Made by a program: the position numbers and the translations under genes. The notes beneath the pieces were generated by a model, which saw nothing but the letters and a program-made list of their open reading frames with translations, searched no databases and was not told where the DNA came from. Source: an uncultured bacterium (GTDB lineage: Bacteria; Bacillota_I; Bacilli_A; RF39; UBA660). From it: DNA of 45,045 nt. Location: assembly GCA_949288335.1 (NCBI GenBank), contig CASEJU010000013.1, positions 1 to 45,045 on the forward strand. Direction: 5' to 3'. Of the stretch, positions 1 to 45,045 are shown in pieces (within the stretch, counting starts at the first letter, position 1; each line of letters opens with the position of its first letter).

Positions 1-51
1 ATATGACAAATAAATCGCCTTGGAAGTATTATATATGATTTTAAAACTTAT

Positions 52-80
52 TGCACATTATTTGTGCACTTCTTTTTTTT
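52..80 (+). terminator. Rho-independent terminator of the gene lying upstream of the window
   Basis: Stem tgcaca (52-57) / tgtgca (63-68) with a 5-nt loop, followed by a T-rich run at 70-80. Confidence 0.5.
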
Positions 81-122
81 AAATACGGTTTTTTAAAGTC
101 AAACGTTAGTTTTACTTTTTTA

Positions 123-151
123 TTGACATTTTTGCGCTTTTGTGCTAGTAT
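123..151 (+). promoter_or_regulatory. SigA-type promoter for ORF 184..2073
   Basis: TTGACA (123-128), 17-nt spacer, TAGTAT (146-151) preceded by TGc. The SD gggggag (171-177) lies upstream of ATG 184. Confidence 0.6.
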
Positions 152-183
152 ATATGGCATTCAAACAAAAGGGGGAGATTTGA

Positions 184-2073
184 ATGAATAAAAAAGATAA
201 AGATGTAAATCATAGTGAAGAATATAATCTTGAGAAAATAAGAAGTGAAGAATATAATCTTGAGAAAATAAGAAGTGCAGAATTAAAAAAATTAAATAAA
301 ATAATATATGAAATTGAAAACGTTGAAAAATCATACGCGGAACTTAAAAGACAAAAGTTAATTGAAATAGAAAATGACGAGACAATTGAAAACAAAGATA
401 AAGCAATTGATGATGAGTTTGAAAAAATTAATGATTGTATATATGCTGATAAAAAGGCATTTACAAAGGCATTAAAAAACGAAATAAGATATCGAGTAAA
501 GCGTTTGAAATATTTAGTACCAAAACAGAAGTATGAGTATTATAAATTAATCTCAACTAATCCATTACGCGAACCTTATTTCGAAATGGAAAGTGAAATT
601 TATTTTGAATTTTTAAATCGTAATCCTTCTATTTTAAATATCATAGTTTCTTATTCTATGTTAGAAGATGAAAATACTATAAGAAAAGATAATAATGATG
701 AAATTAATGATAAAATAAACGAATTATTACAAAAAGCTGAAAAAGATTCAGATGAAAACGCACTAAATGAGGCTTATTTATTGATTAAGACTTTACCAGA
801 TGGTAAAGATAAAGATGATTTTATTAAAAGAGCTGAAGATATCCAAGAAAGAATAAAAGGATATGATAATAAAGAGGTTAAGACTGCAACCGAATTGGTT
901 GAGGAAGCAGAAAGTATGGGATATACTTATCCAGTAAAAAAAGGTGCTGATAAAAAAATACAAGAAGCTAATGTTTTAGTTCAAAAACTTGATAAGAGTT
1001 CTGTAAGAACTGAATTGTTAGAAAGATTAATTAAGCTTGTTAAAAGTATGACGAAAACCTTTATGGATGAGTTTAGAAAGGTAGAATATAAATTTGCTAA
1101 TCAAAAAGATGTTTCTTACGAGGAAATTGTTAACTTAAGAAATTTATTTAATGAGTTACATAAAGATGAAATATCTGATTTAGGATTTAAAATGGCTGGA
1201 GCAGATGGATATGGTAATAGATTATCAGAGTTAATTAAGACATATAACATGCAAGCCCAAGATAATTTAAGAAAGAATAAAGATTCTAAAGAAAAACAAA
1301 AGATGGGATTTTTAGGTAAATTATCAAGCATTAAAGATAGCATAGTATCAAAAATAGCTGCTAAAAGATTAAACATAATAGAAAGAAAATTAAATAAAGC
1401 TAAAGAACAAGAAGATGAACAAAAGATTAGTAAGTATCAAGAAAATTATGATAAATATGCATCTTATCAATCATTGATTGATAATGTTAGTAGTGTTGCA
1501 CTACTAAAAAATCAAGATACGTTTGATGAATTAAAAGATGAAGTTTATGCAAATGGTATTGGTTCTTTAGAAGAAAAACAGGCTGATAAATTTGACGAAG
1601 CCATCGAGAAAATTGGTAGCATTAAACTAAGAGGATTAACTAAGCTTACTAAAAATGATTTTGATATTACTAATAAAGATAAAGTACGTTCAATTATTAA
1701 ACAATATATAGAATTACTTTCTATTGCACATGATAACCAAACATACAAAGAGCATTGGTATAATAAGGGTCAAAACATTGAAATGATTGAAAAGGTAAAA
1801 GCTGACGCTGAAAGCTTTATTAGTGATGCGTATGAAGCTGGTAGTCTTAGTGATGCTGAGTATAACGCTTATATGGAAGCGATTGAATTTATTTACAAGT
1901 ATCGTTTAGTGTCAAAATATGATATATACAAGGTTAAACACGATGAAAATGATGAACTTGTTAACGTAAATGATGCTATTGATTATTATAAAAATCCAGT
2001 AACTTATTCTGATATGGATAATGGTGAAAAAATTAGGATACCTATTCCACATATAATTAAAAAGAATAAGTAA
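184..2073 (+). CDS. Hypothetical K/E/D/N-rich helical (coiled-coil-like) protein, 629 aa, with no signal peptide or TM segment
   Basis: Long ORF with its own promoter, strong SD and terminator. The N-terminus has an exact SEEYNLEKIR x2 repeat. I recognise no catalytic motif. Confidence 0.6.
   Translation: MNKKDKDVNHSEEYNLEKIRSEEYNLEKIRSAELKKLNKIIYEIENVEKSYAELKRQKLIEIENDETIENKDKAIDDEFEKINDCIYADKKAFTKALKNEIRYRVKRLKYLVPKQKYEYYKLISTNPLREPYFEMESEIYFEFLNRNPSILNIIVSYSMLEDENTIRKDNNDEINDKINELLQKAEKDSDENALNEAYLLIKTLPDGKDKDDFIKRAEDIQERIKGYDNKEVKTATELVEEAESMGYTYPVKKGADKKIQEANVLVQKLDKSSVRTELLERLIKLVKSMTKTFMDEFRKVEYKFANQKDVSYEEIVNLRNLFNELHKDEISDLGFKMAGADGYGNRLSELIKTYNMQAQDNLRKNKDSKEKQKMGFLGKLSSIKDSIVSKIAAKRLNIIERKLNKAKEQEDEQKISKYQENYDKYASYQSLIDNVSSVALLKNQDTFDELKDEVYANGIGSLEEKQADKFDEAIEKIGSIKLRGLTKLTKNDFDITNKDKVRSIIKQYIELLSIAHDNQTYKEHWYNKGQNIEMIEKVKADAESFISDAYEAGSLSDAEYNAYMEAIEFIYKYRLVSKYDIYKVKHDENDELVNVNDAIDYYKNPVTYSDMDNGEKIRIPIPHIIKKNK
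214..273 (+). repeat. Perfect 30-bp tandem duplication inside the CDS
   Basis: agtgaagaatataatcttgagaaaataaga occurs at 214-243 and again at 244-273. A partial third copy (agtgcag) follows. Confidence 0.95.
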
Positions 2074-2078
2074 GAAAG

Positions 2079-2104
2079 ATAAGTAGAAATACTTATTTTT
2101 TTTT
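2079..2104 (+). terminator. Rho-independent terminator
   Basis: Stem ataagta (2079-2085) / tacttat (2090-2096) with loop gaaa, then a T-run. Confidence 0.7.
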
Positions 2105-2127
2105 GTTACAATAATTATGGTGATTTT

Positions 2128-2979
2128 ATGAACGGAGTAATAATAGTGGATAAACCAATGGGTGTAACAAGTAGGGACGTTGTAAATGAAGTTAGTAAAT
2201 CATTAAACATAAAAAAGGTTGGTCATACTGGAACACTTGATCCTTTAGCTACTGGAGTATTAGTATTATGCGTTGGAAAAGCAACTAAGTTAGTAGATGT
2301 TATAACGGGTATGGATAAAGAGTATATTGCATCAGTTAAACTGGGTATTTCAACAGATACTTTAGATATAGAAGGAAAAGTATTAGAAAAAAGAAAATGT
2401 TATGTTAATAAAGAAGAGCTAATAAAAGTGTTAAAATCATTTATAGGAAAATATAACCAAGAAGTACCAATATATAGCGCTATTAAAATAAATGGCAAAA
2501 AATTATATGAATACGCAAGAAAAGACGAAAAGGTAAGCCTTCCTAAAAGAGAAGTTGAGATAAAAAAAATAGAGTTGTTAGATTTTACTAATGATTCATA
2601 TAGTTTTAAAGTTACGGTATCAAAAGGAACGTACATAAGAAGCTTAATAAAAGATATCAATAATAAATTGGGCATTATAGGAGTAATGGATGGTTTAAAA
2701 AGAACAAGGCAAGGAAACTTTAAGATGGATGATGCATACACTTTAGAAGATGTTTTAAATAATAAACATAAATTAATTTCTATAAAAGATGTTTTAAAAG
2801 ACAAAAATTGTGTTACAATAGATGATAATTTATTTGAGGTTATTAAACACGGTGGCATAATTGATAATACTTATAAAGAAAAGTATGTTACGTTTATTTA
2901 TAAAGATGATGTTGTTGCCATATATATGGTTTATGATAAAGATATTAATAAAATGAAACCATATAAGATGTTTATATAA
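2128..2979 (+). CDS. truB: tRNA pseudouridine(55) synthase TruB
   Basis: Has the GHTGTLDPLATGVL catalytic-Asp motif, the typical N-terminus (GVIIVDKPxGxTS) and a length of 283 aa. Extended -10 TGtTACAAT lies at 2104-2112 and SD GGTGAT at 2119-2124. Confidence 0.95.
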   Translation: MNGVIIVDKPMGVTSRDVVNEVSKSLNIKKVGHTGTLDPLATGVLVLCVGKATKLVDVITGMDKEYIASVKLGISTDTLDIEGKVLEKRKCYVNKEELIKVLKSFIGKYNQEVPIYSAIKINGKKLYEYARKDEKVSLPKREVEIKKIELLDFTNDSYSFKVTVSKGTYIRSLIKDINNKLGIIGVMDGLKRTRQGNFKMDDAYTLEDVLNNKHKLISIKDVLKDKNCVTIDDNLFEVIKHGGIIDNTYKEKYVTFIYKDDVVAIYMVYDKDINKMKPYKMFI

Positions 2980-2995
2980 AAGGAGGAGTTTAAAA

Positions 2996-4000
2996 ATGGT
3001 CTATTATGAAAAAGAAAGACTGGTTAAAGAATTAGAAAATGAAGTTAATATAAAAGCAAAAGTTAAATCGTTAGAAAAAGACTTATCACAACTAGACATT
3101 CTTAAACTAGCAAGTTATTTAAAAGATTCCGAGAAGAAACAATTTATATTTGATTATTATGTTTTTGAAAATCCATACATAAATTATGAAAATTTAGCGA
3201 TGTATTTAAGGTGTGATGAAGATAGAATGTGTTTAATAAATAGTTTATTAAAATATAATGCTTTTATGAGTGCGTATGATGTTGCTAAGGTTATGAGTAA
3301 TCCTAAAGCGTTAGATGAAAAAGTTTTAAGAATGATGCTTTGTTCATGCAAGAATATTAGCGTTGATGATGTTGTTAAAGATTTTGATTTGCTATTTATA
3401 GATGAACTAATTAATATGAAGGATTATTATAATTTGTTGAAATATAAAAATAAGTTGTCTTATGAAATGGTTAATAAAATATGTTTAAAATCTTTTTCTT
3501 CTTTGGATGATTATAAAAAGATTACTAGTATTTTAAATGCTCAAGAAAGAAAAAAATACGTTAAATTGTTTTTAGACTCAATGTGTGATAATGCGTCGGT
3601 TGCTAACCAAATATTAAAAAATAAAGACTATGAAAAAGAAGATCATGAAAGATTAATTCTAATTATTTGTCATTTTGGGAAAGCGGATGTTATATATGAT
3701 GTTTTAATGCGTGAGGATTTATCTGATATGCAAACAAAAATGTTTGAAAAAGCACTTTTAAATACTAATAATATAGAATATATAGCATATTATTATTTTT
3801 ATAAAAATAAAGAAAAGTTTAACTTATTATTTGGAAGTTCATTATTGTTTTTATCGTATGTTTTGTTAAATGAAGATAAATTTACTAATAAAACCATTTT
3901 AGAAGATGTAAAAAACAAAATAAGATTAGAAGAAAACGAAAATTTGACTTTAAAGGTAAGAGAAAATATAACGTATACTAAAAAGAAAAGAGGTTGTTAA
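2996..4000 (+). CDS. Hypothetical helical protein, 334 aa, occupying the position where ribF/ribC normally follows truB
   Basis: The SD aggagg lies 8 nt upstream of ATG 2996. No motif recognised. Confidence 0.6.
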   Translation: MVYYEKERLVKELENEVNIKAKVKSLEKDLSQLDILKLASYLKDSEKKQFIFDYYVFENPYINYENLAMYLRCDEDRMCLINSLLKYNAFMSAYDVAKVMSNPKALDEKVLRMMLCSCKNISVDDVVKDFDLLFIDELINMKDYYNLLKYKNKLSYEMVNKICLKSFSSLDDYKKITSILNAQERKKYVKLFLDSMCDNASVANQILKNKDYEKEDHERLILIICHFGKADVIYDVLMREDLSDMQTKMFEKALLNTNNIEYIAYYYFYKNKEKFNLLFGSSLLFLSYVLLNEDKFTNKTILEDVKNKIRLEENENLTLKVRENITYTKKKRGC

Positions 4001-4001
4001 A

Positions 4002-4193
4002 ATGTCATGTGAAAAAGTTATCATTGGAAAGTTTAATAATAATTCTATAGAGTCATTTATTAATGATTCATATAATGATTTAATTAAAAAAGAAGTTTTA
4101 ATATTAAAAGAAACAGCAAATGGAAACGAAGTAATAGAATTTGTAGATGATTCGAATTTTAAAGCAAATAGTTTACATAAAAATACAAAATAA
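4002..4193 (+). CDS. Hypothetical small protein, 63 aa, translationally coupled to the upstream ORF
   Basis: ATG 4002 starts 1 nt after the upstream stop, with gaggt about 7 nt upstream. No homology recognised. Confidence 0.35.
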   Translation: MSCEKVIIGKFNNNSIESFINDSYNDLIKKEVLILKETANGNEVIEFVDDSNFKANSLHKNTK

Positions 4194-4195
4194 CC

Positions 4196-4224
4196 TTGCA
4201 AATTCTCGTGTTTTGGTGTATATT
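4196..4224 (+). promoter_or_regulatory. SigA-type promoter of rpsO
   Basis: TTGCAA (4196-4201), 17-nt spacer, TATATT (4219-4224). Confidence 0.6.
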
Positions 4225-4230
4225 ATTGGT

Positions 4231-4300
4231 GTTGCCTATTCTTGGTTATTGGATTAACTCCTAGCCGTAGCTCAGAATAAGGTGTATTAATAAAAAAGGA
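4231..4300 (+). promoter_or_regulatory. Possible structured rpsO 5' leader (candidate S15 autoregulatory element)
   Basis: An about 80-nt leader that is locally more GC-rich than its surroundings. cctattct (about 4235-4242) can pair with agaataagg (about 4275-4283), enclosing further short helices. Confidence 0.3.
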
Positions 4301-4310
4301 GGATATAAAA

Positions 4311-4577
4311 ATGTTAAAAAAAGAAGTTAAACAAGAAATTATAAAAAAGTATGCAACTCACGAAGGAGATACTGGTTCTCCAGAAGTTCAAATTGCGGTA
4401 CTAACTGAGGAAATTAATGCTTTAACCAATCATTTAAAGGAAAACATTCATGATTTCCATTCAAAAAGAGGTTTATTAATGAAGGTTGGTAAAAGACGTA
4501 ATTTACTTTCTTATTTAAAGAAAACTGATATTAATAGATATCGTAAGTTAATTAAAGAATTAGGATTAAGAAAATAA
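4311..4577 (+). CDS. rpsO: 30S ribosomal protein S15
   Basis: 88 aa with a typical S15 sequence ([40 protein letters not shown]). Strong SD aaggagg. Confidence 0.97.
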
Positions 4578-4592
4578 TTTATTTGTTAAAGT

Positions 4593-4620
4593 AGGCACTC
4601 TTTTTTGGGTGTCTTTTTAT
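4593..4620 (+). terminator. Stem-loop plus U-run between rpsO and pnp (terminator/attenuator)
   Basis: aggcactc (4593-4600) pairs with gggtgtct (4607-4614), including G-U pairs, followed by TTTTT. It overlaps the spurious N-terminal extension in the ORF track. Confidence 0.55.
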
Positions 4621-4637
4621 ATAAAAGGAGATGTATT

Positions 4638-6833
4638 ATGGAAAAAAGAATATTTGAAACAGAATTTAAAGGAAGAACGTTAATCGTTGAAGTAGGAGAA
4701 CTTGCAAAGCAAGCTAGTGGGGCTGTTTTAGTAAGATACGGAGATACCGTTGTTTTATCTACTGTGTGTGTAAGTAAAACGGCAAACGTGTTGTCTGATT
4801 TCTTTCCACTTATGGTGCTTTATCAAGAAAAACTTTATTCAGTAGGTAAAATTCCTGGAGGTTTTATAAAAAGAGAAGGAAGACCTAGTGAAGCAGCAAC
4901 GCTTGCAGCTAGAATGATAGATAGACCAATGAGACCACTTTTCCCAGAAGACTTTAGAAATGAAGTTCAAGTTGTTAACACGGTTTTATCCGTTGATCCG
5001 GATAATTCGCCAGAACTTACCGCAATGCTTGGTTCAAGTATTGCAACGTCAATTAGTAAGGTGCCTTTTGAAGGCCCAATAGCAGGCGTTAAAGTAGGTA
5101 GGGTAGACGGAAAATTTATCATTAATCCAACCGTTTTACAAGCAGAGGAAAGTGATATTGATTTAACTGTTGCAGGAACTAAGGATGCTATTAACATGGT
5201 AGAAGCTGGTGCTAAAGAAGCAAGCGAAGACGATATGTTAGAAGCATTAATGTTTGGTCATGACGCAGTAAAAGAACTTATTAAATTTGAAGAAAAGATA
5301 ATAAAAGAAGTTGGTCAAGAAAAAATGGAGTATGAAACTCTAGAGATAACTGACGAGTTGAAAGATGAAATATACTCTCTTGCAAAAGAGCCACTTGATA
5401 AGGCAATGCGCATTAAAGATAAACAAGAAAAGTATGATGCAATTGATAAAGTAAAAGAAGACGTGGTAGCGAAATTTGAGTATGAAAATGATGATTTAGA
5501 TAAAGATGAACTAAACGAACTTATAACCAAAGTTAAACTTTGTTTAGAAAAAGTAGAATACGAAGTATTTAGAAAGATTGTTGTAAAAGAGAAAAAACGT
5601 GCAGACGGAAGAAAAATGACCGAGATAAGGCCACTTTCAACGGACATCGACTTACTTCCAAGAACTCATGGTTCAGCTTTATTTACTCGTGGTGAAACAC
5701 AAAGTTTATCAGTTGTTACCCTTGGCGCTTTAGGAGAACATCAAATAATTGATGGTTTATCTCCTGAAGATCAAAAAAGGTTTATGCTTCATTATAATTT
5801 TCCGCAATTTTCAGTTGGTGAAACAGGAAGATATGGAGCTCCAGGTCGTCGTGAAATAGGACATGGTGCTTTAGGAGAAAGAGCGCTTTTACAAGTTATT
5901 CCATCAGAAGAAGAATTTCCTTATACAATTCGTGTTGTATCAGAAATACTTGAGTCTAACGGATCATCATCTCAAGCATCTATTTGTGCTGGATGCATGG
6001 CATTAATGGCAGCGGGTGTTCCTATTAAGGCTCCGGTTGCAGGTATCGCGATGGGCCTTATTACCGATGGTGATGATTACACGATACTAACGGATATTCA
6101 AGGTATGGAAGACCATTTAGGTGACATGGACTTTAAGGTAGCAGGTACTAAAGATGGTATTTGTGCTTTACAAATGGATATAAAAATAAAAGGTATTACT
6201 AAAGAAATATTAAAAGAGGCTTTAGCACAAGCTAAAAAAGCAAGAATGGAAATTCTAAAAGTTATTACAAAACAAATCAAAGAGCCAAGAGGTGAAGTTA
6301 GTAAATACGCACCTAAGACGATGACGTTTATGATTGATCCGTTAAAGATTAAAGATGTTATTGGTAAGGGTGGAGAAATGATTACCAAGATAATTCTTGA
6401 AGCATCTGGCGTTGAAACCGTAAATGATATGAACGCCGTTAAAGTGGATTTAGAAGATGATGGTAGGGTAATTATTTATCATACTGATAAAGAAATAATA
6501 GATCGTACCGCAGAAATGATTAAAAACGTGGTAAAAGAAGTTGAAATAGGTAAAATATATACAGGAAAGGTAGTTAAAGTAATAGATGAGCTAGGATGCT
6601 TTGTAGAGCTTTGGGAGGGTTGTGAAGGATTAGTTCATATTTCTCAATTATCTGATAAGAGGGTAGCCAAAGCGTCTGATGTAGTATCAGAAGGTGATGA
6701 CATAATAGTTAAAGCAACGGGATATAAAAATGGTAAACTAACACTTTCTAGAAAAGAAGTCTTGGTAAAAGATAAGATAAAAGATGGTAAAAAAGATAAA
6801 AAAATTACTAAGAAAGAGGAAAATGAAGACTAG
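4638..6833 (+). CDS. pnp: Polyribonucleotide nucleotidyltransferase (PNPase)
   Basis: Shows two RNase PH domains plus KH and S1 domains across the full length. The true start is ATG 4638 ([10 protein letters not shown]), preceded by SD aaaggaga. The ORF-track TTG at 4605 lies inside the terminator hairpin. Confidence 0.97.
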
Positions 6834-6879
6834 TAGTTTTCTTCTTTTTTGATATAATATTTTTGTTAGGAGAAAAAAG

Positions 6880-8217
6880 ATGAGCATAAAAGAAAAAGCA
6901 AAATTATTTGCGATAAAAGCCCATGGTAGCCAGAATAGAAAAAGTGAACCGGATAAGTTAGTTGTTATGCACTCTATTAGTGTAGGAAATTTATTGGAGT
7001 TTTTTGGATGTGATGATAATGTTGTTGCGGCAGGTTATTTGCACGATGTAGTAGAGGATACTAAATATACAATTGATGATATAAAAAAAGAGTTTGGAAG
7101 TGATGTTGCAAACCTTGTTATGGGAGCATCAGAAAAAGATAAGTCTTTGTCATGGGAAGAAAGAAAAATACACACGATAAATGAATCAAAAACTTTGCCT
7201 TTAAGAAATAAATTAATTATTTGTGCAGATAAGATTAATAATCTAGAGGATTTATATTTAAAATTTGAAAAAGAAGGTAAAATGGATTTTTCTTGTTTTA
7301 AAAGAGGAGAAGAAAAACAAAGATGGTATTATACTAGTATTTATGAAAGTTTAATACATGATGAAAATAAAGAATTACCTATGTTTGTAAGACTTAAAAA
7401 CATAATTGATAAATTGTTTTATCAAAAAAAGGACAACCATAATTTAGGAAACACTATATTTATAGATGATAAAGATTATTATTTAGAATTAAAAAAATTA
7501 CATGCTATGAAAACCGAAGTAAAAAGACTTAAAGAATTATGTAAGTTATCTAAACCATTTGTAGTAGAGTTTAGTGGTACACCCAGAACAGGTAAAACAA
7601 CCATGATAAACAATTTATATGATTTTTTTAAAAAAGCTGGTTTTAATATAAAATTAATTGAGGAGTTTACTACCTCAAAATATTATAAAGAGGTATTAAA
7701 AAAGAAAATATCAAACGAGTCTATAGAAAAACGTAATATAATAATTTTAAATGAGGTTACTAAACAATTGGAAGAAGCACTTAATCATAGTTATGATATA
7801 ATTTTGATTGATAGGTCAATAAATGATAGGTTGATTTGGAATAACATAAAATACAATGATGGTGATATGTCAAAAGATACATATTATGATCTTATGAATA
7901 AATATAAGACTATTTCAAGCGAATTAATAGATGTTTTAATTATTACTTATGCTGATTCATTAACCTCTTTAAAAAGAGATTATTTATCTAGTTTATCTTT
8001 AGAAAAAAGAAGCTTTTTGAACATAGATAATATTGATAAGTATAATAAAGCATTGAAAAAATTAAATGATTTATTTTCTAAAAGCATTGATTCTTATCTT
8101 TTAATAGATACCTCAAACGTTAATTTAAGAGATGTTTCATTAAAAGCAGCGTTTAAAATACTACCTTCAATGAGAAAAAAATACATAAATGAATTTAAAA
8201 AAGATAATAACATTTAA
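6880..8217 (+). CDS. Fusion protein: N-terminal RelA/SpoT-type HD (alarmone-hydrolase-like) domain plus C-terminal P-loop dNK/NMP-kinase-like domain
   Basis: The N-terminal half has His (VVMHSISV) and the LHDVVEDT signature (7042-7062) of RSH hydrolase domains. The C-terminal half has Walker A GTPRTGKTT (7576-7602) and a LIDRSINDRLIW motif resembling the ERS motif of deoxynucleoside kinases. Confidence 0.8.
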   Translation: MSIKEKAKLFAIKAHGSQNRKSEPDKLVVMHSISVGNLLEFFGCDDNVVAAGYLHDVVEDTKYTIDDIKKEFGSDVANLVMGASEKDKSLSWEERKIHTINESKTLPLRNKLIICADKINNLEDLYLKFEKEGKMDFSCFKRGEEKQRWYYTSIYESLIHDENKELPMFVRLKNIIDKLFYQKKDNHNLGNTIFIDDKDYYLELKKLHAMKTEVKRLKELCKLSKPFVVEFSGTPRTGKTTMINNLYDFFKKAGFNIKLIEEFTTSKYYKEVLKKKISNESIEKRNIIILNEVTKQLEEALNHSYDIILIDRSINDRLIWNNIKYNDGDMSKDTYYDLMNKYKTISSELIDVLIITYADSLTSLKRDYLSSLSLEKRSFLNIDNIDKYNKALKKLNDLFSKSIDSYLLIDTSNVNLRDVSLKAAFKILPSMRKKYINEFKKDNNI

Positions 8218-8240
8218 AAGGCATTTTTGCCTTTTTATTT
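8216..8240 (+). terminator. Rho-independent terminator
   Basis: Stem aaaggca (8217-8223) / tgccttt (8228-8234) with a 4-nt loop and a T-run. Confidence 0.7.
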
Positions 8241-8294
8241 TGACACATTTTAAACAAAGACTTATAATAATATATAAATATTGGAGGTGTTTAC

Positions 8295-8939
8295 ATGCTT
8301 AAGATATTAATCGTTGAAGATGAAAAAAACATTAGAACAATAATAAAAAAATACTTAAGTAAGTTTGATATTACTTGTATTGAAGCTGATAATGGTAAAA
8401 AAGGACTGGAATTATTTTTAGATAATAAAAATAGTATTGATTTAATTTTAATGGACGTTATGATGCCTGTTATGGATGGTGTTACGGCAACAAAAGAAAT
8501 AAGGAAGGTAAGTGATGTTCCTATTATAATGCTTACCGCTAAAAGCGAGGATGAAGATGAAATAGAAGGATTAGAAGTAGGTGCTAATGATTATGTTACA
8601 AAACCATTTAATTTAGATGTTTTACTTCTTAGGATTAAAAAAATTATTAACATAGAAAACACTAACGAACTAGAGCTTTCTAAAGAACAAAGATCAGTAA
8701 TAAAAAACGGAAAGTTAATTCCGTTGACAAAAAAAGAGTATTTAATATTAGAATATTTTTTTGAAAATCCAAACATAATTTTAACTCGTGACCAAATTTT
8801 AAATCGGGTATGGGGAATAGACTACTTTGGTGATGATAGGGTTGTTGATACAAACATAAAAAGAATAAGAAAAAAAATTGATGAAGAAAAAAGATACATA
8901 AAAACTTCATCTGGAACGGGATATATATTTGTTAAATAA
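8295..8939 (+). CDS. OmpR/PhoB-family two-component response regulator
   Basis: Receiver domain (ILIVEDE ... LILMDVMMP ... LTAK) plus a winged-helix Trans_reg_C domain (LTKKEYLILEYF ... RVVDTNIKRIRKKI). Confidence 0.92.
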   Translation: MLKILIVEDEKNIRTIIKKYLSKFDITCIEADNGKKGLELFLDNKNSIDLILMDVMMPVMDGVTATKEIRKVSDVPIIMLTAKSEDEDEIEGLEVGANDYVTKPFNLDVLLLRIKKIINIENTNELELSKEQRSVIKNGKLIPLTKKEYLILEYFFENPNIILTRDQILNRVWGIDYFGDDRVVDTNIKRIRKKIDEEKRYIKTSSGTGYIFVK

Positions 8940-10353
8940 AAAAAGAGTATCAATAAAGTACAAAATATTCATAGGAGTAGGTTTATTCGTTATATTAAAT
9001 ATAATTATTAATTTATTAATAGTTAAGTTATCGATTAATGATATATACTTAAGTTTAGAAAAAAAAGAGTTAAAAAAAGAGTATGAACTTATTAGTAAAA
9101 ACATTAATAATGAAGATAAATTGTTTAACATAATTTATAATGCTAGCAATAACGGTATAAGAATAAAAGTGCTAGATAATGATTTTAATCTTTTATACAG
9201 CGCTTTTAGTGATAAGATTGATAAAAGATTTACTAATTTTGATTTAATATTATTAAATTCTTTAAAAGATAATGAAAAAAAGATAATTACTTTAGAAAAC
9301 AAAAGAAAAAGTGGTTATGATATTCATTTGGTTGGGAAAACATCTTATGGTTATACTATTATATCATCTTCTATTGATAGTATTAAAAAAGATGCTAAGA
9401 CGACCATGATTGTTATTTTGGTAACATCTCTTATAACTTTTGGTATTCTTTTGCTAGTAGCGTATTTTATATCAAAATTATTTAGTAAAAAAATAAAAGA
9501 GATAAAAGATGTAACCGATGGAATTACAAACCTTAACTTTGATAAGAAAATTGACGTAAAATCTAATGATGAGTTAGGGGATTTATTTAAAAACATTAAC
9601 GATATGAGTAATAAGCTAGAAAGCAACATCAAGGAACTTGAAGAAGCTAATAAAAAACTTAAACAAGATTTAGTTGATAAAGAAAAACAAGAAAAAGCAA
9701 GAAAAAAATTAATCGCAAATATTTCTCATGAGTTTAAAACGCCGCTTACTATTATCTCGGGATACTCACAGTTAATGATAGATGAAGTTAAAAAACCTGA
9801 AAATAAAAAAAATATGCAAATTATTATAAATGAATCAGAACGATTAGGGGATTTAGTTCATGAGTTTTTAGAGCTTTCAAGACTGGAAAGTGGAAGTATA
9901 GTACTTAATAAAACCGATGTTAATATGAAAGATATCATTATTTGTGAACTTGATAAATTATCGGTTAAAATAAAACGTAAAAAAATAAATGTTACTACTA
10001 ACTTTAATGGTAACCAAATTATTAAAGCGGATGAAAAACAGATTTCTAAGGTAATAGAAAATATTTTGACTAACGCCATAAAATTTGTTAAAAACGAAAA
10101 TAAAATATCAATAAAGACTTATAGTAAGGGTGAATATTTTTACTACGAAGTATTTAATACCGGAGATAATATAAAACAAGAAGAGTTGGAAAATATATTT
10201 AATTCATATTATAAGGATAAAAGTGCTAGAAATAAAGAAGGTACCGGGCTTGGACTTACGATAGTAAAAGCAATAATTAATCTTCACGAAGGAAACTGTG
10301 AAGTTAAGAATTTACCTCATGGGGTTAAGTTTATAATAAGTATAAAAAAATAG
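8929..10353 (+). CDS. Sensor histidine kinase (2 TM, HAMP, HisKA, HATPase_c)
   Basis: H-box SHEFKTPLT and G-boxes (GTGLGLTIVK), with two hydrophobic segments flanking an extracellular loop. It overlaps the response-regulator stop by 11 nt, so the TTG start is tentative. Confidence 0.9.
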   Translation: MLNKKRVSIKYKIFIGVGLFVILNIIINLLIVKLSINDIYLSLEKKELKKEYELISKNINNEDKLFNIIYNASNNGIRIKVLDNDFNLLYSAFSDKIDKRFTNFDLILLNSLKDNEKKIITLENKRKSGYDIHLVGKTSYGYTIISSSIDSIKKDAKTTMIVILVTSLITFGILLLVAYFISKLFSKKIKEIKDVTDGITNLNFDKKIDVKSNDELGDLFKNINDMSNKLESNIKELEEANKKLKQDLVDKEKQEKARKKLIANISHEFKTPLTIISGYSQLMIDEVKKPENKKNMQIIINESERLGDLVHEFLELSRLESGSIVLNKTDVNMKDIIICELDKLSVKIKRKKINVTTNFNGNQIIKADEKQISKVIENILTNAIKFVKNENKISIKTYSKGEYFYYEVFNTGDNIKQEELENIFNSYYKDKSARNKEGTGLGLTIVKAIINLHEGNCEVKNLPHGVKFIISIKK

Positions 10354-10370
10354 GAATTTTTTTCCTATTT
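10348..10370. terminator. Bidirectional terminator shared by the convergent HK and rnj genes
   Basis: aaataggaa (10348-10356) / ttcctattt (10362-10370), flanked by an A-run and a T-run. Both stop codons (TAG 10351-10353 and the complement of 10365-10367) sit in the hairpin arms. Confidence 0.75.
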
Positions 10371-12044
10371 TTTTACGTTTAATATAACCGGAAGAACGAT
10401 TGGTCTTCTACCTGTTTTTTCGTAAACAAACGTTAGAAGATTAGTTGTTATTTGTGCTTTTAAGTCGTTATAATTAACGTTCTCACAAGATAACGCGTTA
10501 TTTACTACGTCGGTTGCAACACCTTCGATTTGTTTAAGCAACTCTTCGTTTTCGTTTACTAAAATAAAGCCTCTTGTTGTTATGTTAATTCTACCTAGTA
10601 GTTTGTGTTCATTTATGTTTATGTTACAAATCGCAACTAAAATTCCATCGTTAGCCATTATTTTTCTATCCTTAATAACAACGTTTCCAACGTCTCCTAT
10701 TCTGTTACCATCAACGTATATATCATCAGCCGTAATACTTTCTTTTTTTCTTATACCATCTTTGTTAAGTGCTAAAACATCACCATTAGCAAGTAAGAAG
10801 GTTTTTTCCTTTGGAATATCACAGTCTATCGCTAAATCTTGGTGTGCTTTAAGCATTCTGTATTCACCATGAATAGGCATAAAGTATTCTGGGTTAATTA
10901 ATCTTATCATTAATTTTAATTCTTCTTGATTAGCATGTCCTGATGTATGTATTTCGTTTTCTTGGTTATTTACAAATACCTTAACACCTTGTAAATACAA
11001 TTGGTTTATGGTTTTTGCAACACTTGCGTTATTACCAGGAATCGGGTTAGAAGAGAAGATAACCGTATCAGTTGGTCTTAGTTTGATTTGTTTGTGTGTG
11101 CCGTTAGCAATTCTAGATAATGCCGCTAATGCTTCACCTTGTGAACCAGTGCATAAAAGGCAAGTCTCTTCCGGTGGAAGTGTGTTTGCAACTTCTGGAG
11201 AAACAAAAATTTTATCATCTTTTATGTATCCGCCTTCAATTGAGATTTCTATGTTATTGATCATGCTTCTTCCGAATAATGCTATTTTTCTGTTGTTTTT
11301 TTTACATGTTTCAACTATGTGTTTTAACCTATAGATGTTAGAAGCAAAAGTTGCAACTATGATTCTTCCTTTTTTATTTTCGAATATTTCTTGTAATTCT
11401 TCTTCAACTTTTGATTCACTAGCAGAAAATCCTGGTGATAAAGCATTAGTTGATTCGCTCATTAAAAGCTTAACTCCTGATTTACCTGTATCTGACATTT
11501 TATGAATGTTACTCATTGGTCCGATTGGCGTTAGGTCAAATTTGAAATCACCAGTTTCTACTATTTTTCCGTTTGGTGTTGTAATTATTATTCCGTGTGA
11601 GTCTGGAATAGAGTGAGTTGTTGCAAAAAACTCAACCGTAAAATGTTTGAATTTAACAACCGTATCCTCATTATAAACCTTTAGGTTATCATAGCTTATG
11701 TTTTTATCGACTAACTTCCTTTTAATTAAACAACAAGCTTGATTAGGTGCGTATATAACAGGTATTTTTACAGTTTGTAATAAATATGCAATACCTCCTA
11801 TATGATCTTCGTGACCATGTGTTATAAACAATGCTTTAATTTTATTTTCGTTCTTTTTTAAAAAAGTAAAATCGGGAATAACGTAATCAATTCCCATTAA
11901 ATCGTCTTTGGGAAACATTACTCCCGCATCAATTATAATTATCTCGTTATCGTGCATAATAGCGTACATATTTTTTCCGACTTCTCCTAATCCGCCGAGT
12001 GCAACCACTAAAGTTTCTGCACGATCATTATTTAAAATTTTCAT
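10365..12044 (-). CDS. rnj: Ribonuclease J (metallo-beta-lactamase/beta-CASP RNase)
   Basis: HGHEDHIGG motif, N-terminus similar to B. subtilis RNase J1 (MK...ND...ALGGLGEVGKNMY), 559 aa. Confidence 0.95.
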   Translation of the reverse strand: MKILNNDRAETLVVALGGLGEVGKNMYAIMHDNEIIIIDAGVMFPKDDLMGIDYVIPDFTFLKKNENKIKALFITHGHEDHIGGIAYLLQTVKIPVIYAPNQACCLIKRKLVDKNISYDNLKVYNEDTVVKFKHFTVEFFATTHSIPDSHGIIITTPNGKIVETGDFKFDLTPIGPMSNIHKMSDTGKSGVKLLMSESTNALSPGFSASESKVEEELQEIFENKKGRIIVATFASNIYRLKHIVETCKKNNRKIALFGRSMINNIEISIEGGYIKDDKIFVSPEVANTLPPEETCLLCTGSQGEALAALSRIANGTHKQIKLRPTDTVIFSSNPIPGNNASVAKTINQLYLQGVKVFVNNQENEIHTSGHANQEELKLMIRLINPEYFMPIHGEYRMLKAHQDLAIDCDIPKEKTFLLANGDVLALNKDGIRKKESITADDIYVDGNRIGDVGNVVIKDRKIMANDGILVAICNININEHKLLGRINITTRGFILVNENEELLKQIEGVATDVVNNALSCENVNYNDLKAQITTNLLTFVYEKTGRRPIVLPVILNVKK

Positions 12045-12116
12045 TTAAAATTATAAACTCCTTTCTTTTATTTTAAAAGTTAAAAAAGAATCAACGCAAC
12101 TAATTATACTATTTTT

Positions 12117-12145
12117 TTGATAATTTGTCCATTGTTTGGTATAAT
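12117..12145 (+). promoter_or_regulatory. SigA-type promoter
   Basis: TTGATA (12117-12122), 17-nt spacer, TGgTATAAT (hexamer at 12140-12145). Confidence 0.7.
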
Positions 12146-12173
12146 ATAGCCATTAATAGCTATGAGGTGTAAA

Positions 12174-13133
12174 ATGACTGCAACTGATTTAATAGAAGTA
12201 ATTTTAAATGCATCTTTGAATTTATTTAAAGATGAGAATTTACAAAAATTTGTTTCTTCATCATTGGATTTTATAAAAAAGGATAAAGAATTTAGAAGTC
12301 TCATTCATTCTTCTAAAAAAGAAGACGTTTTAAAATTAAAAAATTTAAGTAATGAGCTAAATAAATTACAAGATGAATTTATATCCTTTGCAAACCAAGA
12401 AAAACAAAAATACAAAAGTCCAATGGATATGATTGCGTATTTTATTTTAAAATATGAAGATTTGATTTTTTTGAACGATCAAGTTAAACTTAATGTTAAC
12501 ACTTCTTTACAAACTGATTTTTTTATGATGGAAATAAATTATATTACTTTAATTAGAAAACTTGAATATGATATGGAAAACATCGAAAAAAATTACGAGA
12601 ATTATTATTCTTATAACAAAAAATCTAATTTTGAAAAATTAAAAGTTATATTAAAAATTTTATCAATGCTTTCTTTATTATATAAAGAAAATAAAAAAAG
12701 CGTTATAAACATAATTTTATTAAATAAGAGTGCATCTTACGTATCTGATAAATTTAAATATAATAGAAAAGCTTATGAAACTGATTTATTTGATATGGTA
12801 TATGGTTATGATAATTTAAAAAAAGAAAGTTTAATTGATTGTGATTTAAATGATATTAAACCTTTGAAAGAAATTGCTGATGCTAACGGACCTTTTAAGG
12901 ATTTTTCTTCTGATGAAATTGTATGGCTATTATATGAGTTTTGCGTTTTATATAAAAATTCAGAAGAAATAATAAGTGAAAATGAAGCGTTTGCATTTAA
13001 GGATTTAACTGAAATTTCAGATATTATAAAAAGAAGAAGTATAGATGGTATCGATCCTTATAAAACAATTGATGATATAGCTAGTGGTAAAATAAAAATT
13101 CATTTAAATGACCAAAGTAAAAAACACATATAA
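12174..13133 (+). CDS. Hypothetical helical K/N/E-rich protein (about 319 aa)
   Basis: ATG 12174 is preceded by SD gaggtg. The ORF-track ATG 12162 is part of that SD region. No motif recognised. Confidence 0.6.
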   Translation: MTATDLIEVILNASLNLFKDENLQKFVSSSLDFIKKDKEFRSLIHSSKKEDVLKLKNLSNELNKLQDEFISFANQEKQKYKSPMDMIAYFILKYEDLIFLNDQVKLNVNTSLQTDFFMMEINYITLIRKLEYDMENIEKNYENYYSYNKKSNFEKLKVILKILSMLSLLYKENKKSVINIILLNKSASYVSDKFKYNRKAYETDLFDMVYGYDNLKKESLIDCDLNDIKPLKEIADANGPFKDFSSDEIVWLLYEFCVLYKNSEEIISENEAFAFKDLTEISDIIKRRSIDGIDPYKTIDDIASGKIKIHLNDQSKKHI

Positions 13134-13139
13134 GAAGCT

Positions 13140-13168
13140 TTGATAAGTTTCTTTTTTTATAGTATAAT
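13140..13168 (+). promoter_or_regulatory. SigA-type promoter of ftsY
   Basis: TTGATA (13140-13145), 17-nt spacer, TATAAT (13163-13168). SD GGTGAT (13175-13180) lies only 6 nt downstream of the -10. Confidence 0.6.
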
Positions 13169-13184
13169 TAAATAGGTGATTAAT

Positions 13185-14168
13185 ATGGGATTATTTAGTA
13201 AATTAAAAGATGTTTTTAAAAAAGAAAGTAAACAAGAAGATAAAAGTATAGCAACTTATGAAAAAGGTCTTTCTAAAACAAGACGAAGTTTTGTTAATAA
13301 GTTAGCTAATTTATCAAAAGAATATAAAGAAATAAATGATAATTATTTTGAAGAGTTAGAAGAACTTTTAATTAACGCCGATATCGGAGTTAATACGGTT
13401 ATGGATTTTATGGATAAACTTCAAGTAAGAATAGCAAAAGAAAAGATAAAAAATCCTGAAGAATTAACCGAGATAATCGTAGATGAACTATTTATAATAT
13501 ACGTAAATGATGATATTTTATCAAATAAAATTAATTATAATGATAATGGCCCAACCGTTATTTTGTTTGTTGGGGTAAATGGTGTTGGTAAAACAACAAC
13601 GATTGCAAAACTTGCTTCTAAGTTTAAAAAAGAAAAAAAGAAAGTGCTTTTGGTTGCGGCTGATACCTTTAGAGCGGGAGCCGTTGAACAATTGGTTGCT
13701 TGGGGAGAAAAAATTGGTTGCAACGTAGTTAAAGACGAGAGTACAACGGATCCAGCTAGCGTTGTTTATCAAGGACTTAAAAAGGCAAAAGAAGAAGGTT
13801 ATGACTTGGTTTTAATTGATACCGCAGGTCGTCTTCAAAACCAAGTTAATCTTATGAAAGAGTTGGAAAAAATAAACAACGTAGCAAATAAGATTATCCC
13901 ATCAGCCCCTCATGAAACTTTTTTAGTAATTGATGCTACAACGGGACAAAACGGAATTAGTCAGGCCAAGGCGTTTAAGGAAATTACCAATCTAACCGGA
14001 ATAGTATTAACCAAGTTAGATGGTACTGCCAAAGGGGGTATAGTCCTTGCCATTAAAGAAGAGGTAGGAATACCAGTAAGATACATTGGTTTAGGAGAAA
14101 AACAAGAGGACTTAGAGACGTTTGATATAGAAAAATATATATATGGATTATTTAAGGATATGATGTAA
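13185..14168 (+). CDS. ftsY: Signal recognition particle receptor FtsY
   Basis: SRP GTPase NG domain (GVNGVGKTTTIAKLA, DTAGRL, TKLDGTAKGG). The likely start is ATG 13185 (MGLFSKLK) rather than GTG 13176, which lies inside the SD. Confidence 0.95.
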   Translation: MGLFSKLKDVFKKESKQEDKSIATYEKGLSKTRRSFVNKLANLSKEYKEINDNYFEELEELLINADIGVNTVMDFMDKLQVRIAKEKIKNPEELTEIIVDELFIIYVNDDILSNKINYNDNGPTVILFVGVNGVGKTTTIAKLASKFKKEKKKVLLVAADTFRAGAVEQLVAWGEKIGCNVVKDESTTDPASVVYQGLKKAKEEGYDLVLIDTAGRLQNQVNLMKELEKINNVANKIIPSAPHETFLVIDATTGQNGISQAKAFKEITNLTGIVLTKLDGTAKGGIVLAIKEEVGIPVRYIGLGEKQEDLETFDIEKYIYGLFKDMM

Positions 14169-14169
14169 T

Positions 14170-14466
14170 ATGGAAACAAGGGATTATTTAATTATATTAT
14201 ATGATTATTATTCAGAACTTTTTTCAGAGGAAAATAAACGGTATTTTGAGGATTATTATTTTGATAACCTTTCACTAGCAGAAATCGCAGAAAATGCTTC
14301 TGTTAGCAGGAATAACGTTCATAAACATATAAAAAGTATTGAGGAAAAACTTTTGTTTTATGAAGAAAAATTGCATTTATATAAAAAGGATATAATGCTA
14401 AAAGAAAGACTAAATGAAATAAAAGATGAAAAAATACGAAAATTAGTGGAAAAAATTTTCGATTAA
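14170..14466 (+). CDS. ylxM: YlxM/UPF0122 putative HTH protein associated with the SRP operon
   Basis: 98 aa. It resembles B. subtilis YlxM (LxDxYxxLLxxxQRxYxxLYYxDDLSLxEIAExxxVSRQAVxDxIKRxExxLxxYEEKL) and sits in the conserved position between ftsY and ffh. Confidence 0.85.
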   Translation: METRDYLIILYDYYSELFSEENKRYFEDYYFDNLSLAEIAENASVSRNNVHKHIKSIEEKLLFYEEKLHLYKKDIMLKERLNEIKDEKIRKLVEKIFD

Positions 14467-14506
14467 TGATATAATAAACATGTTAAGATAAAAAAGGAGT
14501 TGTGTT

Positions 14507-14719
14507 ATGGCTGCAAATACAAAAACTACAAAAAAGAAAAGTTCAAATCCAGTAGGAAGACCAAAGAAAAAATATGGTGCGGAAACCCTTATGGATAACA
14601 AAAAAAGTTTCAAGTTAAATAATAACAACGTGGTACTAGATAAGTTTGCTGATGCTTTAATACTTATGGCGGTAGCATTAGTTGTTGCATGTTTAGTTTT
14701 ATTTTTTGCTGTTAAGTAA
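14507..14719 (+). CDS. Small tail-anchored membrane protein with a basic N-terminus containing an AT-hook-like PVGRPKKK motif (70 aa)
   Basis: The SD aaggag lies 8 nt upstream of ATG 14507. A C-terminal hydrophobic segment (ALILMAVALVVACLVLFFAV) is present, and a terminator follows. Confidence 0.5.
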   Translation: MAANTKTTKKKSSNPVGRPKKKYGAETLMDNKKSFKLNNNNVVLDKFADALILMAVALVVACLVLFFAVK

Positions 14720-14744
14720 AACATAAATAACATATATTGAAACG

Positions 14745-14769
14745 AACTAGATTAAGTCTAGTTTTTTTG
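14745..14769 (+). terminator. Rho-independent terminator between the ylxM/small ORF and ffh
   Basis: Stem aactaga (14745-14751) / tctagtt (14757-14763) with a 5-nt loop, then a T7 run. Confidence 0.65.
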
Positions 14770-14776
14770 TTATAAT
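14768..14776 (+). promoter_or_regulatory. Extended -10 promoter element of ffh
   Basis: TGtTATAAT. SD GGTGAT (14783-14788) lies 6 nt downstream. Confidence 0.5.
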
Positions 14777-14792
14777 TAAAAAGGTGATTAAT

Positions 14793-16100
14793 ATGTTTGA
14801 AAGTTTAACTGAAAAATTAGAGAACGCGGTTAATAAAATAAAAGGTTATGGAAAAATAACCGAAGATAATATTACGGATGCAATGCGTGAGGTAAGGCTT
14901 GCGCTTTTAGAAGCTGACGTTAACTATAAAGTTGTTAAAGAGTTTACTAACAAAGTAAAAGAAAAAGCCCTAGGTGAAGAGGTTAAAAAAAGCTTAAAAC
15001 CAGGTGATGTTTTTTTAAAAATATTAAAAGATGAATTACTTTCATTACTTGGTGATGGTGCGAGTGAACTTAATTTAAAAGATAATCCTAGCATTATAAT
15101 GTTAGTTGGTTTACAAGGTTCTGGTAAGACTACTACGATTGGAAAGCTAGCTAACTTACTTAGAAAGAAAAACGCTAAAAAGCCAATGCTTATCGCTGCT
15201 GATGTATATCGTCCGGCCGCGATAGACCAGTTAAAAAAGCTAGGAAAAGAGTTAAATATAGAAGTATATGAAGAAGGCAAGGCAAATGCCGTTTCCATTG
15301 TAAAAAACGGAATTAACAAAGCTGAAGAAAATGGATATGATTTGGTATTAATTGATACTGCGGGGCGATTACACGTTGATGAAAAACTAATGGATGAATT
15401 AAAAAGCATAAATGATAGTGTAAAACCAAATGAAATATTATTAGTAATTGATGCGATGATTGGACAAGATGCGATAAACGTAATTAATGGTTTTAATGAT
15501 GCTTTACCACTTACTGGTACCATCTTAACTAAAATGGATGGTGATACAAAAGGTGGTGTTGCACTTTCTGCAAGACATTTAACTGGCGTTCCTATTAAGT
15601 TTATTGGTACGTCTGAAAAGTTAGATGGATTAGCAAAATTTGATCCGGATCGAATGGTTTCAAGAATCCTTGGCAATGGCGACATTATGTCAATAATTGA
15701 AAAAGCAGAAAGTGTTATAGATGAAAAAGAAGCAATGTCTACCGCTAAAAAAATACAGTCTGGTAAAATGGATTTAGAAGATTTTTTATCACAGTTAAAA
15801 CAGATTAAAAAATTAGGCCCGTTGGAAAATTTACTTAAATTACTTCCAGGAGCAAGAAAAATGGGACTTAATAAAATAAGTATAGATCCTAAGCAATTTA
15901 GTTCTTTAGAAGCAATAATATCTTCTATGACCCCAAAGGAAAGACGAAATCCAGAAATAATAAAATCTTCTAGAAAGCAAAGAATAGCAAATGGTAGCGG
16001 AACAACGGTAAATGATGTAAACAAACTACTTACTCAGTTTGAACAAATGAAAAAAATGATGAAAATGATGAAAAACGGTAACTTTAAAATGCCATTTTAA
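14793..16100 (+). CDS. ffh: Signal recognition particle protein Ffh (SRP54)
   Basis: NG domain (GLQGSGKTTTIGKLA, DTAGRL, TKMDGDTKGG) plus a Met-rich M domain (FEQMKKMMKMMK). The start is ATG 14793 (MFESLTEKL). Confidence 0.97.
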   Translation: MFESLTEKLENAVNKIKGYGKITEDNITDAMREVRLALLEADVNYKVVKEFTNKVKEKALGEEVKKSLKPGDVFLKILKDELLSLLGDGASELNLKDNPSIIMLVGLQGSGKTTTIGKLANLLRKKNAKKPMLIAADVYRPAAIDQLKKLGKELNIEVYEEGKANAVSIVKNGINKAEENGYDLVLIDTAGRLHVDEKLMDELKSINDSVKPNEILLVIDAMIGQDAINVINGFNDALPLTGTILTKMDGDTKGGVALSARHLTGVPIKFIGTSEKLDGLAKFDPDRMVSRILGNGDIMSIIEKAESVIDEKEAMSTAKKIQSGKMDLEDFLSQLKQIKKLGPLENLLKLLPGARKMGLNKISIDPKQFSSLEAIISSMTPKERRNPEIIKSSRKQRIANGSGTTVNDVNKLLTQFEQMKKMMKMMKNGNFKMPF

Positions 16101-16140
16101 TAATAATTAAACGATAACCTATTCAAACATTTAGGATTCT

Positions 16141-16149
16141 CATACTATA
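16141..16149 (+). promoter_or_regulatory. Mother-cell sigma (SigE/SigK-type) -10-like element upstream of the CotD-like gene
   Basis: CATACTATA fits CATAnnnTA (SigK) and nearly fits CATACAnT (SigE). No convincing -35 was found. Confidence 0.35.
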
Positions 16150-16171
16150 AAGTAGGTAAGGGGGATTTTAA

Positions 16172-16441
16172 ATGTTTTTTAATAATAACAAATTTTTTGC
16201 ACAAGGAGGATGTTGTTGCCAAGATAATTGTCATGAACAATGTCCTTGCCAACCAGTTATTGAACCAACCATTGAAAGGTGTGTTACAAAAGACATATGT
16301 CACACCGTAGAACATATTTGTCCAATTCACACTAGAATAATTAATAATCATATAATTCAGCATAATTATACTCCAGAATATACTTGTTCTGAAGAAAACA
16401 TAGTAACTAACGTTGATCCTGGTTGCTGCAATAACTTTTAA
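16172..16441 (+). CDS. Cys/His-rich spore coat protein, CotD-family-like (89 aa)
   Basis: The pattern (CCCQDNCHEQCPCQPVIEPT...HTVEHICPIHTRIINNHIIQHNY...NVDPGCC) resembles B. subtilis CotD (HPTHCC..., repeated H-x-hP/H-T-x-VN-H, C-terminal CC). Strong SD taaggggga. Confidence 0.6.
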   Translation: MFFNNNKFFAQGGCCCQDNCHEQCPCQPVIEPTIERCVTKDICHTVEHICPIHTRIINNHIIQHNYTPEYTCSEENIVTNVDPGCCNNF

Positions 16442-16468
16442 AAAATTCCTGATTAGGAATTTTTTTCT
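16442..16468 (+). terminator. Rho-independent terminator
   Basis: Stem aaattcct (16443-16450) / aggaattt (16455-16462) with loop gatt, then a T-run. Confidence 0.75.
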
Positions 16469-16506
16469 TTTTGTGGTATACTAAATTTGTAATTAGGAGA
16501 TTTAAT

Positions 16507-16893
16507 ATGACAAGACAAGAAACATACGAAAAAGCTAAAAATGATCCAGATATAATAAGAAGAATAGTTAAGTTGCACGTTCTTGATACCATTTATGGTA
16601 ACGAAAGAAATGACTTAAACTTTGTTGATGGGCTTTATCCCGCCGTAGAAGAAATGTTTGGAATTGATACTTGTTTAGATTGCATTGGAAGTAAGAACGC
16701 TTTAAAAGACTATTATGAAGAAAATTATAATCAGGAAATTAGTTATGAAGAGTTGAAATCATATTTTAATAGTGCAAAGGAAATATGCGATTGTATTCCA
16801 GATGAAAAAAAAGATAAGATAATAAACGTAAGTAATTATTTTATAAAGGTACTTGAAAAAATCTATTCTAATAAAAAAGCAAAAACTATGTAA
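16507..16893 (+). CDS. Hypothetical protein (128 aa)
   Basis: ATG 16507 is preceded by SD aggaga and by extended -10 TGgTATACT (16474-16482). The ORF-track start 16471 lies upstream of that -10. Confidence 0.55.
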   Translation: MTRQETYEKAKNDPDIIRRIVKLHVLDTIYGNERNDLNFVDGLYPAVEEMFGIDTCLDCIGSKNALKDYYEENYNQEISYEELKSYFNSAKEICDCIPDEKKDKIINVSNYFIKVLEKIYSNKKAKTM

Positions 16894-16961
16894 AATAATG
16901 TACAAACTGTTGATATTTATATTACACATGGTATATACTAATTATAGGGAGTGTGATATTA

Positions 16962-17156
16962 GTGATTTATCCATCAATTGATAAACTACTTTCAAAAGTT
17001 GGTTCTAAATACTTACTTGTGCATGTTGCTGCAAGAAGAGCAAAAGAAATAACCGAGACGAAGCATTTACAAATGCCTGAGTCAAAATATAAATGTAAGA
17101 AAAGTATCGGAAGAGCTTTAGAAGAAGTAATGGAAGACTTAATACAAATAAAATAG
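16962..17156 (+). CDS. rpoZ: DNA-directed RNA polymerase subunit omega
   Basis: YPSIDKLLSKVGSKYLLVHVAARRAKEI matches the Firmicute RpoZ N-terminus (PSIDxLxxKxxSKYxLVxxxARRAR). GTG 16962 fits SD agggag (16946-16951) better than GTG 16953. Confidence 0.85.
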   Translation: MIYPSIDKLLSKVGSKYLLVHVAARRAKEITETKHLQMPESKYKCKKSIGRALEEVMEDLIQIK

Positions 17157-17188
17157 TATTATGTTTTTTTTCGTATTGGGAGGCTTTT

Positions 17189-17965
17189 ATGAAGGTAGAA
17201 AAATATAAAAAAATTTCTAAGGACAAGTATAAATTAACGTTTGATAACGGTGATGTTATTACGTTATATGAAGACGTAATATTAAATAATGATTTATTGT
17301 TATTAAAAAGCATAGACGAATCTAAGTTAGATGATTTAATAAAAGAAAACAATGATATCAAGGCATATAGTATGGCTCTTAATTACTTGTCATTAAAAAT
17401 GAGAAGTGTAAAAGAAATCAAAGAATATTTATTAAAAAAAGACGTTAATGGTAAGGTTATAAAAAGTACCGTTGATAAACTCTTAAAAGAAGGGTATTTG
17501 AATGATGAGAAATTTGCTACGTCATTTATAAATGATCAGATGGCTTTAAGTGGTAAAGGTCCTTTAAAAATAAAAGCTGAACTTTTAAAATACGGTGTTA
17601 AAGAAGAAATAGTTGAAGAAAAAATAAGTAACGTTGACAAAGTTTTATTAAAAGATAAATTATCTAAATTATTAGAAAAACAACTTAGGGTAAAAAAAGG
17701 AAGTTCTAATGCACTTAAGGTAAAGTTAATTAATTATTTTATTAATTTAGGTTATGAAAAAGAAATGATTGTAAGTGAACTTTCTAAACATGAATTAAAA
17801 TCAGATAAAAATAAATTAATTAAAGATTACCAAAGGTTATATAATAAATATAAAAATAAGTATAACGGTAGTAAGCTTACTTATTTTATAAGCCAAAAAC
17901 TATATTTAAAGGGTTATACAAGTGATGATATATCAAGTGTTATAAAAGAAGTTTATTATGAGTGA
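17189..17965 (+). CDS. recX: Recombination regulator RecX
   Basis: 258 aa. The repeated three-helix motifs align with B. subtilis RecX/YfhG (ALNYLSLKMRSVKEIKEYLLKK ... YLNDEKFATSFI ... GKGPLKIKAELLKYGV). Confidence 0.85.
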   Translation: MKVEKYKKISKDKYKLTFDNGDVITLYEDVILNNDLLLLKSIDESKLDDLIKENNDIKAYSMALNYLSLKMRSVKEIKEYLLKKDVNGKVIKSTVDKLLKEGYLNDEKFATSFINDQMALSGKGPLKIKAELLKYGVKEEIVEEKISNVDKVLLKDKLSKLLEKQLRVKKGSSNALKVKLINYFINLGYEKEMIVSELSKHELKSDKNKLIKDYQRLYNKYKNKYNGSKLTYFISQKLYLKGYTSDDISSVIKEVYYE

Positions 17966-17971
17966 CAAATA

Positions 17972-17999
17972 AAAGGCCAAGAACTTTTTCTTGACCTTT
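17972..17999. terminator. Bidirectional terminator between the convergent recX and prsA-like genes
   Basis: aaaggccaagaa / ttcttgaccttt with a 4-nt loop. There is one C-A mismatch on the + strand, which becomes a G-U pair on the - strand. Confidence 0.7.
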
Positions 18000-18002
18000 A
18001 TT

Positions 18003-19214
18003 TTATTCAGCGCTAGTTGTTGTAGTAGTTGTGGTAGTTGCTTCTTTAATATAACTATTATAGTCGCTTTTTATTGTTTTATCTTTAATTTTAATATTAT
18101 ATTTTTCTCTTAAAGCAATAATTGCTTTAACACTTATGGTTGAATCTTCTTCTTTTTTTTCTTCGACTAATTTTTCTTTTATAGTATCTTTAGATTTTTT
18201 ATAGCTTGGTTTATCTTTTTGACCAATTTTCATAATTATATGATATCCGTATTCTGTTTCAACTGGTTCGGTTGTGTATTCATTAACATCAAGTGCATAT
18301 GCTGCTTTTTCGAATGCTTCAACCATATCTCCAGTATTAAAGTAACCTAAATCGCCACCGTTTTCCTTGGTTCCTTCATCATCAGAGTATTCTTTTACCA
18401 AAGTATCAAAATCTTCACCGTTTTTTAGTTTCTCAATTACTTCTTCTGCTTTTTTCTTAGCTTCGTTTTTTTGAGCTTCATTTTCCTCATCAGTTTTGTT
18501 TTCGTCTTCTTCGTATGATATTAAAATATGCTTAGCACTAATGTCTCCAACGATGTTATTTTCGTAGTATTCTTTCATTTCTTTTTCGGTTAAGTTATCT
18601 TTTATATAATCATCGGTAGCACTAGTTAATTTACTATTTTTTATTAATAAGTCTTTTAACTCAGCATCATCTTTAATACCATTATATTCTAAGAACTGTT
18701 CATAACTATCGCCATAAGTATTTTTATATGTTTCTATTGTTGATTCGGCTGATTCTTTCATTTCGCTTGTTGTTTCATATTCTTTATCTAATATATAATC
18801 ATCTATTAAGTTAATTGCTACCGCTTGACCAGATTGTTTTTTTAACGCTTGATATAATTCGTCCGCGGTAATTGTTTTACCATCAACTTGAACAACTATG
18901 TCATCGCCGTTTTTGGTTTTAGTGTTTTTAGTTGACACTCCAATTAAAATAATTAATAGTATTGCAATTATAATTACGCCACCAATTATTATTTGTTCTA
19001 GAGTAAGGTTATTAAACCAACTAACAATTTTGTTTTGTTTTTTTTCTTTTTTTCTTTTAGCTTCGTAAACATCAATTACTTTTTCTTCTTTTTTAGTTTG
19101 TGTTTTTTTTGCAGCAGCTTTTACTTCTGTTTTTTTACTAGCAGTTTTTTTAGTTGCTACGTTTTTCTTTTTAGCAGTACTTGTTTTTGAATTAGTTTCT
19201 TTTTTTTCTGCCAC
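18003..19214 (-). CDS. Membrane-anchored parvulin-type peptidyl-prolyl isomerase (PrsA-like foldase)
   Basis: PpiC/parvulin domain (ISAKHILI ... GGDLGYFNTGDMVEAFEKAAYAL ... YGYHIIM). About 65 aa of Lys-rich N-terminus precede one TM helix. GTG start with SD aggagga. The C-terminus carries a T8 tail. Confidence 0.85.
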   Translation of the reverse strand: MAEKKETNSKTSTAKKKNVATKKTASKKTEVKAAAKKTQTKKEEKVIDVYEAKRKKEKKQNKIVSWFNNLTLEQIIIGGVIIIAILLIILIGVSTKNTKTKNGDDIVVQVDGKTITADELYQALKKQSGQAVAINLIDDYILDKEYETTSEMKESAESTIETYKNTYGDSYEQFLEYNGIKDDAELKDLLIKNSKLTSATDDYIKDNLTEKEMKEYYENNIVGDISAKHILISYEEDENKTDEENEAQKNEAKKKAEEVIEKLKNGEDFDTLVKEYSDDEGTKENGGDLGYFNTGDMVEAFEKAAYALDVNEYTTEPVETEYGYHIIMKIGQKDKPSYKKSKDTIKEKLVEEKKEEDSTISVKAIIALREKYNIKIKDKTIKSDYNSYIKEATTTTTTTTSAE

Positions 19215-19292
19215 TTTTTCATCCTCCTATCATGTACTTATATATCATAACAAATTATATGCTTTGGTGCAACTTTTTTGATAAACATAGGC

Positions 19293-19320
19293 ACACATTT
19301 TAAGGTATTACCATAAAATA
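19293..19320 (+). promoter_or_regulatory. Candidate SigK-type promoter for the yjcZ-like gene pair
   Basis: cACAC (19292-19296), then 15-17 nt, then CATAAAATA (19312-19320), which fits AC-N16/17-CATAnnnTA. Confidence 0.4.
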
Positions 19321-19350
19321 CTTTGAAAAGACAAAAAGGAGGAATGAATT

Positions 19351-19434
19351 ATGGGAAACAATTATGCATCTGGCGCTGGAATTATATTAGTACTATTCAT
19401 TTTATTAGTAATCATAATAGGTGCTTACGTTTAG
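19351..19434 (+). CDS. YjcZ-family tiny transmembrane sporulation protein (27 aa); not in the supplied ORF track
   Basis: The SD aaaggagg lies 7 nt upstream of ATG 19351. The product MGNNYASGAGIILVLFILLVIIIGAYV matches the Gly-rich N-terminus plus (I/L/V)VLFILLxIIxG pattern of the tiny-TM YjcZ family. Confidence 0.65.
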   Translation: MGNNYASGAGIILVLFILLVIIIGAYV

Positions 19435-19458
19435 TATAAAAAAAGGAGGTTTATAAAC

Positions 19459-19600
19459 TATGGCATGTTGCGGAACAACAGGGACTAACTCTTGCAATCC
19501 ATGTGGAAACACTTGCTCAAGAGGTAAAGGCAGTGGATTTTTACTAGTTATAGTACTTTATATTCTACTTGCTATAATAGTTGGTTCATTTATATGTTAA
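19459..19600 (+). pseudogene. Second YjcZ-like tiny TM gene with an apparent 1-nt frameshift (Cys-rich N-terminus)
   Basis: The SD aaaggagg lies upstream of ATG 19459, giving MACCGTTGTNSCNPCGNTCSRGKGSGFLLVIVLY. The family-typical continuation (F)IILLAIIVGSFIC-stop (TAA 19598-19600) is in the +1 frame from about 19553-19562. The in-frame reading instead runs through the terminator hairpin to 19638. Confidence 0.5.
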
Positions 19601-19601
19601 A

Positions 19602-19630
19602 AGAAGCAAAATTTTGCTTCTTTTTCTTTT
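19602..19630 (+). terminator. Rho-independent terminator
   Basis: Perfect palindrome agaagcaaaattttgcttct (19602-19621), followed by a T-run. Confidence 0.8.
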
Positions 19631-19690
19631 GTTGTTAATTTTAAAAAAATGGTATAAAATAACAATAGATAAGACATGGAGGTGGTATTC

Positions 19691-21082
19691 ATGTTTACGA
19701 TAAGAATAAAAAACAAAAGAATAAAAATTTTTAACTGGATTATTTTTTTAACCATTATATTTTTAATATTATATTTGTTTGGATCACTTATTTTTATGCT
19801 TCCTATGTTTAAAAAGACGTATGACTATAAACTTACAAAAGAAAATTATAGTATTAAAAGTAAGATTACTTTTAAAGATGAATGGTTTAGGTGTAACGTA
19901 AAAGAACAATATGAGATTAAAGCAGAAGATAAGTTGATTAAAAACGCGCTTAAAAAAGATTTAATAAATGATGGATTTGTAAAAAAGAAGAATGTTTATG
20001 TTCGGGTTACAAAAACTTCTGGTACGTGTAAGATGAAAAAAGTAAATTATGAAAAAACGCACTCTAATAATTACGTTGTTTTTAAACTTAATGGAGAAGA
20101 AAAGGTAGATATTAATTATGGAAGTTCTTATACTGATTCATATGTTACTTTAAAAATAGGTAAAGAAGAATCTAAAAACATTAAAATTAATTCTAATTAT
20201 AATGAAAATAAAGTAGGTTCTTATGTAATTTCTTATACCGCTTTTATATCAAATGACTATAAACAGAGGTTATATAGAAAAGTAAACGTAATTGATAATG
20301 AAAAACCAGATATAAAACTTAATGGTGATTTAAATTTAGAAATTGATTATGGATCTAAATATAATGAACCAGGATATACGGCAACTGATAATTATGATGG
20401 TAACATAACTAATAAAGTAAAAGTAAAAAATACTATAAATAATAAAAAACCTGGTGTTTATAAAATAACTTATAAAGTAAAGGACTCATCTAATAACGTT
20501 AATACTAAAGAAAGAATGGTTACCGTAAAAGAAAAAACAGATAGTGTTAATAAAAAAGTGACTAACATTGAAGTTAAAGACGGAATAACTTATGTTAATG
20601 GTATTTTAATTGTTAATAAAACTTATGACTTGCCAAAAGATTATGATCCAAAAGTAAATAAACAAGCACTAAAAAAACTAAAAGAACTACAAGCTGATGG
20701 TAAAGTTTTAGGTCTTGATTTGTCACTTATTTCAGGTTATAGATCTTATAAAACCCAAGAGGATTTATATAATAAATACGTAGAAAAAGATGGTGAAGAT
20801 ATTGCAAGTACGTACTCGGCTAAACCTGGGCATTCTGAACACCAAACTGGTCTTGCTTTTGACGTTGGAAGTGTTGATAGGTCTTTTGAAAATACGAATG
20901 AAGCCAAATGGCTAGAAGAAAACGCTCATTTATATGGATTTATAATAAGATATCCAAAAGGTAAAACAAATATAACGGGTTATATTTATGAACCTTGGCA
21001 CATAAGATATTTAGGAGTTGATACCGCAACTAAGGTAAAACAATCTGGTTTAACTTTAGAAGAGTATTTAGGTATAAATTAA
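19691..21082 (+). CDS. Membrane-anchored D-alanyl-D-alanine carboxypeptidase, VanY/peptidase M15B family, with an Ig-like (DUF5011-type) domain
   Basis: C-terminal motifs SGYRSYxxQ, SEHQTGLAFD and EPWHIRYLG are present. The central segment PDIKLNGD...GYTATDNYDGNIT...PGVYKITYKVKDSSNN is typical of the bacterial Ig-like domain. An N-terminal TM helix is present. ATG 19691 fits SD ggaggtg. Confidence 0.85.
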   Translation: MFTIRIKNKRIKIFNWIIFLTIIFLILYLFGSLIFMLPMFKKTYDYKLTKENYSIKSKITFKDEWFRCNVKEQYEIKAEDKLIKNALKKDLINDGFVKKKNVYVRVTKTSGTCKMKKVNYEKTHSNNYVVFKLNGEEKVDINYGSSYTDSYVTLKIGKEESKNIKINSNYNENKVGSYVISYTAFISNDYKQRLYRKVNVIDNEKPDIKLNGDLNLEIDYGSKYNEPGYTATDNYDGNITNKVKVKNTINNKKPGVYKITYKVKDSSNNVNTKERMVTVKEKTDSVNKKVTNIEVKDGITYVNGILIVNKTYDLPKDYDPKVNKQALKKLKELQADGKVLGLDLSLISGYRSYKTQEDLYNKYVEKDGEDIASTYSAKPGHSEHQTGLAFDVGSVDRSFENTNEAKWLEENAHLYGFIIRYPKGKTNITGYIYEPWHIRYLGVDTATKVKQSGLTLEEYLGIN

Positions 21083-21091
21083 AAGAGGATT

Positions 21092-21490
21092 TTAGTCCTC
21101 TTTTATTATTTCGTATACTTCTTTAGTATCTTTTATGTTTTCTTTATTTTTTATTAATTGAACGGATTTTTTATTTACATAATGTGGCTTGATATGTAAA
21201 TGATAATGTTTTATTTCTTGTATACTACCATTATTTTGAAGTAAAGTAAAGCCATCACAACCTAATTTTTCTTCTAGTTTTTTCATTATTTGTTTAGCTA
21301 TTTTTTGAATATGCAATAAAATGTCATCGGGAATATCATATATATCCTTATAATGTGTTTTAGGAACAATTAAAGTATGACCATCACTATCTGGATTGAT
21401 GTCTAAATAAGCAAGACAAACATCATCTTCATAAACTTTCATACTAGGTATATCTCCTTTAATTATTTTACAAAATATGCAATCTTTCAT
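21092..21490 (-). CDS. HIT-family nucleotide hydrolase/transferase
   Basis: N-terminal CIFCKI motif and the histidine triad HYHLHIKP. 132 aa. Confidence 0.9.
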   Translation of the reverse strand: MKDCIFCKIIKGDIPSMKVYEDDVCLAYLDINPDSDGHTLIVPKTHYKDIYDIPDDILLHIQKIAKQIMKKLEEKLGCDGFTLLQNNGSIQEIKHYHLHIKPHYVNKKSVQLIKNKENIKDTKEVYEIIKED

Positions 21491-21605
21491 TATTTCACCT
21501 CTTATTTTATTTTATCATAAAAATAGTGTTAATAGTAAATAATCTTAACATCAAGAAGAATAAAATATTAATGAATTAATGATAAGCCGAATGGAGGTGA
21601 TGCTT

Positions 21606-22790
21606 TTGAATTATAAAGATGATTTTAAAATGTTAAATAAGGATATTATTTATTTTGATAACGCTGCAACAACGTTTAAGCCTAATAGTGTTATACAAAG
21701 CATTAATGATTATTATGAAAATTATAGTGTTAATGCTAATCGTGGTGATTATGATTTAAGCTTATTAGTAGATGATAAAGTATTAGACGTAAGAAAAAAA
21801 GTTGCAAAGTTCATTAATGCAAAATCACCTAATGAAATAGTTTTTACCTCTGGTGCTACTATGTCACTTAACATGATAATAGAAGGATTTTTTAAAACGC
21901 ATTTAAAAGCGGGTGATGAGGTTTTAACAACGAAGTCAGAGCATGCATCACTTATTTTGCCTTTGTTTAGTATGTCAAGTAAAAATGGAGCAACAATTAA
22001 TTACATTGATTTAGAAGATGATTTTTCGGTTTCTTTAAAAAAAGTAAAAGAAAAAATAAATAAACATACTAAGTTAATAGCAATTTCACACGTAACAAAC
22101 GTAATAGGGGACGTAAGACCTATTAAAGAAATATGTAATCTTGCTCATAAGTTAGGTATACTTGTTTTGATAGATGCATCTCAAAGTGCTCCTCATCAAA
22201 AGATAGACGTAACAGGTATCGATTGTGATTTTCTTGTTTTTTCTGCTCATAAAATGTTAGGACCAACCGGAATAGGAGTTTTGTACGGGAAAGAAAAATA
22301 CTTAAGTAAAGTAAATCCAATAATATCCGGCGGCGGTATGAATGCGTTTTTCGATAGTAACAAAAACGTTTTATATAAAGAAGTACCGCAAAAACTAGAA
22401 GCAGGAACCCAAAATATAGCGGGCATAATGGGACTTGGAGCAGCGATTGACTATATAAATAAAGTTGGTATGAAAAACATTCAAGAGCATGAAATAAATT
22501 TAAAAAAGTATGCTATTAAAAAACTAAGTGAGATAAAAAACATAATAATATATAACAAAGATATAGAAAATGGAATAATTACGTTTAATATAGATGACGT
22601 GCCAATTAAGGATGTATCTAGTTACTTAAATAAAAATCATATTTGTGTAAGGGTCGGTAGTCACTGCGCTAAAATACTATCAGAAGTAGTAGGAGTAAAT
22701 AAGACCTTAAGAGTAAGTTTTTATTTTTATAATACTAAAGAAGAAGTAGATAAGTTTGTTGATGTTTTAAAAGTATTTAATTTGTCGTAA
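21606..22790 (+). CDS. Class V aminotransferase / cysteine desulfurase (SufS/CsdA-like)
   Basis: YFDNAATT, the PLP-Lys motif SAHKMLGPTGIGVLY and the C-terminal RVGSHCA active-site Cys loop are present. The start is uncertain: TTG 21606 best fits SD ggaggtg, with ATG 21600, 21591 and 21579 as alternatives. Confidence 0.88.
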   Translation: MNYKDDFKMLNKDIIYFDNAATTFKPNSVIQSINDYYENYSVNANRGDYDLSLLVDDKVLDVRKKVAKFINAKSPNEIVFTSGATMSLNMIIEGFFKTHLKAGDEVLTTKSEHASLILPLFSMSSKNGATINYIDLEDDFSVSLKKVKEKINKHTKLIAISHVTNVIGDVRPIKEICNLAHKLGILVLIDASQSAPHQKIDVTGIDCDFLVFSAHKMLGPTGIGVLYGKEKYLSKVNPIISGGGMNAFFDSNKNVLYKEVPQKLEAGTQNIAGIMGLGAAIDYINKVGMKNIQEHEINLKKYAIKKLSEIKNIIIYNKDIENGIITFNIDDVPIKDVSSYLNKNHICVRVGSHCAKILSEVVGVNKTLRVSFYFYNTKEEVDKFVDVLKVFNLS

Positions 22791-22817
22791 TTTGTCGGTC
22801 AAATTACTAAAAAAAGA

Positions 22818-22852
22818 TTTTTGTAAAAAATTATTTGCAAAAATTCTTTTTT
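22818..22852 (+). terminator. AT-rich stem-loop plus T-run downstream of the desulfurase gene
   Basis: tttttgtaaa (22818-22827) pairs with tttgcaaaaa (22834-22843), with one G-U pair. ttcttttttatt follows. Confidence 0.4.
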
Positions 22853-22911
22853 ATTCCAGCTAAATAATAAAATTATAACTTTATTTTAATATATATCGCT
22901 TTTTTTGTTTT

Positions 22912-22940
22912 TTGATACGTTTTTATAAATTATGTATATT
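22912..22940 (+). promoter_or_regulatory. SigA-type promoter of ssb
   Basis: TTGATA (22912-22917), 17-nt spacer, TATATT (22935-22940). The ORF-track ATG 22932 lies inside this promoter. Confidence 0.6.
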
Positions 22941-22964
22941 ATCACCAGAAAGGAGATGATATAC

Positions 22965-23318
22965 GTGTTAAATCAGCTAGTTGTTGTGGGTAGGTTAGTT
23001 AAAGACCCAGAGTTAAGGAAAACTGAAAATGGTAGAAATACCACTAACATTACCCTAGCAGTTCCTAGAAGTTATAAAAATACTAACGGGGAATATGACA
23101 CTGACTTTATTGATTGTGTTTTGTGGAGTAACGTTGCAGAAACAACAACCGAATATTGCCATAAAGGCGATTTACTTGGTATAAAAGGAAGAATACAAAC
23201 CCGCGTTATAAAAAAAGAAGAAGAAAAACCAAAATATATAGCTGAAATAATTGGTGAGCGGGTAACGTTTTTATCTTCTGCTCATAAACCTAAAACAGTA
23301 GAAAAAAAGGAAGATTAG
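22965..23318 (+). CDS. ssb: Single-stranded DNA-binding protein, short form lacking the acidic D-D-D-(I/L)-P-F tail (SsbB-like)
   Basis: GTG 22965 is preceded by SD aaaggaga. The product starts MLNQLVVVGRLVKDPELRKTENG (canonical OB-fold N-terminus), is 117 aa long and ends ...KPKTVEKKED. Confidence 0.88.
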   Translation: MLNQLVVVGRLVKDPELRKTENGRNTTNITLAVPRSYKNTNGEYDTDFIDCVLWSNVAETTTEYCHKGDLLGIKGRIQTRVIKKEEEKPKYIAEIIGERVTFLSSAHKPKTVEKKED

Positions 23319-23329
23319 CTTCCTTTTTT
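23306..23329 (+). terminator. Rho-independent terminator overlapping the ssb stop
   Basis: Stem aaaggaag (23306-23313) / cttccttt (23319-23326) with loop attag, then a T-run. Confidence 0.7.
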
Positions 23330-23415
23330 AAATTATAAAATAAACTTTCATAAAGAAATAAAAATATTAAGTATAAAAAACAATTAAAAACATATTTTTT
23401 ATTAGAGGTGTTTAG

Positions 23416-24699
23416 ATGAAGAAAATATGTCTTTTTATAGTTTGTTTATTTCTTTTTGTTCCGCTGGTTTACGCGGTAGATACTAATAGTACTACAACAA
23501 GTAAAAATGTCACAACCCAAGAAGAAACTACCACCGATAGTGAATCTAGCTGTGAAGCAAGTGGCGATTGTACGAATGAAAATGAACAAACGTCACAAGA
23601 AACTGAAGAAACAAGCGATGATGGATTATTAAGCGATGGAAAAAGTGCGATATTAATAGAAGCTTCAACTGGTAAAGTTTTATATGAAAAAAACTCTCAT
23701 GATAGATATGCTCCAGCTTCTATGACTAAAATTATGAGTATGATATTAATCATGGAAGAAATCGAAAAGGGTAATTTAAAATGGAATGAAAAATTAGTGG
23801 CAAGTGAATATGCTGCGTCAATGGGTGGAAGTCAAATATTTTTACAGCCTAACGAAAAGATGAGCGTTAAGGATTTGTTTAAGGCGGTAGCAATTGGCTC
23901 TGCTAATGATGCTACGGTTGTTTTTGCAGAAAGGATCGCTGGAACCGAAGCAAAATTCGTTGAGATGATGAATGATAAAGCAAAAGAATTAGGTCTTAAA
24001 GATACTAATTTTAAAAACTCAGTAGGGCTTGATGAAGCAAACCATTACTCTTCAGCATACGACATGGCTTATATGGCAAGAGAACTTGTTAAACACGAAA
24101 AGATTTTTGAGTTTACTACCATATACGAAGATTATTTAAGGCAAAATACCGATAATAAATTCTGGCTTGTTAACACTAATAAATTAATCAAAACGTATGA
24201 AGGTGCTGATGGGCTTAAGACTGGTTATACTAAAGAAGCAGGATATTGTTTAACGGCTACCGCAAACAAAAATAACATGAGATTAATTGGAACAATCATG
24301 GGAGCTGGTGATAGTAAGTCAAGGAATAGTAACATGGCAACATTGTTAGATTACGGATATAACTCTTATGAGATGCAAGTTGAGGTTAAAAAAGGAGAAG
24401 TAGTATCAAGAAAGTATATATCAAAAGCTAAAGATGAAACCGTAGAAATAGTTCCAAAAGATGACGCGAGTGTACTTATTGAAAGGGGAAACAAAAAAGA
24501 GGCACTAAATTACGAAATGAGTTTAAACAAACTAAAGCTTCCAATAAAAAGCGGGGATAGTGTAGGTACATTAAAGTTAAAAGAGGGTAATAAAGTAATA
24601 AGTACCGTTGATTTAACCGTTAAAAAAGACGTGGAAAAAGCTGGTATTTTAGAACTTTATAAAAGATCTATTAAGAGTATATTAAAAGGAGCCTATTAA
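23416..24699 (+). CDS. Serine-type D-Ala-D-Ala carboxypeptidase (peptidase S11, PBP5/DacB/DacF-like)
   Basis: Signal peptide followed by a T/E/S-rich linker. Motifs SMTK (APASMTKIMS), SxN (GSANDA) and KTG (LKTGYT) are present, plus a C-terminal PBP5_C-like domain. Confidence 0.9.
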   Translation: MKKICLFIVCLFLFVPLVYAVDTNSTTTSKNVTTQEETTTDSESSCEASGDCTNENEQTSQETEETSDDGLLSDGKSAILIEASTGKVLYEKNSHDRYAPASMTKIMSMILIMEEIEKGNLKWNEKLVASEYAASMGGSQIFLQPNEKMSVKDLFKAVAIGSANDATVVFAERIAGTEAKFVEMMNDKAKELGLKDTNFKNSVGLDEANHYSSAYDMAYMARELVKHEKIFEFTTIYEDYLRQNTDNKFWLVNTNKLIKTYEGADGLKTGYTKEAGYCLTATANKNNMRLIGTIMGAGDSKSRNSNMATLLDYGYNSYEMQVEVKKGEVVSRKYISKAKDETVEIVPKDDASVLIERGNKKEALNYEMSLNKLKLPIKSGDSVGTLKLKEGNKVISTVDLTVKKDVEKAGILELYKRSIKSILKGAY

Positions 24700-24769
24700 T
24701 TTATTTAAGGCTTTTTTTACGTAAACTTTTTAATAAATAAAAGTTTATTAGATTAAATATTTTTGTGTC

Positions 24770-24778
24770 TGTTATAAT
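24770..24778 (+). promoter_or_regulatory. Extended -10 element of the ATPase gene
   Basis: TGtTATAAT. SD GGTGAT (24785-24790) lies 6 nt downstream. Confidence 0.5.
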
Positions 24779-24793
24779 ATTATTGGTGATGGT

Positions 24794-27403
24794 ATGAAAG
24801 AAGATTATAAAAAGACAATTAACGAAATAATGGAAGTTTATGGTGCAACAAAAGATGGATTAAGTGATGCCGATGCAAAATTAAAACTTAGAAAAAACGG
24901 AAAAAACGAGCTTAAGGAAAAGGATAAAAAAACTAAGTTACAAATATTTTTAGATCAGTTTAAGAACATGATGATTATTTTACTTATCATTGTTGGTATT
25001 TTGTCTTTTGTTTATGCGATAGTAACAAAAAGTGATTTTTTAGATTCAATAGTTATTTTAGGCACTACCTTAGTTAATTGTATTATGGGTTATATGCAAG
25101 AAGCTAAAGCGGAAGATGCGGTAGGTAAATTAAAGAAGTATTCAGTTTCTTATGTTAACGTAAAAAGAGGTGGGAAATACAAAAAAATAGATTCTAAGTA
25201 TTTGGTTCCAGGTGATTTTATTACGCTTGAGGCAGGAGATAAAGTGCCCGCTGATGCAAGAATAATAAACGCATCTTTTGCTAAGTGTGATGAGTCTATT
25301 TTAACTGGTGAAAGTAACTCGGTATCTAAGGATAGTGAAGATATAAAAAATGATTGTTTAATATCAGAAAGAAAAAACATGCTTTATTCTGGTACTATTT
25401 TAGTAAGTGGAAAAGTAGATGCGATAGTTGTAAAAACTGGTATGTCAACCGAACTTGGTAAAATAGCATCAAGCGTTGATACTGATGCCGAGCCGGTAAC
25501 TCCACTTCAAATGAAAGTAAAAAAAGTAAGTAAATTTATTTCGTTTGTCGCGGCTTTTTTGGTTTTCTTCGTACTCATTTATGGTGTTATTAATAATTAT
25601 GATACTTTAAACATCGTAATGCTTTGTATATCAATGATTGTTGCAAGTGTACCAGAGTGTCTTCCGATTGCAATTACCGCAACACTTTCCATTGGTGTTA
25701 GTCAAATGGCTAAGAAAAAGTCAATCGTAAGAAACCTAGCTGCCATAGAAACACTTGGGGCAACCGAAGTTATTTGCACTGATAAAACGGGTACTTTAAC
25801 TAAGAATCAAATGGAAGTAATAAACGTATATGCTAATAATAAAGAACTAAAAATAGAAGATGTTAAAGAAAATAAAATGCTAGTTGAGCCAATGTTTTAC
25901 GCAAACGGAGCATATTTAAACGAGGATAATTTTTATACTGGTGATTCGGTTGACGTGGCACTTAAAAATTATATTAAAGAAAATAATATAAAAATGGATG
26001 ATTATAAAAAAGTAATTGAATTACCATTTGATTCAGATCGTAAGATGATGAGTGCCGTTTACAAAGTGAAAGATAAATTAGTTTTATTTAACAAAGGTAG
26101 TTTAGAATCAGTATTAAAAAGATCATCATCTATTTTAATTGATGATAAAGAAGTTAAGTTAACTAACGCTTTAAAAGAAAGTGTCTTATCAAAAGAAAAA
26201 GAGTACTCAAATAATGCTTTAAAAGTACTTGCATATTCATATAAGGTGTTAAAAGAAAAACCATCTAAAGATGAAGATTACTTTAAGGAAGAAAAAAACT
26301 TAGTATTTACTGGACTTGTAGGTCTTAAAGATCCGGTAAGACCAAACGTTAAAGACGCAATTAAAACGTGTATGGAAGCTAACATAAGGCCGATTATGGT
26401 AACTGGTGATAATTTACCAACCGCACTTTCTGTTGCAAAAGAAATAGGAATATGTAAAAGTGATAGTGAGGGAATAAACGCATCTGAATTAAACAACTTA
26501 AGCGAAAAAGAAATGATTAAATATGCTAAAAAGTATTCTGTTTTTGCACGCGTTAGTCCAGATAATAAATTACAACTAGTAAAAGCACTACAAAAAACTA
26601 AAAAAGTAGTTGCCATGACCGGGGATGGGGTAAACGATGCTCCAGCGATAAAGTTAGCTAACGTTGGAATCGGAATGGGTAAATCTGGTACTGATGTTAC
26701 TAAAGGGGTTGCGGATATCATTCTTTTAGATGATAGTTTTACAACTATTACAACGGCCGTATCGGAAGGAAGACGAATATACGATAACGTTATAAGTAAT
26801 ATTTTATATAACTTATCTAGTAACTTTACCGAAATTGCCATAATATTATTTGGTTTATTTACCGGTAACACAATAATTTCCGCAATCCATGTTTTATACA
26901 TTGATTTAGTTGCGGATACCATTCCATCTATTACCCTTGCTTTTGAAAAATCATCGAAAGGTACTATGAAAAGAAAGCCAAATGGTTTAAACAAAAGAAT
27001 ATTTACAAAGTTCTTTAGTGCTTTTTTAATAGCATCAGTAATATTAGAAACGTTAATTAGTTTAATTGTTTATCATCATTTTAAAGACCAAGGCGTTGTT
27101 CTTGCGCAGACGCTTGCACTTTTAAGTATTATTATAAACGAGTTTGTGTTTGCATATAACTGTAGATCACTAAAGGAAAGAATTTCAAAAAGAGGTTTTT
27201 TCTCTAATAAATATTTAAACGTTGGTATATTATTTTTACTAGTTATTCAAATACTTGTGTTCTTTACACCAGTTGGTAAGTTATTTGGTCTTACGATTAT
27301 AAGTGTTAAACAATTTATTTACGTAATATTAATAAACATAATATCATTTGTAATATTAGAGTTAGTTAAACCTTTATTAGTAAAATTATTTAAAGACGAA
27401 TAA
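24794..27403 (+). CDS. Cation-transporting P-type ATPase (Ca2+-ATPase-like, YloB-type)
   Basis: Motifs TGES, ICTDKTGTLT (phospho-Asp) and MTGDGVNDAPAIK are present. Roughly 10 TM segments. 869 aa. Confidence 0.93.
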   Translation: MKEDYKKTINEIMEVYGATKDGLSDADAKLKLRKNGKNELKEKDKKTKLQIFLDQFKNMMIILLIIVGILSFVYAIVTKSDFLDSIVILGTTLVNCIMGYMQEAKAEDAVGKLKKYSVSYVNVKRGGKYKKIDSKYLVPGDFITLEAGDKVPADARIINASFAKCDESILTGESNSVSKDSEDIKNDCLISERKNMLYSGTILVSGKVDAIVVKTGMSTELGKIASSVDTDAEPVTPLQMKVKKVSKFISFVAAFLVFFVLIYGVINNYDTLNIVMLCISMIVASVPECLPIAITATLSIGVSQMAKKKSIVRNLAAIETLGATEVICTDKTGTLTKNQMEVINVYANNKELKIEDVKENKMLVEPMFYANGAYLNEDNFYTGDSVDVALKNYIKENNIKMDDYKKVIELPFDSDRKMMSAVYKVKDKLVLFNKGSLESVLKRSSSILIDDKEVKLTNALKESVLSKEKEYSNNALKVLAYSYKVLKEKPSKDEDYFKEEKNLVFTGLVGLKDPVRPNVKDAIKTCMEANIRPIMVTGDNLPTALSVAKEIGICKSDSEGINASELNNLSEKEMIKYAKKYSVFARVSPDNKLQLVKALQKTKKVVAMTGDGVNDAPAIKLANVGIGMGKSGTDVTKGVADIILLDDSFTTITTAVSEGRRIYDNVISNILYNLSSNFTEIAIILFGLFTGNTIISAIHVLYIDLVADTIPSITLAFEKSSKGTMKRKPNGLNKRIFTKFFSAFLIASVILETLISLIVYHHFKDQGVVLAQTLALLSIIINEFVFAYNCRSLKERISKRGFFSNKYLNVGILFLLVIQILVFFTPVGKLFGLTIISVKQFIYVILINIISFVILELVKPLLVKLFKDE

Positions 27404-27530
27404 TCACTTTTTAAAGTGGTTATTTTTTTGATATAATTAATTTAACAAGATATAAAAATAAATACTTTTATAAAATCACTAAATAATGAATAAAAAATAT
27501 AATAGTATAGTAATAAAAGGAGTGTTAAGC

Positions 27531-28553
27531 ATGAAGTTATATTCAAACGAAATAGTGTTTAGAGGTCATCCTGATAAAGTGTGTGATCAGATAAGTGATG
27601 CCATTTTAGATTCGTATTTAAAAGAAGATAAGAACTCAAGATGCGCAATAGAAGTGATGGGCGGAAAAGGAAATATTTTTATAACCGGGGAGGTTACGTC
27701 TTGTGCTAAGGTAGACGTTGAAAAAATAGTTAAAAAAGTACTTAAGGACGTTGGATATAGTACTAATTACGAAATAATAAATAACCTAGGTATTCAAAGT
27801 AGTGATATTGCTCTTGGCGTAAACGATGATAAGTTAGGTGCAGGAGACCAGGGAATGATGTTTGGTTTTGCATGTTCTGATACTAAAGAAATGCTTCCTT
27901 GTGCAATGGTAATTTTACAGCGTTTAAGTATTTGGTATGATGATGCAAGGAAAAAGTATAAGGATTTAATGCCTGATGGAAAAGCACAAATAACAGGCTA
28001 TTATGATGATGAAATGAATCTTTTAAAGATAAAGTATTTTACTATTTCTTACCAAAATAGTGAGGAAAACAGAAACTTCACTGATAAACTAATAAAAGAT
28101 GAGTGCATAAAAATATGTGATGAATATAATATTAAAATTGAAAACTTTTTAATAAATCCAACCGGTAGGTTTAAAATCGGTGGCTTTGAAGGGGATTCTG
28201 GTCTTACCGGAAGAAAAATAGTAGTTGATACGTACCAGTCTTTTGCACCAGTCGGCGGCGGAGCCTTTAGTGGTAAAGACCCAACTAAAGTAGATAGATC
28301 GGCAGCTTATAAAGCAAGATTAATTGCAAAAGAGTATTTAAAGAAGTATGATTTAAAATGGTGTAAAGTGCAACTTAGTTACGCAATAGGAATAGAAAAG
28401 CCTCTTGCAATTTACATAACATCTAATAAAGGTGACATAAAACCTTTAGATGATTTATATGAAAAGTGTACTCCTAAAAGCATTATAAAAGATTTAGATT
28501 TATTAAATACTCGTTATTATAAAAAGGCAATGTTTGGACATTTTGTTAATTAA
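27531..28553 (+). CDS. metK: S-adenosylmethionine synthetase, short divergent form (about 340 aa)
   Basis: Motifs GHPDKVCDQISDAILD, GAGDQGMMFGFA, INPTGRF, GLTGRKIVVDTY and GGGAFSGKDPTKVDRSAAY are present. ATG 27531 is preceded by SD aaaggag. Confidence 0.9.
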   Translation: MKLYSNEIVFRGHPDKVCDQISDAILDSYLKEDKNSRCAIEVMGGKGNIFITGEVTSCAKVDVEKIVKKVLKDVGYSTNYEIINNLGIQSSDIALGVNDDKLGAGDQGMMFGFACSDTKEMLPCAMVILQRLSIWYDDARKKYKDLMPDGKAQITGYYDDEMNLLKIKYFTISYQNSEENRNFTDKLIKDECIKICDEYNIKIENFLINPTGRFKIGGFEGDSGLTGRKIVVDTYQSFAPVGGGAFSGKDPTKVDRSAAYKARLIAKEYLKKYDLKWCKVQLSYAIGIEKPLAIYITSNKGDIKPLDDLYEKCTPKSIIKDLDLLNTRYYKKAMFGHFVN

Positions 28554-28629
28554 AAATAATTGTATAACTAATAATTCTTAATAATTATTCTTTAAAAGTA
28601 ATGTTATAATAAAAAAGGAGTTGATAAAA

Positions 28630-29604
28630 ATGAACGTAACAATATTAGGAGCAGGAGCTTATGCTTTAGGTTTAGCCTTAAGATTTAATAAAAATAATAA
28701 TAAAATAATAATTTGGTCAGCAGTAAAAGATGAAATAGATGTTTTAACTAAAACAAAGAAAAACGAACGAGCTTTGCCTGGTGTTAAGATGCCAAATAAT
28801 TTTGTTTATACAGAAAACGTACAAAAAGCAATAGAAGGTAGCGATATAGTAGTTATCGCGGTTGCTATGAAATTTATTTCAAGCGTGTGTGATCAAATAA
28901 AGCCATTTGTAAAAGATAAACACATTTTAATAGCATCTAAAGGAATAGAACAAGAGTCTTATCATTTTGCGTCTGACATCGTAAAAAAGAAACTTAAAAC
29001 CAAAAAAGTTGCGGTATTATCAGGACCTACGTTTGCAAAAGACATGGCAACGGATGAACTTGTCGGTCTTTCCCTTGCAACTACTAATTCAAAAACAAAA
29101 GACGCTATTATAAAAGCACTTTCTAATAATAAATTAAAATTAAGACCTACAAAAGACTTTATTGGGGTTGAGTTATGTGGATCATTAAAAAACGTAATAG
29201 CAATCGCCGGCGGTATATTAGATGGTTTAAAAGTGTCTGAATCAACAAAAGCAATGTTTTTAACCGAAAGCTTAAATGACGCAAGAAAACTAATTAAAAA
29301 ATTAGGTGGAAACGAAAAAACAATTTTATCTTTCGCGGGAATAGGAGACGTTTTACTAACTTGTACATCTAACAGTTCTAGAAACTATTCTTTTGGAATG
29401 ATGTTAGGTTCTAAAACAAGTAAAGAAAAGCAAGATGAGTATTTAAGTACCCATACCGTAGAAGGAGTGTACACCTTAAAATCACTTTATGGTTTAATAA
29501 AGGTAAGGAAGGTAAAAATGCCGTTTATTGATTTAATCTATAACATGGTATTTGGCTATAAAAGCGTAGATGATTTAATACCTTTCTTAAACGAAAAAGA
29601 GTAG
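28630..29604 (+). CDS. gpsA: NAD(P)H-dependent glycerol-3-phosphate dehydrogenase
   Basis: Has an N-terminal GAGAYA Rossmann motif, the GSLKNVIAIAGGILDGL motif, and the expected length. The start is ATG 28630, after SD aaggag. Confidence 0.9.
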   Translation: MNVTILGAGAYALGLALRFNKNNNKIIIWSAVKDEIDVLTKTKKNERALPGVKMPNNFVYTENVQKAIEGSDIVVIAVAMKFISSVCDQIKPFVKDKHILIASKGIEQESYHFASDIVKKKLKTKKVAVLSGPTFAKDMATDELVGLSLATTNSKTKDAIIKALSNNKLKLRPTKDFIGVELCGSLKNVIAIAGGILDGLKVSESTKAMFLTESLNDARKLIKKLGGNEKTILSFAGIGDVLLTCTSNSSRNYSFGMMLGSKTSKEKQDEYLSTHTVEGVYTLKSLYGLIKVRKVKMPFIDLIYNMVFGYKSVDDLIPFLNEKE

Positions 29605-29633
29605 AATCATTAATTTTAAATGGTTCTTTTTTT
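29604..29633 (+). terminator. Rho-independent terminator
   Basis: gaatcatt (29604-29611) / aatggttc (29619-29626) with one G-U pair, then a T-run. Confidence 0.65.
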
Positions 29634-29690
29634 GTTGCTTTTTTAAAAAAAATAAATATAATAGTTTAACAGAAAAAAGGTGATAAGGTT

Positions 29691-30347
29691 ATGTATATTG
29701 ATTTAGATAAAATAAAAAGAGATTTTAAAAGCGGCACAAAAGATAAAAAATTGCCTATGGAAGAAATCTATAAATTAAAGAGTCAAGGTATGTCATATAG
29801 AAAAATAGCAGAAAAGTATGATTGTAATTATGATACGATAAGGCGAAGATTAACGAAATATTGTGAGCAAAATAATTTAGAAATTCTAAAAGTTAAAAGT
29901 GGTCCAAAACAAAAGACTTTACCTATGAAAGAAATATATGAATTAAAAAGCAAGGGACAAACGTATGAAGAAATAGCAGAAAAATATAATTGTTCTGCCA
30001 TGACAATATTAAGAAGATTAACGAAATATTGTGAGCAAAAAAATTTAGAAATTCCAAAAAATAAAGAATTACCAATAGAAGAAATCTATAAATTAAAGAG
30101 TCAAGGTATGTCATATAGAAAGATAGCAGAAAAACATGATTGTTCATACGGGACAATAAGACAAAGATTAATAGAATATGAGGATGAACTTATTTTAAGA
30201 AATAAATATTTAGAGATATTATTATATGATTTTAATAAAATCATAGATAACGTTTTAAATAAAACAATCGGGTCTTTTTACGATGATAAAGAGAATCAAA
30301 AGCAAGATGATTATTCATTTATAAAAAATAAAAGTCGCTTAAATTAA
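29691..30347 (+). CDS. Protein made of three tandem resolvase/IS30-type helix-turn-helix modules (218 aa), with no catalytic domain
   Basis: LP(M/I)(E/K)EIYxLKSxGxxYxxIAEKxxCxxxTIxxRL occurs three times, starting near 29751, 29919 and 30069. SD ggtga precedes ATG 29691. Confidence 0.75.
   Translation: MYIDLDKIKRDFKSGTKDKKLPMEEIYKLKSQGMSYRKIAEKYDCNYDTIRRRLTKYCEQNNLEILKVKSGPKQKTLPMKEIYELKSKGQTYEEIAEKYNCSAMTILRRLTKYCEQKNLEIPKNKELPIEEIYKLKSQGMSYRKIAEKHDCSYGTIRQRLIEYEDELILRNKYLEILLYDFNKIIDNVLNKTIGSFYDDKENQKQDDYSFIKNKSRLN
29751..30188 (+). repeat. Three intragenic tandem repeats (about 150-170 nt each) with mosaic near-identical stretches
   Basis: Units 1 and 3 share gaagaaatctataaattaaagagtcaaggtatgtcatatagaaa(a/g)atagcagaaaa. 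Units 1 and 2 share agattaacgaaatattgtgagcaaaa(t/a)aatttagaaattc. Confidence 0.9.
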
Positions 30348-30374
30348 GTGATTTTTTTATCTTTTGTAAGCTTG

Positions 30375-30381
30375 TGTCGAA
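30375..30381 (+). promoter_or_regulatory. Consensus Spo0A box upstream of spoIIAA
   Basis: TGTCGAA, an exact match to the 0A-box consensus, lies about 55 nt upstream of the spoIIAA start. Confidence 0.45.
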
Positions 30382-30436
30382 TCTCTTTTTTTTATTTTCT
30401 AATAGTGATTAAATGATATTACTAGGAGGAATTAAG

Positions 30437-30754
30437 TTGCTAAAGGTATTAATGGAGTTTAGAAAAGGAGTACTTTTCGTAAGATTATTTGGAACGCTTA
30501 ATGAAAATACAATTAAAACGTTTGAAGTCGAAGTTAAGGAGGTGATTATAGAAGCTGGGATAAAGTACGTTGTTTTAAACGTCGATAATTTAGATAGTGT
30601 ATCAAATGATGGGGTAAAAGAAATTAAAAGGCTAAAAAGAATGGTTGAAAAAACCGAGGGTAAGTTTTTCTTGTTCGGCGGAGAAGTAAAGGAACTTAAA
30701 TCACTTGTTAATTTAGAAAACGAACTAAAGGTTTTTGAAAGGGTTGTGATATAG
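30437..30754 (+). CDS. spoIIAA: STAS-domain anti-sigma-factor antagonist (SpoIIAA-like)
   Basis: Aligns with B. subtilis SpoIIAA (VLFVRLFGTLNENT / IKYVVLNVDNL...DG / GKFFLFGG..VKEL). TTG 30437 fits SD taggagga (30423-30430). ATG 30413 and ATG 30452 are alternatives. Confidence 0.8.
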   Translation: MLKVLMEFRKGVLFVRLFGTLNENTIKTFEVEVKEVIIEAGIKYVVLNVDNLDSVSNDGVKEIKRLKRMVEKTEGKFFLFGGEVKELKSLVNLENELKVFERVVI

Positions 30755-31425
30755 TGATAGAATATTCTTGCAAGCTAGATGAAGTAATTAGACAAAACAG
30801 TAATTTAGTTTATGGTGTTTGTGCTAAATATAATAATTATTTTGATAAAGAAGATTTATATCAAGAAGGTAAGATGGGTCTAATTGATGCGTATAAAAAC
30901 TTTGATAAAACTAAAGGAGTAAAGTTTTCTACTTATGCCTTTCCTTACATAGTAGGAAGGGTAAGTAATTACGTAAGGGAAAATAAAAACATAAAGGTAA
31001 GTAAAGATTTGGCAAGGTTAGGTAAAAAAATAAATGAATATATTGACAAACATTTTGAGGTGCGTGGGTATAAACCAAGTATTCATGACATTGCCTTAAT
31101 GTTAGAAGTAAAAGAAGAAAAAGTAATAAGTGCTTTAGAAGCCTGTCAAAAAATTAAAAGTTTAGATGAACAAATAAATGATGATGAGAAAAAAATTACG
31201 CTTCTTGATGTAACAGCTTTTAATCAGAATGTTTCAAATGAACAAATGATTGATTTAAAAGAAGCCTTTAATTATCTAAGTGATGAAGAAAAAAACTTAC
31301 TGATAAAAAGATACTATAATGATTTTACCCAAAGTGAAGTAGCAAAAGATATGGGTGTAAATCAGGTTTATGTATCAAGAATGGAAAAAAAGGCCTTGTC
31401 AAAAATGAAAAGTAAGATGACATAA
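30754..31425 (+). CDS. sigF: Sporulation-type group 3 sigma factor (SigF-like)
   Basis: FSTYAFPYIVGRVSNYVRENKNIKVSKDLARLGKKI and LLIKRYYNDFTQSEVAKDMGVNQVYVSRMEKKAL align closely with B. subtilis SigF regions 2.4/3.0 and 4.2. The GTG start overlaps the spoIIAA stop (TAGTG). Confidence 0.85.
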   Translation: MIEYSCKLDEVIRQNSNLVYGVCAKYNNYFDKEDLYQEGKMGLIDAYKNFDKTKGVKFSTYAFPYIVGRVSNYVRENKNIKVSKDLARLGKKINEYIDKHFEVRGYKPSIHDIALMLEVKEEKVISALEACQKIKSLDEQINDDEKKITLLDVTAFNQNVSNEQMIDLKEAFNYLSDEEKNLLIKRYYNDFTQSEVAKDMGVNQVYVSRMEKKALSKMKSKMT

Positions 31426-31427
31426 AA

Positions 31428-31462
31428 AAGAATAGTGAATTTATTTCATTATTCTTTTTTTT
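31428..31462 (+). terminator. Rho-independent terminator after sigF
   Basis: aagaatagtga (31428-31438) / tcattattctt (31446-31456), 11 bp with one G-U pair, then a T-run. Confidence 0.8.
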
Positions 31463-31516
31463 AAATATTTTGTGGTATACTATTAACTGATATTAAACCT
31501 TATGAAAGGAGTTATT

Positions 31517-32230
31517 ATGCTAGAATTAAAAAACGTATGTTTTAAAAGGGATAATAAAATTATTCTTGATAATATAAATTTAAAGCTTGATGAAACTAAG
31601 TTTTACGTAATAACAGGTCCTAACGGATCTGGTAAATCAACGCTTGCTAAAATAATAATGGGGCTTGTTAAACCAGATTCTGGACGCGTTATTTTTAACG
31701 GAGAGGACATAACGGAAAAAAGTGTTGATGAGCGTGCTAAAATGGGCATTAGTTTTGCTTTTCAGCAGCCTGTTAAATTTAAGGGAATAACCGTTTATGA
31801 TATTCTTAAAATAGCAACCAAAAAGAAGTTAACTAAAAGTGATGCGTGCGCTATTTTATCTAAAGTTGGATTATGTGCAATGGATTACATTGATAGAGAA
31901 GTTGACGCATCACTTTCCGGTGGTGAGTTAAAAAGAATAGAAATCGTAAGTGTTATTGCCATGAATCCTAAGGTAGCTATTTTTGATGAGCCTGAAGCGG
32001 GAATAGATTTATGGAGCTTTGAGAATTTAAACGAGGTGTTTAAAGAAATAGAAGCATCTTATAGTGGAATAACCATTGTTATTTCACATCAAGAACGCAT
32101 TTTAAACATCGCTGACCAAATAATATTAATTGTAAATGGGAAAATAAAAGATACCGGTTCTAAAGATAAAATGTTAAGTGAGTTATTTAATAAAAAATGT
32201 TCTAAAGGAGGTAGATGCTATGAACGATAA
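31517..32230 (+). CDS. sufC: Fe-S cluster assembly ATPase SufC
   Basis: ABC ATPase with GPNGSGKST, LSGGELKR and FDEPEAGIDL motifs. Its partner is a SufB/D-type gene. ATG 31517 follows SD gaaaggag, with extended -10 TGgTATACT at 31473-31481. Confidence 0.88.
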   Translation: MLELKNVCFKRDNKIILDNINLKLDETKFYVITGPNGSGKSTLAKIIMGLVKPDSGRVIFNGEDITEKSVDERAKMGISFAFQQPVKFKGITVYDILKIATKKKLTKSDACAILSKVGLCAMDYIDREVDASLSGGELKRIEIVSVIAMNPKVAIFDEPEAGIDLWSFENLNEVFKEIEASYSGITIVISHQERILNIADQIILIVNGKIKDTGSKDKMLSELFNKKCSKGGRCYER

Positions 32231-33137
32231 GGATAAAGCTCTTTTAGATGAAGTGGATACAAGTATTTTTAAAGAAAACGAAGCGGTAAACGTAAGAAAA
32301 AACGGTAAGATGGTAACTAGAAAAATAAATGATTACATAGATATTAAAACAAAGGAAGATGGTAAAGGAATTGATGTTTACGTAAAAGAAAACACGCTTT
32401 TAGGTGTTGTTCATATACCTGTTATCATTACCGAAAGTGGCCTTAAGGACGTTGTTTATAATGATTTTCACATCGGTAAAAACTCAAACGTTGTAATACT
32501 TGCAGGCTGTGGTATTCATAATGATAAGCATGAAGATAGCCGTCATGACGGCATTCACCGGTTTTTCATAGAAGAAAATGCTAAGGTTAAGTATACGGAA
32601 AAGCATTATGCCGAAGGCGCAGGTTCTGGTAAAAAGGTTCTTAATCCATATACGGAAATAAACTTAGGAAAAAACGCTAGTATGACGATGGACTCCGTTC
32701 AAATAAAAGGAGTAACATCAACAAAAAGAATTACTAAGGCAAACTTAGAAGAAGGCGCAACCCTTGTTATTAAAGAAAAAATATTAACGAGTGATGATCA
32801 ATTCGCTAAAACTTCATTTATGGTTGATTTAAAAGGTGATGGTGCATCATGTGAGGTTACTTCTCGCTCGGTTGCAACGGATAAGTCGTACCAAGAGTTT
32901 AAATCAAAAGTGATTGGTGATAAAAATTGTTATGCACACATCTCTTGTGATGCCATAATAAAAGATGATGCGAAGGTAAAAGCAGTGCCAGAAATATACG
33001 CGAAAAACAAAAACGCAAACCTTATTCATGAAGCATACATAGGTAAAATACAAGGAGAACAACTAATGAAGTTAATGAGTCTTGGCTTAAGTGAAAAACA
33101 GGCCGAAGAAGAAATTATTAAAGGTTTTTTAAAATAA
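32220..33137 (+). CDS. SufB/SufD-family Fe-S assembly scaffold protein, short form (about 305 aa)
   Basis: Beta-helix repeats and a C-terminal HEAYIGKIQGEQLMKLMSLGLSEKQAEEEIIKGF, typical of SufB/SufD. ATG 32220 follows SD aaggagg and overlaps the sufC end. Confidence 0.85.
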   Translation: MNDKDKALLDEVDTSIFKENEAVNVRKNGKMVTRKINDYIDIKTKEDGKGIDVYVKENTLLGVVHIPVIITESGLKDVVYNDFHIGKNSNVVILAGCGIHNDKHEDSRHDGIHRFFIEENAKVKYTEKHYAEGAGSGKKVLNPYTEINLGKNASMTMDSVQIKGVTSTKRITKANLEEGATLVIKEKILTSDDQFAKTSFMVDLKGDGASCEVTSRSVATDKSYQEFKSKVIGDKNCYAHISCDAIIKDDAKVKAVPEIYAKNKNANLIHEAYIGKIQGEQLMKLMSLGLSEKQAEEEIIKGFLK

Positions 33138-33221
33138 TGTTAAGGATAATGGTGTCATATCATTATTCTTTTTATGATATAATTATATTGTATTATTAAT
33201 TATGTTAGGAGTTTTTAAACA

Positions 33222-34616
33222 ATGTATGATGTTATTATAATTGGCGGTGGACCAGCCGGGTTATTTACGGCTTATAAACTTATAACCAATAACAAAAACT
33301 TAAAGATTTTAATGCTTGATCGTGGCCTTTTAGCACAAAAAAGAAAATGTCCTCTTAGTTTAAACAACACAAAATGTTTAAACTGTAATCCTTGCAGTAT
33401 TTTATCTGGGTATGGTGGTGCTGGAACTTTTTCTGATGGAAAACTTAACTTTACTCCTAAACTTGGTAAATCTGATTTATTTAAGTACGCATCCAAAGAT
33501 AAAGCATATGAATTAATAAATGAGGTAGAAGAAATATTAAATGGTTTTAAAATGGATTCTAAAACTTATCCTACTAACATGGATGAGGCATTACGTTTAA
33601 AAAGTAAGATTGCCAAAACGGGAGCTAATCTTATGATTATAAAGCAAAAACATTTGGGTTCTGATAAACTTCCTTTATACATAAAGAAAATAACTGATTT
33701 TCTTATCGAAAATGGAGTTGTGATAACTGAGGAGGCGGATGTTTTTGACGTAGAAAGCACGCTTAAAGATAGGCACGTTGTATCTTATAAAAGAAGAGGT
33801 AAAACCTATAAAAAAGAAAGTAAAAACGTTGTTATTGCACCTGGTAGAACTGGTGCTAAATGGGTGCAAAATCTGGCTGATTACTACAAGATACCATATG
33901 ATTCTAAAAGTATTGAAATAGGTGTTAGAGTAGAGGTTAGAAAAGAATTGTTAGATGATATATGCTCGGTAATATATGATCCTTCAATCTTTATTAAAAC
34001 TCCAACTTATGCTGATGAAATAAGAACGTTTTGTACTAATCCCGGTGGTTTTGTTGCAAAAGAAAATTATTACGGATATATATGCGTTAATGGGCATGCT
34101 CTAAAAGTTAAAAAGTCAAATAATAGTAATTTTGCTTTTATATCTAAGGTTAACTTAACTGAGCCGGTTACTAACACAAGACAATACGGGGAATCAATTG
34201 CTAAAATAGCAAACGTTTTAGGGGATGGAAAACCTATTATTCAAACCTTAAGAGATTTAAAACACGGACGAAGATCTACGATTTCTAGAATAAATAAAGG
34301 TTTTATATCACCAACGTTAAATGATTGTGTAGCAGGTGATTTAGCCCTTGTTTTACCACACCGAATAATAATAAATATTTTAGAAGGATTAGAAAAATTA
34401 GATGAGATAATACCTGGTGTTAATAACGATGAAACCCTTTTATATGGACCTGAAATAAAGTTTTTTAGTAATGAAATAACAACTAATAACAACATGAAAT
34501 TAAATAGTTATGACGTTTATTTTATAGGTGATGGTGCTGGTAAATCTGGTAACATCGTAACCGCTTGTGCAACTGGTTTAATAGCAGCTGATGATATTTT
34601 AAAAAGGTATAAATAA
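33222..34616 (+). CDS. FAD-dependent oxidoreductase (COG2509-like uncharacterised dehydrogenase)
   Basis: N-terminal YDVIIIGGGPAGLF dinucleotide-binding motif, a Cys cluster CPLSLNNTKCLNCNPCSILSGYGGAGTFSDGKLN, and a C-terminal GDGAG motif. Confidence 0.8.
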   Translation: MYDVIIIGGGPAGLFTAYKLITNNKNLKILMLDRGLLAQKRKCPLSLNNTKCLNCNPCSILSGYGGAGTFSDGKLNFTPKLGKSDLFKYASKDKAYELINEVEEILNGFKMDSKTYPTNMDEALRLKSKIAKTGANLMIIKQKHLGSDKLPLYIKKITDFLIENGVVITEEADVFDVESTLKDRHVVSYKRRGKTYKKESKNVVIAPGRTGAKWVQNLADYYKIPYDSKSIEIGVRVEVRKELLDDICSVIYDPSIFIKTPTYADEIRTFCTNPGGFVAKENYYGYICVNGHALKVKKSNNSNFAFISKVNLTEPVTNTRQYGESIAKIANVLGDGKPIIQTLRDLKHGRRSTISRINKGFISPTLNDCVAGDLALVLPHRIIINILEGLEKLDEIIPGVNNDETLLYGPEIKFFSNEITTNNNMKLNSYDVYFIGDGAGKSGNIVTACATGLIAADDILKRYK

Positions 34617-34619
34617 TAA

Positions 34620-34650
34620 AAAGTTTGGTATAAATTGCCAAACTTTTTTT
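34620..34650 (+). terminator. Rho-independent terminator
   Basis: aaagtttgg / ccaaacttt stem with a 9-nt loop, then a T7 run. Confidence 0.75.
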
Positions 34651-34657
34651 CATATTA
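34628..34657 (+). promoter_or_regulatory. Forespore SigG/SigF-type promoter of the spoVA operon
   Basis: GTATA (34628-34632), 18-nt spacer, CATATTA (34651-34657). This fits GHATR-N18-CATxHTA. The -35 lies in the loop of the upstream terminator. Confidence 0.55.
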
Positions 34658-34672
34658 ATACTGGTGATAAAA

Positions 34673-35113
34673 ATGAACAAGGAAAGTTATAAAAAGTTAA
34701 CAAGTAAGATTATTCCAAAAGAAAACAAAGTAAAAAATGGTATAATTTCTTTTTTCGTTGGAGGATTAATTGGCTTAATTGGTCAGATAATGGTATCCGT
34801 ACTTGAAAATAATTTTGATCTAGCTCATAAAGATGCAACATCAATAATGATTGTAATATTAATTTTTATTGCATCACTTTTAACCGCGATAGGTTTTTTT
34901 GATAATTTGGTTTCTAAGGCTAAAGCAGGTCTTATTGTTCCGATAACCGGGTTTGCTCACGCGATGACATCTTCCATGCTTGATTATAAAAAAGAGGGCT
35001 TTGTAACCGGAATAGGTGCTAATGCTTTTAAACTTACCGGTAGCGTAATTTTATATGGTGTTGTATCAGCTTATATATTTGGAACAATAAGATACTTATT
35101 TTTTGGAGGTTAA
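34673..35113 (+). CDS. spoVAC: Stage V sporulation protein AC
   Basis: Close similarity to B. subtilis SpoVAC (GLIVPITGFAHAMTSSMLDYKKEGFVTGIGANAFKLTGSVILYG). The start is ATG 34673, after SD ggtga. Confidence 0.92.
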   Translation: MNKESYKKLTSKIIPKENKVKNGIISFFVGGLIGLIGQIMVSVLENNFDLAHKDATSIMIVILIFIASLLTAIGFFDNLVSKAKAGLIVPITGFAHAMTSSMLDYKKEGFVTGIGANAFKLTGSVILYGVVSAYIFGTIRYLFFGG

Positions 35114-35116
35114 TAT

Positions 35117-36112
35117 ATGACGATAGAATTTAATAATGTTTATGTAAAAAGTGTATCAGCCGTAGCAGGACATGATGAAAAGGAAGGAACCTTTGGAAAA
35201 CTTTATGATAAAACTTATGATGATTATTATGCTAATGAAAAAACCTTTGAGCAAGCAGAAATTAAAATGATTGAAGATGCAAGTGATATAGCGCTTAAAA
35301 AAGCAAGTTATAAAATGGATGATATAAACTTTATAATTGGTTCAGACCTTCTTAACCAAATAACGGCAAACGCGTATTCATCAGTTAAGTTTAAAAGACC
35401 GTTTTTAGGTGTTTATAACGCTTGTGCAAGTTTATGTGAAGAATTTATAATAGCATCAAGTATGCTTCAAAACAAAGAGGTTAATAACGCTCTTTTAAAC
35501 ATCTCATCACATAATATGACGGCCGAAAGACAGTATCGAAATCCAGTTGAGTATGGATGCCCTAAACCTTTAAGGTCTACTTTTACGGTAACCGGGGCGG
35601 CATCATGCGTTTTAACAAAGGAAAAAACAGATATTAAAGTTACAAACGCAACCGTTGGAACACCAACTGATATGGGAATAACTGATCCTTATGACATGGG
35701 CTCGGTTATGGCACCTTCTGCTGCTGAAGTTTTATTTAGTCATTTAAAAAACACCAATACCAAGCCGGAAGACTATGACCTTATCCTAACTGGTGATTTA
35801 GGAGTTTATGGAAAACAAATATTAATAGAGTATTTTAAAAGTGCTTATGGTATTAACATTGAAGGTAATTTAGAGGACTCATCATCCATTATTTATGATA
35901 GAAAAAAGCAAACCAAGGTAAACGCCGGAGGATCAGGCCCGTGCTGCCTTGCCTTAGTTTTTTATACCGACATTTTAAACAGGATGAAAAAAGGAGAGTT
36001 AAAAAAGGTTTTGCTTATTGCAACCGGTGCTTTAATGAGTCCTACCATGAATAACCAAAAACTATCTATTCCTAGTGTTTCTCACGCGGTATGTTTGGAG
36101 GCGATTAAATGA
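35117..36112 (+). CDS. spoVAD: Stage V sporulation protein AD (thiolase-like fold)
   Basis: 331 aa with a typical SpoVAD N-terminus (...SVSAVAGHDEKEGTFGKLYDKTYDD). It sits between spoVAC and spoVAEb. Confidence 0.9.
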   Translation: MTIEFNNVYVKSVSAVAGHDEKEGTFGKLYDKTYDDYYANEKTFEQAEIKMIEDASDIALKKASYKMDDINFIIGSDLLNQITANAYSSVKFKRPFLGVYNACASLCEEFIIASSMLQNKEVNNALLNISSHNMTAERQYRNPVEYGCPKPLRSTFTVTGAASCVLTKEKTDIKVTNATVGTPTDMGITDPYDMGSVMAPSAAEVLFSHLKNTNTKPEDYDLILTGDLGVYGKQILIEYFKSAYGINIEGNLEDSSSIIYDRKKQTKVNAGGSGPCCLALVFYTDILNRMKKGELKKVLLIATGALMSPTMNNQKLSIPSVSHAVCLEAIK

Positions 36113-36459
36113 TATTTTTATATTCGTTTTTATTCTGCGGAGTAGTTTGTCTAATAGGACAGGTAATTTTAGATAACACCAAGCTTACCCCGGGACATGT
36201 TACAAGTATGTTTGTTGTTATTGGTGCTTTTTTAGATTCCTTTGGATTATATGATAAGTTTTTATCTTGGTTTGGAGCAGGAGCATCAGTTCCAATAACT
36301 TCTTTTGGACATTCTTTAATTCATGGCGCACTTGCAAAAGCTCATGAATCAGGCGTTTTAGGTTTACTTGCTGGTATGTTTAGTTTAACTTCCGTTGGAA
36401 TAGTTGCTGCAATCGTGTTTGGCTTTATATTAACCCTTATATTTAAAGCAAAAGACTAG
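36109..36459 (+). CDS. spoVAE: Stage V sporulation protein AEb
   Basis: 116-aa membrane protein paralogous to SpoVAC (GAGASVPITSFGHSLIHGA). It overlaps spoVAD by 4 nt. Confidence 0.9.
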   Translation: MIFLYSFLFCGVVCLIGQVILDNTKLTPGHVTSMFVVIGAFLDSFGLYDKFLSWFGAGASVPITSFGHSLIHGALAKAHESGVLGLLAGMFSLTSVGIVAAIVFGFILTLIFKAKD

Positions 36460-36506
36460 TCTTTTGTTTTTTTTTATGTTATTATTTCATATAGAGGAAA
36501 AGCACT

Positions 36507-39260
36507 ATGAAAGAATTAAACAATGATTTTAAAATACCTTTATTTGATAGTAAGATAAAATTTTATTTTTCTTTGCTTTTTATATCAATAAATGATTATG
36601 TTATTTTAACGAATTATTATGGAGATAACATAAACATATTTGATTATGAACATCATGATGATACTTATGATAAAGACGCGTTAAAATTACGCTTTGTTTT
36701 TGAAAACATAAAGTGGAACAATGATAAAATAGAACTAAAAGATAAGGTAATAATGAGGATGTTTTCTAAAGAAGAGATAGTAAGTTATTATGATAAATAT
36801 AGTCTTGTTAATGCTAATTTTAACGTTAGTGATCCAATTTCCCAAGAGCGTTTTTACATTTATATGTTACTAGAAAAAGTACGCGAGAAAAAAGAACTTG
36901 AGTATGGAACAATATATGAACTTTTTGATACGTTTAGTGATGAGGAAATACTAAATGCGGTTGCTAACCTTGATTTTGAGGATAAACGTACCTTTATTGA
37001 ACTTTTTGGCTTAAAAGGTGACATACCATTTGAGATAAATTCGAATGACCACGTAAAAAATGACATATTAATAAAGTTATACAGCTACATGCTTTTAAAA
37101 AGAGATGAGGCTGATATTTCGTCAATTATAAGAAACATAAAAGAAAAAAGTGCTTATGAATATAGTTTTTATGATTATATTAGGATGCTTTGCTCTGATA
37201 TGGATTTAAGTGATGAATTTATTTTTGAGATGTTTGTTAAGATGGATTATAATTCAAAAGAGCGTATTAAAGAAGTTTTTGGAGATAAACTAAATAAAAA
37301 AGTAAAACCTCCAAAAGATAAAGAATTTAAAAAAGTAACGGAAACGTTAAGCGTTATAGTTAAGGTAAATAAAGAATACCGTAAAAGAAAAGAAAGTATA
37401 AAGACAAACATAAAAAAAGTTGGATTAAATAATAAAACTGAAAATAAAGAAAAAACAAAAGAACAAAAAAAGGAACCAAAAGAAGAGGTAAAAGAAAAGA
37501 AAAGTAATTCAGAAGAAAATAAAAAGAAAAAAGAAGAAGTAAATAAAGGTGAAAATAAAAAACAAAAATTAAATGATTTTTTACTAGAAAATAACTTAGA
37601 TAAAAAAGATTTTGAAAAAGCATTATCATTATTAGATGGTTTAAATAAAAGTGTAATAGTACTTTATTATGGTGTTAAAAATAGTCCTTTAAATGTAGAA
37701 GGAATATCACAAAAACTTGGAAAACCATTAGAAGATATTTTAATTATTTTAAATAAAGCTGAAGAAAAAATTGTAAGTTTAATTAAAACTAGAAAAATAA
37801 ATAAATCTAAAAAAGAAGATAAGCAACCTAAAAAAGAAGAGGATAAAAAAGAAAAGATAAAAGCATCTGACAAATTATATAATATAATTCAAACCAGCAT
37901 GGTTGCATCATCAACTTTAGAAGCTGCGATGCTTACGCTTGATAATACGGAAAGAACCATTTTAAATGCTGTTTTACACGCAAAGGAAAACGCTTTAAAA
38001 GAAGTATCATTAAGTCTTAACATAAAAGAAGAGCAGGCAAAGGATATATATGAAAGTGCATCTTTAAAAATCATTTCTTTTTTAGAATTAGATAAAAAGG
38101 AAGAAAAAAAAGAAGAACAAATACCACCTAAAAAAGAAGAACAAATACCACCTGAAAAAGAAGAAAAACCAAAAGAAGAGCTAAAAGAAAGCGATAAGAA
38201 GAAAGAAAACTTAGGAAAAGCATCTTCACTTAATGAGTTTTTAAAAGAAACCGGTTTAACAAAAATGGAATTTTTTAATAGTTTTTCGAAGTTAGATGGT
38301 TTTAGTAAAAGCGTTTTAACAATGTATTTAGGTCTTAATGGTCACTTTTCATCTACTTTTGAAATAGCTAAAAAATACGGAAGAACAACAAAGGATATAG
38401 AACGCGTTATATCTTCTTCGAAGGATTTTATAGTAAAAGAATCAAATAAAGTAGACAAGATTAAATTAAATGACTTTCTTAATAAAAGCAAAATGAGTAT
38501 GGATGATTTTAAAGAGTCTTTAAAGAATGTATCTTCGTTAAATAAGAATTTATTAATGGATTATTTTGGTGTTGGCACAAAGGCCTTAGAAGTGGACGTA
38601 TTATCAAGAAAGTATGGTAAGACGCCAAAGGAAATTAATGCCATGGTAGGTGCAGCATTAAATGAGATATCAACTAAAAAAAGTAAGAAAAAGGATAATG
38701 ATTTGTCTGATAAATTGACTAAATTTTTAACCGTTAACAAAATAACAAAAGAACAATTCATGAGTGCTTTAGAGCATATTACACCAGAAGAGAAAATGAT
38801 GATTTCCATGTATTTTGGACTTAATGGTTTGCAGATGAGTATTCCTCAAATAGCGCTTAAAACAAAAACTAATTCAATTTTTATTAAAGAAAGTTTAGAA
38901 AAAGCGTTAAAGCAAATCAATTCTTTGGCAAAAAACAAAGATTTAGGTAAGAATACTAGGGAAGAAAAATATCAAAAAGTTAAAAGGCAGATTTTAAAAG
39001 CATCAAGTATATTATACCAAGATCCTTCGTTTATGATTTTCGTTGGAACTAATCCGCGGTTTTCAAATCTTTTATCAATAATTAACATGAATTTAAGCAT
39101 TGATGATGCAGCTAAATTTTTAAATGTTTCATCCGATGCATTAATTAATGATTTAATGTCACTTGAAGTTATGTGTGAAGAGTTTACGAAAAACGCATCA
39201 ACTAAAAATAGTAGTGGATTTCAAGATGAAGAGAATTTAAAAAGACAAAGAAGTATATAA
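36507..39260 (+). CDS. Large (917 aa) protein with at least five tandem sigma-70-region-4/YlxM-like HTH modules separated by K/E-rich linkers
   Basis: Repeated pattern: (K/S)L(N/T)xFL...(D/E)F...L...(K/E)xxxhxxY(F/L)G(L/V)xxxxxxxxxIxxKxGxxxxxIxxxxxxAxxxI. SD agagga precedes ATG 36507. Confidence 0.7.
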   Translation: MKELNNDFKIPLFDSKIKFYFSLLFISINDYVILTNYYGDNINIFDYEHHDDTYDKDALKLRFVFENIKWNNDKIELKDKVIMRMFSKEEIVSYYDKYSLVNANFNVSDPISQERFYIYMLLEKVREKKELEYGTIYELFDTFSDEEILNAVANLDFEDKRTFIELFGLKGDIPFEINSNDHVKNDILIKLYSYMLLKRDEADISSIIRNIKEKSAYEYSFYDYIRMLCSDMDLSDEFIFEMFVKMDYNSKERIKEVFGDKLNKKVKPPKDKEFKKVTETLSVIVKVNKEYRKRKESIKTNIKKVGLNNKTENKEKTKEQKKEPKEEVKEKKSNSEENKKKKEEVNKGENKKQKLNDFLLENNLDKKDFEKALSLLDGLNKSVIVLYYGVKNSPLNVEGISQKLGKPLEDILIILNKAEEKIVSLIKTRKINKSKKEDKQPKKEEDKKEKIKASDKLYNIIQTSMVASSTLEAAMLTLDNTERTILNAVLHAKENALKEVSLSLNIKEEQAKDIYESASLKIISFLELDKKEEKKEEQIPPKKEEQIPPEKEEKPKEELKESDKKKENLGKASSLNEFLKETGLTKMEFFNSFSKLDGFSKSVLTMYLGLNGHFSSTFEIAKKYGRTTKDIERVISSSKDFIVKESNKVDKIKLNDFLNKSKMSMDDFKESLKNVSSLNKNLLMDYFGVGTKALEVDVLSRKYGKTPKEINAMVGAALNEISTKKSKKKDNDLSDKLTKFLTVNKITKEQFMSALEHITPEEKMMISMYFGLNGLQMSIPQIALKTKTNSIFIKESLEKALKQINSLAKNKDLGKNTREEKYQKVKRQILKASSILYQDPSFMIFVGTNPRFSNLLSIINMNLSIDDAAKFLNVSSDALINDLMSLEVMCEEFTKNASTKNSSGFQDEENLKRQRSI
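37566..38930 (+). repeat. Array of divergent protein-level repeats (about 70-75 aa each) inside the 917-aa CDS
   Basis: Approximate module positions are 37566-37790, 37872-38088, 38226-38440, 38463-38680 and 38711-38927. Weaker copies lie upstream (about 36900-37030, 37160-37290) and downstream (about 39090-39180). Confidence 0.7.
38106..38153 (+). repeat. Perfect 24-bp tandem duplication (KKEEQIPP x2)
   Basis: aaaaaagaagaacaaataccacct occurs at 38106-38129 and again at 38130-38153. Confidence 0.95.
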
Positions 39261-39292
39261 TAAAAGGTATTAACGTAAAAAGTTAACACCTT

Positions 39293-40411
39293 TTATTTTT
39301 TTAAACTGCTTTGAAACTCATTATTAACATCGTAATTTGTTAGCAGCGAATAAACGCTATTTGCCTTAAAATCAATCTTAAATAAATTGTCATATTCTTT
39401 TTTATATTTTGTGATAATAGGAATATCAATTTCGTTTTTTATTTCCTTTAAGATGTTTTTCCCTTTACCACTAAAACCCAAAACTCTTAGATATTTTATT
39501 GTTAAATCATTGTCTTCTTTTTTTATTTTACAAACTATATGAAGAAGCATTCTTTGTATTTTATTATAAGAATATCTTTTTGACTTAACTTTTAAAATTA
39601 AATCATTCACATCTTTAGCATCATTTATTACCTTTTTTAACTTGTTTTCTATTCCCTCATCAACGTCTAGATAACAATTTAAGTTGGTGCTAGTTATGAT
39701 TTGATACTTTATAATGTAAAAATACTTATCATAATCTATCTTACTTAAGTATTTTATTACTTCTTTTGGCATTGCTTTAACTATTAATTTTTTATTTTCT
39801 ATGTTTTTTCTAATTGAGGTTGCACTAGTTATTTCTTTATTTATTTTTTCTTCATGATAATCGTTAGTTCTTTTTATACTTATTGGTTTTATTTTACTTT
39901 TTGTTTTTTTAATACATCTTACATATTCAAGTGCTAAAACATCGTTTGGCTTATTTATTGTTATTCCAGAAATTTCCTTAAGGGCAAGTGAACATGCTAA
40001 AGGATAATTAACACCTTTATCAACGTATTTTTTAACTAAGTTTTCATAATTGTCATCGTCAGTTAAGTTTACAACTTCTTCAAGCATCGTAACGTCGTTT
40101 GACTCCGAACCAAACACCAAGTAATCACATTTTAGGTAATTTAATATATCAATGGCGCCTTTGGCGTAGTATCCGGCGGACTGACATGAAAATAAAAAGG
40201 GAAGTTCTACTACTAAATCATAACCATAATTAAGCGCTATTTTAGTTTTGTCCCATTTATTTATAACGGATATTTCACCTCTTTGGGTAAAGTTTCCTAT
40301 TAATATTAATATTAAGCAAGCATCAGGAAACATTTGCTTTACCTTACTTAAATGATATACGTGCCCGTTATGAAATGGATTATATTCCGCAATTACACCA
40401 ACTTTAATCAT
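39293..40411 (-). CDS. tmcAL: YlbM/TmcAL-family nucleotidyltransferase (tRNA(Met) cytidine acetate ligase-like)
   Basis: The N-terminus VGVIAEYNPFHNGHVYHL and VVELPFLFSCQSA...LVFGSE match B. subtilis YlbM. 372 aa. Confidence 0.82.
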   Translation of the reverse strand: MIKVGVIAEYNPFHNGHVYHLSKVKQMFPDACLILILIGNFTQRGEISVINKWDKTKIALNYGYDLVVELPFLFSCQSAGYYAKGAIDILNYLKCDYLVFGSESNDVTMLEEVVNLTDDDNYENLVKKYVDKGVNYPLACSLALKEISGITINKPNDVLALEYVRCIKKTKSKIKPISIKRTNDYHEEKINKEITSATSIRKNIENKKLIVKAMPKEVIKYLSKIDYDKYFYIIKYQIITSTNLNCYLDVDEGIENKLKKVINDAKDVNDLILKVKSKRYSYNKIQRMLLHIVCKIKKEDNDLTIKYLRVLGFSGKGKNILKEIKNEIDIPIITKYKKEYDNLFKIDFKANSVYSLLTNYDVNNEFQSSLKK

Positions 40412-40760
40412 AAAACGCCTTCTTTCCTTTTTTATAATACCATATTTTAACTAAAAAACTAAATATTAAAAGTAGAATTATTTTAAATGCGCAAAATGTC
40501 TTTTTGCATTATATTTTAATATTTGTTAATTTGCTTATGGAACATTTATAGTTTGGTTGTCAGCCTCTTAATTCTTGAAAGGAATAGTAGGTGATGGATG
40601 AATGAAAAAACGAGTCTTTGTAATCAAAGTATTTTTGATTTATCACCATTATTTTATCACTTTATTAGTAATAAAAAATGACACCAGCTTTAAGCTAGTA
40701 TCAAGCTAAATTTTACACGTGTAATAACATATTTAAATGATTTTTTAAAGATGCAAAATA

Positions 40761-41015
40761 TTATTTAATTTTATTTTTATACATATTAAACATTTTAATT
40801 ATGGCATCATATGTTTTATCAGATACTTTCCCTTTTAAAGTACCTAGCACTTTTAAACCATCACCTTTATATACTTCCTGCCAGTTTTTCATGATGAAAT
40901 CATAAATAATTTTATCTTCACCTTGTTTTAGAGGCGTGTTATTTTTATTTGCAAAGTCATTTATGTCTTTTAATGATAATTTTTTTAAGTATTCTTTAAT
41001 TAAAACTTCATACAT
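40761..41015 (-). CDS. Small helical protein, possibly DUF2624 (YqfT-like)
   Basis: 84 aa. The pattern LSLKDINDFANKNNTPLKQGEDKIIYDFI ... VSDKTYDAIIKMFNMY resembles Bacillus YqfT-type proteins. This is a weak call from memory. Confidence 0.45.
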   Translation of the reverse strand: MYEVLIKEYLKKLSLKDINDFANKNNTPLKQGEDKIIYDFIMKNWQEVYKGDGLKVLGTLKGKVSDKTYDAIIKMFNMYKNKIK

Positions 41016-41042
41016 GTTTTTATCAGCTCCCGTTTATTATAT

Positions 41043-41072
41043 GCATTAAATAAGTTTTTAATTCGCATATTA
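41043..41072 (+). promoter_or_regulatory. Forespore-type (SigG/SigF-like) promoter candidate for the PBP gene
   Basis: GCATT (41043-41047), 18-nt spacer, CATATTA (41066-41072). Positions 41066-41083 are 17/18 identical to the spoVAC -10/SD cassette at 34651-34668. Confidence 0.4.
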
Positions 41073-41086
41073 ATAATGGTGATTTT

Positions 41087-43120
41087 ATGAATAAAGAAAG
41101 TAAAAACGAAATTATAAATGGTAGAATAGTAATCGTTTTATTTTTTATGTTTTTTCTTTTTTTAATATTAATACTTAGAATATCTTATCTTCAATTATTT
41201 AATACTAAAGCATCCTTATCCGAGTTAAAGAAGCTATCTACAAAAATAGTTTATGGAAAATCAATGCCGAGGGGAAGAATTTATGACAGGAATTTAAACG
41301 TAATTGTAGATAACGTTGGTATAAACACGATTAGTTATAAAAAAGAGCTTGGTGTTAAGACGAGTGATGAAATAGAAATAGCGTATTTATTAGCGGAAAA
41401 AATAGACGTTGATTACGTAAAACTAACAACAAACATTCTAAAAGATTTTTGGATAGTAAATAATCAAGAAGAAGCTGATGATAAAATAACAAAAAAAGAA
41501 TATGAAGCTTACGAAAGAAGAAAATTAAAAGCGAAGGATATTGAAAAATTAAAAAAAGAAAGAATAACAAAAGAAGAATTAAGCGTATATGACGAAGTTG
41601 ATAAAGAAGCGGCTTACATATATTATTTGATGTTAAACGGTTATTCTTATGATGAGAAAGTAATAAAAGAAGAAGCAACGGATGAGGAGTATGCTTTTGT
41701 TGCACAAAACAAAGATAAACTACCCGGGGTATCAACGTCTACTTCATGGAAAAGAACGTATCCTTATGGTGATACCTTAAGACAAATACTAGGTAACGTA
41801 TCAACGAGCAGCCAAGGTATTCCAGAAGAATTAAAATCTGAGTATTTAAATGATGGGTACGCTTTAAACGACCGGGTTGGATTAAGTTATTTAGAATTAC
41901 AATACGAAAAAGAACTTAAGGGTAAAAAAGATAAATATAAGGTTCAAAATGGTAAAAAAACTTTAGTAGAAAAGGGTAGTAAAGGAAATGATATAGTACT
42001 ATCAATTGATATTAATTTACAGCAAGAGTTAGAAAAAATTTTACAAGAAGAACTTATTAACGCAAAAAAAGAACCTAATACCGAGTATTATGATCATTCG
42101 TCCGTTGTTATAACGGATCCTAATACTGGAGAGATTCTTGCGATGGCTTCTAAACAGATTACGAAAACATCCGATGGATATAAAGTAAGTGATTACACAA
42201 CTAATTTATTAACCGGAAGTGATACCCCGGGTTCAATAGTTAAAGGAGCATCAATGCTTGTTGGTTACAAAACTGGTAATTTACAAATAGGAGAAGTATT
42301 TTATGATAAATGTATAAAGTTTAAAAACACACCACAAAAGTGTTCTTGGAGTACTTCTTTGGGTGCTTTAAACGACATAAAGGCTTTGCAATTATCATCA
42401 AACTCTTATCAGTTTCAATTGGCGTTAAAAGTTGCTGGTGTAAATTATTATTACAACATGCCAATAAAAATAGATGATAGTGCACTAAATACCTATAGAA
42501 ACGTGTTTAATTCTCTTGGACTGGGAGTAAAATCAGGCATTGATTTGCCATTTGAAACCGAAGGCTATAAAGGAAAGCAATCTAACGCTGGGCTTTTACT
42601 TAACTTTGCAATTGGTCAGTATGATACTTATTCTGCAATGCAACTATCAAGTTACATTAACACGCTTGCAAACGATGGAAAAAGATTAAAACTTAACTTG
42701 GTAAAAGAAATAAGAAAGGCGACCCAAGATGACGGTATTGGGGAGGTTAAAAGCTCTTATGAACCAGTTGTTTTAAATACTTCATCAATCGATAAAGTGT
42801 ATTTTGAAAGGATAAAAGAAGGCTTTAAAAGCGTTATGCAAGGATCACTTGGAAGAGGATACATGGGAAATGCTCCAAATCCAGCGGGAAAAACGGGAAC
42901 CTCAGAAACCTTTTACGATAGCGATGGCGATGGTGTGGTAGATAAAGAAACCTATAGTAAGTCATTTGTTGGTTATGCACCTTATGATAATCCGGTTATG
43001 AGTATCATTTCAATATCCCCTCACGTTAGGTATAAAAAAAGTTCATCAACGTATGCTAGTAGTGTCAATAAAAGAATTGTATCAAGAATTTGTAATATTT
43101 TCTTTGAAAATTATGAATAA
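41087..43120 (+). CDS. Class B penicillin-binding protein (transpeptidase; PBP2/SpoVD/PbpI-like)
   Basis: N-terminal TM anchor and a PBP dimerisation domain. Transpeptidase motifs SIVK (TPGSIVKG), SSN (LSSNSY) and KTGTSE are present. Confidence 0.92.
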   Translation: MNKESKNEIINGRIVIVLFFMFFLFLILILRISYLQLFNTKASLSELKKLSTKIVYGKSMPRGRIYDRNLNVIVDNVGINTISYKKELGVKTSDEIEIAYLLAEKIDVDYVKLTTNILKDFWIVNNQEEADDKITKKEYEAYERRKLKAKDIEKLKKERITKEELSVYDEVDKEAAYIYYLMLNGYSYDEKVIKEEATDEEYAFVAQNKDKLPGVSTSTSWKRTYPYGDTLRQILGNVSTSSQGIPEELKSEYLNDGYALNDRVGLSYLELQYEKELKGKKDKYKVQNGKKTLVEKGSKGNDIVLSIDINLQQELEKILQEELINAKKEPNTEYYDHSSVVITDPNTGEILAMASKQITKTSDGYKVSDYTTNLLTGSDTPGSIVKGASMLVGYKTGNLQIGEVFYDKCIKFKNTPQKCSWSTSLGALNDIKALQLSSNSYQFQLALKVAGVNYYYNMPIKIDDSALNTYRNVFNSLGLGVKSGIDLPFETEGYKGKQSNAGLLLNFAIGQYDTYSAMQLSSYINTLANDGKRLKLNLVKEIRKATQDDGIGEVKSSYEPVVLNTSSIDKVYFERIKEGFKSVMQGSLGRGYMGNAPNPAGKTGTSETFYDSDGDGVVDKETYSKSFVGYAPYDNPVMSIISISPHVRYKKSSSTYASSVNKRIVSRICNIFFENYE

Positions 43121-43165
43121 TCTGATATAATACCATTAGTTAACTTCGAAAAGGAGGGGAATTTT

Positions 43166-43333
43166 ATGGCAAAAAATGAAAATAGAGCTAACGTATCTTT
43201 AAAATGTACTAAGTGTGGTAACATAAATTATCGTACTCCAAAGAACAAGGTAAATAGCCCTGAACGTATGGAAATAAGTAAGTTCTGTAAGTTTTGTAAA
43301 GAACATACTAATCACAAAGAAACTAAAAACTAA
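43166..43333 (+). CDS. rpmG: 50S ribosomal protein L33 (zinc-ribbon type); not in the supplied ORF track
   Basis: The SD aaggagggg lies 7 nt upstream of ATG 43166. The product is MAKNENRANVSLKCTKCGNINYRTPKNKVNSPERMEISKFCKFCKEHTNHKETKN (CxxC...CxxC). Confidence 0.9.
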   Translation: MAKNENRANVSLKCTKCGNINYRTPKNKVNSPERMEISKFCKFCKEHTNHKETKN

Positions 43334-43357
43334 TAAGCTTATAAGGCTTATTTTTTA
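43332..43357 (+). terminator. Rho-independent terminator after rpmG
   Basis: aataagc (43332-43338) / gcttatt (43346-43352), then a T-run. Confidence 0.6.
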
Positions 43358-43385
43358 TCGTATTTAAAAGAAAGGAGTAGTAAAG

Positions 43386-43943
43386 ATGGTAAACGTAAAT
43401 GACATAAAAAACGGAATGACCATTGAAGATGAGGGAAACATTTTCCAAGTTTTAGAATTTCAGCACGTTAAACCTGGAAAAGGTGCGGCTTTCGTTAAAA
43501 TGAAATTAAAAAATTTAAGAACTGGTGCAACGCTTGAAAAAACATATAACAGTAGCGTTAAGCTAGCTAAAGCTCACGTTCAAAGAAAACCAATGCAGTA
43601 TTTATACCAAGCAGGTGATGCATATAGTTTTATGGATATGAATACTTATGAGCAAGTTGAGTTATCAGCATCTCAAATTGGTGATGACTTAAAATACTTA
43701 AAAGAAAACTTAATGGTTGATTTAATATACTATGGTGAAGAGTTAATCGGACTTAACTTACCTGAAAAGATTGATTACGTAATTACCGCAACAGAACAAG
43801 CTGTTAAAGGTAACACATCATCTGGTGCTCAAAAAGACGCTACACTAGAAAACGGAATGACCATAAAGGTTCCTTTGTTTATTAACGAAGGTGAAAGCGT
43901 ACTTGTTTCAACCAAAGATGGAAAATATGTATCAAGAGCCTAA
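43386..43943 (+). CDS. efp: Translation elongation factor P
   Basis: 185 aa with FQHVKPGKGAAFVKMKLKNLRTG (modified-Lys loop) and full-length EF-P similarity. Confidence 0.97.
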   Translation: MVNVNDIKNGMTIEDEGNIFQVLEFQHVKPGKGAAFVKMKLKNLRTGATLEKTYNSSVKLAKAHVQRKPMQYLYQAGDAYSFMDMNTYEQVELSASQIGDDLKYLKENLMVDLIYYGEELIGLNLPEKIDYVITATEQAVKGNTSSGAQKDATLENGMTIKVPLFINEGESVLVSTKDGKYVSRA

Positions 43944-43975
43944 ATGGCTTTTTTCTGTTATAAAGAGGTGTTATA

Positions 43976-44212
43976 TTGAAAAACTTTTTTAAAAAGCATG
44001 ATGAAATAACAAAAGATGAAAATGATAATCTTAAACAGTTTGATGAAAATGGTAAAATAATAATATATGTGTACGATAAGGATTTTGATGCAAAAAATAT
44101 GATGATCCATTCCTCGATTGTACTTTTAAAAAACATCCAGATAGTGACGTATTATGTGATACGGACGGTTTTGATTTTGGGTATGATGGTTTTAGTAAAA
44201 AGCTTAATCTAA
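43976..44212 (+). CDS. Hypothetical small protein; the reading frame is questionable downstream of the A6 run at 44092-44097
   Basis: TTG 43976 follows SD gaggtg. The hydrophilic D/K-rich N-terminal half switches abruptly to a hydrophobic tail. An overlapping -1 frame continues hydrophilic to TAA 44233-44235. Confidence 0.4.
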   Translation: MKNFFKKHDEITKDENDNLKQFDENGKIIIYVYDKDFDAKNMMIHSSIVLLKNIQIVTYYVIRTVLILGMMVLVKSLI

Positions 44213-44328
44213 AAAATAATAGAAGAAAAAAGTAAAATTTTCTCTTTTTTTAATATAGCTATTTTAAAAATTAAATAATTGTGTTAAAATGTTTTATATA
44301 GTAGTACAAAATATATGGAGGGATAAAC

Positions 44329-44724
44329 ATGGCATTCAGTTTAAAAAAATTCTTAGGTAGTAGTGATGTTTCAAGTGAGGATGAATATTATACACTAAGC
44401 GTTGAGGAAGCAACAAGAGAAGAAGCTCAAGAGGGTAGTAAAATGATTCTTTTAGAACCTAGGGCATATTCTGAATCACAACAAATCGCTGATTACTTAA
44501 AGAAAAGAAACACGGTTGTTGTTAATTTAAAAAGAGTAACACCTGATCAAGGTAAAAGAATAATTGATTTTGTAAGCGGATGTTTATATGCAATCGGTGG
44601 AACCATGCAAAAACTGGGTGATGGTATATTTTTATGCGCTCCTAAAAACATAAACGTACAAGGTAAAATGACCGATGAAGACGAACCTAAAAGAGGAAGA
44701 AAAAATATATCTGAAGATTTTTAA
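44329..44724 (+). CDS. sepF: Cell division protein SepF
   Basis: DUF552 core is present: ILLEPRAYSESQQIADYLKKRNTVVVNLKRV..DQGKRIIDFVSGCLYAIGGTMQKLGDGIFLCAP. Confidence 0.9.
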   Translation: MAFSLKKFLGSSDVSSEDEYYTLSVEEATREEAQEGSKMILLEPRAYSESQQIADYLKKRNTVVVNLKRVTPDQGKRIIDFVSGCLYAIGGTMQKLGDGIFLCAPKNINVQGKMTDEDEPKRGRKNISEDF

Positions 44725-44734
44725 AAGATAACAA

Positions 44735-44769
44735 AAAAGGATAAGTAAATTTTTCTACTTATCCTTTTT
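44735..44769. terminator. Bidirectional terminator between sepF and the convergent ORF
   Basis: 13-bp stem aaaaggataagta (44735-44747) / tacttatcctttt (44756-44768). Confidence 0.8.
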
Positions 44770-44774
44770 ATATT

Positions 44775-45044
44775 TTACATATGCATTTGATTTTGATTTC
44801 GATATTGATCTAACCATTCACCATATAATTCGTCAATTTCTACGAGTTTTTTTGCTTCGTTGTAAAGAGGTTCTAGATTTTTAGATTCAATTGCAGCAAT
44901 TACGTCTTTTGGATCTATTTTACTTTGTCTTGCATCATCTAAATATCTTCCTACAAAATCACTATTTTGAGAAAGTAAGTTATCTACTTTAGGATTGTTT
45001 AAGGCTTGTTGCACCCTTTGTTTAAATGATTCATTATATTCCAT
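44775..45044 (-). CDS. Hypothetical protein; the N-terminus may extend beyond the window edge
   Basis: The open frame reaches the last bases of the window, and ATG 45044-45042 has no visible upstream context. No motif recognised. Confidence 0.4.
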   Translation of the reverse strand: MEYNESFKQRVQQALNNPKVDNLLSQNSDFVGRYLDDARQSKIDPKDVIAAIESKNLEPLYNEAKKLVEIDELYGEWLDQYRNQNQMHM

Positions 45045-45045
45045 A

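Follow-up and report, generated by a model that had tools for sequence, protein, structure and literature searches.

The 45,045-nucleotide stretch of DNA analyzed here (the window) includes a real, uncharacterized gene, found in gut bacteria with small genomes, for a protein in which a (p)ppGpp-type hydrolase and a deoxynucleoside/thymidylate-kinase-like domain are fused. The first-pass annotation had read this gene as a fusion of an RSH hydrolase with a kinase-like domain, and this reading was borne out by the open reading frame, by the Pfam HD_4 match and by AF2 models compared with solved structures using Foldseek. The 445-aa protein matches a database cluster at 100%, and the Pfam content of the cluster is HD_4 plus AAA_28. 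The full-length AF2 model had a pLDDT of 91.1 and a pTM of 0.89. No experimentally defined function or description of an RSH-hydrolase plus kinase-like architecture was found in the literature searched, in agreement with the annotation, which had considered the architecture uncharacterized. To our knowledge, small alarmone hydrolases (SAHs) are known solely as single-domain enzymes. Their physiological substrates are debated, the candidates being (p)ppGpp, (p)ppApp, NADPH and pyrophosphorylated tRNA. The natural joining of an SAH to a nucleos(t)ide-kinase-like domain across a lineage offers a built-in clue to the use of the hydrolase product, and the enzyme may bear on nucleotide-pool management and stringent signaling in the reduced genomes of uncultured gut Bacilli.

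Gene and genomic context

As the first-pass annotation had placed it, the gene (Table 1) lies between pnp, which encodes PNPase and ends at position 6833, and a two-component system consisting of an OmpR-type response regulator and a histidine kinase. An RNase J gene is found on the minus strand beyond the two-component genes, and the context of the fusion gene in the window consists of core housekeeping genes. The spacer of 46 nt that follows pnp includes an extended -10 sequence, TGATATAAT, at 6850-6858, which is a consensus match only, and an AGGAG at 6868-6872, located 7 nt ahead of the ATG of the fusion gene. On the other side, the hairpin AAAAGGCAtttTGCCTTTT, which gives a terminator reading on both strands, and a perfect TTGACA-17-TATAAT promoter at 8240-8268 set the fusion gene apart from the two-component genes. 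The proposal that the gene is monocistronic held on this downstream side; toward pnp it was not established, since the terminator scan found none between pnp and the fusion gene and read-through could occur.

Table 1. Features of the hydrolase-kinase fusion gene and its flanks, in window coordinates.
Feature	Position	Strand	Basis
Possible own promoter and RBS	6850..6872	+	Sequence reading, consensus match only
Hydrolase-kinase fusion gene, complete CDS	6880..8217	+	445 aa, ATG start, TAA stop; ORF list
Predicted RSH-type HD hydrolase domain, MixSpo/RelH-like SAH, residues 1-184	6880..7431	+	HD_4, 4YF1, Foldseek
LHDVVEDT, RSH motifs HD3 and HD4, residues 54-61	7039..7062	+	Coordinates verified
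ADKINNL, RSH motif HD6 (D117, N121)	7225..7245	+	Coordinates verified
Flexible linker, then long helix (residues 198-220) into the kinase-like domain	7432..7554	+	AF2 models
Predicted P-loop kinase-like domain, dNK/TMPK fold class, residues 226-445	7555..8214	+	AF2, Foldseek
Walker A / P-loop GTPRTGKTT, residues 233-241	7576..7602	+	Coordinates verified
Segment EEFTTS following strand 2, candidate for catalytic base and acceptor binding	7660..7677	+	Invariant columns, alignment
LIDRSINDRLIW, residues 309-320	7804..7839	+	Invariant columns, 8PUU alignment, model
LID-like segment LKRDYLSSLSLEKRSF	7969..8016	+	Invariant columns, pLDDT dip
Hairpin terminator AAAAGGCAtttTGCCTTTT	8216..8235	+	Directly after stop codon; terminator scan, sequence verified

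The predicted N-terminal alarmone hydrolase domain

Homology and structure prediction identify the N-terminal domain as an SAH, probably of the MixSpo/RelH type. Pfam HD_4 (PF13328) matched residues 10-125 with E=3.4e-14 (53.3 bits against a cut-off of 27.2), and the sequence comparison with solved structures identified Lmo0812 (4YF1) over residues 4-170 with E=1.3e-31, followed by Mesh1 (E=8.6e-17) and RelH (E=8e-16). Lmo0812 is the best solved relative by far, in what is a similarity ranking and not a tree. Foldseek comparison to 4YF1 gave TM values of 0.87-0.91, an rmsd of 1.5 A and 38-40% identity, while the TM values were 0.84-0.87 for RelH and 0.76-0.80 for Mesh1. Lmo0812 has been classed in the MixSpo/RelH SAH family (PMC10434055) and has also been called an unpublished putative SAH (PMC9293644).

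All six RSH hydrolase motifs (HD1-HD6) are intact in the window protein. The residues R20-K21, H31, H55-D56, E59-D60, R95-K96, D117 and N121 are invariant or at least 90% conserved among 25 aligned relatives; the metal-binding H55 and D56 and the Glu-Asp pair E59 and D60 of LHDVVEDT, as well as D117 and N121 of ADKINNL, belong to the invariant ones. The Mesh1/SAH-type character that the first-pass annotation had assigned to this half was thus upheld, and the catalytic HD residues, the loss of which it had named as a possible objection, are retained. RelA_SpoT (PF04607) had no Pfam match in the 445-aa protein, which points to a hydrolase-only RSH, and the synthetase domains of the source genome sit in three other genes. 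The domain would act as a metal-dependent HD enzyme that takes the 3'-diphosphate off (pp)pGpp and (pp)pApp. Certain relatives also accept other 2'/3'-phosphorylated nucleotides, NADPH being one example. SAHs are promiscuous and act on (pp)pGpp, pppApp and NADPH (PMC9765508).

The first 184 residues share the fold and the six motifs with the MixSpo/RelH SAHs used for comparison, L. monocytogenes Lmo0812, C. glutamicum RelH (7QOC/7QOD) and L. levettii RelH (7QOE). Those proteins are known as single-domain enzymes of about 180-200 aa, whereas the window protein adds a P-loop kinase-like domain of 220 residues and many of its relatives add a further HD domain at the N-terminus. In the window protein, the two parts are connected through a linker in which residues 185-187 have a pLDDT below 50 in the AF2 model.

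The C-terminal kinase-like domain

On the same kind of evidence, the C-terminal domain is assigned to the P-loop phosphotransferases of the dNK/TMPK class. Its catalytic set is complete and is composed of the P-loop Lys, a Glu after strand 2, an Asp-Arg after strand 3 and LID arginines. The AF2 model of this domain (pLDDT 92.8, pTM 0.90) has a P-loop kinase fold with a five-stranded parallel sheet and a LID, and its strand order is that of the family. The top Foldseek matches in the PDB were TMPK, dCK, dNK, dAK and AbmG (probability 1.00, TM 0.5-0.76), and the best 50 were all enzymes of these kinds or adenylate kinase, each with probability 1.00. A BFVD search returned the same classes, in the form of viral dNK/dTMP kinases with probability 1.0. 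A match to a non-kinase ATPase family, which would have spoken against the first-pass annotation, was not found at the fold level. Membership in SRP54/FtsY was considered and rejected; the profile matches (E=8e-6) span only the start of the domain, the helix plus P-loop (about 75 residues), with no fold-level support.

Conservation in the 25 aligned relatives follows the elements expected for such an enzyme. In the Walker A motif, G233, P235, R236, T237, G238, K239 and T240 are invariant. The same is true for E262, T264, T265 and S266 of EEFTTS, a segment that aligned to the 'EP' site of Giardia deoxyadenosine kinase. The sequence LIDRSINDRLIW, which the AF2 model places at the end of strand 3, includes D311-R312-S313, with an Asp resembling that of Walker B next to an Arg, and further along D316, R317 and W320, all of them in invariant columns. 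D311-R312-S313 is the equivalent of the dNK ERS or the TMPK DR(Y/H) and aligned to the DRS of the deoxyadenosine kinase 8PUU. Both the Walker A and the ERS-like motif recognized in the first-pass annotation are found within a dNK/TMPK-class fold. R366, D367, Y368, E375 and R377 of LKRDYLSSLSLEKRSF are invariant, 'slkR' of the LID segment aligned to 'sleR' of 8PUU, and the local pLDDT dips to 72-76, as expected of a mobile lid. The profile alignment with Giardia dAK (E=1.7e-4) agreed at the Glu, DRS and LID positions.

The domain was compared with Dm-dNK, human dCK, the Mycoplasma and Giardia dAK and the A. aeolicus and T. maritima TMPK. It shares with them the five-stranded P-loop kinase fold, the Walker A, the strand-2 Glu, the (D/E)-R-S and an Arg-bearing LID. 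In contrast to these enzymes, it stays below the Pfam dNK and Thymidylate_kin thresholds and has invariant motifs of its own (EEFTTS, DRSxxDRxIW, LKRDY and LEKRxF). The nearest Pfam family was the catch-all AAA_28, at residues 231-327 with E=7e-6 and 26.8 bits against a cut-off of 27. Thymidylate_kin (PF02223) gave E=0.0036 and 17.4 bits, below the curated threshold of 27, and no match to dNK (PF01712) was reported for the 445-aa protein. Among the 108 family representatives, no more than 10 and 4 matched these two families at E<=0.001. Of the Pfam families that the first-pass annotation had put forward, HD_4 exceeded its gathering score, while dNK, Thymidylate_kin and AAA_33 were not reached. 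With scores short of the dNK and Thymidylate_kin thresholds, the domain was filed as a family of its own within the same fold class, a member of neither dNK nor TMPK. Its identity with solved kinases is 14-21%, and at this identity and the TM values obtained the acceptor is not readable from homology. A role as replacement for a missing tmk was discarded, as the source genome has a separate canonical tmk on contig C64. The search for a true dNK gene found none in the genus.

Distribution, architectures and neighborhoods of relatives

The taxonomic survey suggested in the first-pass annotation identified the fusion in 235 species-level genomes, all of them from uncultured gut Bacilli. The carriers are nucleotide-scavenging, and their hosts are chickens, rabbits, mice, ruminants and humans. 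Scanning of genome contigs with a single-sequence query produced 0 matches, and an alignment-based scan was needed. Only 4 of the 37 species of the source genus have the fusion, and for this reason the gene is regarded as dispensable. Nearly half of the relatives are of a 652-aa form that has a YpgQ-like HD domain as a third, N-terminal part. This extra domain, which is not present in the window protein, matched PF01966 (E=1.8e-7) and is weakly similar to 5DQV (E=0.011), 2PQ7 and 2PJQ. We take 5DQV, the PDB entry of which is titled 'Uncharacterized protein', to be the B. subtilis YpgQ-type HD nucleotide pyrophosphohydrolase; the likeness to it belongs only to the classical HD domain of the 652-aa relatives. 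A stand-alone YpgQ-like HD protein was not found in the source genome, in a search that had no positive control.

The kinase-like family comprises about 490 clusters at 50% identity without annotated function, and its divergent members carry 'hypothetical protein' names only. Among the 108 representatives, the sole recurring partner domains are nucleotide phosphohydrolases, with HD_4 in 22, HD in 16 and NUDIX in 6, and many divergent Nudix boxes occur in the family besides those recognized by Pfam. The kinase-like domain also occurs by itself, and it can stand before or after its partner in fusions to hydrolases of three unrelated types. That the family is joined again and again to Nudix and HD hydrolases suggests a "hydrolase plus kinase" module of general occurrence in nucleotide metabolism, so far undescribed.

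The gene neighborhoods are variable. In 78 loci the only recurrent operon partner was a UDG-superfamily gene (about 10 loci), HD_3, NUDIX and His_Phos_1 were found in 2 loci each, and a nucleotide-metabolism neighbor was absent from most. No conserved operon or partner gene was detected across the related loci. The pnp-RNase J gene order is kept in one relative genome (G034), and in another (G012) the fusion gene has dnaJ on one side and a sigma-factor gene on the other. As the arrangement is confined to the nearest relatives, the idea of an operon conserved with pnp or RNase J was rejected; PNPase accounted for only 2 of 109 putative operon partners at 53 loci. A phage or mobile origin was likewise rejected, given that PADLOC returned no match, the IMG/VR contigs had no fusion and the phage records matched the HD part only, with the fusion absent.

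Discussion

The explanation that we favor, with about even confidence, is that the protein is a bifunctional nucleotide-metabolizing enzyme of a reduced-genome chicken-gut bacterium, dedicated to nucleotide-pool maintenance or alarmone recycling. The hydrolase would turn nucleotides that are aberrant or of the alarmone type into ordinary nucleoside 5'-phosphates, and the kinase would transfer a phosphate from ATP to an NMP or to the 5'-OH of a nucleoside. Acting together, both domains could send salvaged or alarmone-derived nucleos(t)ides back to the usable pool, in a "clear and recharge" fashion. A role in recycling or interconverting signaling nucleotides, as raised in the first-pass annotation, is plausible. 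The fusion would then be an accessory chromosomal housekeeping gene outside any toxin-antitoxin or defense module, and nucleotide-pool housekeeping is most likely its role, rather than that of a toxin antidote or phage-defense factor. The YpgQ-like third HD domain present in nearly half of the relatives fits a multi-step nucleotide-sanitizing enzyme. Counted in favor of this explanation, besides the domain identities, were the recurring phosphohydrolase partners, the UDG neighbors, the size of the source genome (1.08 Mb) with its own tmk, the lack of a true dNK gene in the genus and the promiscuity of SAHs. A chicken-gut run labeled as RNA, counted here as well, contained contigs, fragmentary and 100% identical, from inside the fusion gene. 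Counted against it were the small share of carriers in the genus and the loci without a nucleotide-metabolism neighbor, and also that re-phosphorylation of the products of a sanitizer looks counter-productive if the substrates are aberrant. In addition, the source genome already encodes three Rel-like proteins with HD_4 domains, which leaves no obvious need for one more (p)ppGpp hydrolase.

An unlikely alternative is that the kinase acts on alarmones or their immediate products. It could convert pGpp to ppGpp or ppGpp to pppGpp, phosphorylate the GMP or GDP that the hydrolase sets free, or attach a phosphate at the 3' position, and the fusion would set the ratio of alarmone species instead of feeding the general pool. 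The hydrolase belongs to the alarmone-specific RSH type and lacks none of the motifs, and the source genome has three synthetase-bearing RSH genes. In the long RSH enzymes (Rel/SpoT), too, the RSH HD hydrolase domain precedes a phosphotransfer domain that uses ATP, the synthetase being at the same post-HD position; however, that second domain is a (p)ppGpp synthetase of the nucleotidyltransferase fold, and that of the window protein is a P-loop kinase without TGS/ACT. The joining of the kinase-like family to Nudix domains is also consistent with an action on alarmones. Some Nudix enzymes, such as NahA and MutT/NudG, break down (p)ppGpp. The ribose 3'-OH is a known target of some P-loop kinases as well, and APS kinase was a weak profile match (E=0.0046). 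Against these points, the closest folds are 5'-OH and 5'-phosphate kinases of ordinary (deoxy)nucleos(t)ides, YpgQ-like HD is also among the partner domains, the UDG neighbors point to DNA precursors, and the distribution of the fusion does not follow that of the RSH genes, as most species of the genus have 2-3 RSH genes and only 4 of the 37 have the fusion.

Less probable is that the P-loop domain is regulatory, binding ATP or another nucleotide and switching the hydrolase on or off with no substrate being phosphorylated. The pTM of the full-length model and a low-confidence linker of just three residues suggest a fixed packing between the domains, and the hydrolase activity of RSH proteins is often under the control of adjacent domains or oligomerization (PMC9293644). 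However, residues needed for catalysis only (the strand-2 Glu, the strand-3 Asp-Arg and the LID arginines) are invariant down to about 43% identity. Furthermore, that the domain occurs alone, or before or after hydrolases of three unrelated types, is more in keeping with an enzyme module than with a regulator dedicated to one fold. Lower again we place the broader proposal that hydrolase and kinase together form a converter dedicated to signaling nucleotides and that the HD_4, HD and Nudix fusions form an unrecognized enzyme class, which seems doubtful; if it were correct, such a class would control how much of each alarmone species is present or would produce a nucleotide that has yet to be described.

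Nucleic-acid end healing is quite improbable. HD-Pnk end-healing enzymes were reportedly described by Munir and Shuman in 2017 from Runella slithyformis and Deinococcus radiodurans. In HD-Pnk, a single polypeptide starts with an HD phosphoesterase and ends with a P-loop 5'-kinase (PMC6097658), and the order of parts in the window protein is the same. As an analogue of HD-Pnk, the HD domain would strip a 3'-(pyro)phosphate from RNA and the kinase would phosphorylate the 5'-OH, readying the RNA for PNPase and RNase J. The gene adjoins pnp and is near the RNase J gene, an order kept in G034, and RSH-type hydrolases can take the pyrophosphate added by toxSAS off tRNA 3' ends (bioRxiv 10.1101/2021.04.30.441581). 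On the other hand, the pnp context is not conserved, as seen in G012 and in the rarity of PNPase among the operon partners. HD-Pnk combines a classical HD 2',3'-phosphoesterase with a T4-Pnk-type polynucleotide kinase, whereas the window protein combines an RSH HD_4 domain with a dNK/TMPK-like one. AAA_33, which we take to be the Pfam family of Pnk-type kinases, had no match even at E<=1, and no polynucleotide kinase appeared among the best 50 fold matches or in the PDB profile search. Membership in HD-Pnk was rejected on the grounds of the different HD family and the lack of AAA_33/Pnk similarity. Neither a ligase nor Tpt1 was among the recurrent neighbor families at the 78 loci.

The last alternative, a toxSAS antitoxin or counter-enzyme (as proposed in the first-pass annotation) or an anti-phage or anti-defense factor, is highly improbable: some SAH families serve as toxSAS antitoxins (PMC7229694) and stand-alone SAH-like genes are carried by phages, but tblastn with the three synthetase-bearing RSH proteins against 80 related loci, with flanks of up to 4 kb, located a synthetase domain in 0 of them, there is no conserved partner gene, PADLOC gave no match, the fusion was absent from phages and IMG/VR contigs and the neighbors in the window are core housekeeping genes. 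The absence of a synthetase at these loci and of a phage fusion leaves the antidote idea unsupported.

Domain architecture

The first-pass annotation had described the open reading frame as a fusion of an RSH-type hydrolase and a dNK-like kinase; this observation was confirmed, and all the motifs that it cited were found at the positions assigned to them (see table). The protein is predicted to be a small alarmone hydrolase (SAH) with an attached nucleos(t)ide-kinase-like domain, an apparently new architecture made of components of known kinds. No description of it was found in the literature searched on small alarmone hydrolases, MixSpo/RelH and kinase combinations, and two published RSH censuses do not mention a hydrolase-kinase fusion.

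Features of the fusion gene, its relatives and their genomes
Feature	Position	Strand	Remark
Fusion ORF	6880..8217	+	ATG to TAA, 445 aa
LHDVVEDT	residues 54-61	+	N-terminal half
GTPRTGKTT	residues 233-241	+	C-terminal half
LIDRSINDRLIW	residues 309-320	+	C-terminal half
Hairpin	8216-8235		terminator-like on either strand; directly after fusion stop codon
Perfect sigma-70 promoter, TTGACA-17-TATAAT	8240-8268		of response-regulator/histidine-kinase pair; 4 nt past hairpin
UDG-superfamily genes	L029:2695-3414, L043:2680-3414, L057:2641-3414, L062:2707-3414, L083:2635-3414 and others
Frameshifted/truncated first-HD (YpgQ-like) remnants	L086:918-1679, L061:3379-3876, L020/L018:3381-3635, L047:3537-3809		upstream of short fusion genes
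HD_4 + RelA_SpoT genes, window's genome (G000)	C80:16181-19507, C51:32700-36641, C18:4318-8229		loci L001-L006
Stand-alone SAH-like ORF	G009:C24:8460-8969		L012; 198 aa

In the N-terminal half, residues 10-125 matched Pfam HD_4 above threshold (E=3.4e-14) and residues 10-123 partially matched the NCBIfam spoT_relA model. The closest PDB sequence was L. monocytogenes Lmo0812 (4YF1; E=1.3e-31, residues 4-170), followed by Drosophila Mesh1 (8.6e-17), Leptospira RelH (8e-16) and then the hydrolase domains of Rel enzymes. Lmo0812 is assigned to the MixSpo (RelH) family of SAHs (PMC10434055) and is itself without published biochemistry (PMC9293644). The AlphaFold model of the full-length protein (pLDDT 91.1, pTM 0.89), in which both domains are predicted to sit in one well-packed polypeptide, superimposed on 4YF1 with TM 0.87-0.91, an rmsd of 1.5 A and 38-40% identity; TM was 0.84-0.87 for C. 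glutamicum RelH and 0.76-0.80 for Mesh1. Across 25 aligned family members, conservation at the residues of all six RSH hydrolase motifs (R20-K21, H31, H55-D56, E59-D60, R95-K96, D117 and N121 in the fusion) is complete or at least 90%. Since these motifs are conserved and a synthetase domain is absent from the protein, it is classed as a hydrolase-only RSH. The SAH/Mesh1-type reading therefore holds, with a domain predicted to be catalytically intact.

The C-terminal half gave weak P-loop matches only in Pfam (best AAA_28, 26.8 bits versus a cut-off of 27; Thymidylate_kin, E=0.0036) and no specific match in NCBIfam, and a PADLOC search of the fusion returned no hits. Residues 198-445, modeled with 30 homologues (pLDDT 92.8, pTM 0.90), are predicted to adopt a five-stranded P-loop fold, one loop, at fragment positions of about 171-180, being less certain. 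The best 50 Foldseek matches in the PDB were nucleoside/nucleotide kinases only: thymidylate kinases (A. aeolicus, T. maritima at TMt 0.76, yeast, human and Plasmodium), deoxycytidine kinase, Drosophila dNK, Mycoplasma and Giardia deoxyadenosine kinases, the cytidine kinase AbmG and one adenylate kinase. Their probability was 1.00 throughout, yet TM was 0.5-0.76 and identity 14-21%. Matches in a viral structure library belonged to these classes too, except for one of PPK2 type and one of NadR type. Profile matches to PDB sequences were weak: SRP54/FtsY (E=8e-6) over about 75 residues at the P-loop start only, Giardia dAK (1.7e-4), Mycoplasma dGK/dAK (0.07) and TMPK (0.08-0.09).

Upon alignment to Giardia dAK, the family E-F-T-T-S is placed over the E-P site that follows strand 2 of the kinase, the DRS motifs of the two coincide, and 'slkR' lines up with 'sleR' where the LID begins. 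Invariant in the family are E230-F231-G233-x-P-R-T-G-K-T240 in the P-loop region and, beyond it, E262/T264/T265/S266, D311-R312-S313, D316-R317, W320, R366-D367-Y368 and E375/R377/F379. Judged from sequence, this is the probable catalytic inventory of an active dNK/TMPK-class phosphotransferase, so that the analogy to the ERS motif proposed in the first pass was borne out. The domain is thus predicted to be a catalytically equipped dNK/TMPK-class kinase domain; as it lies below the Pfam dNK and Thymidylate_kin thresholds, it was considered a family of its own in this fold class.

Distribution and domain partners

A search with a word index returned 1844 proteins at E<=0.001. The best 120 show 64-77% identity and, with few exceptions, contain both HD_4 and AAA_28; the most informative name given to them is 'HD domain-containing protein [Bacilli bacterium]'. 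Relatives fall into two length classes, about 445 and 652 aa, the longer having an additional classical HD domain at the N-terminus (PF01966, E=1.8e-7) with weak similarity to the HD hydrolases 2PQ7, 2PJQ and 5DQV. With each species represented by one genome, a pattern scan located relatives in 235 stretches, the best 80 of which all belong to uncultured gut MAGs (mouse, rabbit, chicken, goat, human) labeled Bacilli, Mycoplasma, Tenericutes or 'Clostridium sp. CAG:524'. The gene is intact at 78 loci: the short form accounts for 41 of these and the long form for 34, while 3 are of intermediate length. In several of the short loci, the sequence immediately before the gene retains frameshifted pieces of the first HD domain; therefore, the short form can arise via decay of the long one, a process that these sequences show to be apparently ongoing.

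The window's genome, a 1.08-Mb assembly (94.8% complete), comes from chicken gut according to public reads. Only 4 of 37 species genomes of its genus carry the fusion, which makes it an accessory gene. In one other species a stand-alone SAH-like ORF, 36% identical to fusion residues 10-181, is found instead. The fusion was absent from the phage records and IMG/VR contigs searched, and the phage records matched its SAH part only.

The C-terminal domain was searched exhaustively against 1.84 billion representatives, which gave 492 clusters at E<=0.001; 108 of these entered a Pfam census, which found AAA_28 (61), HD_4 (22), HD (16), Thymidylate_kin (10), NUDIX (6) and dNK (4). Many proteins of about 450 aa (430-475 aa) have the kinase-like domain at the N-terminus and a divergent but recognizable Nudix box (e.g., RELEEE, REVREELG) in the second half; in another class, the kinase-like domain is duplicated in tandem. 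The kinase-then-Nudix proteins appear to form a large uncharacterized class, represented by P0185, P0200 and about 35 more like them (430-475 aa), as well as by the 663-aa P0210 from the marine bacterium AO1-C; Pfam detects the Nudix part in a few members only. According to the census, the recurring partners are only nucleotide (pyro)phosphohydrolases, of three unrelated folds and in either order. The strongest contextual clue is this rule: the kinase-like domain works with a nucleotide hydrolase of whatever fold.

Genomic neighborhood

The gene is flanked by pnp upstream and by an OmpR-type two-component pair downstream, past which RNase J is encoded. It had been annotated as monocistronic, which stands toward the two-component genes, from which a hairpin terminator and a promoter part it, and not toward pnp: the 46-nt spacer contains consensus matches to an extended -10 and a Shine-Dalgarno sequence and, as scanned, no terminator. 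The pnp-fusion-RR-HK order is conserved in a 72%-identical relative (G034); in a 49%-identical one (G012) the gene is located between dnaJ and a sigma-factor gene, and neighbors vary widely across the 78 loci.

Same-strand ORFs within 150 nt were considered putative operon partners (109 ORFs in 53 loci). The uracil-DNA-glycosylase (UDG) superfamily was the sole recurrent family (8 members at E<=1e-5; clustering gave about 10). This gene (PF03167, E ~1e-6, ~240-260 aa) was seen at about 10 of the 78 loci, where it usually immediately precedes the long form; a frequent 34-nt overlap with the start of the latter is suggestive of translational coupling. HD_3, NUDIX and His_Phos_1 neighbors occurred in two loci each. 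One partner matches the 5-hmdU DNA kinase helical domain (PF18723, E=7.8e-104); this kinase is an enzyme of thymidine hypermodification of the kind found in phages.

Proposed function

We hypothesize, at roughly even odds, that the hydrolase and kinase activities would act one after the other on nucleotides, and that their role in this scavenging bacterium with its reduced genome would be to maintain the nucleotide pool or to recycle alarmones. This proposal is based on the hydrolase-partner rule, the third, YpgQ-like HD domain in about half of the relatives, the UDG, HD_3 and Nudix neighbors, and the known substrate promiscuity of SAHs (PMC9765508). Phosphorylation of the alarmones themselves by the kinase domain, attached as it is to an SAH, is unlikely; the structural matches are nucleoside and nucleotide kinases. 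Somewhat less likely still is a purely regulatory P-loop domain, a role to be weighed against the invariant catalytic residues. RNA end healing as performed by HD-Pnk enzymes (PMC6097658) is improbable: they have the same layout, but the families differ on both sides, the fusion failed both testable HD-Pnk features, and the C-terminal profile search of PDB sequences found no polynucleotide kinase. The toxSAS counter-enzyme suggested in the first pass, the part of its interpretation that did not survive alongside the domain readings, is very improbable, no alarmone-synthetase domain being found in the flanks (up to 4 kb) of 80 loci. A further loose analogy for a kinase joined to a phosphohydrolase is offered by those plant TTM proteins that contain a P-loop kinase domain (PMC9582702).

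Expression and other genes of the genome

Contigs within 7074-7632, with 100% identity, were present in an RNA-labeled chicken-gut run, their depth being similar to that of pnp; they are weak evidence for expression of the fusion gene and silent on co-transcription. The genome has its own thymidylate kinase gene, and no true dNK-family gene was found in the genus. Three other genes (ORFs of 731, 485 and 387 aa) each have HD_4 and synthetase (RelA_SpoT) domains, an RSH repertoire that is unusually rich for a 1.08-Mb genome. In most species of the genus, one long Rel is likewise accompanied by two short HD+SYNTH proteins (about 375-510 aa).

Follow-up and report, generated by a model that had tools for sequence, protein, structure and literature searches.

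A spoIIAA–sigF gene pair without an adjacent spoIIAB in gut bacteria of the order RF39

The STAS–sigma gene pair and its surroundings

The window, as we call the whole 45,045-nt stretch of DNA analysed here, comes from a gut bacterium of the order RF39. Its nearest relative is Candidatus Aphodocola (GTDB genus CAG-594), whose sigma factor is 92% identical to the one encoded here. No member of this order has been cultured. The window carries a gene for a SpoIIAA-type STAS protein followed by a gene for a SigF-type sigma factor, together with the signals and neighbours collected in Table 1. The longest STAS open reading frame begins at 30413, and its likely start is the TTG at 30437, 7 nt past the AGGAGG. 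The orthologous loci fall into two sequence groups, and in group 1 the AGGAGG is likewise followed 7 nt on by TTG, GTG or ATG, the three start codons that alternate in this gene among the relatives. The STAS/sigma junction, GTTGTGATATAGTG, is almost invariant in group 1. The initial annotation had described spoIIAA as fused head-to-tail with sigF; the two genes do overlap, by one base only, and no protein fusion results. It was right that this arrangement leaves no room for spoIIAB between them. A 324-aa STAS–sigma fusion protein (P0088) is an artefact of the gene caller, which read the in-frame TAG between the genes as Gln. The shared base predicts translational coupling of the STAS gene and sigF, and the hairpin behind the sigma gene, which 0 of 200 shuffled sequences matched in folding, is predicted to close the two-gene operon. 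A strict terminator scan missed this hairpin, whose G-C pairs are too few for it.

Table 1. Features of the STAS–sigma locus and its synteny markers in the window
Feature	Position	Strand	Details
D-Ala-D-Ala carboxypeptidase gene, DacF/DacB-like	23416-24699	+	Peptidase_S11 + PBP5_C; upstream synteny marker
Spo0A-box consensus TGTCGAA (predicted)	30375-30381	+	single match in the window; 27 nt upstream of putative -10
Putative promoter -10, extended -10-like TGaTTAAAT	30406-30414	+	recurs in relatives; putative function
Ribosome-binding site AGGAGG of STAS gene	30424-30429	+	from sequence; kept in group 1 loci
STAS gene, SpoIIAA-type	30437-30754	+	105 aa from TTG 30437; Pfam STAS E 5e-9
S-N-D-G codons	30602-30613	+	aligned with D57-S58-S59-G60 of SpoIIAA; Asn (30605-30607) on the phospho-acceptor
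TAGTG junction, STAS stop/sigma start	30752-30756	+	STAS stop TAG 30752-30754 shares one base with GTG
Sigma gene, SigF-type	30754-31425	+	223 aa, GTG start 30754-30756; Pfam regions 2, 3 and 4
AT-rich hairpin + T-run, predicted intrinsic terminator	31424-31460	+	MFE -15.2 kcal/mol, z -5.6
spoVAC-spoVAD-spoVAEB	34664-36459	+	Pfam SpoVAC_SpoVAEB, SpoVAD (E 1e-109), SpoVAC_SpoVAEB; downstream synteny marker

The perfect Spo0A box noticed earlier upstream of the pair is present and phylogenetically conserved. TGTCGAA occurs once in the window against 3.5 copies expected by chance, a single copy that is not significant by itself. It stands, however, at a conserved distance in 69 of the 78 orthologous loci, approximately -78 to -83 relative to the codon for a conserved Glu in the STAS protein, and several loci have a second TGTCGAA box 26 bp further upstream. 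Conservation at such fixed spacing is, from the sequences compared, far above chance, and it predicts at the sequence level the Spo0A-dependent promoter of a spoIIA operon. Read by eye in the inspected loci of both groups, TGnTTAAAT or TGnTAAATT follows the box at 27 nt; a simple sigma-70 scan gave no promoter call at this site because there is no -35. The RF39 promoter looks to be of the extended -10 type, whereas that of B. subtilis spoIIA is of the sigma-H type. In some relatives (L010, L025 and L030) TGTCGAA lies in a hairpin followed by a T-run, as if the box simply formed the loop of a terminator belonging to the preceding gene. No such hairpin is present in the window (0.0 kcal/mol) or in most loci and, since the box is kept with or without it, we reject this idea as a general explanation.

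In B. subtilis, the gene order is dacF-spoIIA-spoVA. The RF39 pair has the same neighbours, and the order of dacF-like gene, STAS gene, sigma gene and spoVAC-AD-AEB corresponds to that of B. subtilis minus spoIIAB. In many loci, a related S11 carboxypeptidase gene is the nearest or second-nearest gene upstream of the STAS gene, and most of the 80 loci carry the spoVA genes downstream of the sigma gene. This synteny supports the orthology of the STAS–sigma pair with spoIIA. Other neighbours belong to one group each: in group 1 alone, the pair is flanked by genes for HTH-repeat proteins, and in group 2 alone a Tyr-rich membrane protein is encoded upstream of it. In addition to the spoVA and dacF-like genes, the sporulation genes seen include a CotD-like ORF in the window and SigK in related loci.

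The STAS family profile matches SpoIIAA structures best (1TH8_B, E 2e-19; 1AUZ_A, E 1e-18) and ranks SpoIIAA ahead of RsbS and TM1442, the E-values differing by more than 10 orders of magnitude. The top NCBIfam family is TIGR02886 (spore_II_AA) for 32 of 32 STAS members, with the window protein at 25.8 bits, below the equivalog threshold of 114.75. As in spoIIA, the head of the operon is therefore occupied by a STAS antagonist of the SpoIIAA type. The window sigma factor scores 178.8 bits against SigF, 154.7 against SigG and 111.7 against SigB in NCBIfam, all below the cut-offs (321 for the SigF equivalog and 234 for the SigB/F/G subfamily). Its best PDB match is the sigma-F chain 1L0O_C with 186 bits, the next best reaching 131, and for each of 81 orthologues the highest score is against B. 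subtilis SigF. These scores, which take the place of a tree here, support the grouping with SigF rather than SigB that had been proposed for this gene. The match begins approximately 30 residues into the SigF/SigG-family model, and compared with the Bacillus/Clostridium protein the window sigma is short by about this number of N-terminal residues. The three sigma-F orthologues scored, including that of the window, reach 167-203 bits against the cut-off of 321, while SigK in one group 2 locus reaches 307 bits against a cut-off of 252. A SigK at or above its cut-off beside a sigma-F far below its own fits changed constraints on sigma-F.

Loss of spoIIAB from the locus and of the phospho-acceptor serine

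The spoIIA operon of Bacillus and Clostridium likewise has a SpoIIAA-type STAS gene first and a Spo0A box upstream, and its last gene encodes SigF, the best match of the RF39 sigma factor; it also has a middle gene, encoding the anti-sigma kinase SpoIIAB, that the RF39 locus does not. We ran phmmer with the SpoIIAB and RsbW of B. subtilis as queries on all ORFs of 45 aa or more in the 45 kb and found no SpoIIAB/RsbW-like ORF (best E 2.8); the SpoIIAB query itself finds PDB SpoIIAB at E 2e-68 and RsbW at E 8e-14. The sole HATPase_c protein in the window, by Pfam annotation of the called genes and by our own scans, is a 474-aa HisKA two-component kinase (8929-10353), which agrees with the initial annotation that the 45 kb hold no small HATPase_c ORF. 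The same phmmer approach found no SpoIIAB or RsbW homologue within 6 kb of the sigma gene across 80 loci, and the DNA covered in total amounts to 45 kb of the window genome and approximately 12 kb from each of 80 other genomes.

Comparison with these relatives establishes the spoIIAB-less adjacency as a trait of the clade. The STAS gene directly adjoins the sigma gene in 77 of the 80 species-level genomes that carry this sigma factor (38-99% identity). Of 78 STAS–sigma pairs, 75 have a stop-to-start distance between -10 and +14 nt; two others are spaced by 37 nt, and L056, whose sigma ORF is truncated, by 102 nt. At the remaining 3 of the 80 loci the STAS gene is missing too, which indicates that sigma-F can persist without a STAS partner. 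Taken together, the sequence comparisons support reading the pair as what is left of a spoIIA operon, namely spoIIAA and sigF with spoIIAB cleanly gone from between them.

A lineage-wide lack of spoIIAB is already in the literature. The KEGG presence/absence survey of Field, Bowerman and Hugenholtz (2024; PMC10868615) gives spoIIAB and spoIIE a reduced presence to full absence in RF39 and predicts 'markedly different regulation' for RF39 sporulation; in the parts of that paper that bear on RF39, the lack is left unanalysed. Relative to those parts, what is new here is the coupled spoIIAA-sigF pair, the lost phospho-serine, the conserved Spo0A box and a proposed mechanism. For spoIIAB across the whole genome we adopt the wording of that survey, reduced or absent, which applies equally to SpoIIE, the other component that the Bacillus/Clostridium system uses. 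The machine-learning predictor SpoMAG places RF39 MAGs at 0% sporulation probability, and the literature is thus split on RF39 sporulation between SpoMAG and Field et al. (PMC10868615).

In SpoIIAA of Bacillus and Clostridium, the phospho-acceptor is Ser58, within a D-S-S/T-G loop. The corresponding motif in the window protein had been read from an ungapped alignment as S-N-D-G, and this reading holds: both a MAFFT alignment and the profile alignment to PDB 1TH8_B and 1AUZ_A place Asn at the Ser58 position. Among 78 orthologues this column shows no conservation (K12, N11, D9, M9, E8, S7, I5, Y4 and rarer residues), so that the suspected absence of the phosphorylatable serine extends to all but seven of them; the Gly60 column has G in 65 of the 78. 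In group 1, a Ser or Thr is conserved one position ahead of the canonical site, and the STAS protein may be phosphorylated there by some other kinase. The median dN/dS of the STAS gene, approximately 0.17, indicates purifying selection. We consider it very likely that spoIIAB was cleanly excised, that this state is common to essentially the whole clade with this sigma factor, and that the STAS protein has lost its phospho-acceptor serine and yet remains under purifying selection, its gene abutting or overlapping sigF. With the kinase/anti-sigma gene gone from between the pair and its target serine lost, the much-studied switch that governs the first sigma factor of sporulation would have to work differently here.

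Possible control of sigma-F in RF39

SpoIIAA, SpoIIAB and SpoIIE are the textbook case of partner switching. The explanation that we favour, and regard as reasonably probable, is a reduced two-gene spoIIA operon in which sigma-F is gated without the SpoIIAB/SpoIIE phospho-switch. Its parts would be, in order, a Spo0A-box promoter, the SpoIIAA-type STAS gene, the translationally coupled sigF and a terminator. Spo0A~P would switch the operon on, and the STAS protein, produced in step with sigma-F, would work without phosphorylation, sigma-F being freed from the SpoIIAB kinase and SpoIIE phosphatase. In the most likely version, the STAS protein would contact sigma-F itself, holding or escorting it until a forespore cue, either turnover or a ligand, frees it. 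We offer this contact step only tentatively, and the full claim that the RF39 STAS protein is a direct, phosphorylation-independent regulator of sigma-F, in a two-protein switch with neither anti-sigma kinase nor phosphatase, must be called doubtful.

A whole order of abundant gut bacteria appears to keep sigma-F, a SpoIIAA without a conserved phospho-serine and a Spo0A-box promoter, with no kinase gene beside sigF, and to retain spoVA and, in at least some relatives, SigK. If the kinase is absent genome-wide, these bacteria would have either a simpler route to compartment-specific activation of sigma-F or an unconventional way of forming spores. Should the direct STAS–sigma switch be true, a cell-type-specific sigma factor would be gated in a new way, and endospore development would begin with a minimal form of its first step. 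We also anticipate that sporulation predictors built on canonical gene sets will misjudge the RF39 lineage.

Within the same frame, the STAS protein could instead use a non-phospho signal to antagonise an inhibitor that is encoded elsewhere and does not belong to the GHKL kinases, such as a small zinc-ribbon protein or a membrane-bound anti-sigma factor. A STAS gene kept beside sigF implies a sigma-F-linked role, as this scenario would have it, and mycobacteria may offer a precedent by analogy. In the SigF-UsfX system of Mycobacterium tuberculosis, the antagonists are RsfA and RsfB, and the STAS antagonist RsfA acts without phosphorylation; such non-phospho antagonists, as RsfA with UsfX, were reportedly described by Beaucher et al. 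in 2002. However, M. tuberculosis keeps the RsbW-like anti-sigma factor UsfX, whereas none is seen at the RF39 locus, and the mycobacterial system stands outside any sporulation context. Moreover, our screen of neighbouring genes for a replacement anti-sigma factor found none besides the dacF-like and spoVA genes that is common to both sequence groups, and if the antagonist is produced 1:1 with sigma-F and has no switch of its own, it would presumably hold its inhibitor permanently off barring some other input. We judge an unlinked inhibitor possible, albeit unlikely.

Less probable still is that RF39 no longer sporulates and that the pair is disappearing, or has been reused as a stationary-phase or stress sigma module in which the STAS protein plays a role unrelated to sigma-F. 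The genomes are reduced and come from uncultured organisms, SpoMAG gives them no chance of sporulating, the STAS gene has been lost at three loci, and both proteins score well under their NCBIfam equivalog cut-offs. The training of SpoMAG, though, used canonical gene sets with spoIIAB among them, which would penalise RF39 by construction. In addition, useless genes are seldom kept in reduced genomes. Here the STAS gene, the sigma gene, spoVAC-AD-AEB and the dacF-like gene are intact across a deep clade, as is the Spo0A box; a CotD-like ORF and a SigK that reaches its family cut-off are also retained, and the dN/dS of the STAS gene speaks for selection.

A simple operon rearrangement, which the initial annotation foresaw as a refutation, appears quite improbable; a canonical spoIIAB, and in our version spoIIE too, would then lie at another genomic site, and partner switching would run in its classical form. 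The stretches inspected leave most of each genome to such a gene, and the wording of Field et al. (PMC10868615) leaves some RF39 genomes possibly with spoIIAB. A functioning kinase switch would nevertheless keep Ser58, and its replacement by Asn here and lack of conservation in the orthologues make a relocated spoIIAB with an intact phospho-switch unlikely; the adjacency is lost clade-wide rather than sporadically, and the same survey has both spoIIAB and spoIIE reduced or absent. Finally, an RsbV-SigB-type general stress module can hardly be credited: it would draw on the same families, pairing a STAS antagonist with a sigma factor of group 3 (sigma-B, F and G are one family, and the window protein is under every equivalog cut-off), but RsbV-RsbW-SigB has an RsbW where the search of this locus returned none, the SigF model outscores the SigB model by 67 bits for the window sigma, the PDB match, the orthologues and the STAS profile all lie closer to SigF and SpoIIAA, and the pair sits in a sporulation neighbourhood of dacF/spoVA synteny and Spo0A box.

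Returning to the favoured two-gene operon and its tentative contact step, a literature search found, in the papers it covered, no precedent for a STAS protein binding a sigma factor directly. AlphaFold2 on an artificial STAS–sigma fusion gave pTM values of 0.36 and 0.31 and no confident domain packing, from poor alignments and a monomer model that make this a weak test; the second run, with a shallow alignment of 8 + 8 sequences, reached pTM 0.31 and pLDDT 64, and neither run is a valid docking test. Although shared operon context could account for it instead of contact, the evolutionary distances of the STAS protein and the sigma factor track each other more closely than common phylogeny explains, with a partial Mantel r of 0.50 (p 3e-4, SpoVAD controlled) as compared with 0.10 and 0.16 for the control pairs.

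The spoIIAA-sigF pair and its relatives

The kinase gene spoIIAB is gone from the sigF operon throughout the clade, and the antagonist gene is kept: it abuts or overlaps sigF, and the two are apparently co-transcribed. In the window, the STAS stop codon and the sigma start codon have one base in common, an overlap already claimed in the initial annotation, and the sigma stop codon is followed by a hairpin and T-run (MFE -15.2 kcal/mol, z -5.6, equalled by 0 of 200 shuffles). Because of these two features, the STAS and sigma genes very probably form a two-gene operon. Among relatives, the STAS gene starts with TTG, GTG or ATG interchangeably.

Features of the STAS-sigma operon and its surroundings in the window
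Feature	Position	Strand	Basis or remark
CotD-like ORF, 89 aa	16172-16441	+	Pfam inner spore coat protein CotD, E 5e-5, 24.2 bits (cut-off 22)
S11 peptidase	23416-24699		synteny marker, upstream
TGTCGAA (putative Spo0A box)	30375-30381	+	sequence
TGaTTAAAT	30406-30414	+	27 nt 3' of TGTCGAA box
STAS-domain ORF, longest form	30413-30754	+	Pfam PF01740, E 5e-9
AGGAGG	30424-30429	+	sequence
Probable STAS start TTG	30437	+	seven bases 3' of AGGAGG; product 105 aa
STAS stop codon TAG	30752-30754	+	last base shared with sigma start
Sigma-70-family protein, 223 aa	start GTG 30754	+	regions 2, 3 and 4 (Pfam)
AT-rich hairpin, then T-run	31424-31460	+	starts about four bases past sigma stop codon
spoVA genes	34664-36459		synteny marker, downstream

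A sigma profile run against one genome per GTDB species found 189 relatives, and the best 80 were kept, which form two sequence groups: group 1 (loci L006-L036, at least 63% identity to the window sigma) and group 2 (L037-L085, 37-46%). A STAS ORF lies directly 5' of sigma in 77 of these best 80 of 189 loci, so the pair lacking spoIIAB is not a peculiarity of one contig. Of the 78 pairs analysed, all but three have a spacing of -10 to +14 nt between STAS stop and sigma start (the exceptions are 37 nt in two and 102 nt in L056, whose sigma ORF is truncated), and the group 1 junction, GTTGTGATATAGTG, is nearly invariant. In the other three of the best 80, the STAS gene is lost as well and sigma stands alone (L063 5590-5994, L080 5935-5985 and L084 5924-6033). 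The top named relative of the window sigma, at 92% identity, is from Candidatus Aphodocola excrementigallinarum, a genus equated by its authors with GTDB genus CAG-594, family CAG-433, order RF39 (PMC8035907). Other relatives are filed as uncultured Bacilli, Mollicutes or Tenericutes, or under the names Clostridium sp. CAG:594 and CAG:1193; RF39 membership is documented for group 1 only. An apparent STAS-sigma fusion, the database protein P0088, was rejected as a gene-calling artefact in which an in-frame TAG (ATA TAG TTG, L086 441-449) is translated as Gln. Read-through gene calls of this kind could seed large protein collections with spurious domain fusions.

Across called genes and unannotated ORFs of the window, the sole Pfam HATPase_c protein is a 474-aa HisKA sensor kinase (8929-10353) adjoining a response regulator gene, which bears out the reported lack of a small HATPase_c ORF in the 45 kb. 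A phmmer search (heuristics off) with B. subtilis SpoIIAB and RsbW, run on all window ORFs from 45 aa upward and likewise on the best 80 of 189 loci, gave no SpoIIAB/RsbW-like ORF better than E 0.1. The SpoIIAB query matched PDB SpoIIAB at E 2e-68 and RsbW at E 8e-14 as a control.

Three independent lines, namely synteny, STAS family and sigma, agree in pointing to orthology with spoIIAA and sigF. B. subtilis has dacF first, then spoIIAA-AB-sigF, then spoVA. Most of the best 80 of 189 loci have a D-Ala-D-Ala carboxypeptidase (Peptidase_S11 + PBP5_C), sometimes one further gene, STAS, sigma and spoVAC-spoVAD-spoVAEB; the window carries, in addition, a few inserted housekeeping genes on both sides of the pair. 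The STAS family profile matches PDB SpoIIAA (1TH8_B, E 2e-19; 1AUZ_A, E 1e-18) and is far weaker against other STAS structures (TM1442, 9e-8; RsbS, 5e-5). All 32 STAS members scanned match TIGR02886 (spore_II_AA; best E 4e-17), the window protein at 25.8 bits, below the cut-off of 114.75. The window sigma scores 178.8 bits for SigF, 178.3 for SigF/G, 154.7 for SigG and 111.7 for SigB (NCBIfam), and a group 2 member scores 203, 146 and 120 for SigF, SigG and SigB. The top PDB match of the sigma is 1L0O_C, which is sigma-F in its complex with SpoIIAB (186 bits; next 131), and B. subtilis SigF is the best-scoring reference for 81 of 81 sigma orthologues. The naming as SigF rather than SigB is supported, though below the equivalog cut-off; with all sigma scores under it, the protein is best regarded as a divergent sigma-F.

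Phospho-acceptor loop and promoter

The antagonist is without a conserved phospho-acceptor serine. Alignment to PDB SpoIIAA, by MAFFT and by profile, runs without gaps through the loop and sets s-i-d-e-e-g of the family against F-M-D-S-S-G. In the window, the loop is S-V-S-N-D-G, with Asn (codon 30605-30607) at Ser58, the loss that had been suspected earlier. Across 78 orthologues, the Ser58 column holds K12 N11 D9 M9 E8 S7 I5 Y4 and rarer residues, Gly60 is conserved in 65, and the Asp57 column holds D39, S23 and T9; in group 1, this position, which immediately precedes the canonical phospho-site, is nearly always Ser/Thr. Despite these changes, a median dN/dS of 0.17 (447 group 1 pairs whose dS is unsaturated) indicates purifying selection on the STAS gene. 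One group 1 species (L030, 213-530) keeps a canonical-looking I-D-S-S-G loop.

The Spo0A box proposed upstream is present, but a lone copy is not significant (1 TGTCGAA in 45 kb against 3.5 expected by chance); its weight comes from conservation, since 69 of 78 loci, drawn from both groups, carry it near -78 to -83 as counted from the Glu codon conserved in STAS. A second box occurs 26 bp upstream in several loci, and in the loci inspected TGnTTAAAT or TGnTAAATT lies 27 nt downstream of the box. From this spacing, we infer that the box sits at roughly -46 to -40 of a putative extended -10 promoter, which would suit activation by Spo0A~P. In some of the group 1 loci L007, L008, L010, L025 and L030, the box makes up part of a hairpin's loop and stem, and a T-run comes next, resembling a terminator of the upstream gene; the hairpin arms co-vary (AAGGCTTT/AAAGCCTT, AAGCTATT/AATAGCTT, AGAGCTT/AAGCTCT); the window (30366-30396) has the T-run without a stable hairpin.

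How sigma-F may be gated

The canonical trio is present in Turicibacter, a member of a related order (PMC13492147). For the clade studied here, we propose that the retained STAS protein may have a sigma-F-linked role without need of phosphorylation, because a mere displacer of SpoIIAB should have vanished with SpoIIAB, yet the gene is kept beside sigF. STAS and sigma distances correlate with SpoVAD controlled (partial Mantel r 0.50, p 3e-4; control pairs 0.10 and 0.16). This rate co-variation beyond shared phylogeny fits such a role, and shared operon context could be another source of it. Direct STAS-sigma-F contact is the single most likely version, held tentatively; two AlphaFold2 runs gave nothing informative on it. 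Nearly as likely, and itself doubtful, is an unlinked inhibitor non-homologous to SpoIIAB.

One sentence in Field et al. 2024 (PMC10868615) already gives spoIIAB and spoIIE as reduced or absent at lineage level. In the literature searched, we found no description of the coupling of spoIIAA and sigF as a conserved pair, of the lost phospho-Ser, of the conservation of the Spo0A-box promoter or of the question of sigma-F gating that they raise.

Sporulation in RF39 and neighbouring genes

On whether RF39 sporulates, published predictions are split. A passage of Field et al. 2024 (PMC10868615) predicts RF39 spores with different regulation; SpoMAG gives RF39 a sporulation probability of 0%, and spoIIAB is one of the nine genes that it lists as universal in predicted spore formers. 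Arguments for a working programme are the intact spoVA genes, dacF-like gene, CotD-like ORF, a relative's SigK and the conserved Spo0A box. The CotD-like ORF, a further hint of a spore programme, has no NCBIfam match. SigK (group 2 locus L072, 3175-3876, minus strand; NCBIfam 307 bits, cut-off 252) recurs in about ten group 2 loci (neighbour-gene cluster 1), 2-5 kb 5' of the pair on the opposite strand, and by eye the L072 N-terminal segment is like a pro-sequence.

Directly 5' of the STAS gene (29691-30347, +), a 218-aa protein carries three roughly 50-aa helix-turn-helix repeats (HTH_23/HTH_38/Sigma70_r4-like); its group 1 relatives (cluster 7) span 74 to 437 aa, which suggests variable repeat number. 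Just 3' of spoVAEB (36507-39260, +) lies a 917-aa Lys/Glu-rich protein with a Sigma70_r4 match at residues 372-421 (E 6.7e-7), kept across several loci of group 1 (cluster 14); its L023 relative has, by eye, several 'ELYYG...LEEISEKIG'-type modules, and repeated sigma region-4-like modules in one protein are unusual. Two large ORFs near the window's 5' end, 184-2073 (+, 629 aa) and 2996-4000 (+, 334 aa), have no Pfam match. Most group 2 loci have, between the dacF-like and STAS genes, a gene absent from the window (cluster 5; L079 4216-5544) for a Tyr-rich protein of 350-536 aa, matching nothing in Pfam or NCBIfam and having, by eye, a hydrophobic stretch at either end.

Follow-up and report, generated by a model that had tools for sequence, protein, structure and literature searches.

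We have identified a 917-aa protein, encoded directly downstream of a spoVA operon, in which region 4 of sigma-70 factors occurs as five tandem modules. The protein is the product of one real gene, its modules are predicted to fold independently as "beads on a string", and the family to which it belongs is a divergent branch of a large, uncharacterised class, here called poly-sigma-4, that is found in very AT-rich contigs with sporulation genes. Sigma region 4 is among the best-understood bacterial transcription modules and is regarded as a single-copy part of sigma factors; we find the module copied 5-13 times per chain in hundreds of protein clusters. In the spoVA-linked family, the domain is detached from sigma, its DNA-reading residues are gone, and each copy has a conserved surface of its own. 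Members of this family invariably follow the spoVA genes for the dipicolinate channel, and related arrays adjoin ylbD/ylbE/ylbF. The source organisms are uncultured Bacilli that resemble Erysipelotrichia-type spore formers, with a reduced and poorly understood sporulation machinery. We tentatively propose, at somewhat less than even confidence, that the protein may act as a sporulation-associated multivalent protein-interaction scaffold or decoy. All coordinates refer to the window, which is the entire 45,045-nt stretch of DNA analysed.

Architecture and conservation of the 917-aa protein

The reading frame given by the first-pass annotation (36507-39260, 917 aa, right after the spoVA operon) was an exact match, and 47 nt separate it from spoVAE. 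The encoded protein consists of an N-terminal domain, modules M1-M5 with K/E linkers between them, and a helical C-terminal domain (Table 1). AlphaFold2 (AF2) modelled folded helical domains with disordered linkers between them, with pLDDT values of ~70-89 in the module block versus ~22-40 in the linkers. The whole-model pTM was 0.34, and we therefore assign no fixed inter-domain arrangement to the protein.

Table 1. Features of the array gene and its surroundings (window coordinates)
Feature	Position	Strand	Remarks
Upstream terminator hairpin (34618-34648) overlapping forespore-type promoter-like motif	34618..34657	+	-14.1 kcal/mol
spoVAC 34664-35113, spoVAD 35117-36112, spoVAE 36109-36459	34664..36459	+	NCBIfam
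Weak terminator/attenuator hairpin and T-run, over spoVAE stop codon	36445..36470	+	-8.7 kcal/mol
TGnTATTAT, extended -10-like (36477-36485); RBS AGAGGA (36493-36498)	36477..36498	+	Read from sequence
Whole gene, 917-aa poly-sigma-4 protein	36507..39260	+	ORF, ATG start
N-terminal domain, aa 1-298	36507..37400	+	All-alpha, acidic (net -9, pI 5.2)
Linker L0, aa 299-350	37401..37556	+	K/E-rich, 58% charged, net +6, predicted disordered
Module M1, aa 351-428	37557..37790	+	Cross-module HMMs, AF2; Pfam Sigma70_r4 best stretch aa 372-421
Module M2, aa 453-527	37863..38087	+	Divergent fifth module; hhalign, AF2; net charge -4
Linker L2, aa 528-572	38088..38222	+	K/E/P-rich, contains 24-bp tandem duplication
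Module M3, aa 573-647	38223..38447	+	Cross-module HMMs, AF2
Module M4, about aa 653-722	38463..38672	+	Cross-module HMMs, AF2
Module M5, aa 735-810	38709..38936	+	Cross-module HMMs, AF2
C-terminal helical domain, aa 811-899	38937..39203	+	Conserved in family
Disordered tail	39204..39260	+	Alternative frame compared with family
Hairpin terminator, array gene / HIGH_NTase1	39259..39297	.	-13.3 kcal/mol
HIGH_NTase1 gene, convergent	39293-40411	-	Neighbour 3' of array gene

The modules are ~72 aa long and are predicted to comprise five helices apiece, namely one extra N-terminal helix followed by the four helices of region 4. Self-BLASTP of the protein gave no off-diagonal matches, and cross-module hidden Markov models were needed; for each module, a model was derived from its orthologous copies among 15 non-redundant homologues. 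M1 (aa 354-426), M3 (574-645), M4 (653-724) and M5 (736-808) were mutually recognised at 20-50 bits (i-E 1e-8 to 1e-17), and M2 (455-527) matched from end to end when aligned with a profile of these four (hhalign 97.7%, E 2e-12). The at least five repeated modules of ~70 aa reported from the first reading are thus five in number, and the consensus proposed for them (L..FL, D/E-F, L..L...K......Y(F/L)G(L/V), I..K.G, A...I) agrees with the computed one. Degenerate copies had also been reported in the N-terminal third and near the C-terminus. The stretch at aa 144-171 indeed resembles the part of the module that corresponds to region 4.1 (hhalign 73%, E 3e-5); those at aa 232-259 and aa 859-885 reached a probability of just 22% and are weak candidates. 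Pairwise identity between modules is 20-40% at the protein level, so the modules are old duplications. An origin in DNA-level tandem repeats was rejected, as DNA repeats are confined to the linkers.

The K/E-rich character first described for the linkers (about aa 299-351, 433-451, 529-570 and 723-733) is borne out; charged residues make up 58-75% of them, and they are predicted to be disordered. The perfect 24-bp duplication noted in one of them was found in L2, where the unit AAAAAAGAAGAACAAATACCACCT occurs twice at 38106-38153; a 96% identical homologue, P0001, is missing 9 residues exactly at this duplication. The length of L0 likewise varies among orthologues.

The N-terminal domain is the best-conserved part of the family (73% mean column identity) and was modelled on its own with a pLDDT of 86.9 and a pTM of 0.67. 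It holds one or two degenerate half-modules (the aa 144-171 and 232-259 stretches above) and has no detectable relatives outside the family. Neither phmmer nor profile searches of PDB sequences gave a significant match (best E 0.014), Foldseek found no similar fold in PDB or BFVD (best E 1.3 and 0.63), and Pfam, NCBIfam, PHROG and PADLOC gave no identity. Searched against 5.8 billion proteins, its profile retrieved only fragments of the spoVA-linked family itself. The C-terminal domain resembles the HTH half of a module weakly (hhalign 22%) and has no Pfam match.

The protein has 173 homologues of 813-928 aa. Among the 120 of these that were listed, 15 are non-redundant at 85% identity. Module M3 is absent from the branch with lengths of 813-867 aa, indicating that whole modules have been gained or lost. 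At the 3' end of the gene, an apparent +1 A in an A5 run (39239-39243) replaces the family's conserved ...EVGR(K/R)Y C-terminus with ...RQRSI; the alternative frame reads NLKDKEVYNKRY and then stops.

Relation to sigma factors and to other arrays

The modules had been described as homologues of sigma-70 region 4, and profile searches bear this out, leading to sigma region 4 instead of some other repeat family. Pfam Sigma70_r4 (PF04545) scored 29.2 bits on the protein as a sum over two stretches, against a gathering score of 24.1. Single modules score low (M1 18.4 bits, M2 13 bits, M3-M5 below reporting), which makes the protein a divergent member; relatives that carry the same module reach 42-249 bits. 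The nine best PDB matches of module profile A2 were all region 4 of SigA/RpoD/HrdB (E 1.4e-4 to 4.4e-3). Over module positions 9-69, the alignment spans regions 4.1-4.2 and takes in both the helix-turn-helix and the (R/Y)(F/Y)GL motif. When the whole model was compared with PDB using Foldseek, the top 50 matches were all sigma factors; the scores were weak (E 0.07-0.6, TM about 0.2), which reflects the flexible, multi-domain nature of the query. PHROG gave weak matches only (E 0.0015-0.0017), one of them to a phage family labelled 'RNA polymerase sigma factor', and PADLOC matched no anti-phage defence family.

Compared with region 4 of SigA/RpoD (PDB 8gzg_F, 1tty_A), each module is the same domain by profile, and the last four of its five predicted helices match those of region 4. 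However, the 917-aa protein has five tandem copies, each with the extra N-terminal helix, and lacks sigma regions 1.2, 2 and 3. The -35-contacting residues of region 4.2, which we take to be R584, E585, R586, R588 and Q589 of E. coli, are not maintained; at the columns that align with the -35-reading arginines, a basic residue occurs in only ~10% of 230 modules. Net charges of the recognition helices are -4.7 (M1), -2.6 (M2), -1.1 (M3), -0.9 (M4) and +0.5 (M5), versus +2 for the sigma-4 reference. Lacking region 2 and the arginines, and with acidic to neutral recognition helices, the protein is not a sigma factor and does not qualify as a canonical -35 reader. The earlier idea that it binds multiple -35-like sites is accordingly disfavoured by the lost contact arginines and the helix charges. 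Judged on its sequence, it cannot serve as a sigma factor, and promoter reading by it is improbable.

An explanation of the gene as an unusual sigma factor, or as an artefact such as a pseudogene or a fusion of adjacent genes, could draw on the automatic label 'DNA-directed RNA polymerase specialized sigma subunit' carried by relatives, on the presence of region 2 in some class members, and on the apparent 3' frameshift. It is effectively refuted. Pfam found no Sigma70_r2 or r3 in the protein, the profile of the N-terminal domain scored <1% (hhalign) against sigma 2/3 of SigF and of array-bearing sigma factors, and Foldseek matched the model of that domain to no sigma-factor fold. The frame is uninterrupted and conserved in ~15 non-redundant full-length orthologues on many independent contigs, which rules out the fusion that had been named as a possible source of error, and the frameshift touches only about the last 12 residues.

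Three other kinds of HTH protein were compared with the array. The modules had also been called YlxM-like, which does not hold in the family sense. YlxM/p13 (UPF0122, PF04297) is a distantly related tetrahelical HTH, and some array relatives match UPF0122 weakly, but it is a single-domain protein beside ffh and the 917-aa protein has no UPF0122 match. The genome's true YlxM (14170-14466, 98 aa, 75 bits) lies between ftsY and ffh and reached the module profile at E 0.006 at best. GerE/LuxR regulators belong to the same broad HTH superfamily and have a sporulation context. GerE, however, consists of one domain, binds DNA as a dimer and has a basic recognition helix, and its profile (PF00196) gave no match even at E<=10, so that membership of either family was rejected. 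Archaeal Cbp1, a tandem-HTH binder of DNA repeats, similarly joins several HTH units by linkers within a chain; it differs in HTH family, in having three units, and in its basic DNA-binding helices, which M1-M5 lack.

The module profile matched 733 representative proteins at E<=1e-3. Among the best 148 of these, 98 contain three or more modules and 47 five or more, with a median spacing of 89 aa, and the statement that sigma region 4 domains are normally single-copy thus understates what the databases hold. We define the poly-sigma-4 class by at least three tandem module-profile matches at ~80-106-aa spacing; the 917-aa protein, with five, qualifies. Many members have 5-13 tandem modules (P0136, 1457 aa, 12 modules; P0139, 1722 aa, 13 modules; also P0150), and HMMER-matched stretches number up to 16. 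In P0155, P0240 and P0245, Sigma70_r2 (plus r3 in P0240) precedes the sigma-4 array, and TPRs are present in P0155 and P0240; P0155 combines sigma 2, nine copies of sigma 4 and TPR. Other arrays share the module type and the ~80-106-aa period with the 917-aa protein, all sampled loci having 22-29% GC, and several likewise lie in sporulation-gene neighbourhoods. Unlike it, most lack the family-specific N-terminal domain and have far higher Sigma70_r4 scores. The first-pass annotation knew of no characterised array of this kind, and our search of the literature on tandem region-4 arrays likewise found no paper describing one; papers on Turicibacter and Firmicutes sporulation make no mention of such a gene.

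The spoVA locus

In 9/9 independent loci, spoVAC-AD-AE is followed by the weak hairpin, the array gene (at times as two paralogues) and convergent HIGH_NTase1. The arrangement of spoVAC-AD-AE and then array gene(s) occurs in the window and in L001, L002-4, L006-7, L012, L013 and L014, with 45-73 nt between spoVAE and the array gene across loci. The order is kept despite insertions between sigF and spoVAC or duplication of the array gene. No homology to SpoVA subunits (SpoVAA, AB, AC, AD, AEa, AEb, AF) was found by NCBIfam and Pfam, and the protein has in common with the SpoVA system only its place after spoVAE. A role in sporulation is suggested by gene order, in a chromosomal region that is broadly syntenic in the clade anyway.

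Upstream of spoVAC, the motif GTATA (34628-34632), 18 nt, CATATTA (34651-34657) fits the sigmaG consensus GHATR-17/18-CATXHTA and is a putative forespore promoter. Directly 5' of the array gene, a candidate sigmaG/F-type element, CATATAG, was dropped since it is not conserved between loci. In four aligned loci, the core of the spoVAE hairpin is invariant, and TGnTATTAT and the RBS upstream of the ATG are largely conserved; TGnTATTAT may be the promoter of the array gene. The gap and the weak hairpin would fit read-through or a separate promoter alike. Rfam had no match in the whole window. A second small tandem-HTH protein, of 218 aa, is encoded nearby (29691-30347) and has a weak NCBIfam match to Cbp1.

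These elements could be read as marking a conserved protein unrelated to sporulation, held in place by general synteny (gpsA ... ileS) and expressed from its own promoter in growing cells. The conserved terminator-like hairpin and TGnTATTAT, which could mean a vegetative-type promoter and to that extent count against a sporulation scaffold, agree with this, as do the synteny of the gpsA to ileS region between loci and the non-sporulation, uninformative contexts of P0155, a sigma-array protein, and P0185, an array. We consider it improbable, since the junction between spoVAE and the array gene is intact throughout, whereas the neighbouring sigF-spoVAC junction is broken in three different ways, and since the hairpin is weak compared with the flanking terminators (-13 to -14 kcal/mol). 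Arrays also have a second, independent link to sporulation genes, with pure arrays beside ylbD (coat), ylbE and ylbF in L008, L010 and L017/18.

Candidate functions

The decoy or scaffold function raised in the first-pass annotation is, of the readings considered, the most likely. The class would have originated by tandem duplication of region 4 from a sigma factor. In the spoVA-linked family, the array gene would be expressed at the same time as the forespore spoVA genes or shortly afterwards, and its product would neither initiate transcription nor read -35 elements. Instead, each module may bind a different protein partner through its own conserved helix-turn-helix face, yielding a multivalent scaffold or decoy in spore formation that is anchored or targeted by the strongly conserved N-terminal domain. 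Candidate partners are the usual binders of sigma region 4 (RNA polymerase beta-flap, anti-sigma factors or activators) and, alternatively, the SpoVA complex; the extra N-terminal helix might obstruct the groove by which sigma-4 contacts the beta-flap. Positions that orthologues conserve but that vary from module to module are concentrated in the turn and in the first half of the recognition helix, which argues for a probable module-specific function.

The protein is basic overall (net +13, pI 8.8) and its linkers are lysine-rich, a composition that would suit non-specific binding of nucleic acids equally well. Net charge is also mildly positive (+2 to +4) in four of the five modules. As a multi-HTH DNA-binding or nucleoid-organising protein, it might attach to DNA at many sites through its modules and/or linkers and compact the forespore chromosome or mark it, or might recognise tandem elements that resemble promoters. 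Such a role derives further plausibility from the ancestry of the HTH fold in a DNA-binding domain, the net charge of +6 in each of linkers L0 and L1, the pI of ~9 in M1, M3, M4 and M5, the known binding of tandem HTH arrays to DNA repeats (e.g., Cbp1), and the second tandem-HTH protein in the neighbourhood. Nevertheless, we hold it to be unlikely. The -35-reading positions are not conserved, and the recognition helices are strongly acidic in M1 and M2 and about neutral in M3-M5. M2 and the N-terminal domain are acidic overall, and glutamate roughly equals lysine in the linkers. The DNA-organising role first suggested might be exerted through the lysine-rich linkers.

A third view would make the protein a structural or protective spore component (core matrix, hydrophilin-like desiccation tolerance, or coat layer) that has no regulatory role. 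The linkers, charged and of low complexity, are variable in length and accommodate slippage, array paralogues are expanded and clustered in L011, L012 and L013, and the pure arrays adjoin the ylbD coat-protein gene in three loci. Erysipelotrichia spore formers, in addition, lack many canonical sporulation genes (bioRxiv 10.1101/2022.02.25.481979). Against this, each orthologous module keeps its own conserved surface and the N-terminal domain is very strongly conserved, which together indicate specific recognition rather than bulk material; Pfam and NCBIfam also revealed no signal peptide or coat-protein homology. We therefore regard a purely structural role as improbable, and retain the multivalent scaffold or decoy as the favoured function.

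Should forespore processes be regulated or scaffolded by these proteins, abundant gut bacteria would have a layer of sporulation control specific to their lineage, and the modules would be a clear case of a DNA-binding domain that has become a protein-interaction repeat. At a minimum, a large unannotated protein class and a domain that lacks detectable relatives have been defined, and the automatic label 'specialized sigma subunit' is corrected. A more speculative extension, to which we give still less credence than to a purely structural role, is that poly-sigma-4 proteins constitute a novel kind of developmental regulator. These would be multivalent sigma-4 mimics that titrate or scaffold region-4-docking factors (beta-flap, anti-sigma factors, or activators such as Spo0A), with the spoVA-linked family acting in the forespore.

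In the clade of the spoVA-linked family, spoIIAA and sigF occur without the usual spoIIAB between them, and the family could thus belong to a rewired forespore transcription control.

Repeat structure and identity of the modules

The open reading frame proposed in the first-pass annotation was confirmed as described, with an ATG start codon and a product of 917 aa (hereafter the window protein). Self-BLAST of this protein gave no off-diagonal matches. Thus, an HMM for each module was built from the orthologous sequences of 15 non-redundant homologues and run against the window protein. Modules M1 (aa 354-426), M3 (574-645), M4 (653-724) and M5 (736-808) recognized one another at 20-50 bits (i-E 1e-8 to 1e-17). 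M2 (aa 455-527) is divergent at the HMM level, yet its full length aligns to a profile made solely from the other four module types (hhalign 97.7%, E 2e-12). This cross-recognition and the M2 alignment establish five modules, the minimum number claimed. Degenerate copies had also been proposed in the N-terminal third and near the C-terminus. These are supported in part: aa 144-171 matches the region-4.1 half of the module (hhalign 73%, E 3e-5), and aa 232-259 and aa 859-885 give 22% only. The IYELFDTFSDEEILNAVANLD motif (aa 136-156) closely resembles module starts in distant array proteins, e.g. IYKLFPKYSKRQVLDAIEELD in the relative P0155. The perfect 24-bp duplication noted earlier is real, with AAAAAAGAAGAACAAATACCACCT occurring twice in linker L2 (aa 528-572). 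Because a 96%-identical homologue (P0001) lacks nine residues exactly at this site, the duplication is evidently a recent, tolerated slippage event. The window protein and P0001 end in ...EENLKRQRSI, in contrast to the ...EVGR(K/R)Y ending of the rest of the family. With one A fewer in an A5 run near the 3' end of the gene, the frame would read NLKDKEVYNKRY and a stop, matching the family tail (in the window, to 39260). A genuine recent frameshift, phase variation or a homopolymer error common to both sequences could explain the difference.

The claim that the modules are of the sigma-70 region 4 (sigma-4) type was borne out. Sigma70_r4 scored 29.2 bits on the whole protein against a Pfam gathering score of 24.1, and was reported only for M1 (18.4 bits) and M2 (13 bits) when modules were scanned one by one. 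A module profile built from 58 orthologous modules was searched against all PDB sequences, where its nine best matches were region 4 of primary sigma factors; it matched 8gzg_F at E 1.4e-4 and 1tty_A, the isolated T. maritima sigma-4 domain, at E 2.6e-3. The alignments span module positions 9-69, corresponding to regions 4.1-4.2. All 50 best Foldseek matches of the full-length model were sigma factors, with the weak scores expected of a floppy, multi-domain query. Proteins sharing the module gave far higher Sigma70_r4 scores (P0136, 210 bits; P0140, 183; P0185, 249). Judged by Pfam score, PDB profile matches, Foldseek and high-scoring relatives, the sigma-4 assignment is sound, and we class the window protein as a repeat protein derived from sigma-4. 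The suggested likeness to YlxM does not hold at the family level, since the window protein has no UPF0122 match, whereas the genome's genuine YlxM, located beside ffh in the usual SRP cluster and used as a control, does. The window protein also tested negative for membership as a sigma factor, YlxM, GerE, a SpoVA subunit or a phage/defence protein.

Architecture, orthologues and the wider class of arrays

AlphaFold2, supplied with a 17-sequence family alignment, predicted helical folded units (block pLDDT about 70-90) and disordered linkers (aa 299-351, 433-451, 529-570 and 723-733) for the whole protein. The pTM of 0.34 implies no fixed inter-domain arrangement. Five helices are predicted per module, namely an extra N-terminal amphipathic helix (K-L-N-x-F-L) and then four helices; charged residues make up 58-75% of the linkers. 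The N-terminal 298 residues (N-domain) are the best-conserved part of the protein (mean column identity 73%) and were modelled alone as a confident all-alpha domain (pLDDT 86.9, pTM 0.67). The N-domain had no significant match among PDB sequences, no fold match in PDB (best E 1.3) or BFVD (best E 0.63), and no family match in Pfam, NCBIfam, PHROG or PADLOC, and no relatives of it were found outside its own family.

A search of 5.8 billion proteins identified 173 relatives of 813-928 aa. Among the matches listed, at least 15 are non-redundant at 85% identity and can be aligned end to end, so that this is a real gene and not the fusion artefact that the first-pass annotation had considered. M3 is absent from the 813-867-aa branch of the family; thus, whole modules have been gained or lost.

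The module profile was also searched against 1.84 billion cluster representatives. At E<=1e-3 it matched 733 proteins, of which 85 reached E<=1e-10. Among the best 148 of the 733 matches, 98 have at least three modules, 47 at least five and 17 at least eight, with a median module spacing of 89 aa; the N-domain is present in only six. The longest arrays (P0136, 1457 aa; P0139, 1722 aa) contain 12-13 modules by a stricter recount, whereas the HMMER table lists as many as 16 matched stretches. G+C is 22-29% in all sampled loci and ~28% in the window. Public names of relatives ('DNA-directed RNA polymerase specialized sigma subunit') are automatic, and our literature search found no paper on such sigma-4 arrays. 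The region-4 domain itself is known; neither the N-domain nor such an architecture (region-4 units repeated five to more than 10 times, in this case lacking both the remaining sigma regions and the DNA-reading residues) is described in the sources searched. This brings to light a whole class of uncharacterised proteins with ties to sporulation genes.

Three giant relatives (P0155, P0240 and P0245) begin with a genuine Sigma70_r2 (plus Pfam region 3 in P0240), followed by sigma-4 and then 2-8 further sigma-4 modules, with TPR repeats at the C-terminus of P0155 and P0240. Because these proteins join sigma regions to extra modules, we read the arrays as probable descendants of real sigma factors via region 4 duplication. 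Proteins of this type may represent an evolutionary step between sigma factors and pure arrays.

DNA-reading residues and proposed function

No sigma region 2/3 was found in the window protein, which therefore cannot bind core polymerase as a sigma factor does. Where region 4.2 of sigma has its -35-reading residues, the aligned columns hold a basic residue in just ~10% of 230 modules. Averaged across orthologues, the net charge of the first 12 recognition-helix residues is -4.7 in M1, -2.6 in M2, -1.1 in M3, -0.9 in M4 and +0.5 in M5, compared with +2 in the sigma-4 reference. Given so few basic residues and such acidic to about neutral helices, the suggestion that the array binds multiple -35-like sites is not borne out. 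All modules share a hydrophobic core (L, L, N in helix 1; F, L, K, Y-x-G, I), and positions that are conserved among orthologues but differ from module to module are concentrated in the turn and the first half of the recognition helix.

We propose, with low to moderate confidence, that in each module the face that once read DNA has been turned to a specific ligand of its own, most plausibly a protein. The window protein would thus serve during spore formation as a multivalent scaffold or decoy, with the acidic, strongly conserved N-domain targeting it. Its candidate partners would be the SpoVA complex or proteins whose usual docking site is sigma-4. The overall net charge of +13 would fit a rival role, in which lysine-rich linkers would bind DNA or the nucleoid non-specifically. 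A structural or protective spore protein is a further alternative to the scaffold or decoy.

Genomic context

The position claimed for the array gene, right after the spoVA genes, was upheld: NCBIfam names spoVAC-spoVAD-spoVAE upstream, and spoVAE lies 47 nt away. Their NCBIfam scores are near or somewhat under the equivalog cut-offs, and thus these are divergent sporulation genes.

Coordinates of features in the window and in loci carrying relatives (L-numbers)
Locus	Feature	Coordinates	Strand	Remark
Window	ftsY, ylxM, ffh	13176-16100		SRP cluster
Window	ylxM	14170-14466		between ftsY and ffh; 98 aa; UPF0122 75 bits
Window	HTH protein gene	29691-30347		218 aa
Window	spoIIAA-like STAS gene, SigF-like sigma gene	30413-31425		113 aa, 223 aa; 1-nt overlap
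Window	sufC-like ABC ATPase, SufB/D-core protein, FAD-dependent protein	31502-34616		between sigF and spoVAC
Window	terminator-plus-promoter-like segment	34618-34657
Window	spoVAC	34664-35113		NCBIfam
Window	spoVAD	35117-36112		NCBIfam
Window	spoVAE	36109-36459		NCBIfam
Window	hairpin overlapping the spoVAE stop	36445-36470
Window	TGnTATTAT	36477-36485
Window	array gene	36507-39260	+	917 aa
Window	24-bp duplication	38106-38153		linker L2
Window	A5 run	39239-39243
Window	84-aa ORF	40761-41015	-	between HIGH_NTase1 and PBP genes
L002	293-aa protein gene	10622-11503		3' of array gene
L006	HTH protein gene	3751-5019		422 aa
L008	pure array, ylbD	425-6865		1457 aa
L010	pure array, ylbD	570-4266		1027 aa
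L011	three array genes, 764-aa protein gene	133-9681
L012	317-aa protein gene	1351-2304		between sigF and spoVAC
L012	two array genes	4195-10156		after spoVAE
L013	349-aa protein gene	96-1145		between sigF and spoVAC
L013	two array genes	3039-10465		after spoVAE
L015	P0155 gene	7001-12121
L017	pure array, ylbD	7001-11865		669 aa

The order spoVAC-AD-AE, array gene and convergent HIGH_NTase1 gene recurs in every N-domain-family locus recovered (window, L001, L002-4, L006-7, L012, L013 and L014), always with an intact spoVAE-array junction. The sigF/spoVAC junction is interrupted in three different ways among these loci: by sufC, sufBD and an FAD-protein gene in the window, by a 317- or 349-aa gene without assigned family in L012 and L013, and by a 552-aa ORF in L001. 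A housekeeping protein whose location is simply syntenic is a rival reading of this neighborhood. Within the 45-73-nt spoVAE-array gap, a hairpin that overlaps the stop codon of spoVAE is followed by a T-run, and the hairpin core is invariant in 4/4 aligned loci. At -8.7 kcal/mol it is weak compared with the hairpins bracketing the four genes (-14.1 and -13.3). A TGnTATTAT motif and a good ribosome-binding site lie 3' of it. GTATA-18 nt-CATATTA, identical in the window and L006, lies 5' of spoVAC and is a putative promoter that fits the forespore sigmaG-type consensus. We infer that spoVAC-AD-AE and the array gene form a four-gene unit with attenuated read-through; alternatively, the array gene may have a separate promoter. 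Turicibacter sanguinis is reported to have a tetracistronic spoVAC-AD-AE-AF operon (PMC13492147), whereas in the clade studied here the array gene follows spoVAE instead of spoVAF.

In L002, L006 and L014, spoVAC is directly 3' of sigF, and the terminator-plus-promoter-like segment of the window has moved along with the spoVA-array block. The 317-, 349- and 293-aa proteins have no Pfam match on record, and no NCBIfam match was found for the 317- and 293-aa proteins.

The SigF-like protein has SigF as its best NCBIfam match (178.8 bits, under the equivalog cutoff). No gene for the anti-sigma kinase SpoIIAB was found between the spoIIAA-like and sigF-like genes in the window, L001, L002, L006, L012 or L014, and the pair lacks an intervening spoIIAB in every related locus showing both genes. 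T. sanguinis, in contrast, is reported with spoIIAA, spoIIAB and sigF (PMC13492147), and many canonical sporulation genes have been lost in spore-forming Erysipelotrichia (bioRxiv 10.1101/2022.02.25.481979). Directly 5' of spoIIAA, the 218-aa protein has three tandem simple HTH motifs (aa 29-57, 79-112 and 130-160; HTH_23, HTH_38, HTH_7, Sigma70_r4_2). They differ in type from the sigma-4 modules, and the module profile matches at E 0.002 only. The L006 counterpart has many faint HTH matches.

In L012 and L013 a second array paralogue lies 3' of the first, and L011 has three array genes beside a 764-aa protein of no assigned family. These tandem paralogues indicate lineage-specific expansion. 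Three other loci (L008, L010 and L017/18) have pure arrays next to ylbD (coat), ylbE and ylbF, an association independent of the spoVA-linked loci. On these AT-rich contigs ylbD is directly 3' of a long array, with ylbE next in L008 and L010, and a second array gene (347 or 569 aa) lies just 5' of ylbF in L008 and L017. The position of the 84-aa ORF of the window, which has no family match, is conserved (L002, 85 aa; L012, 84 aa).
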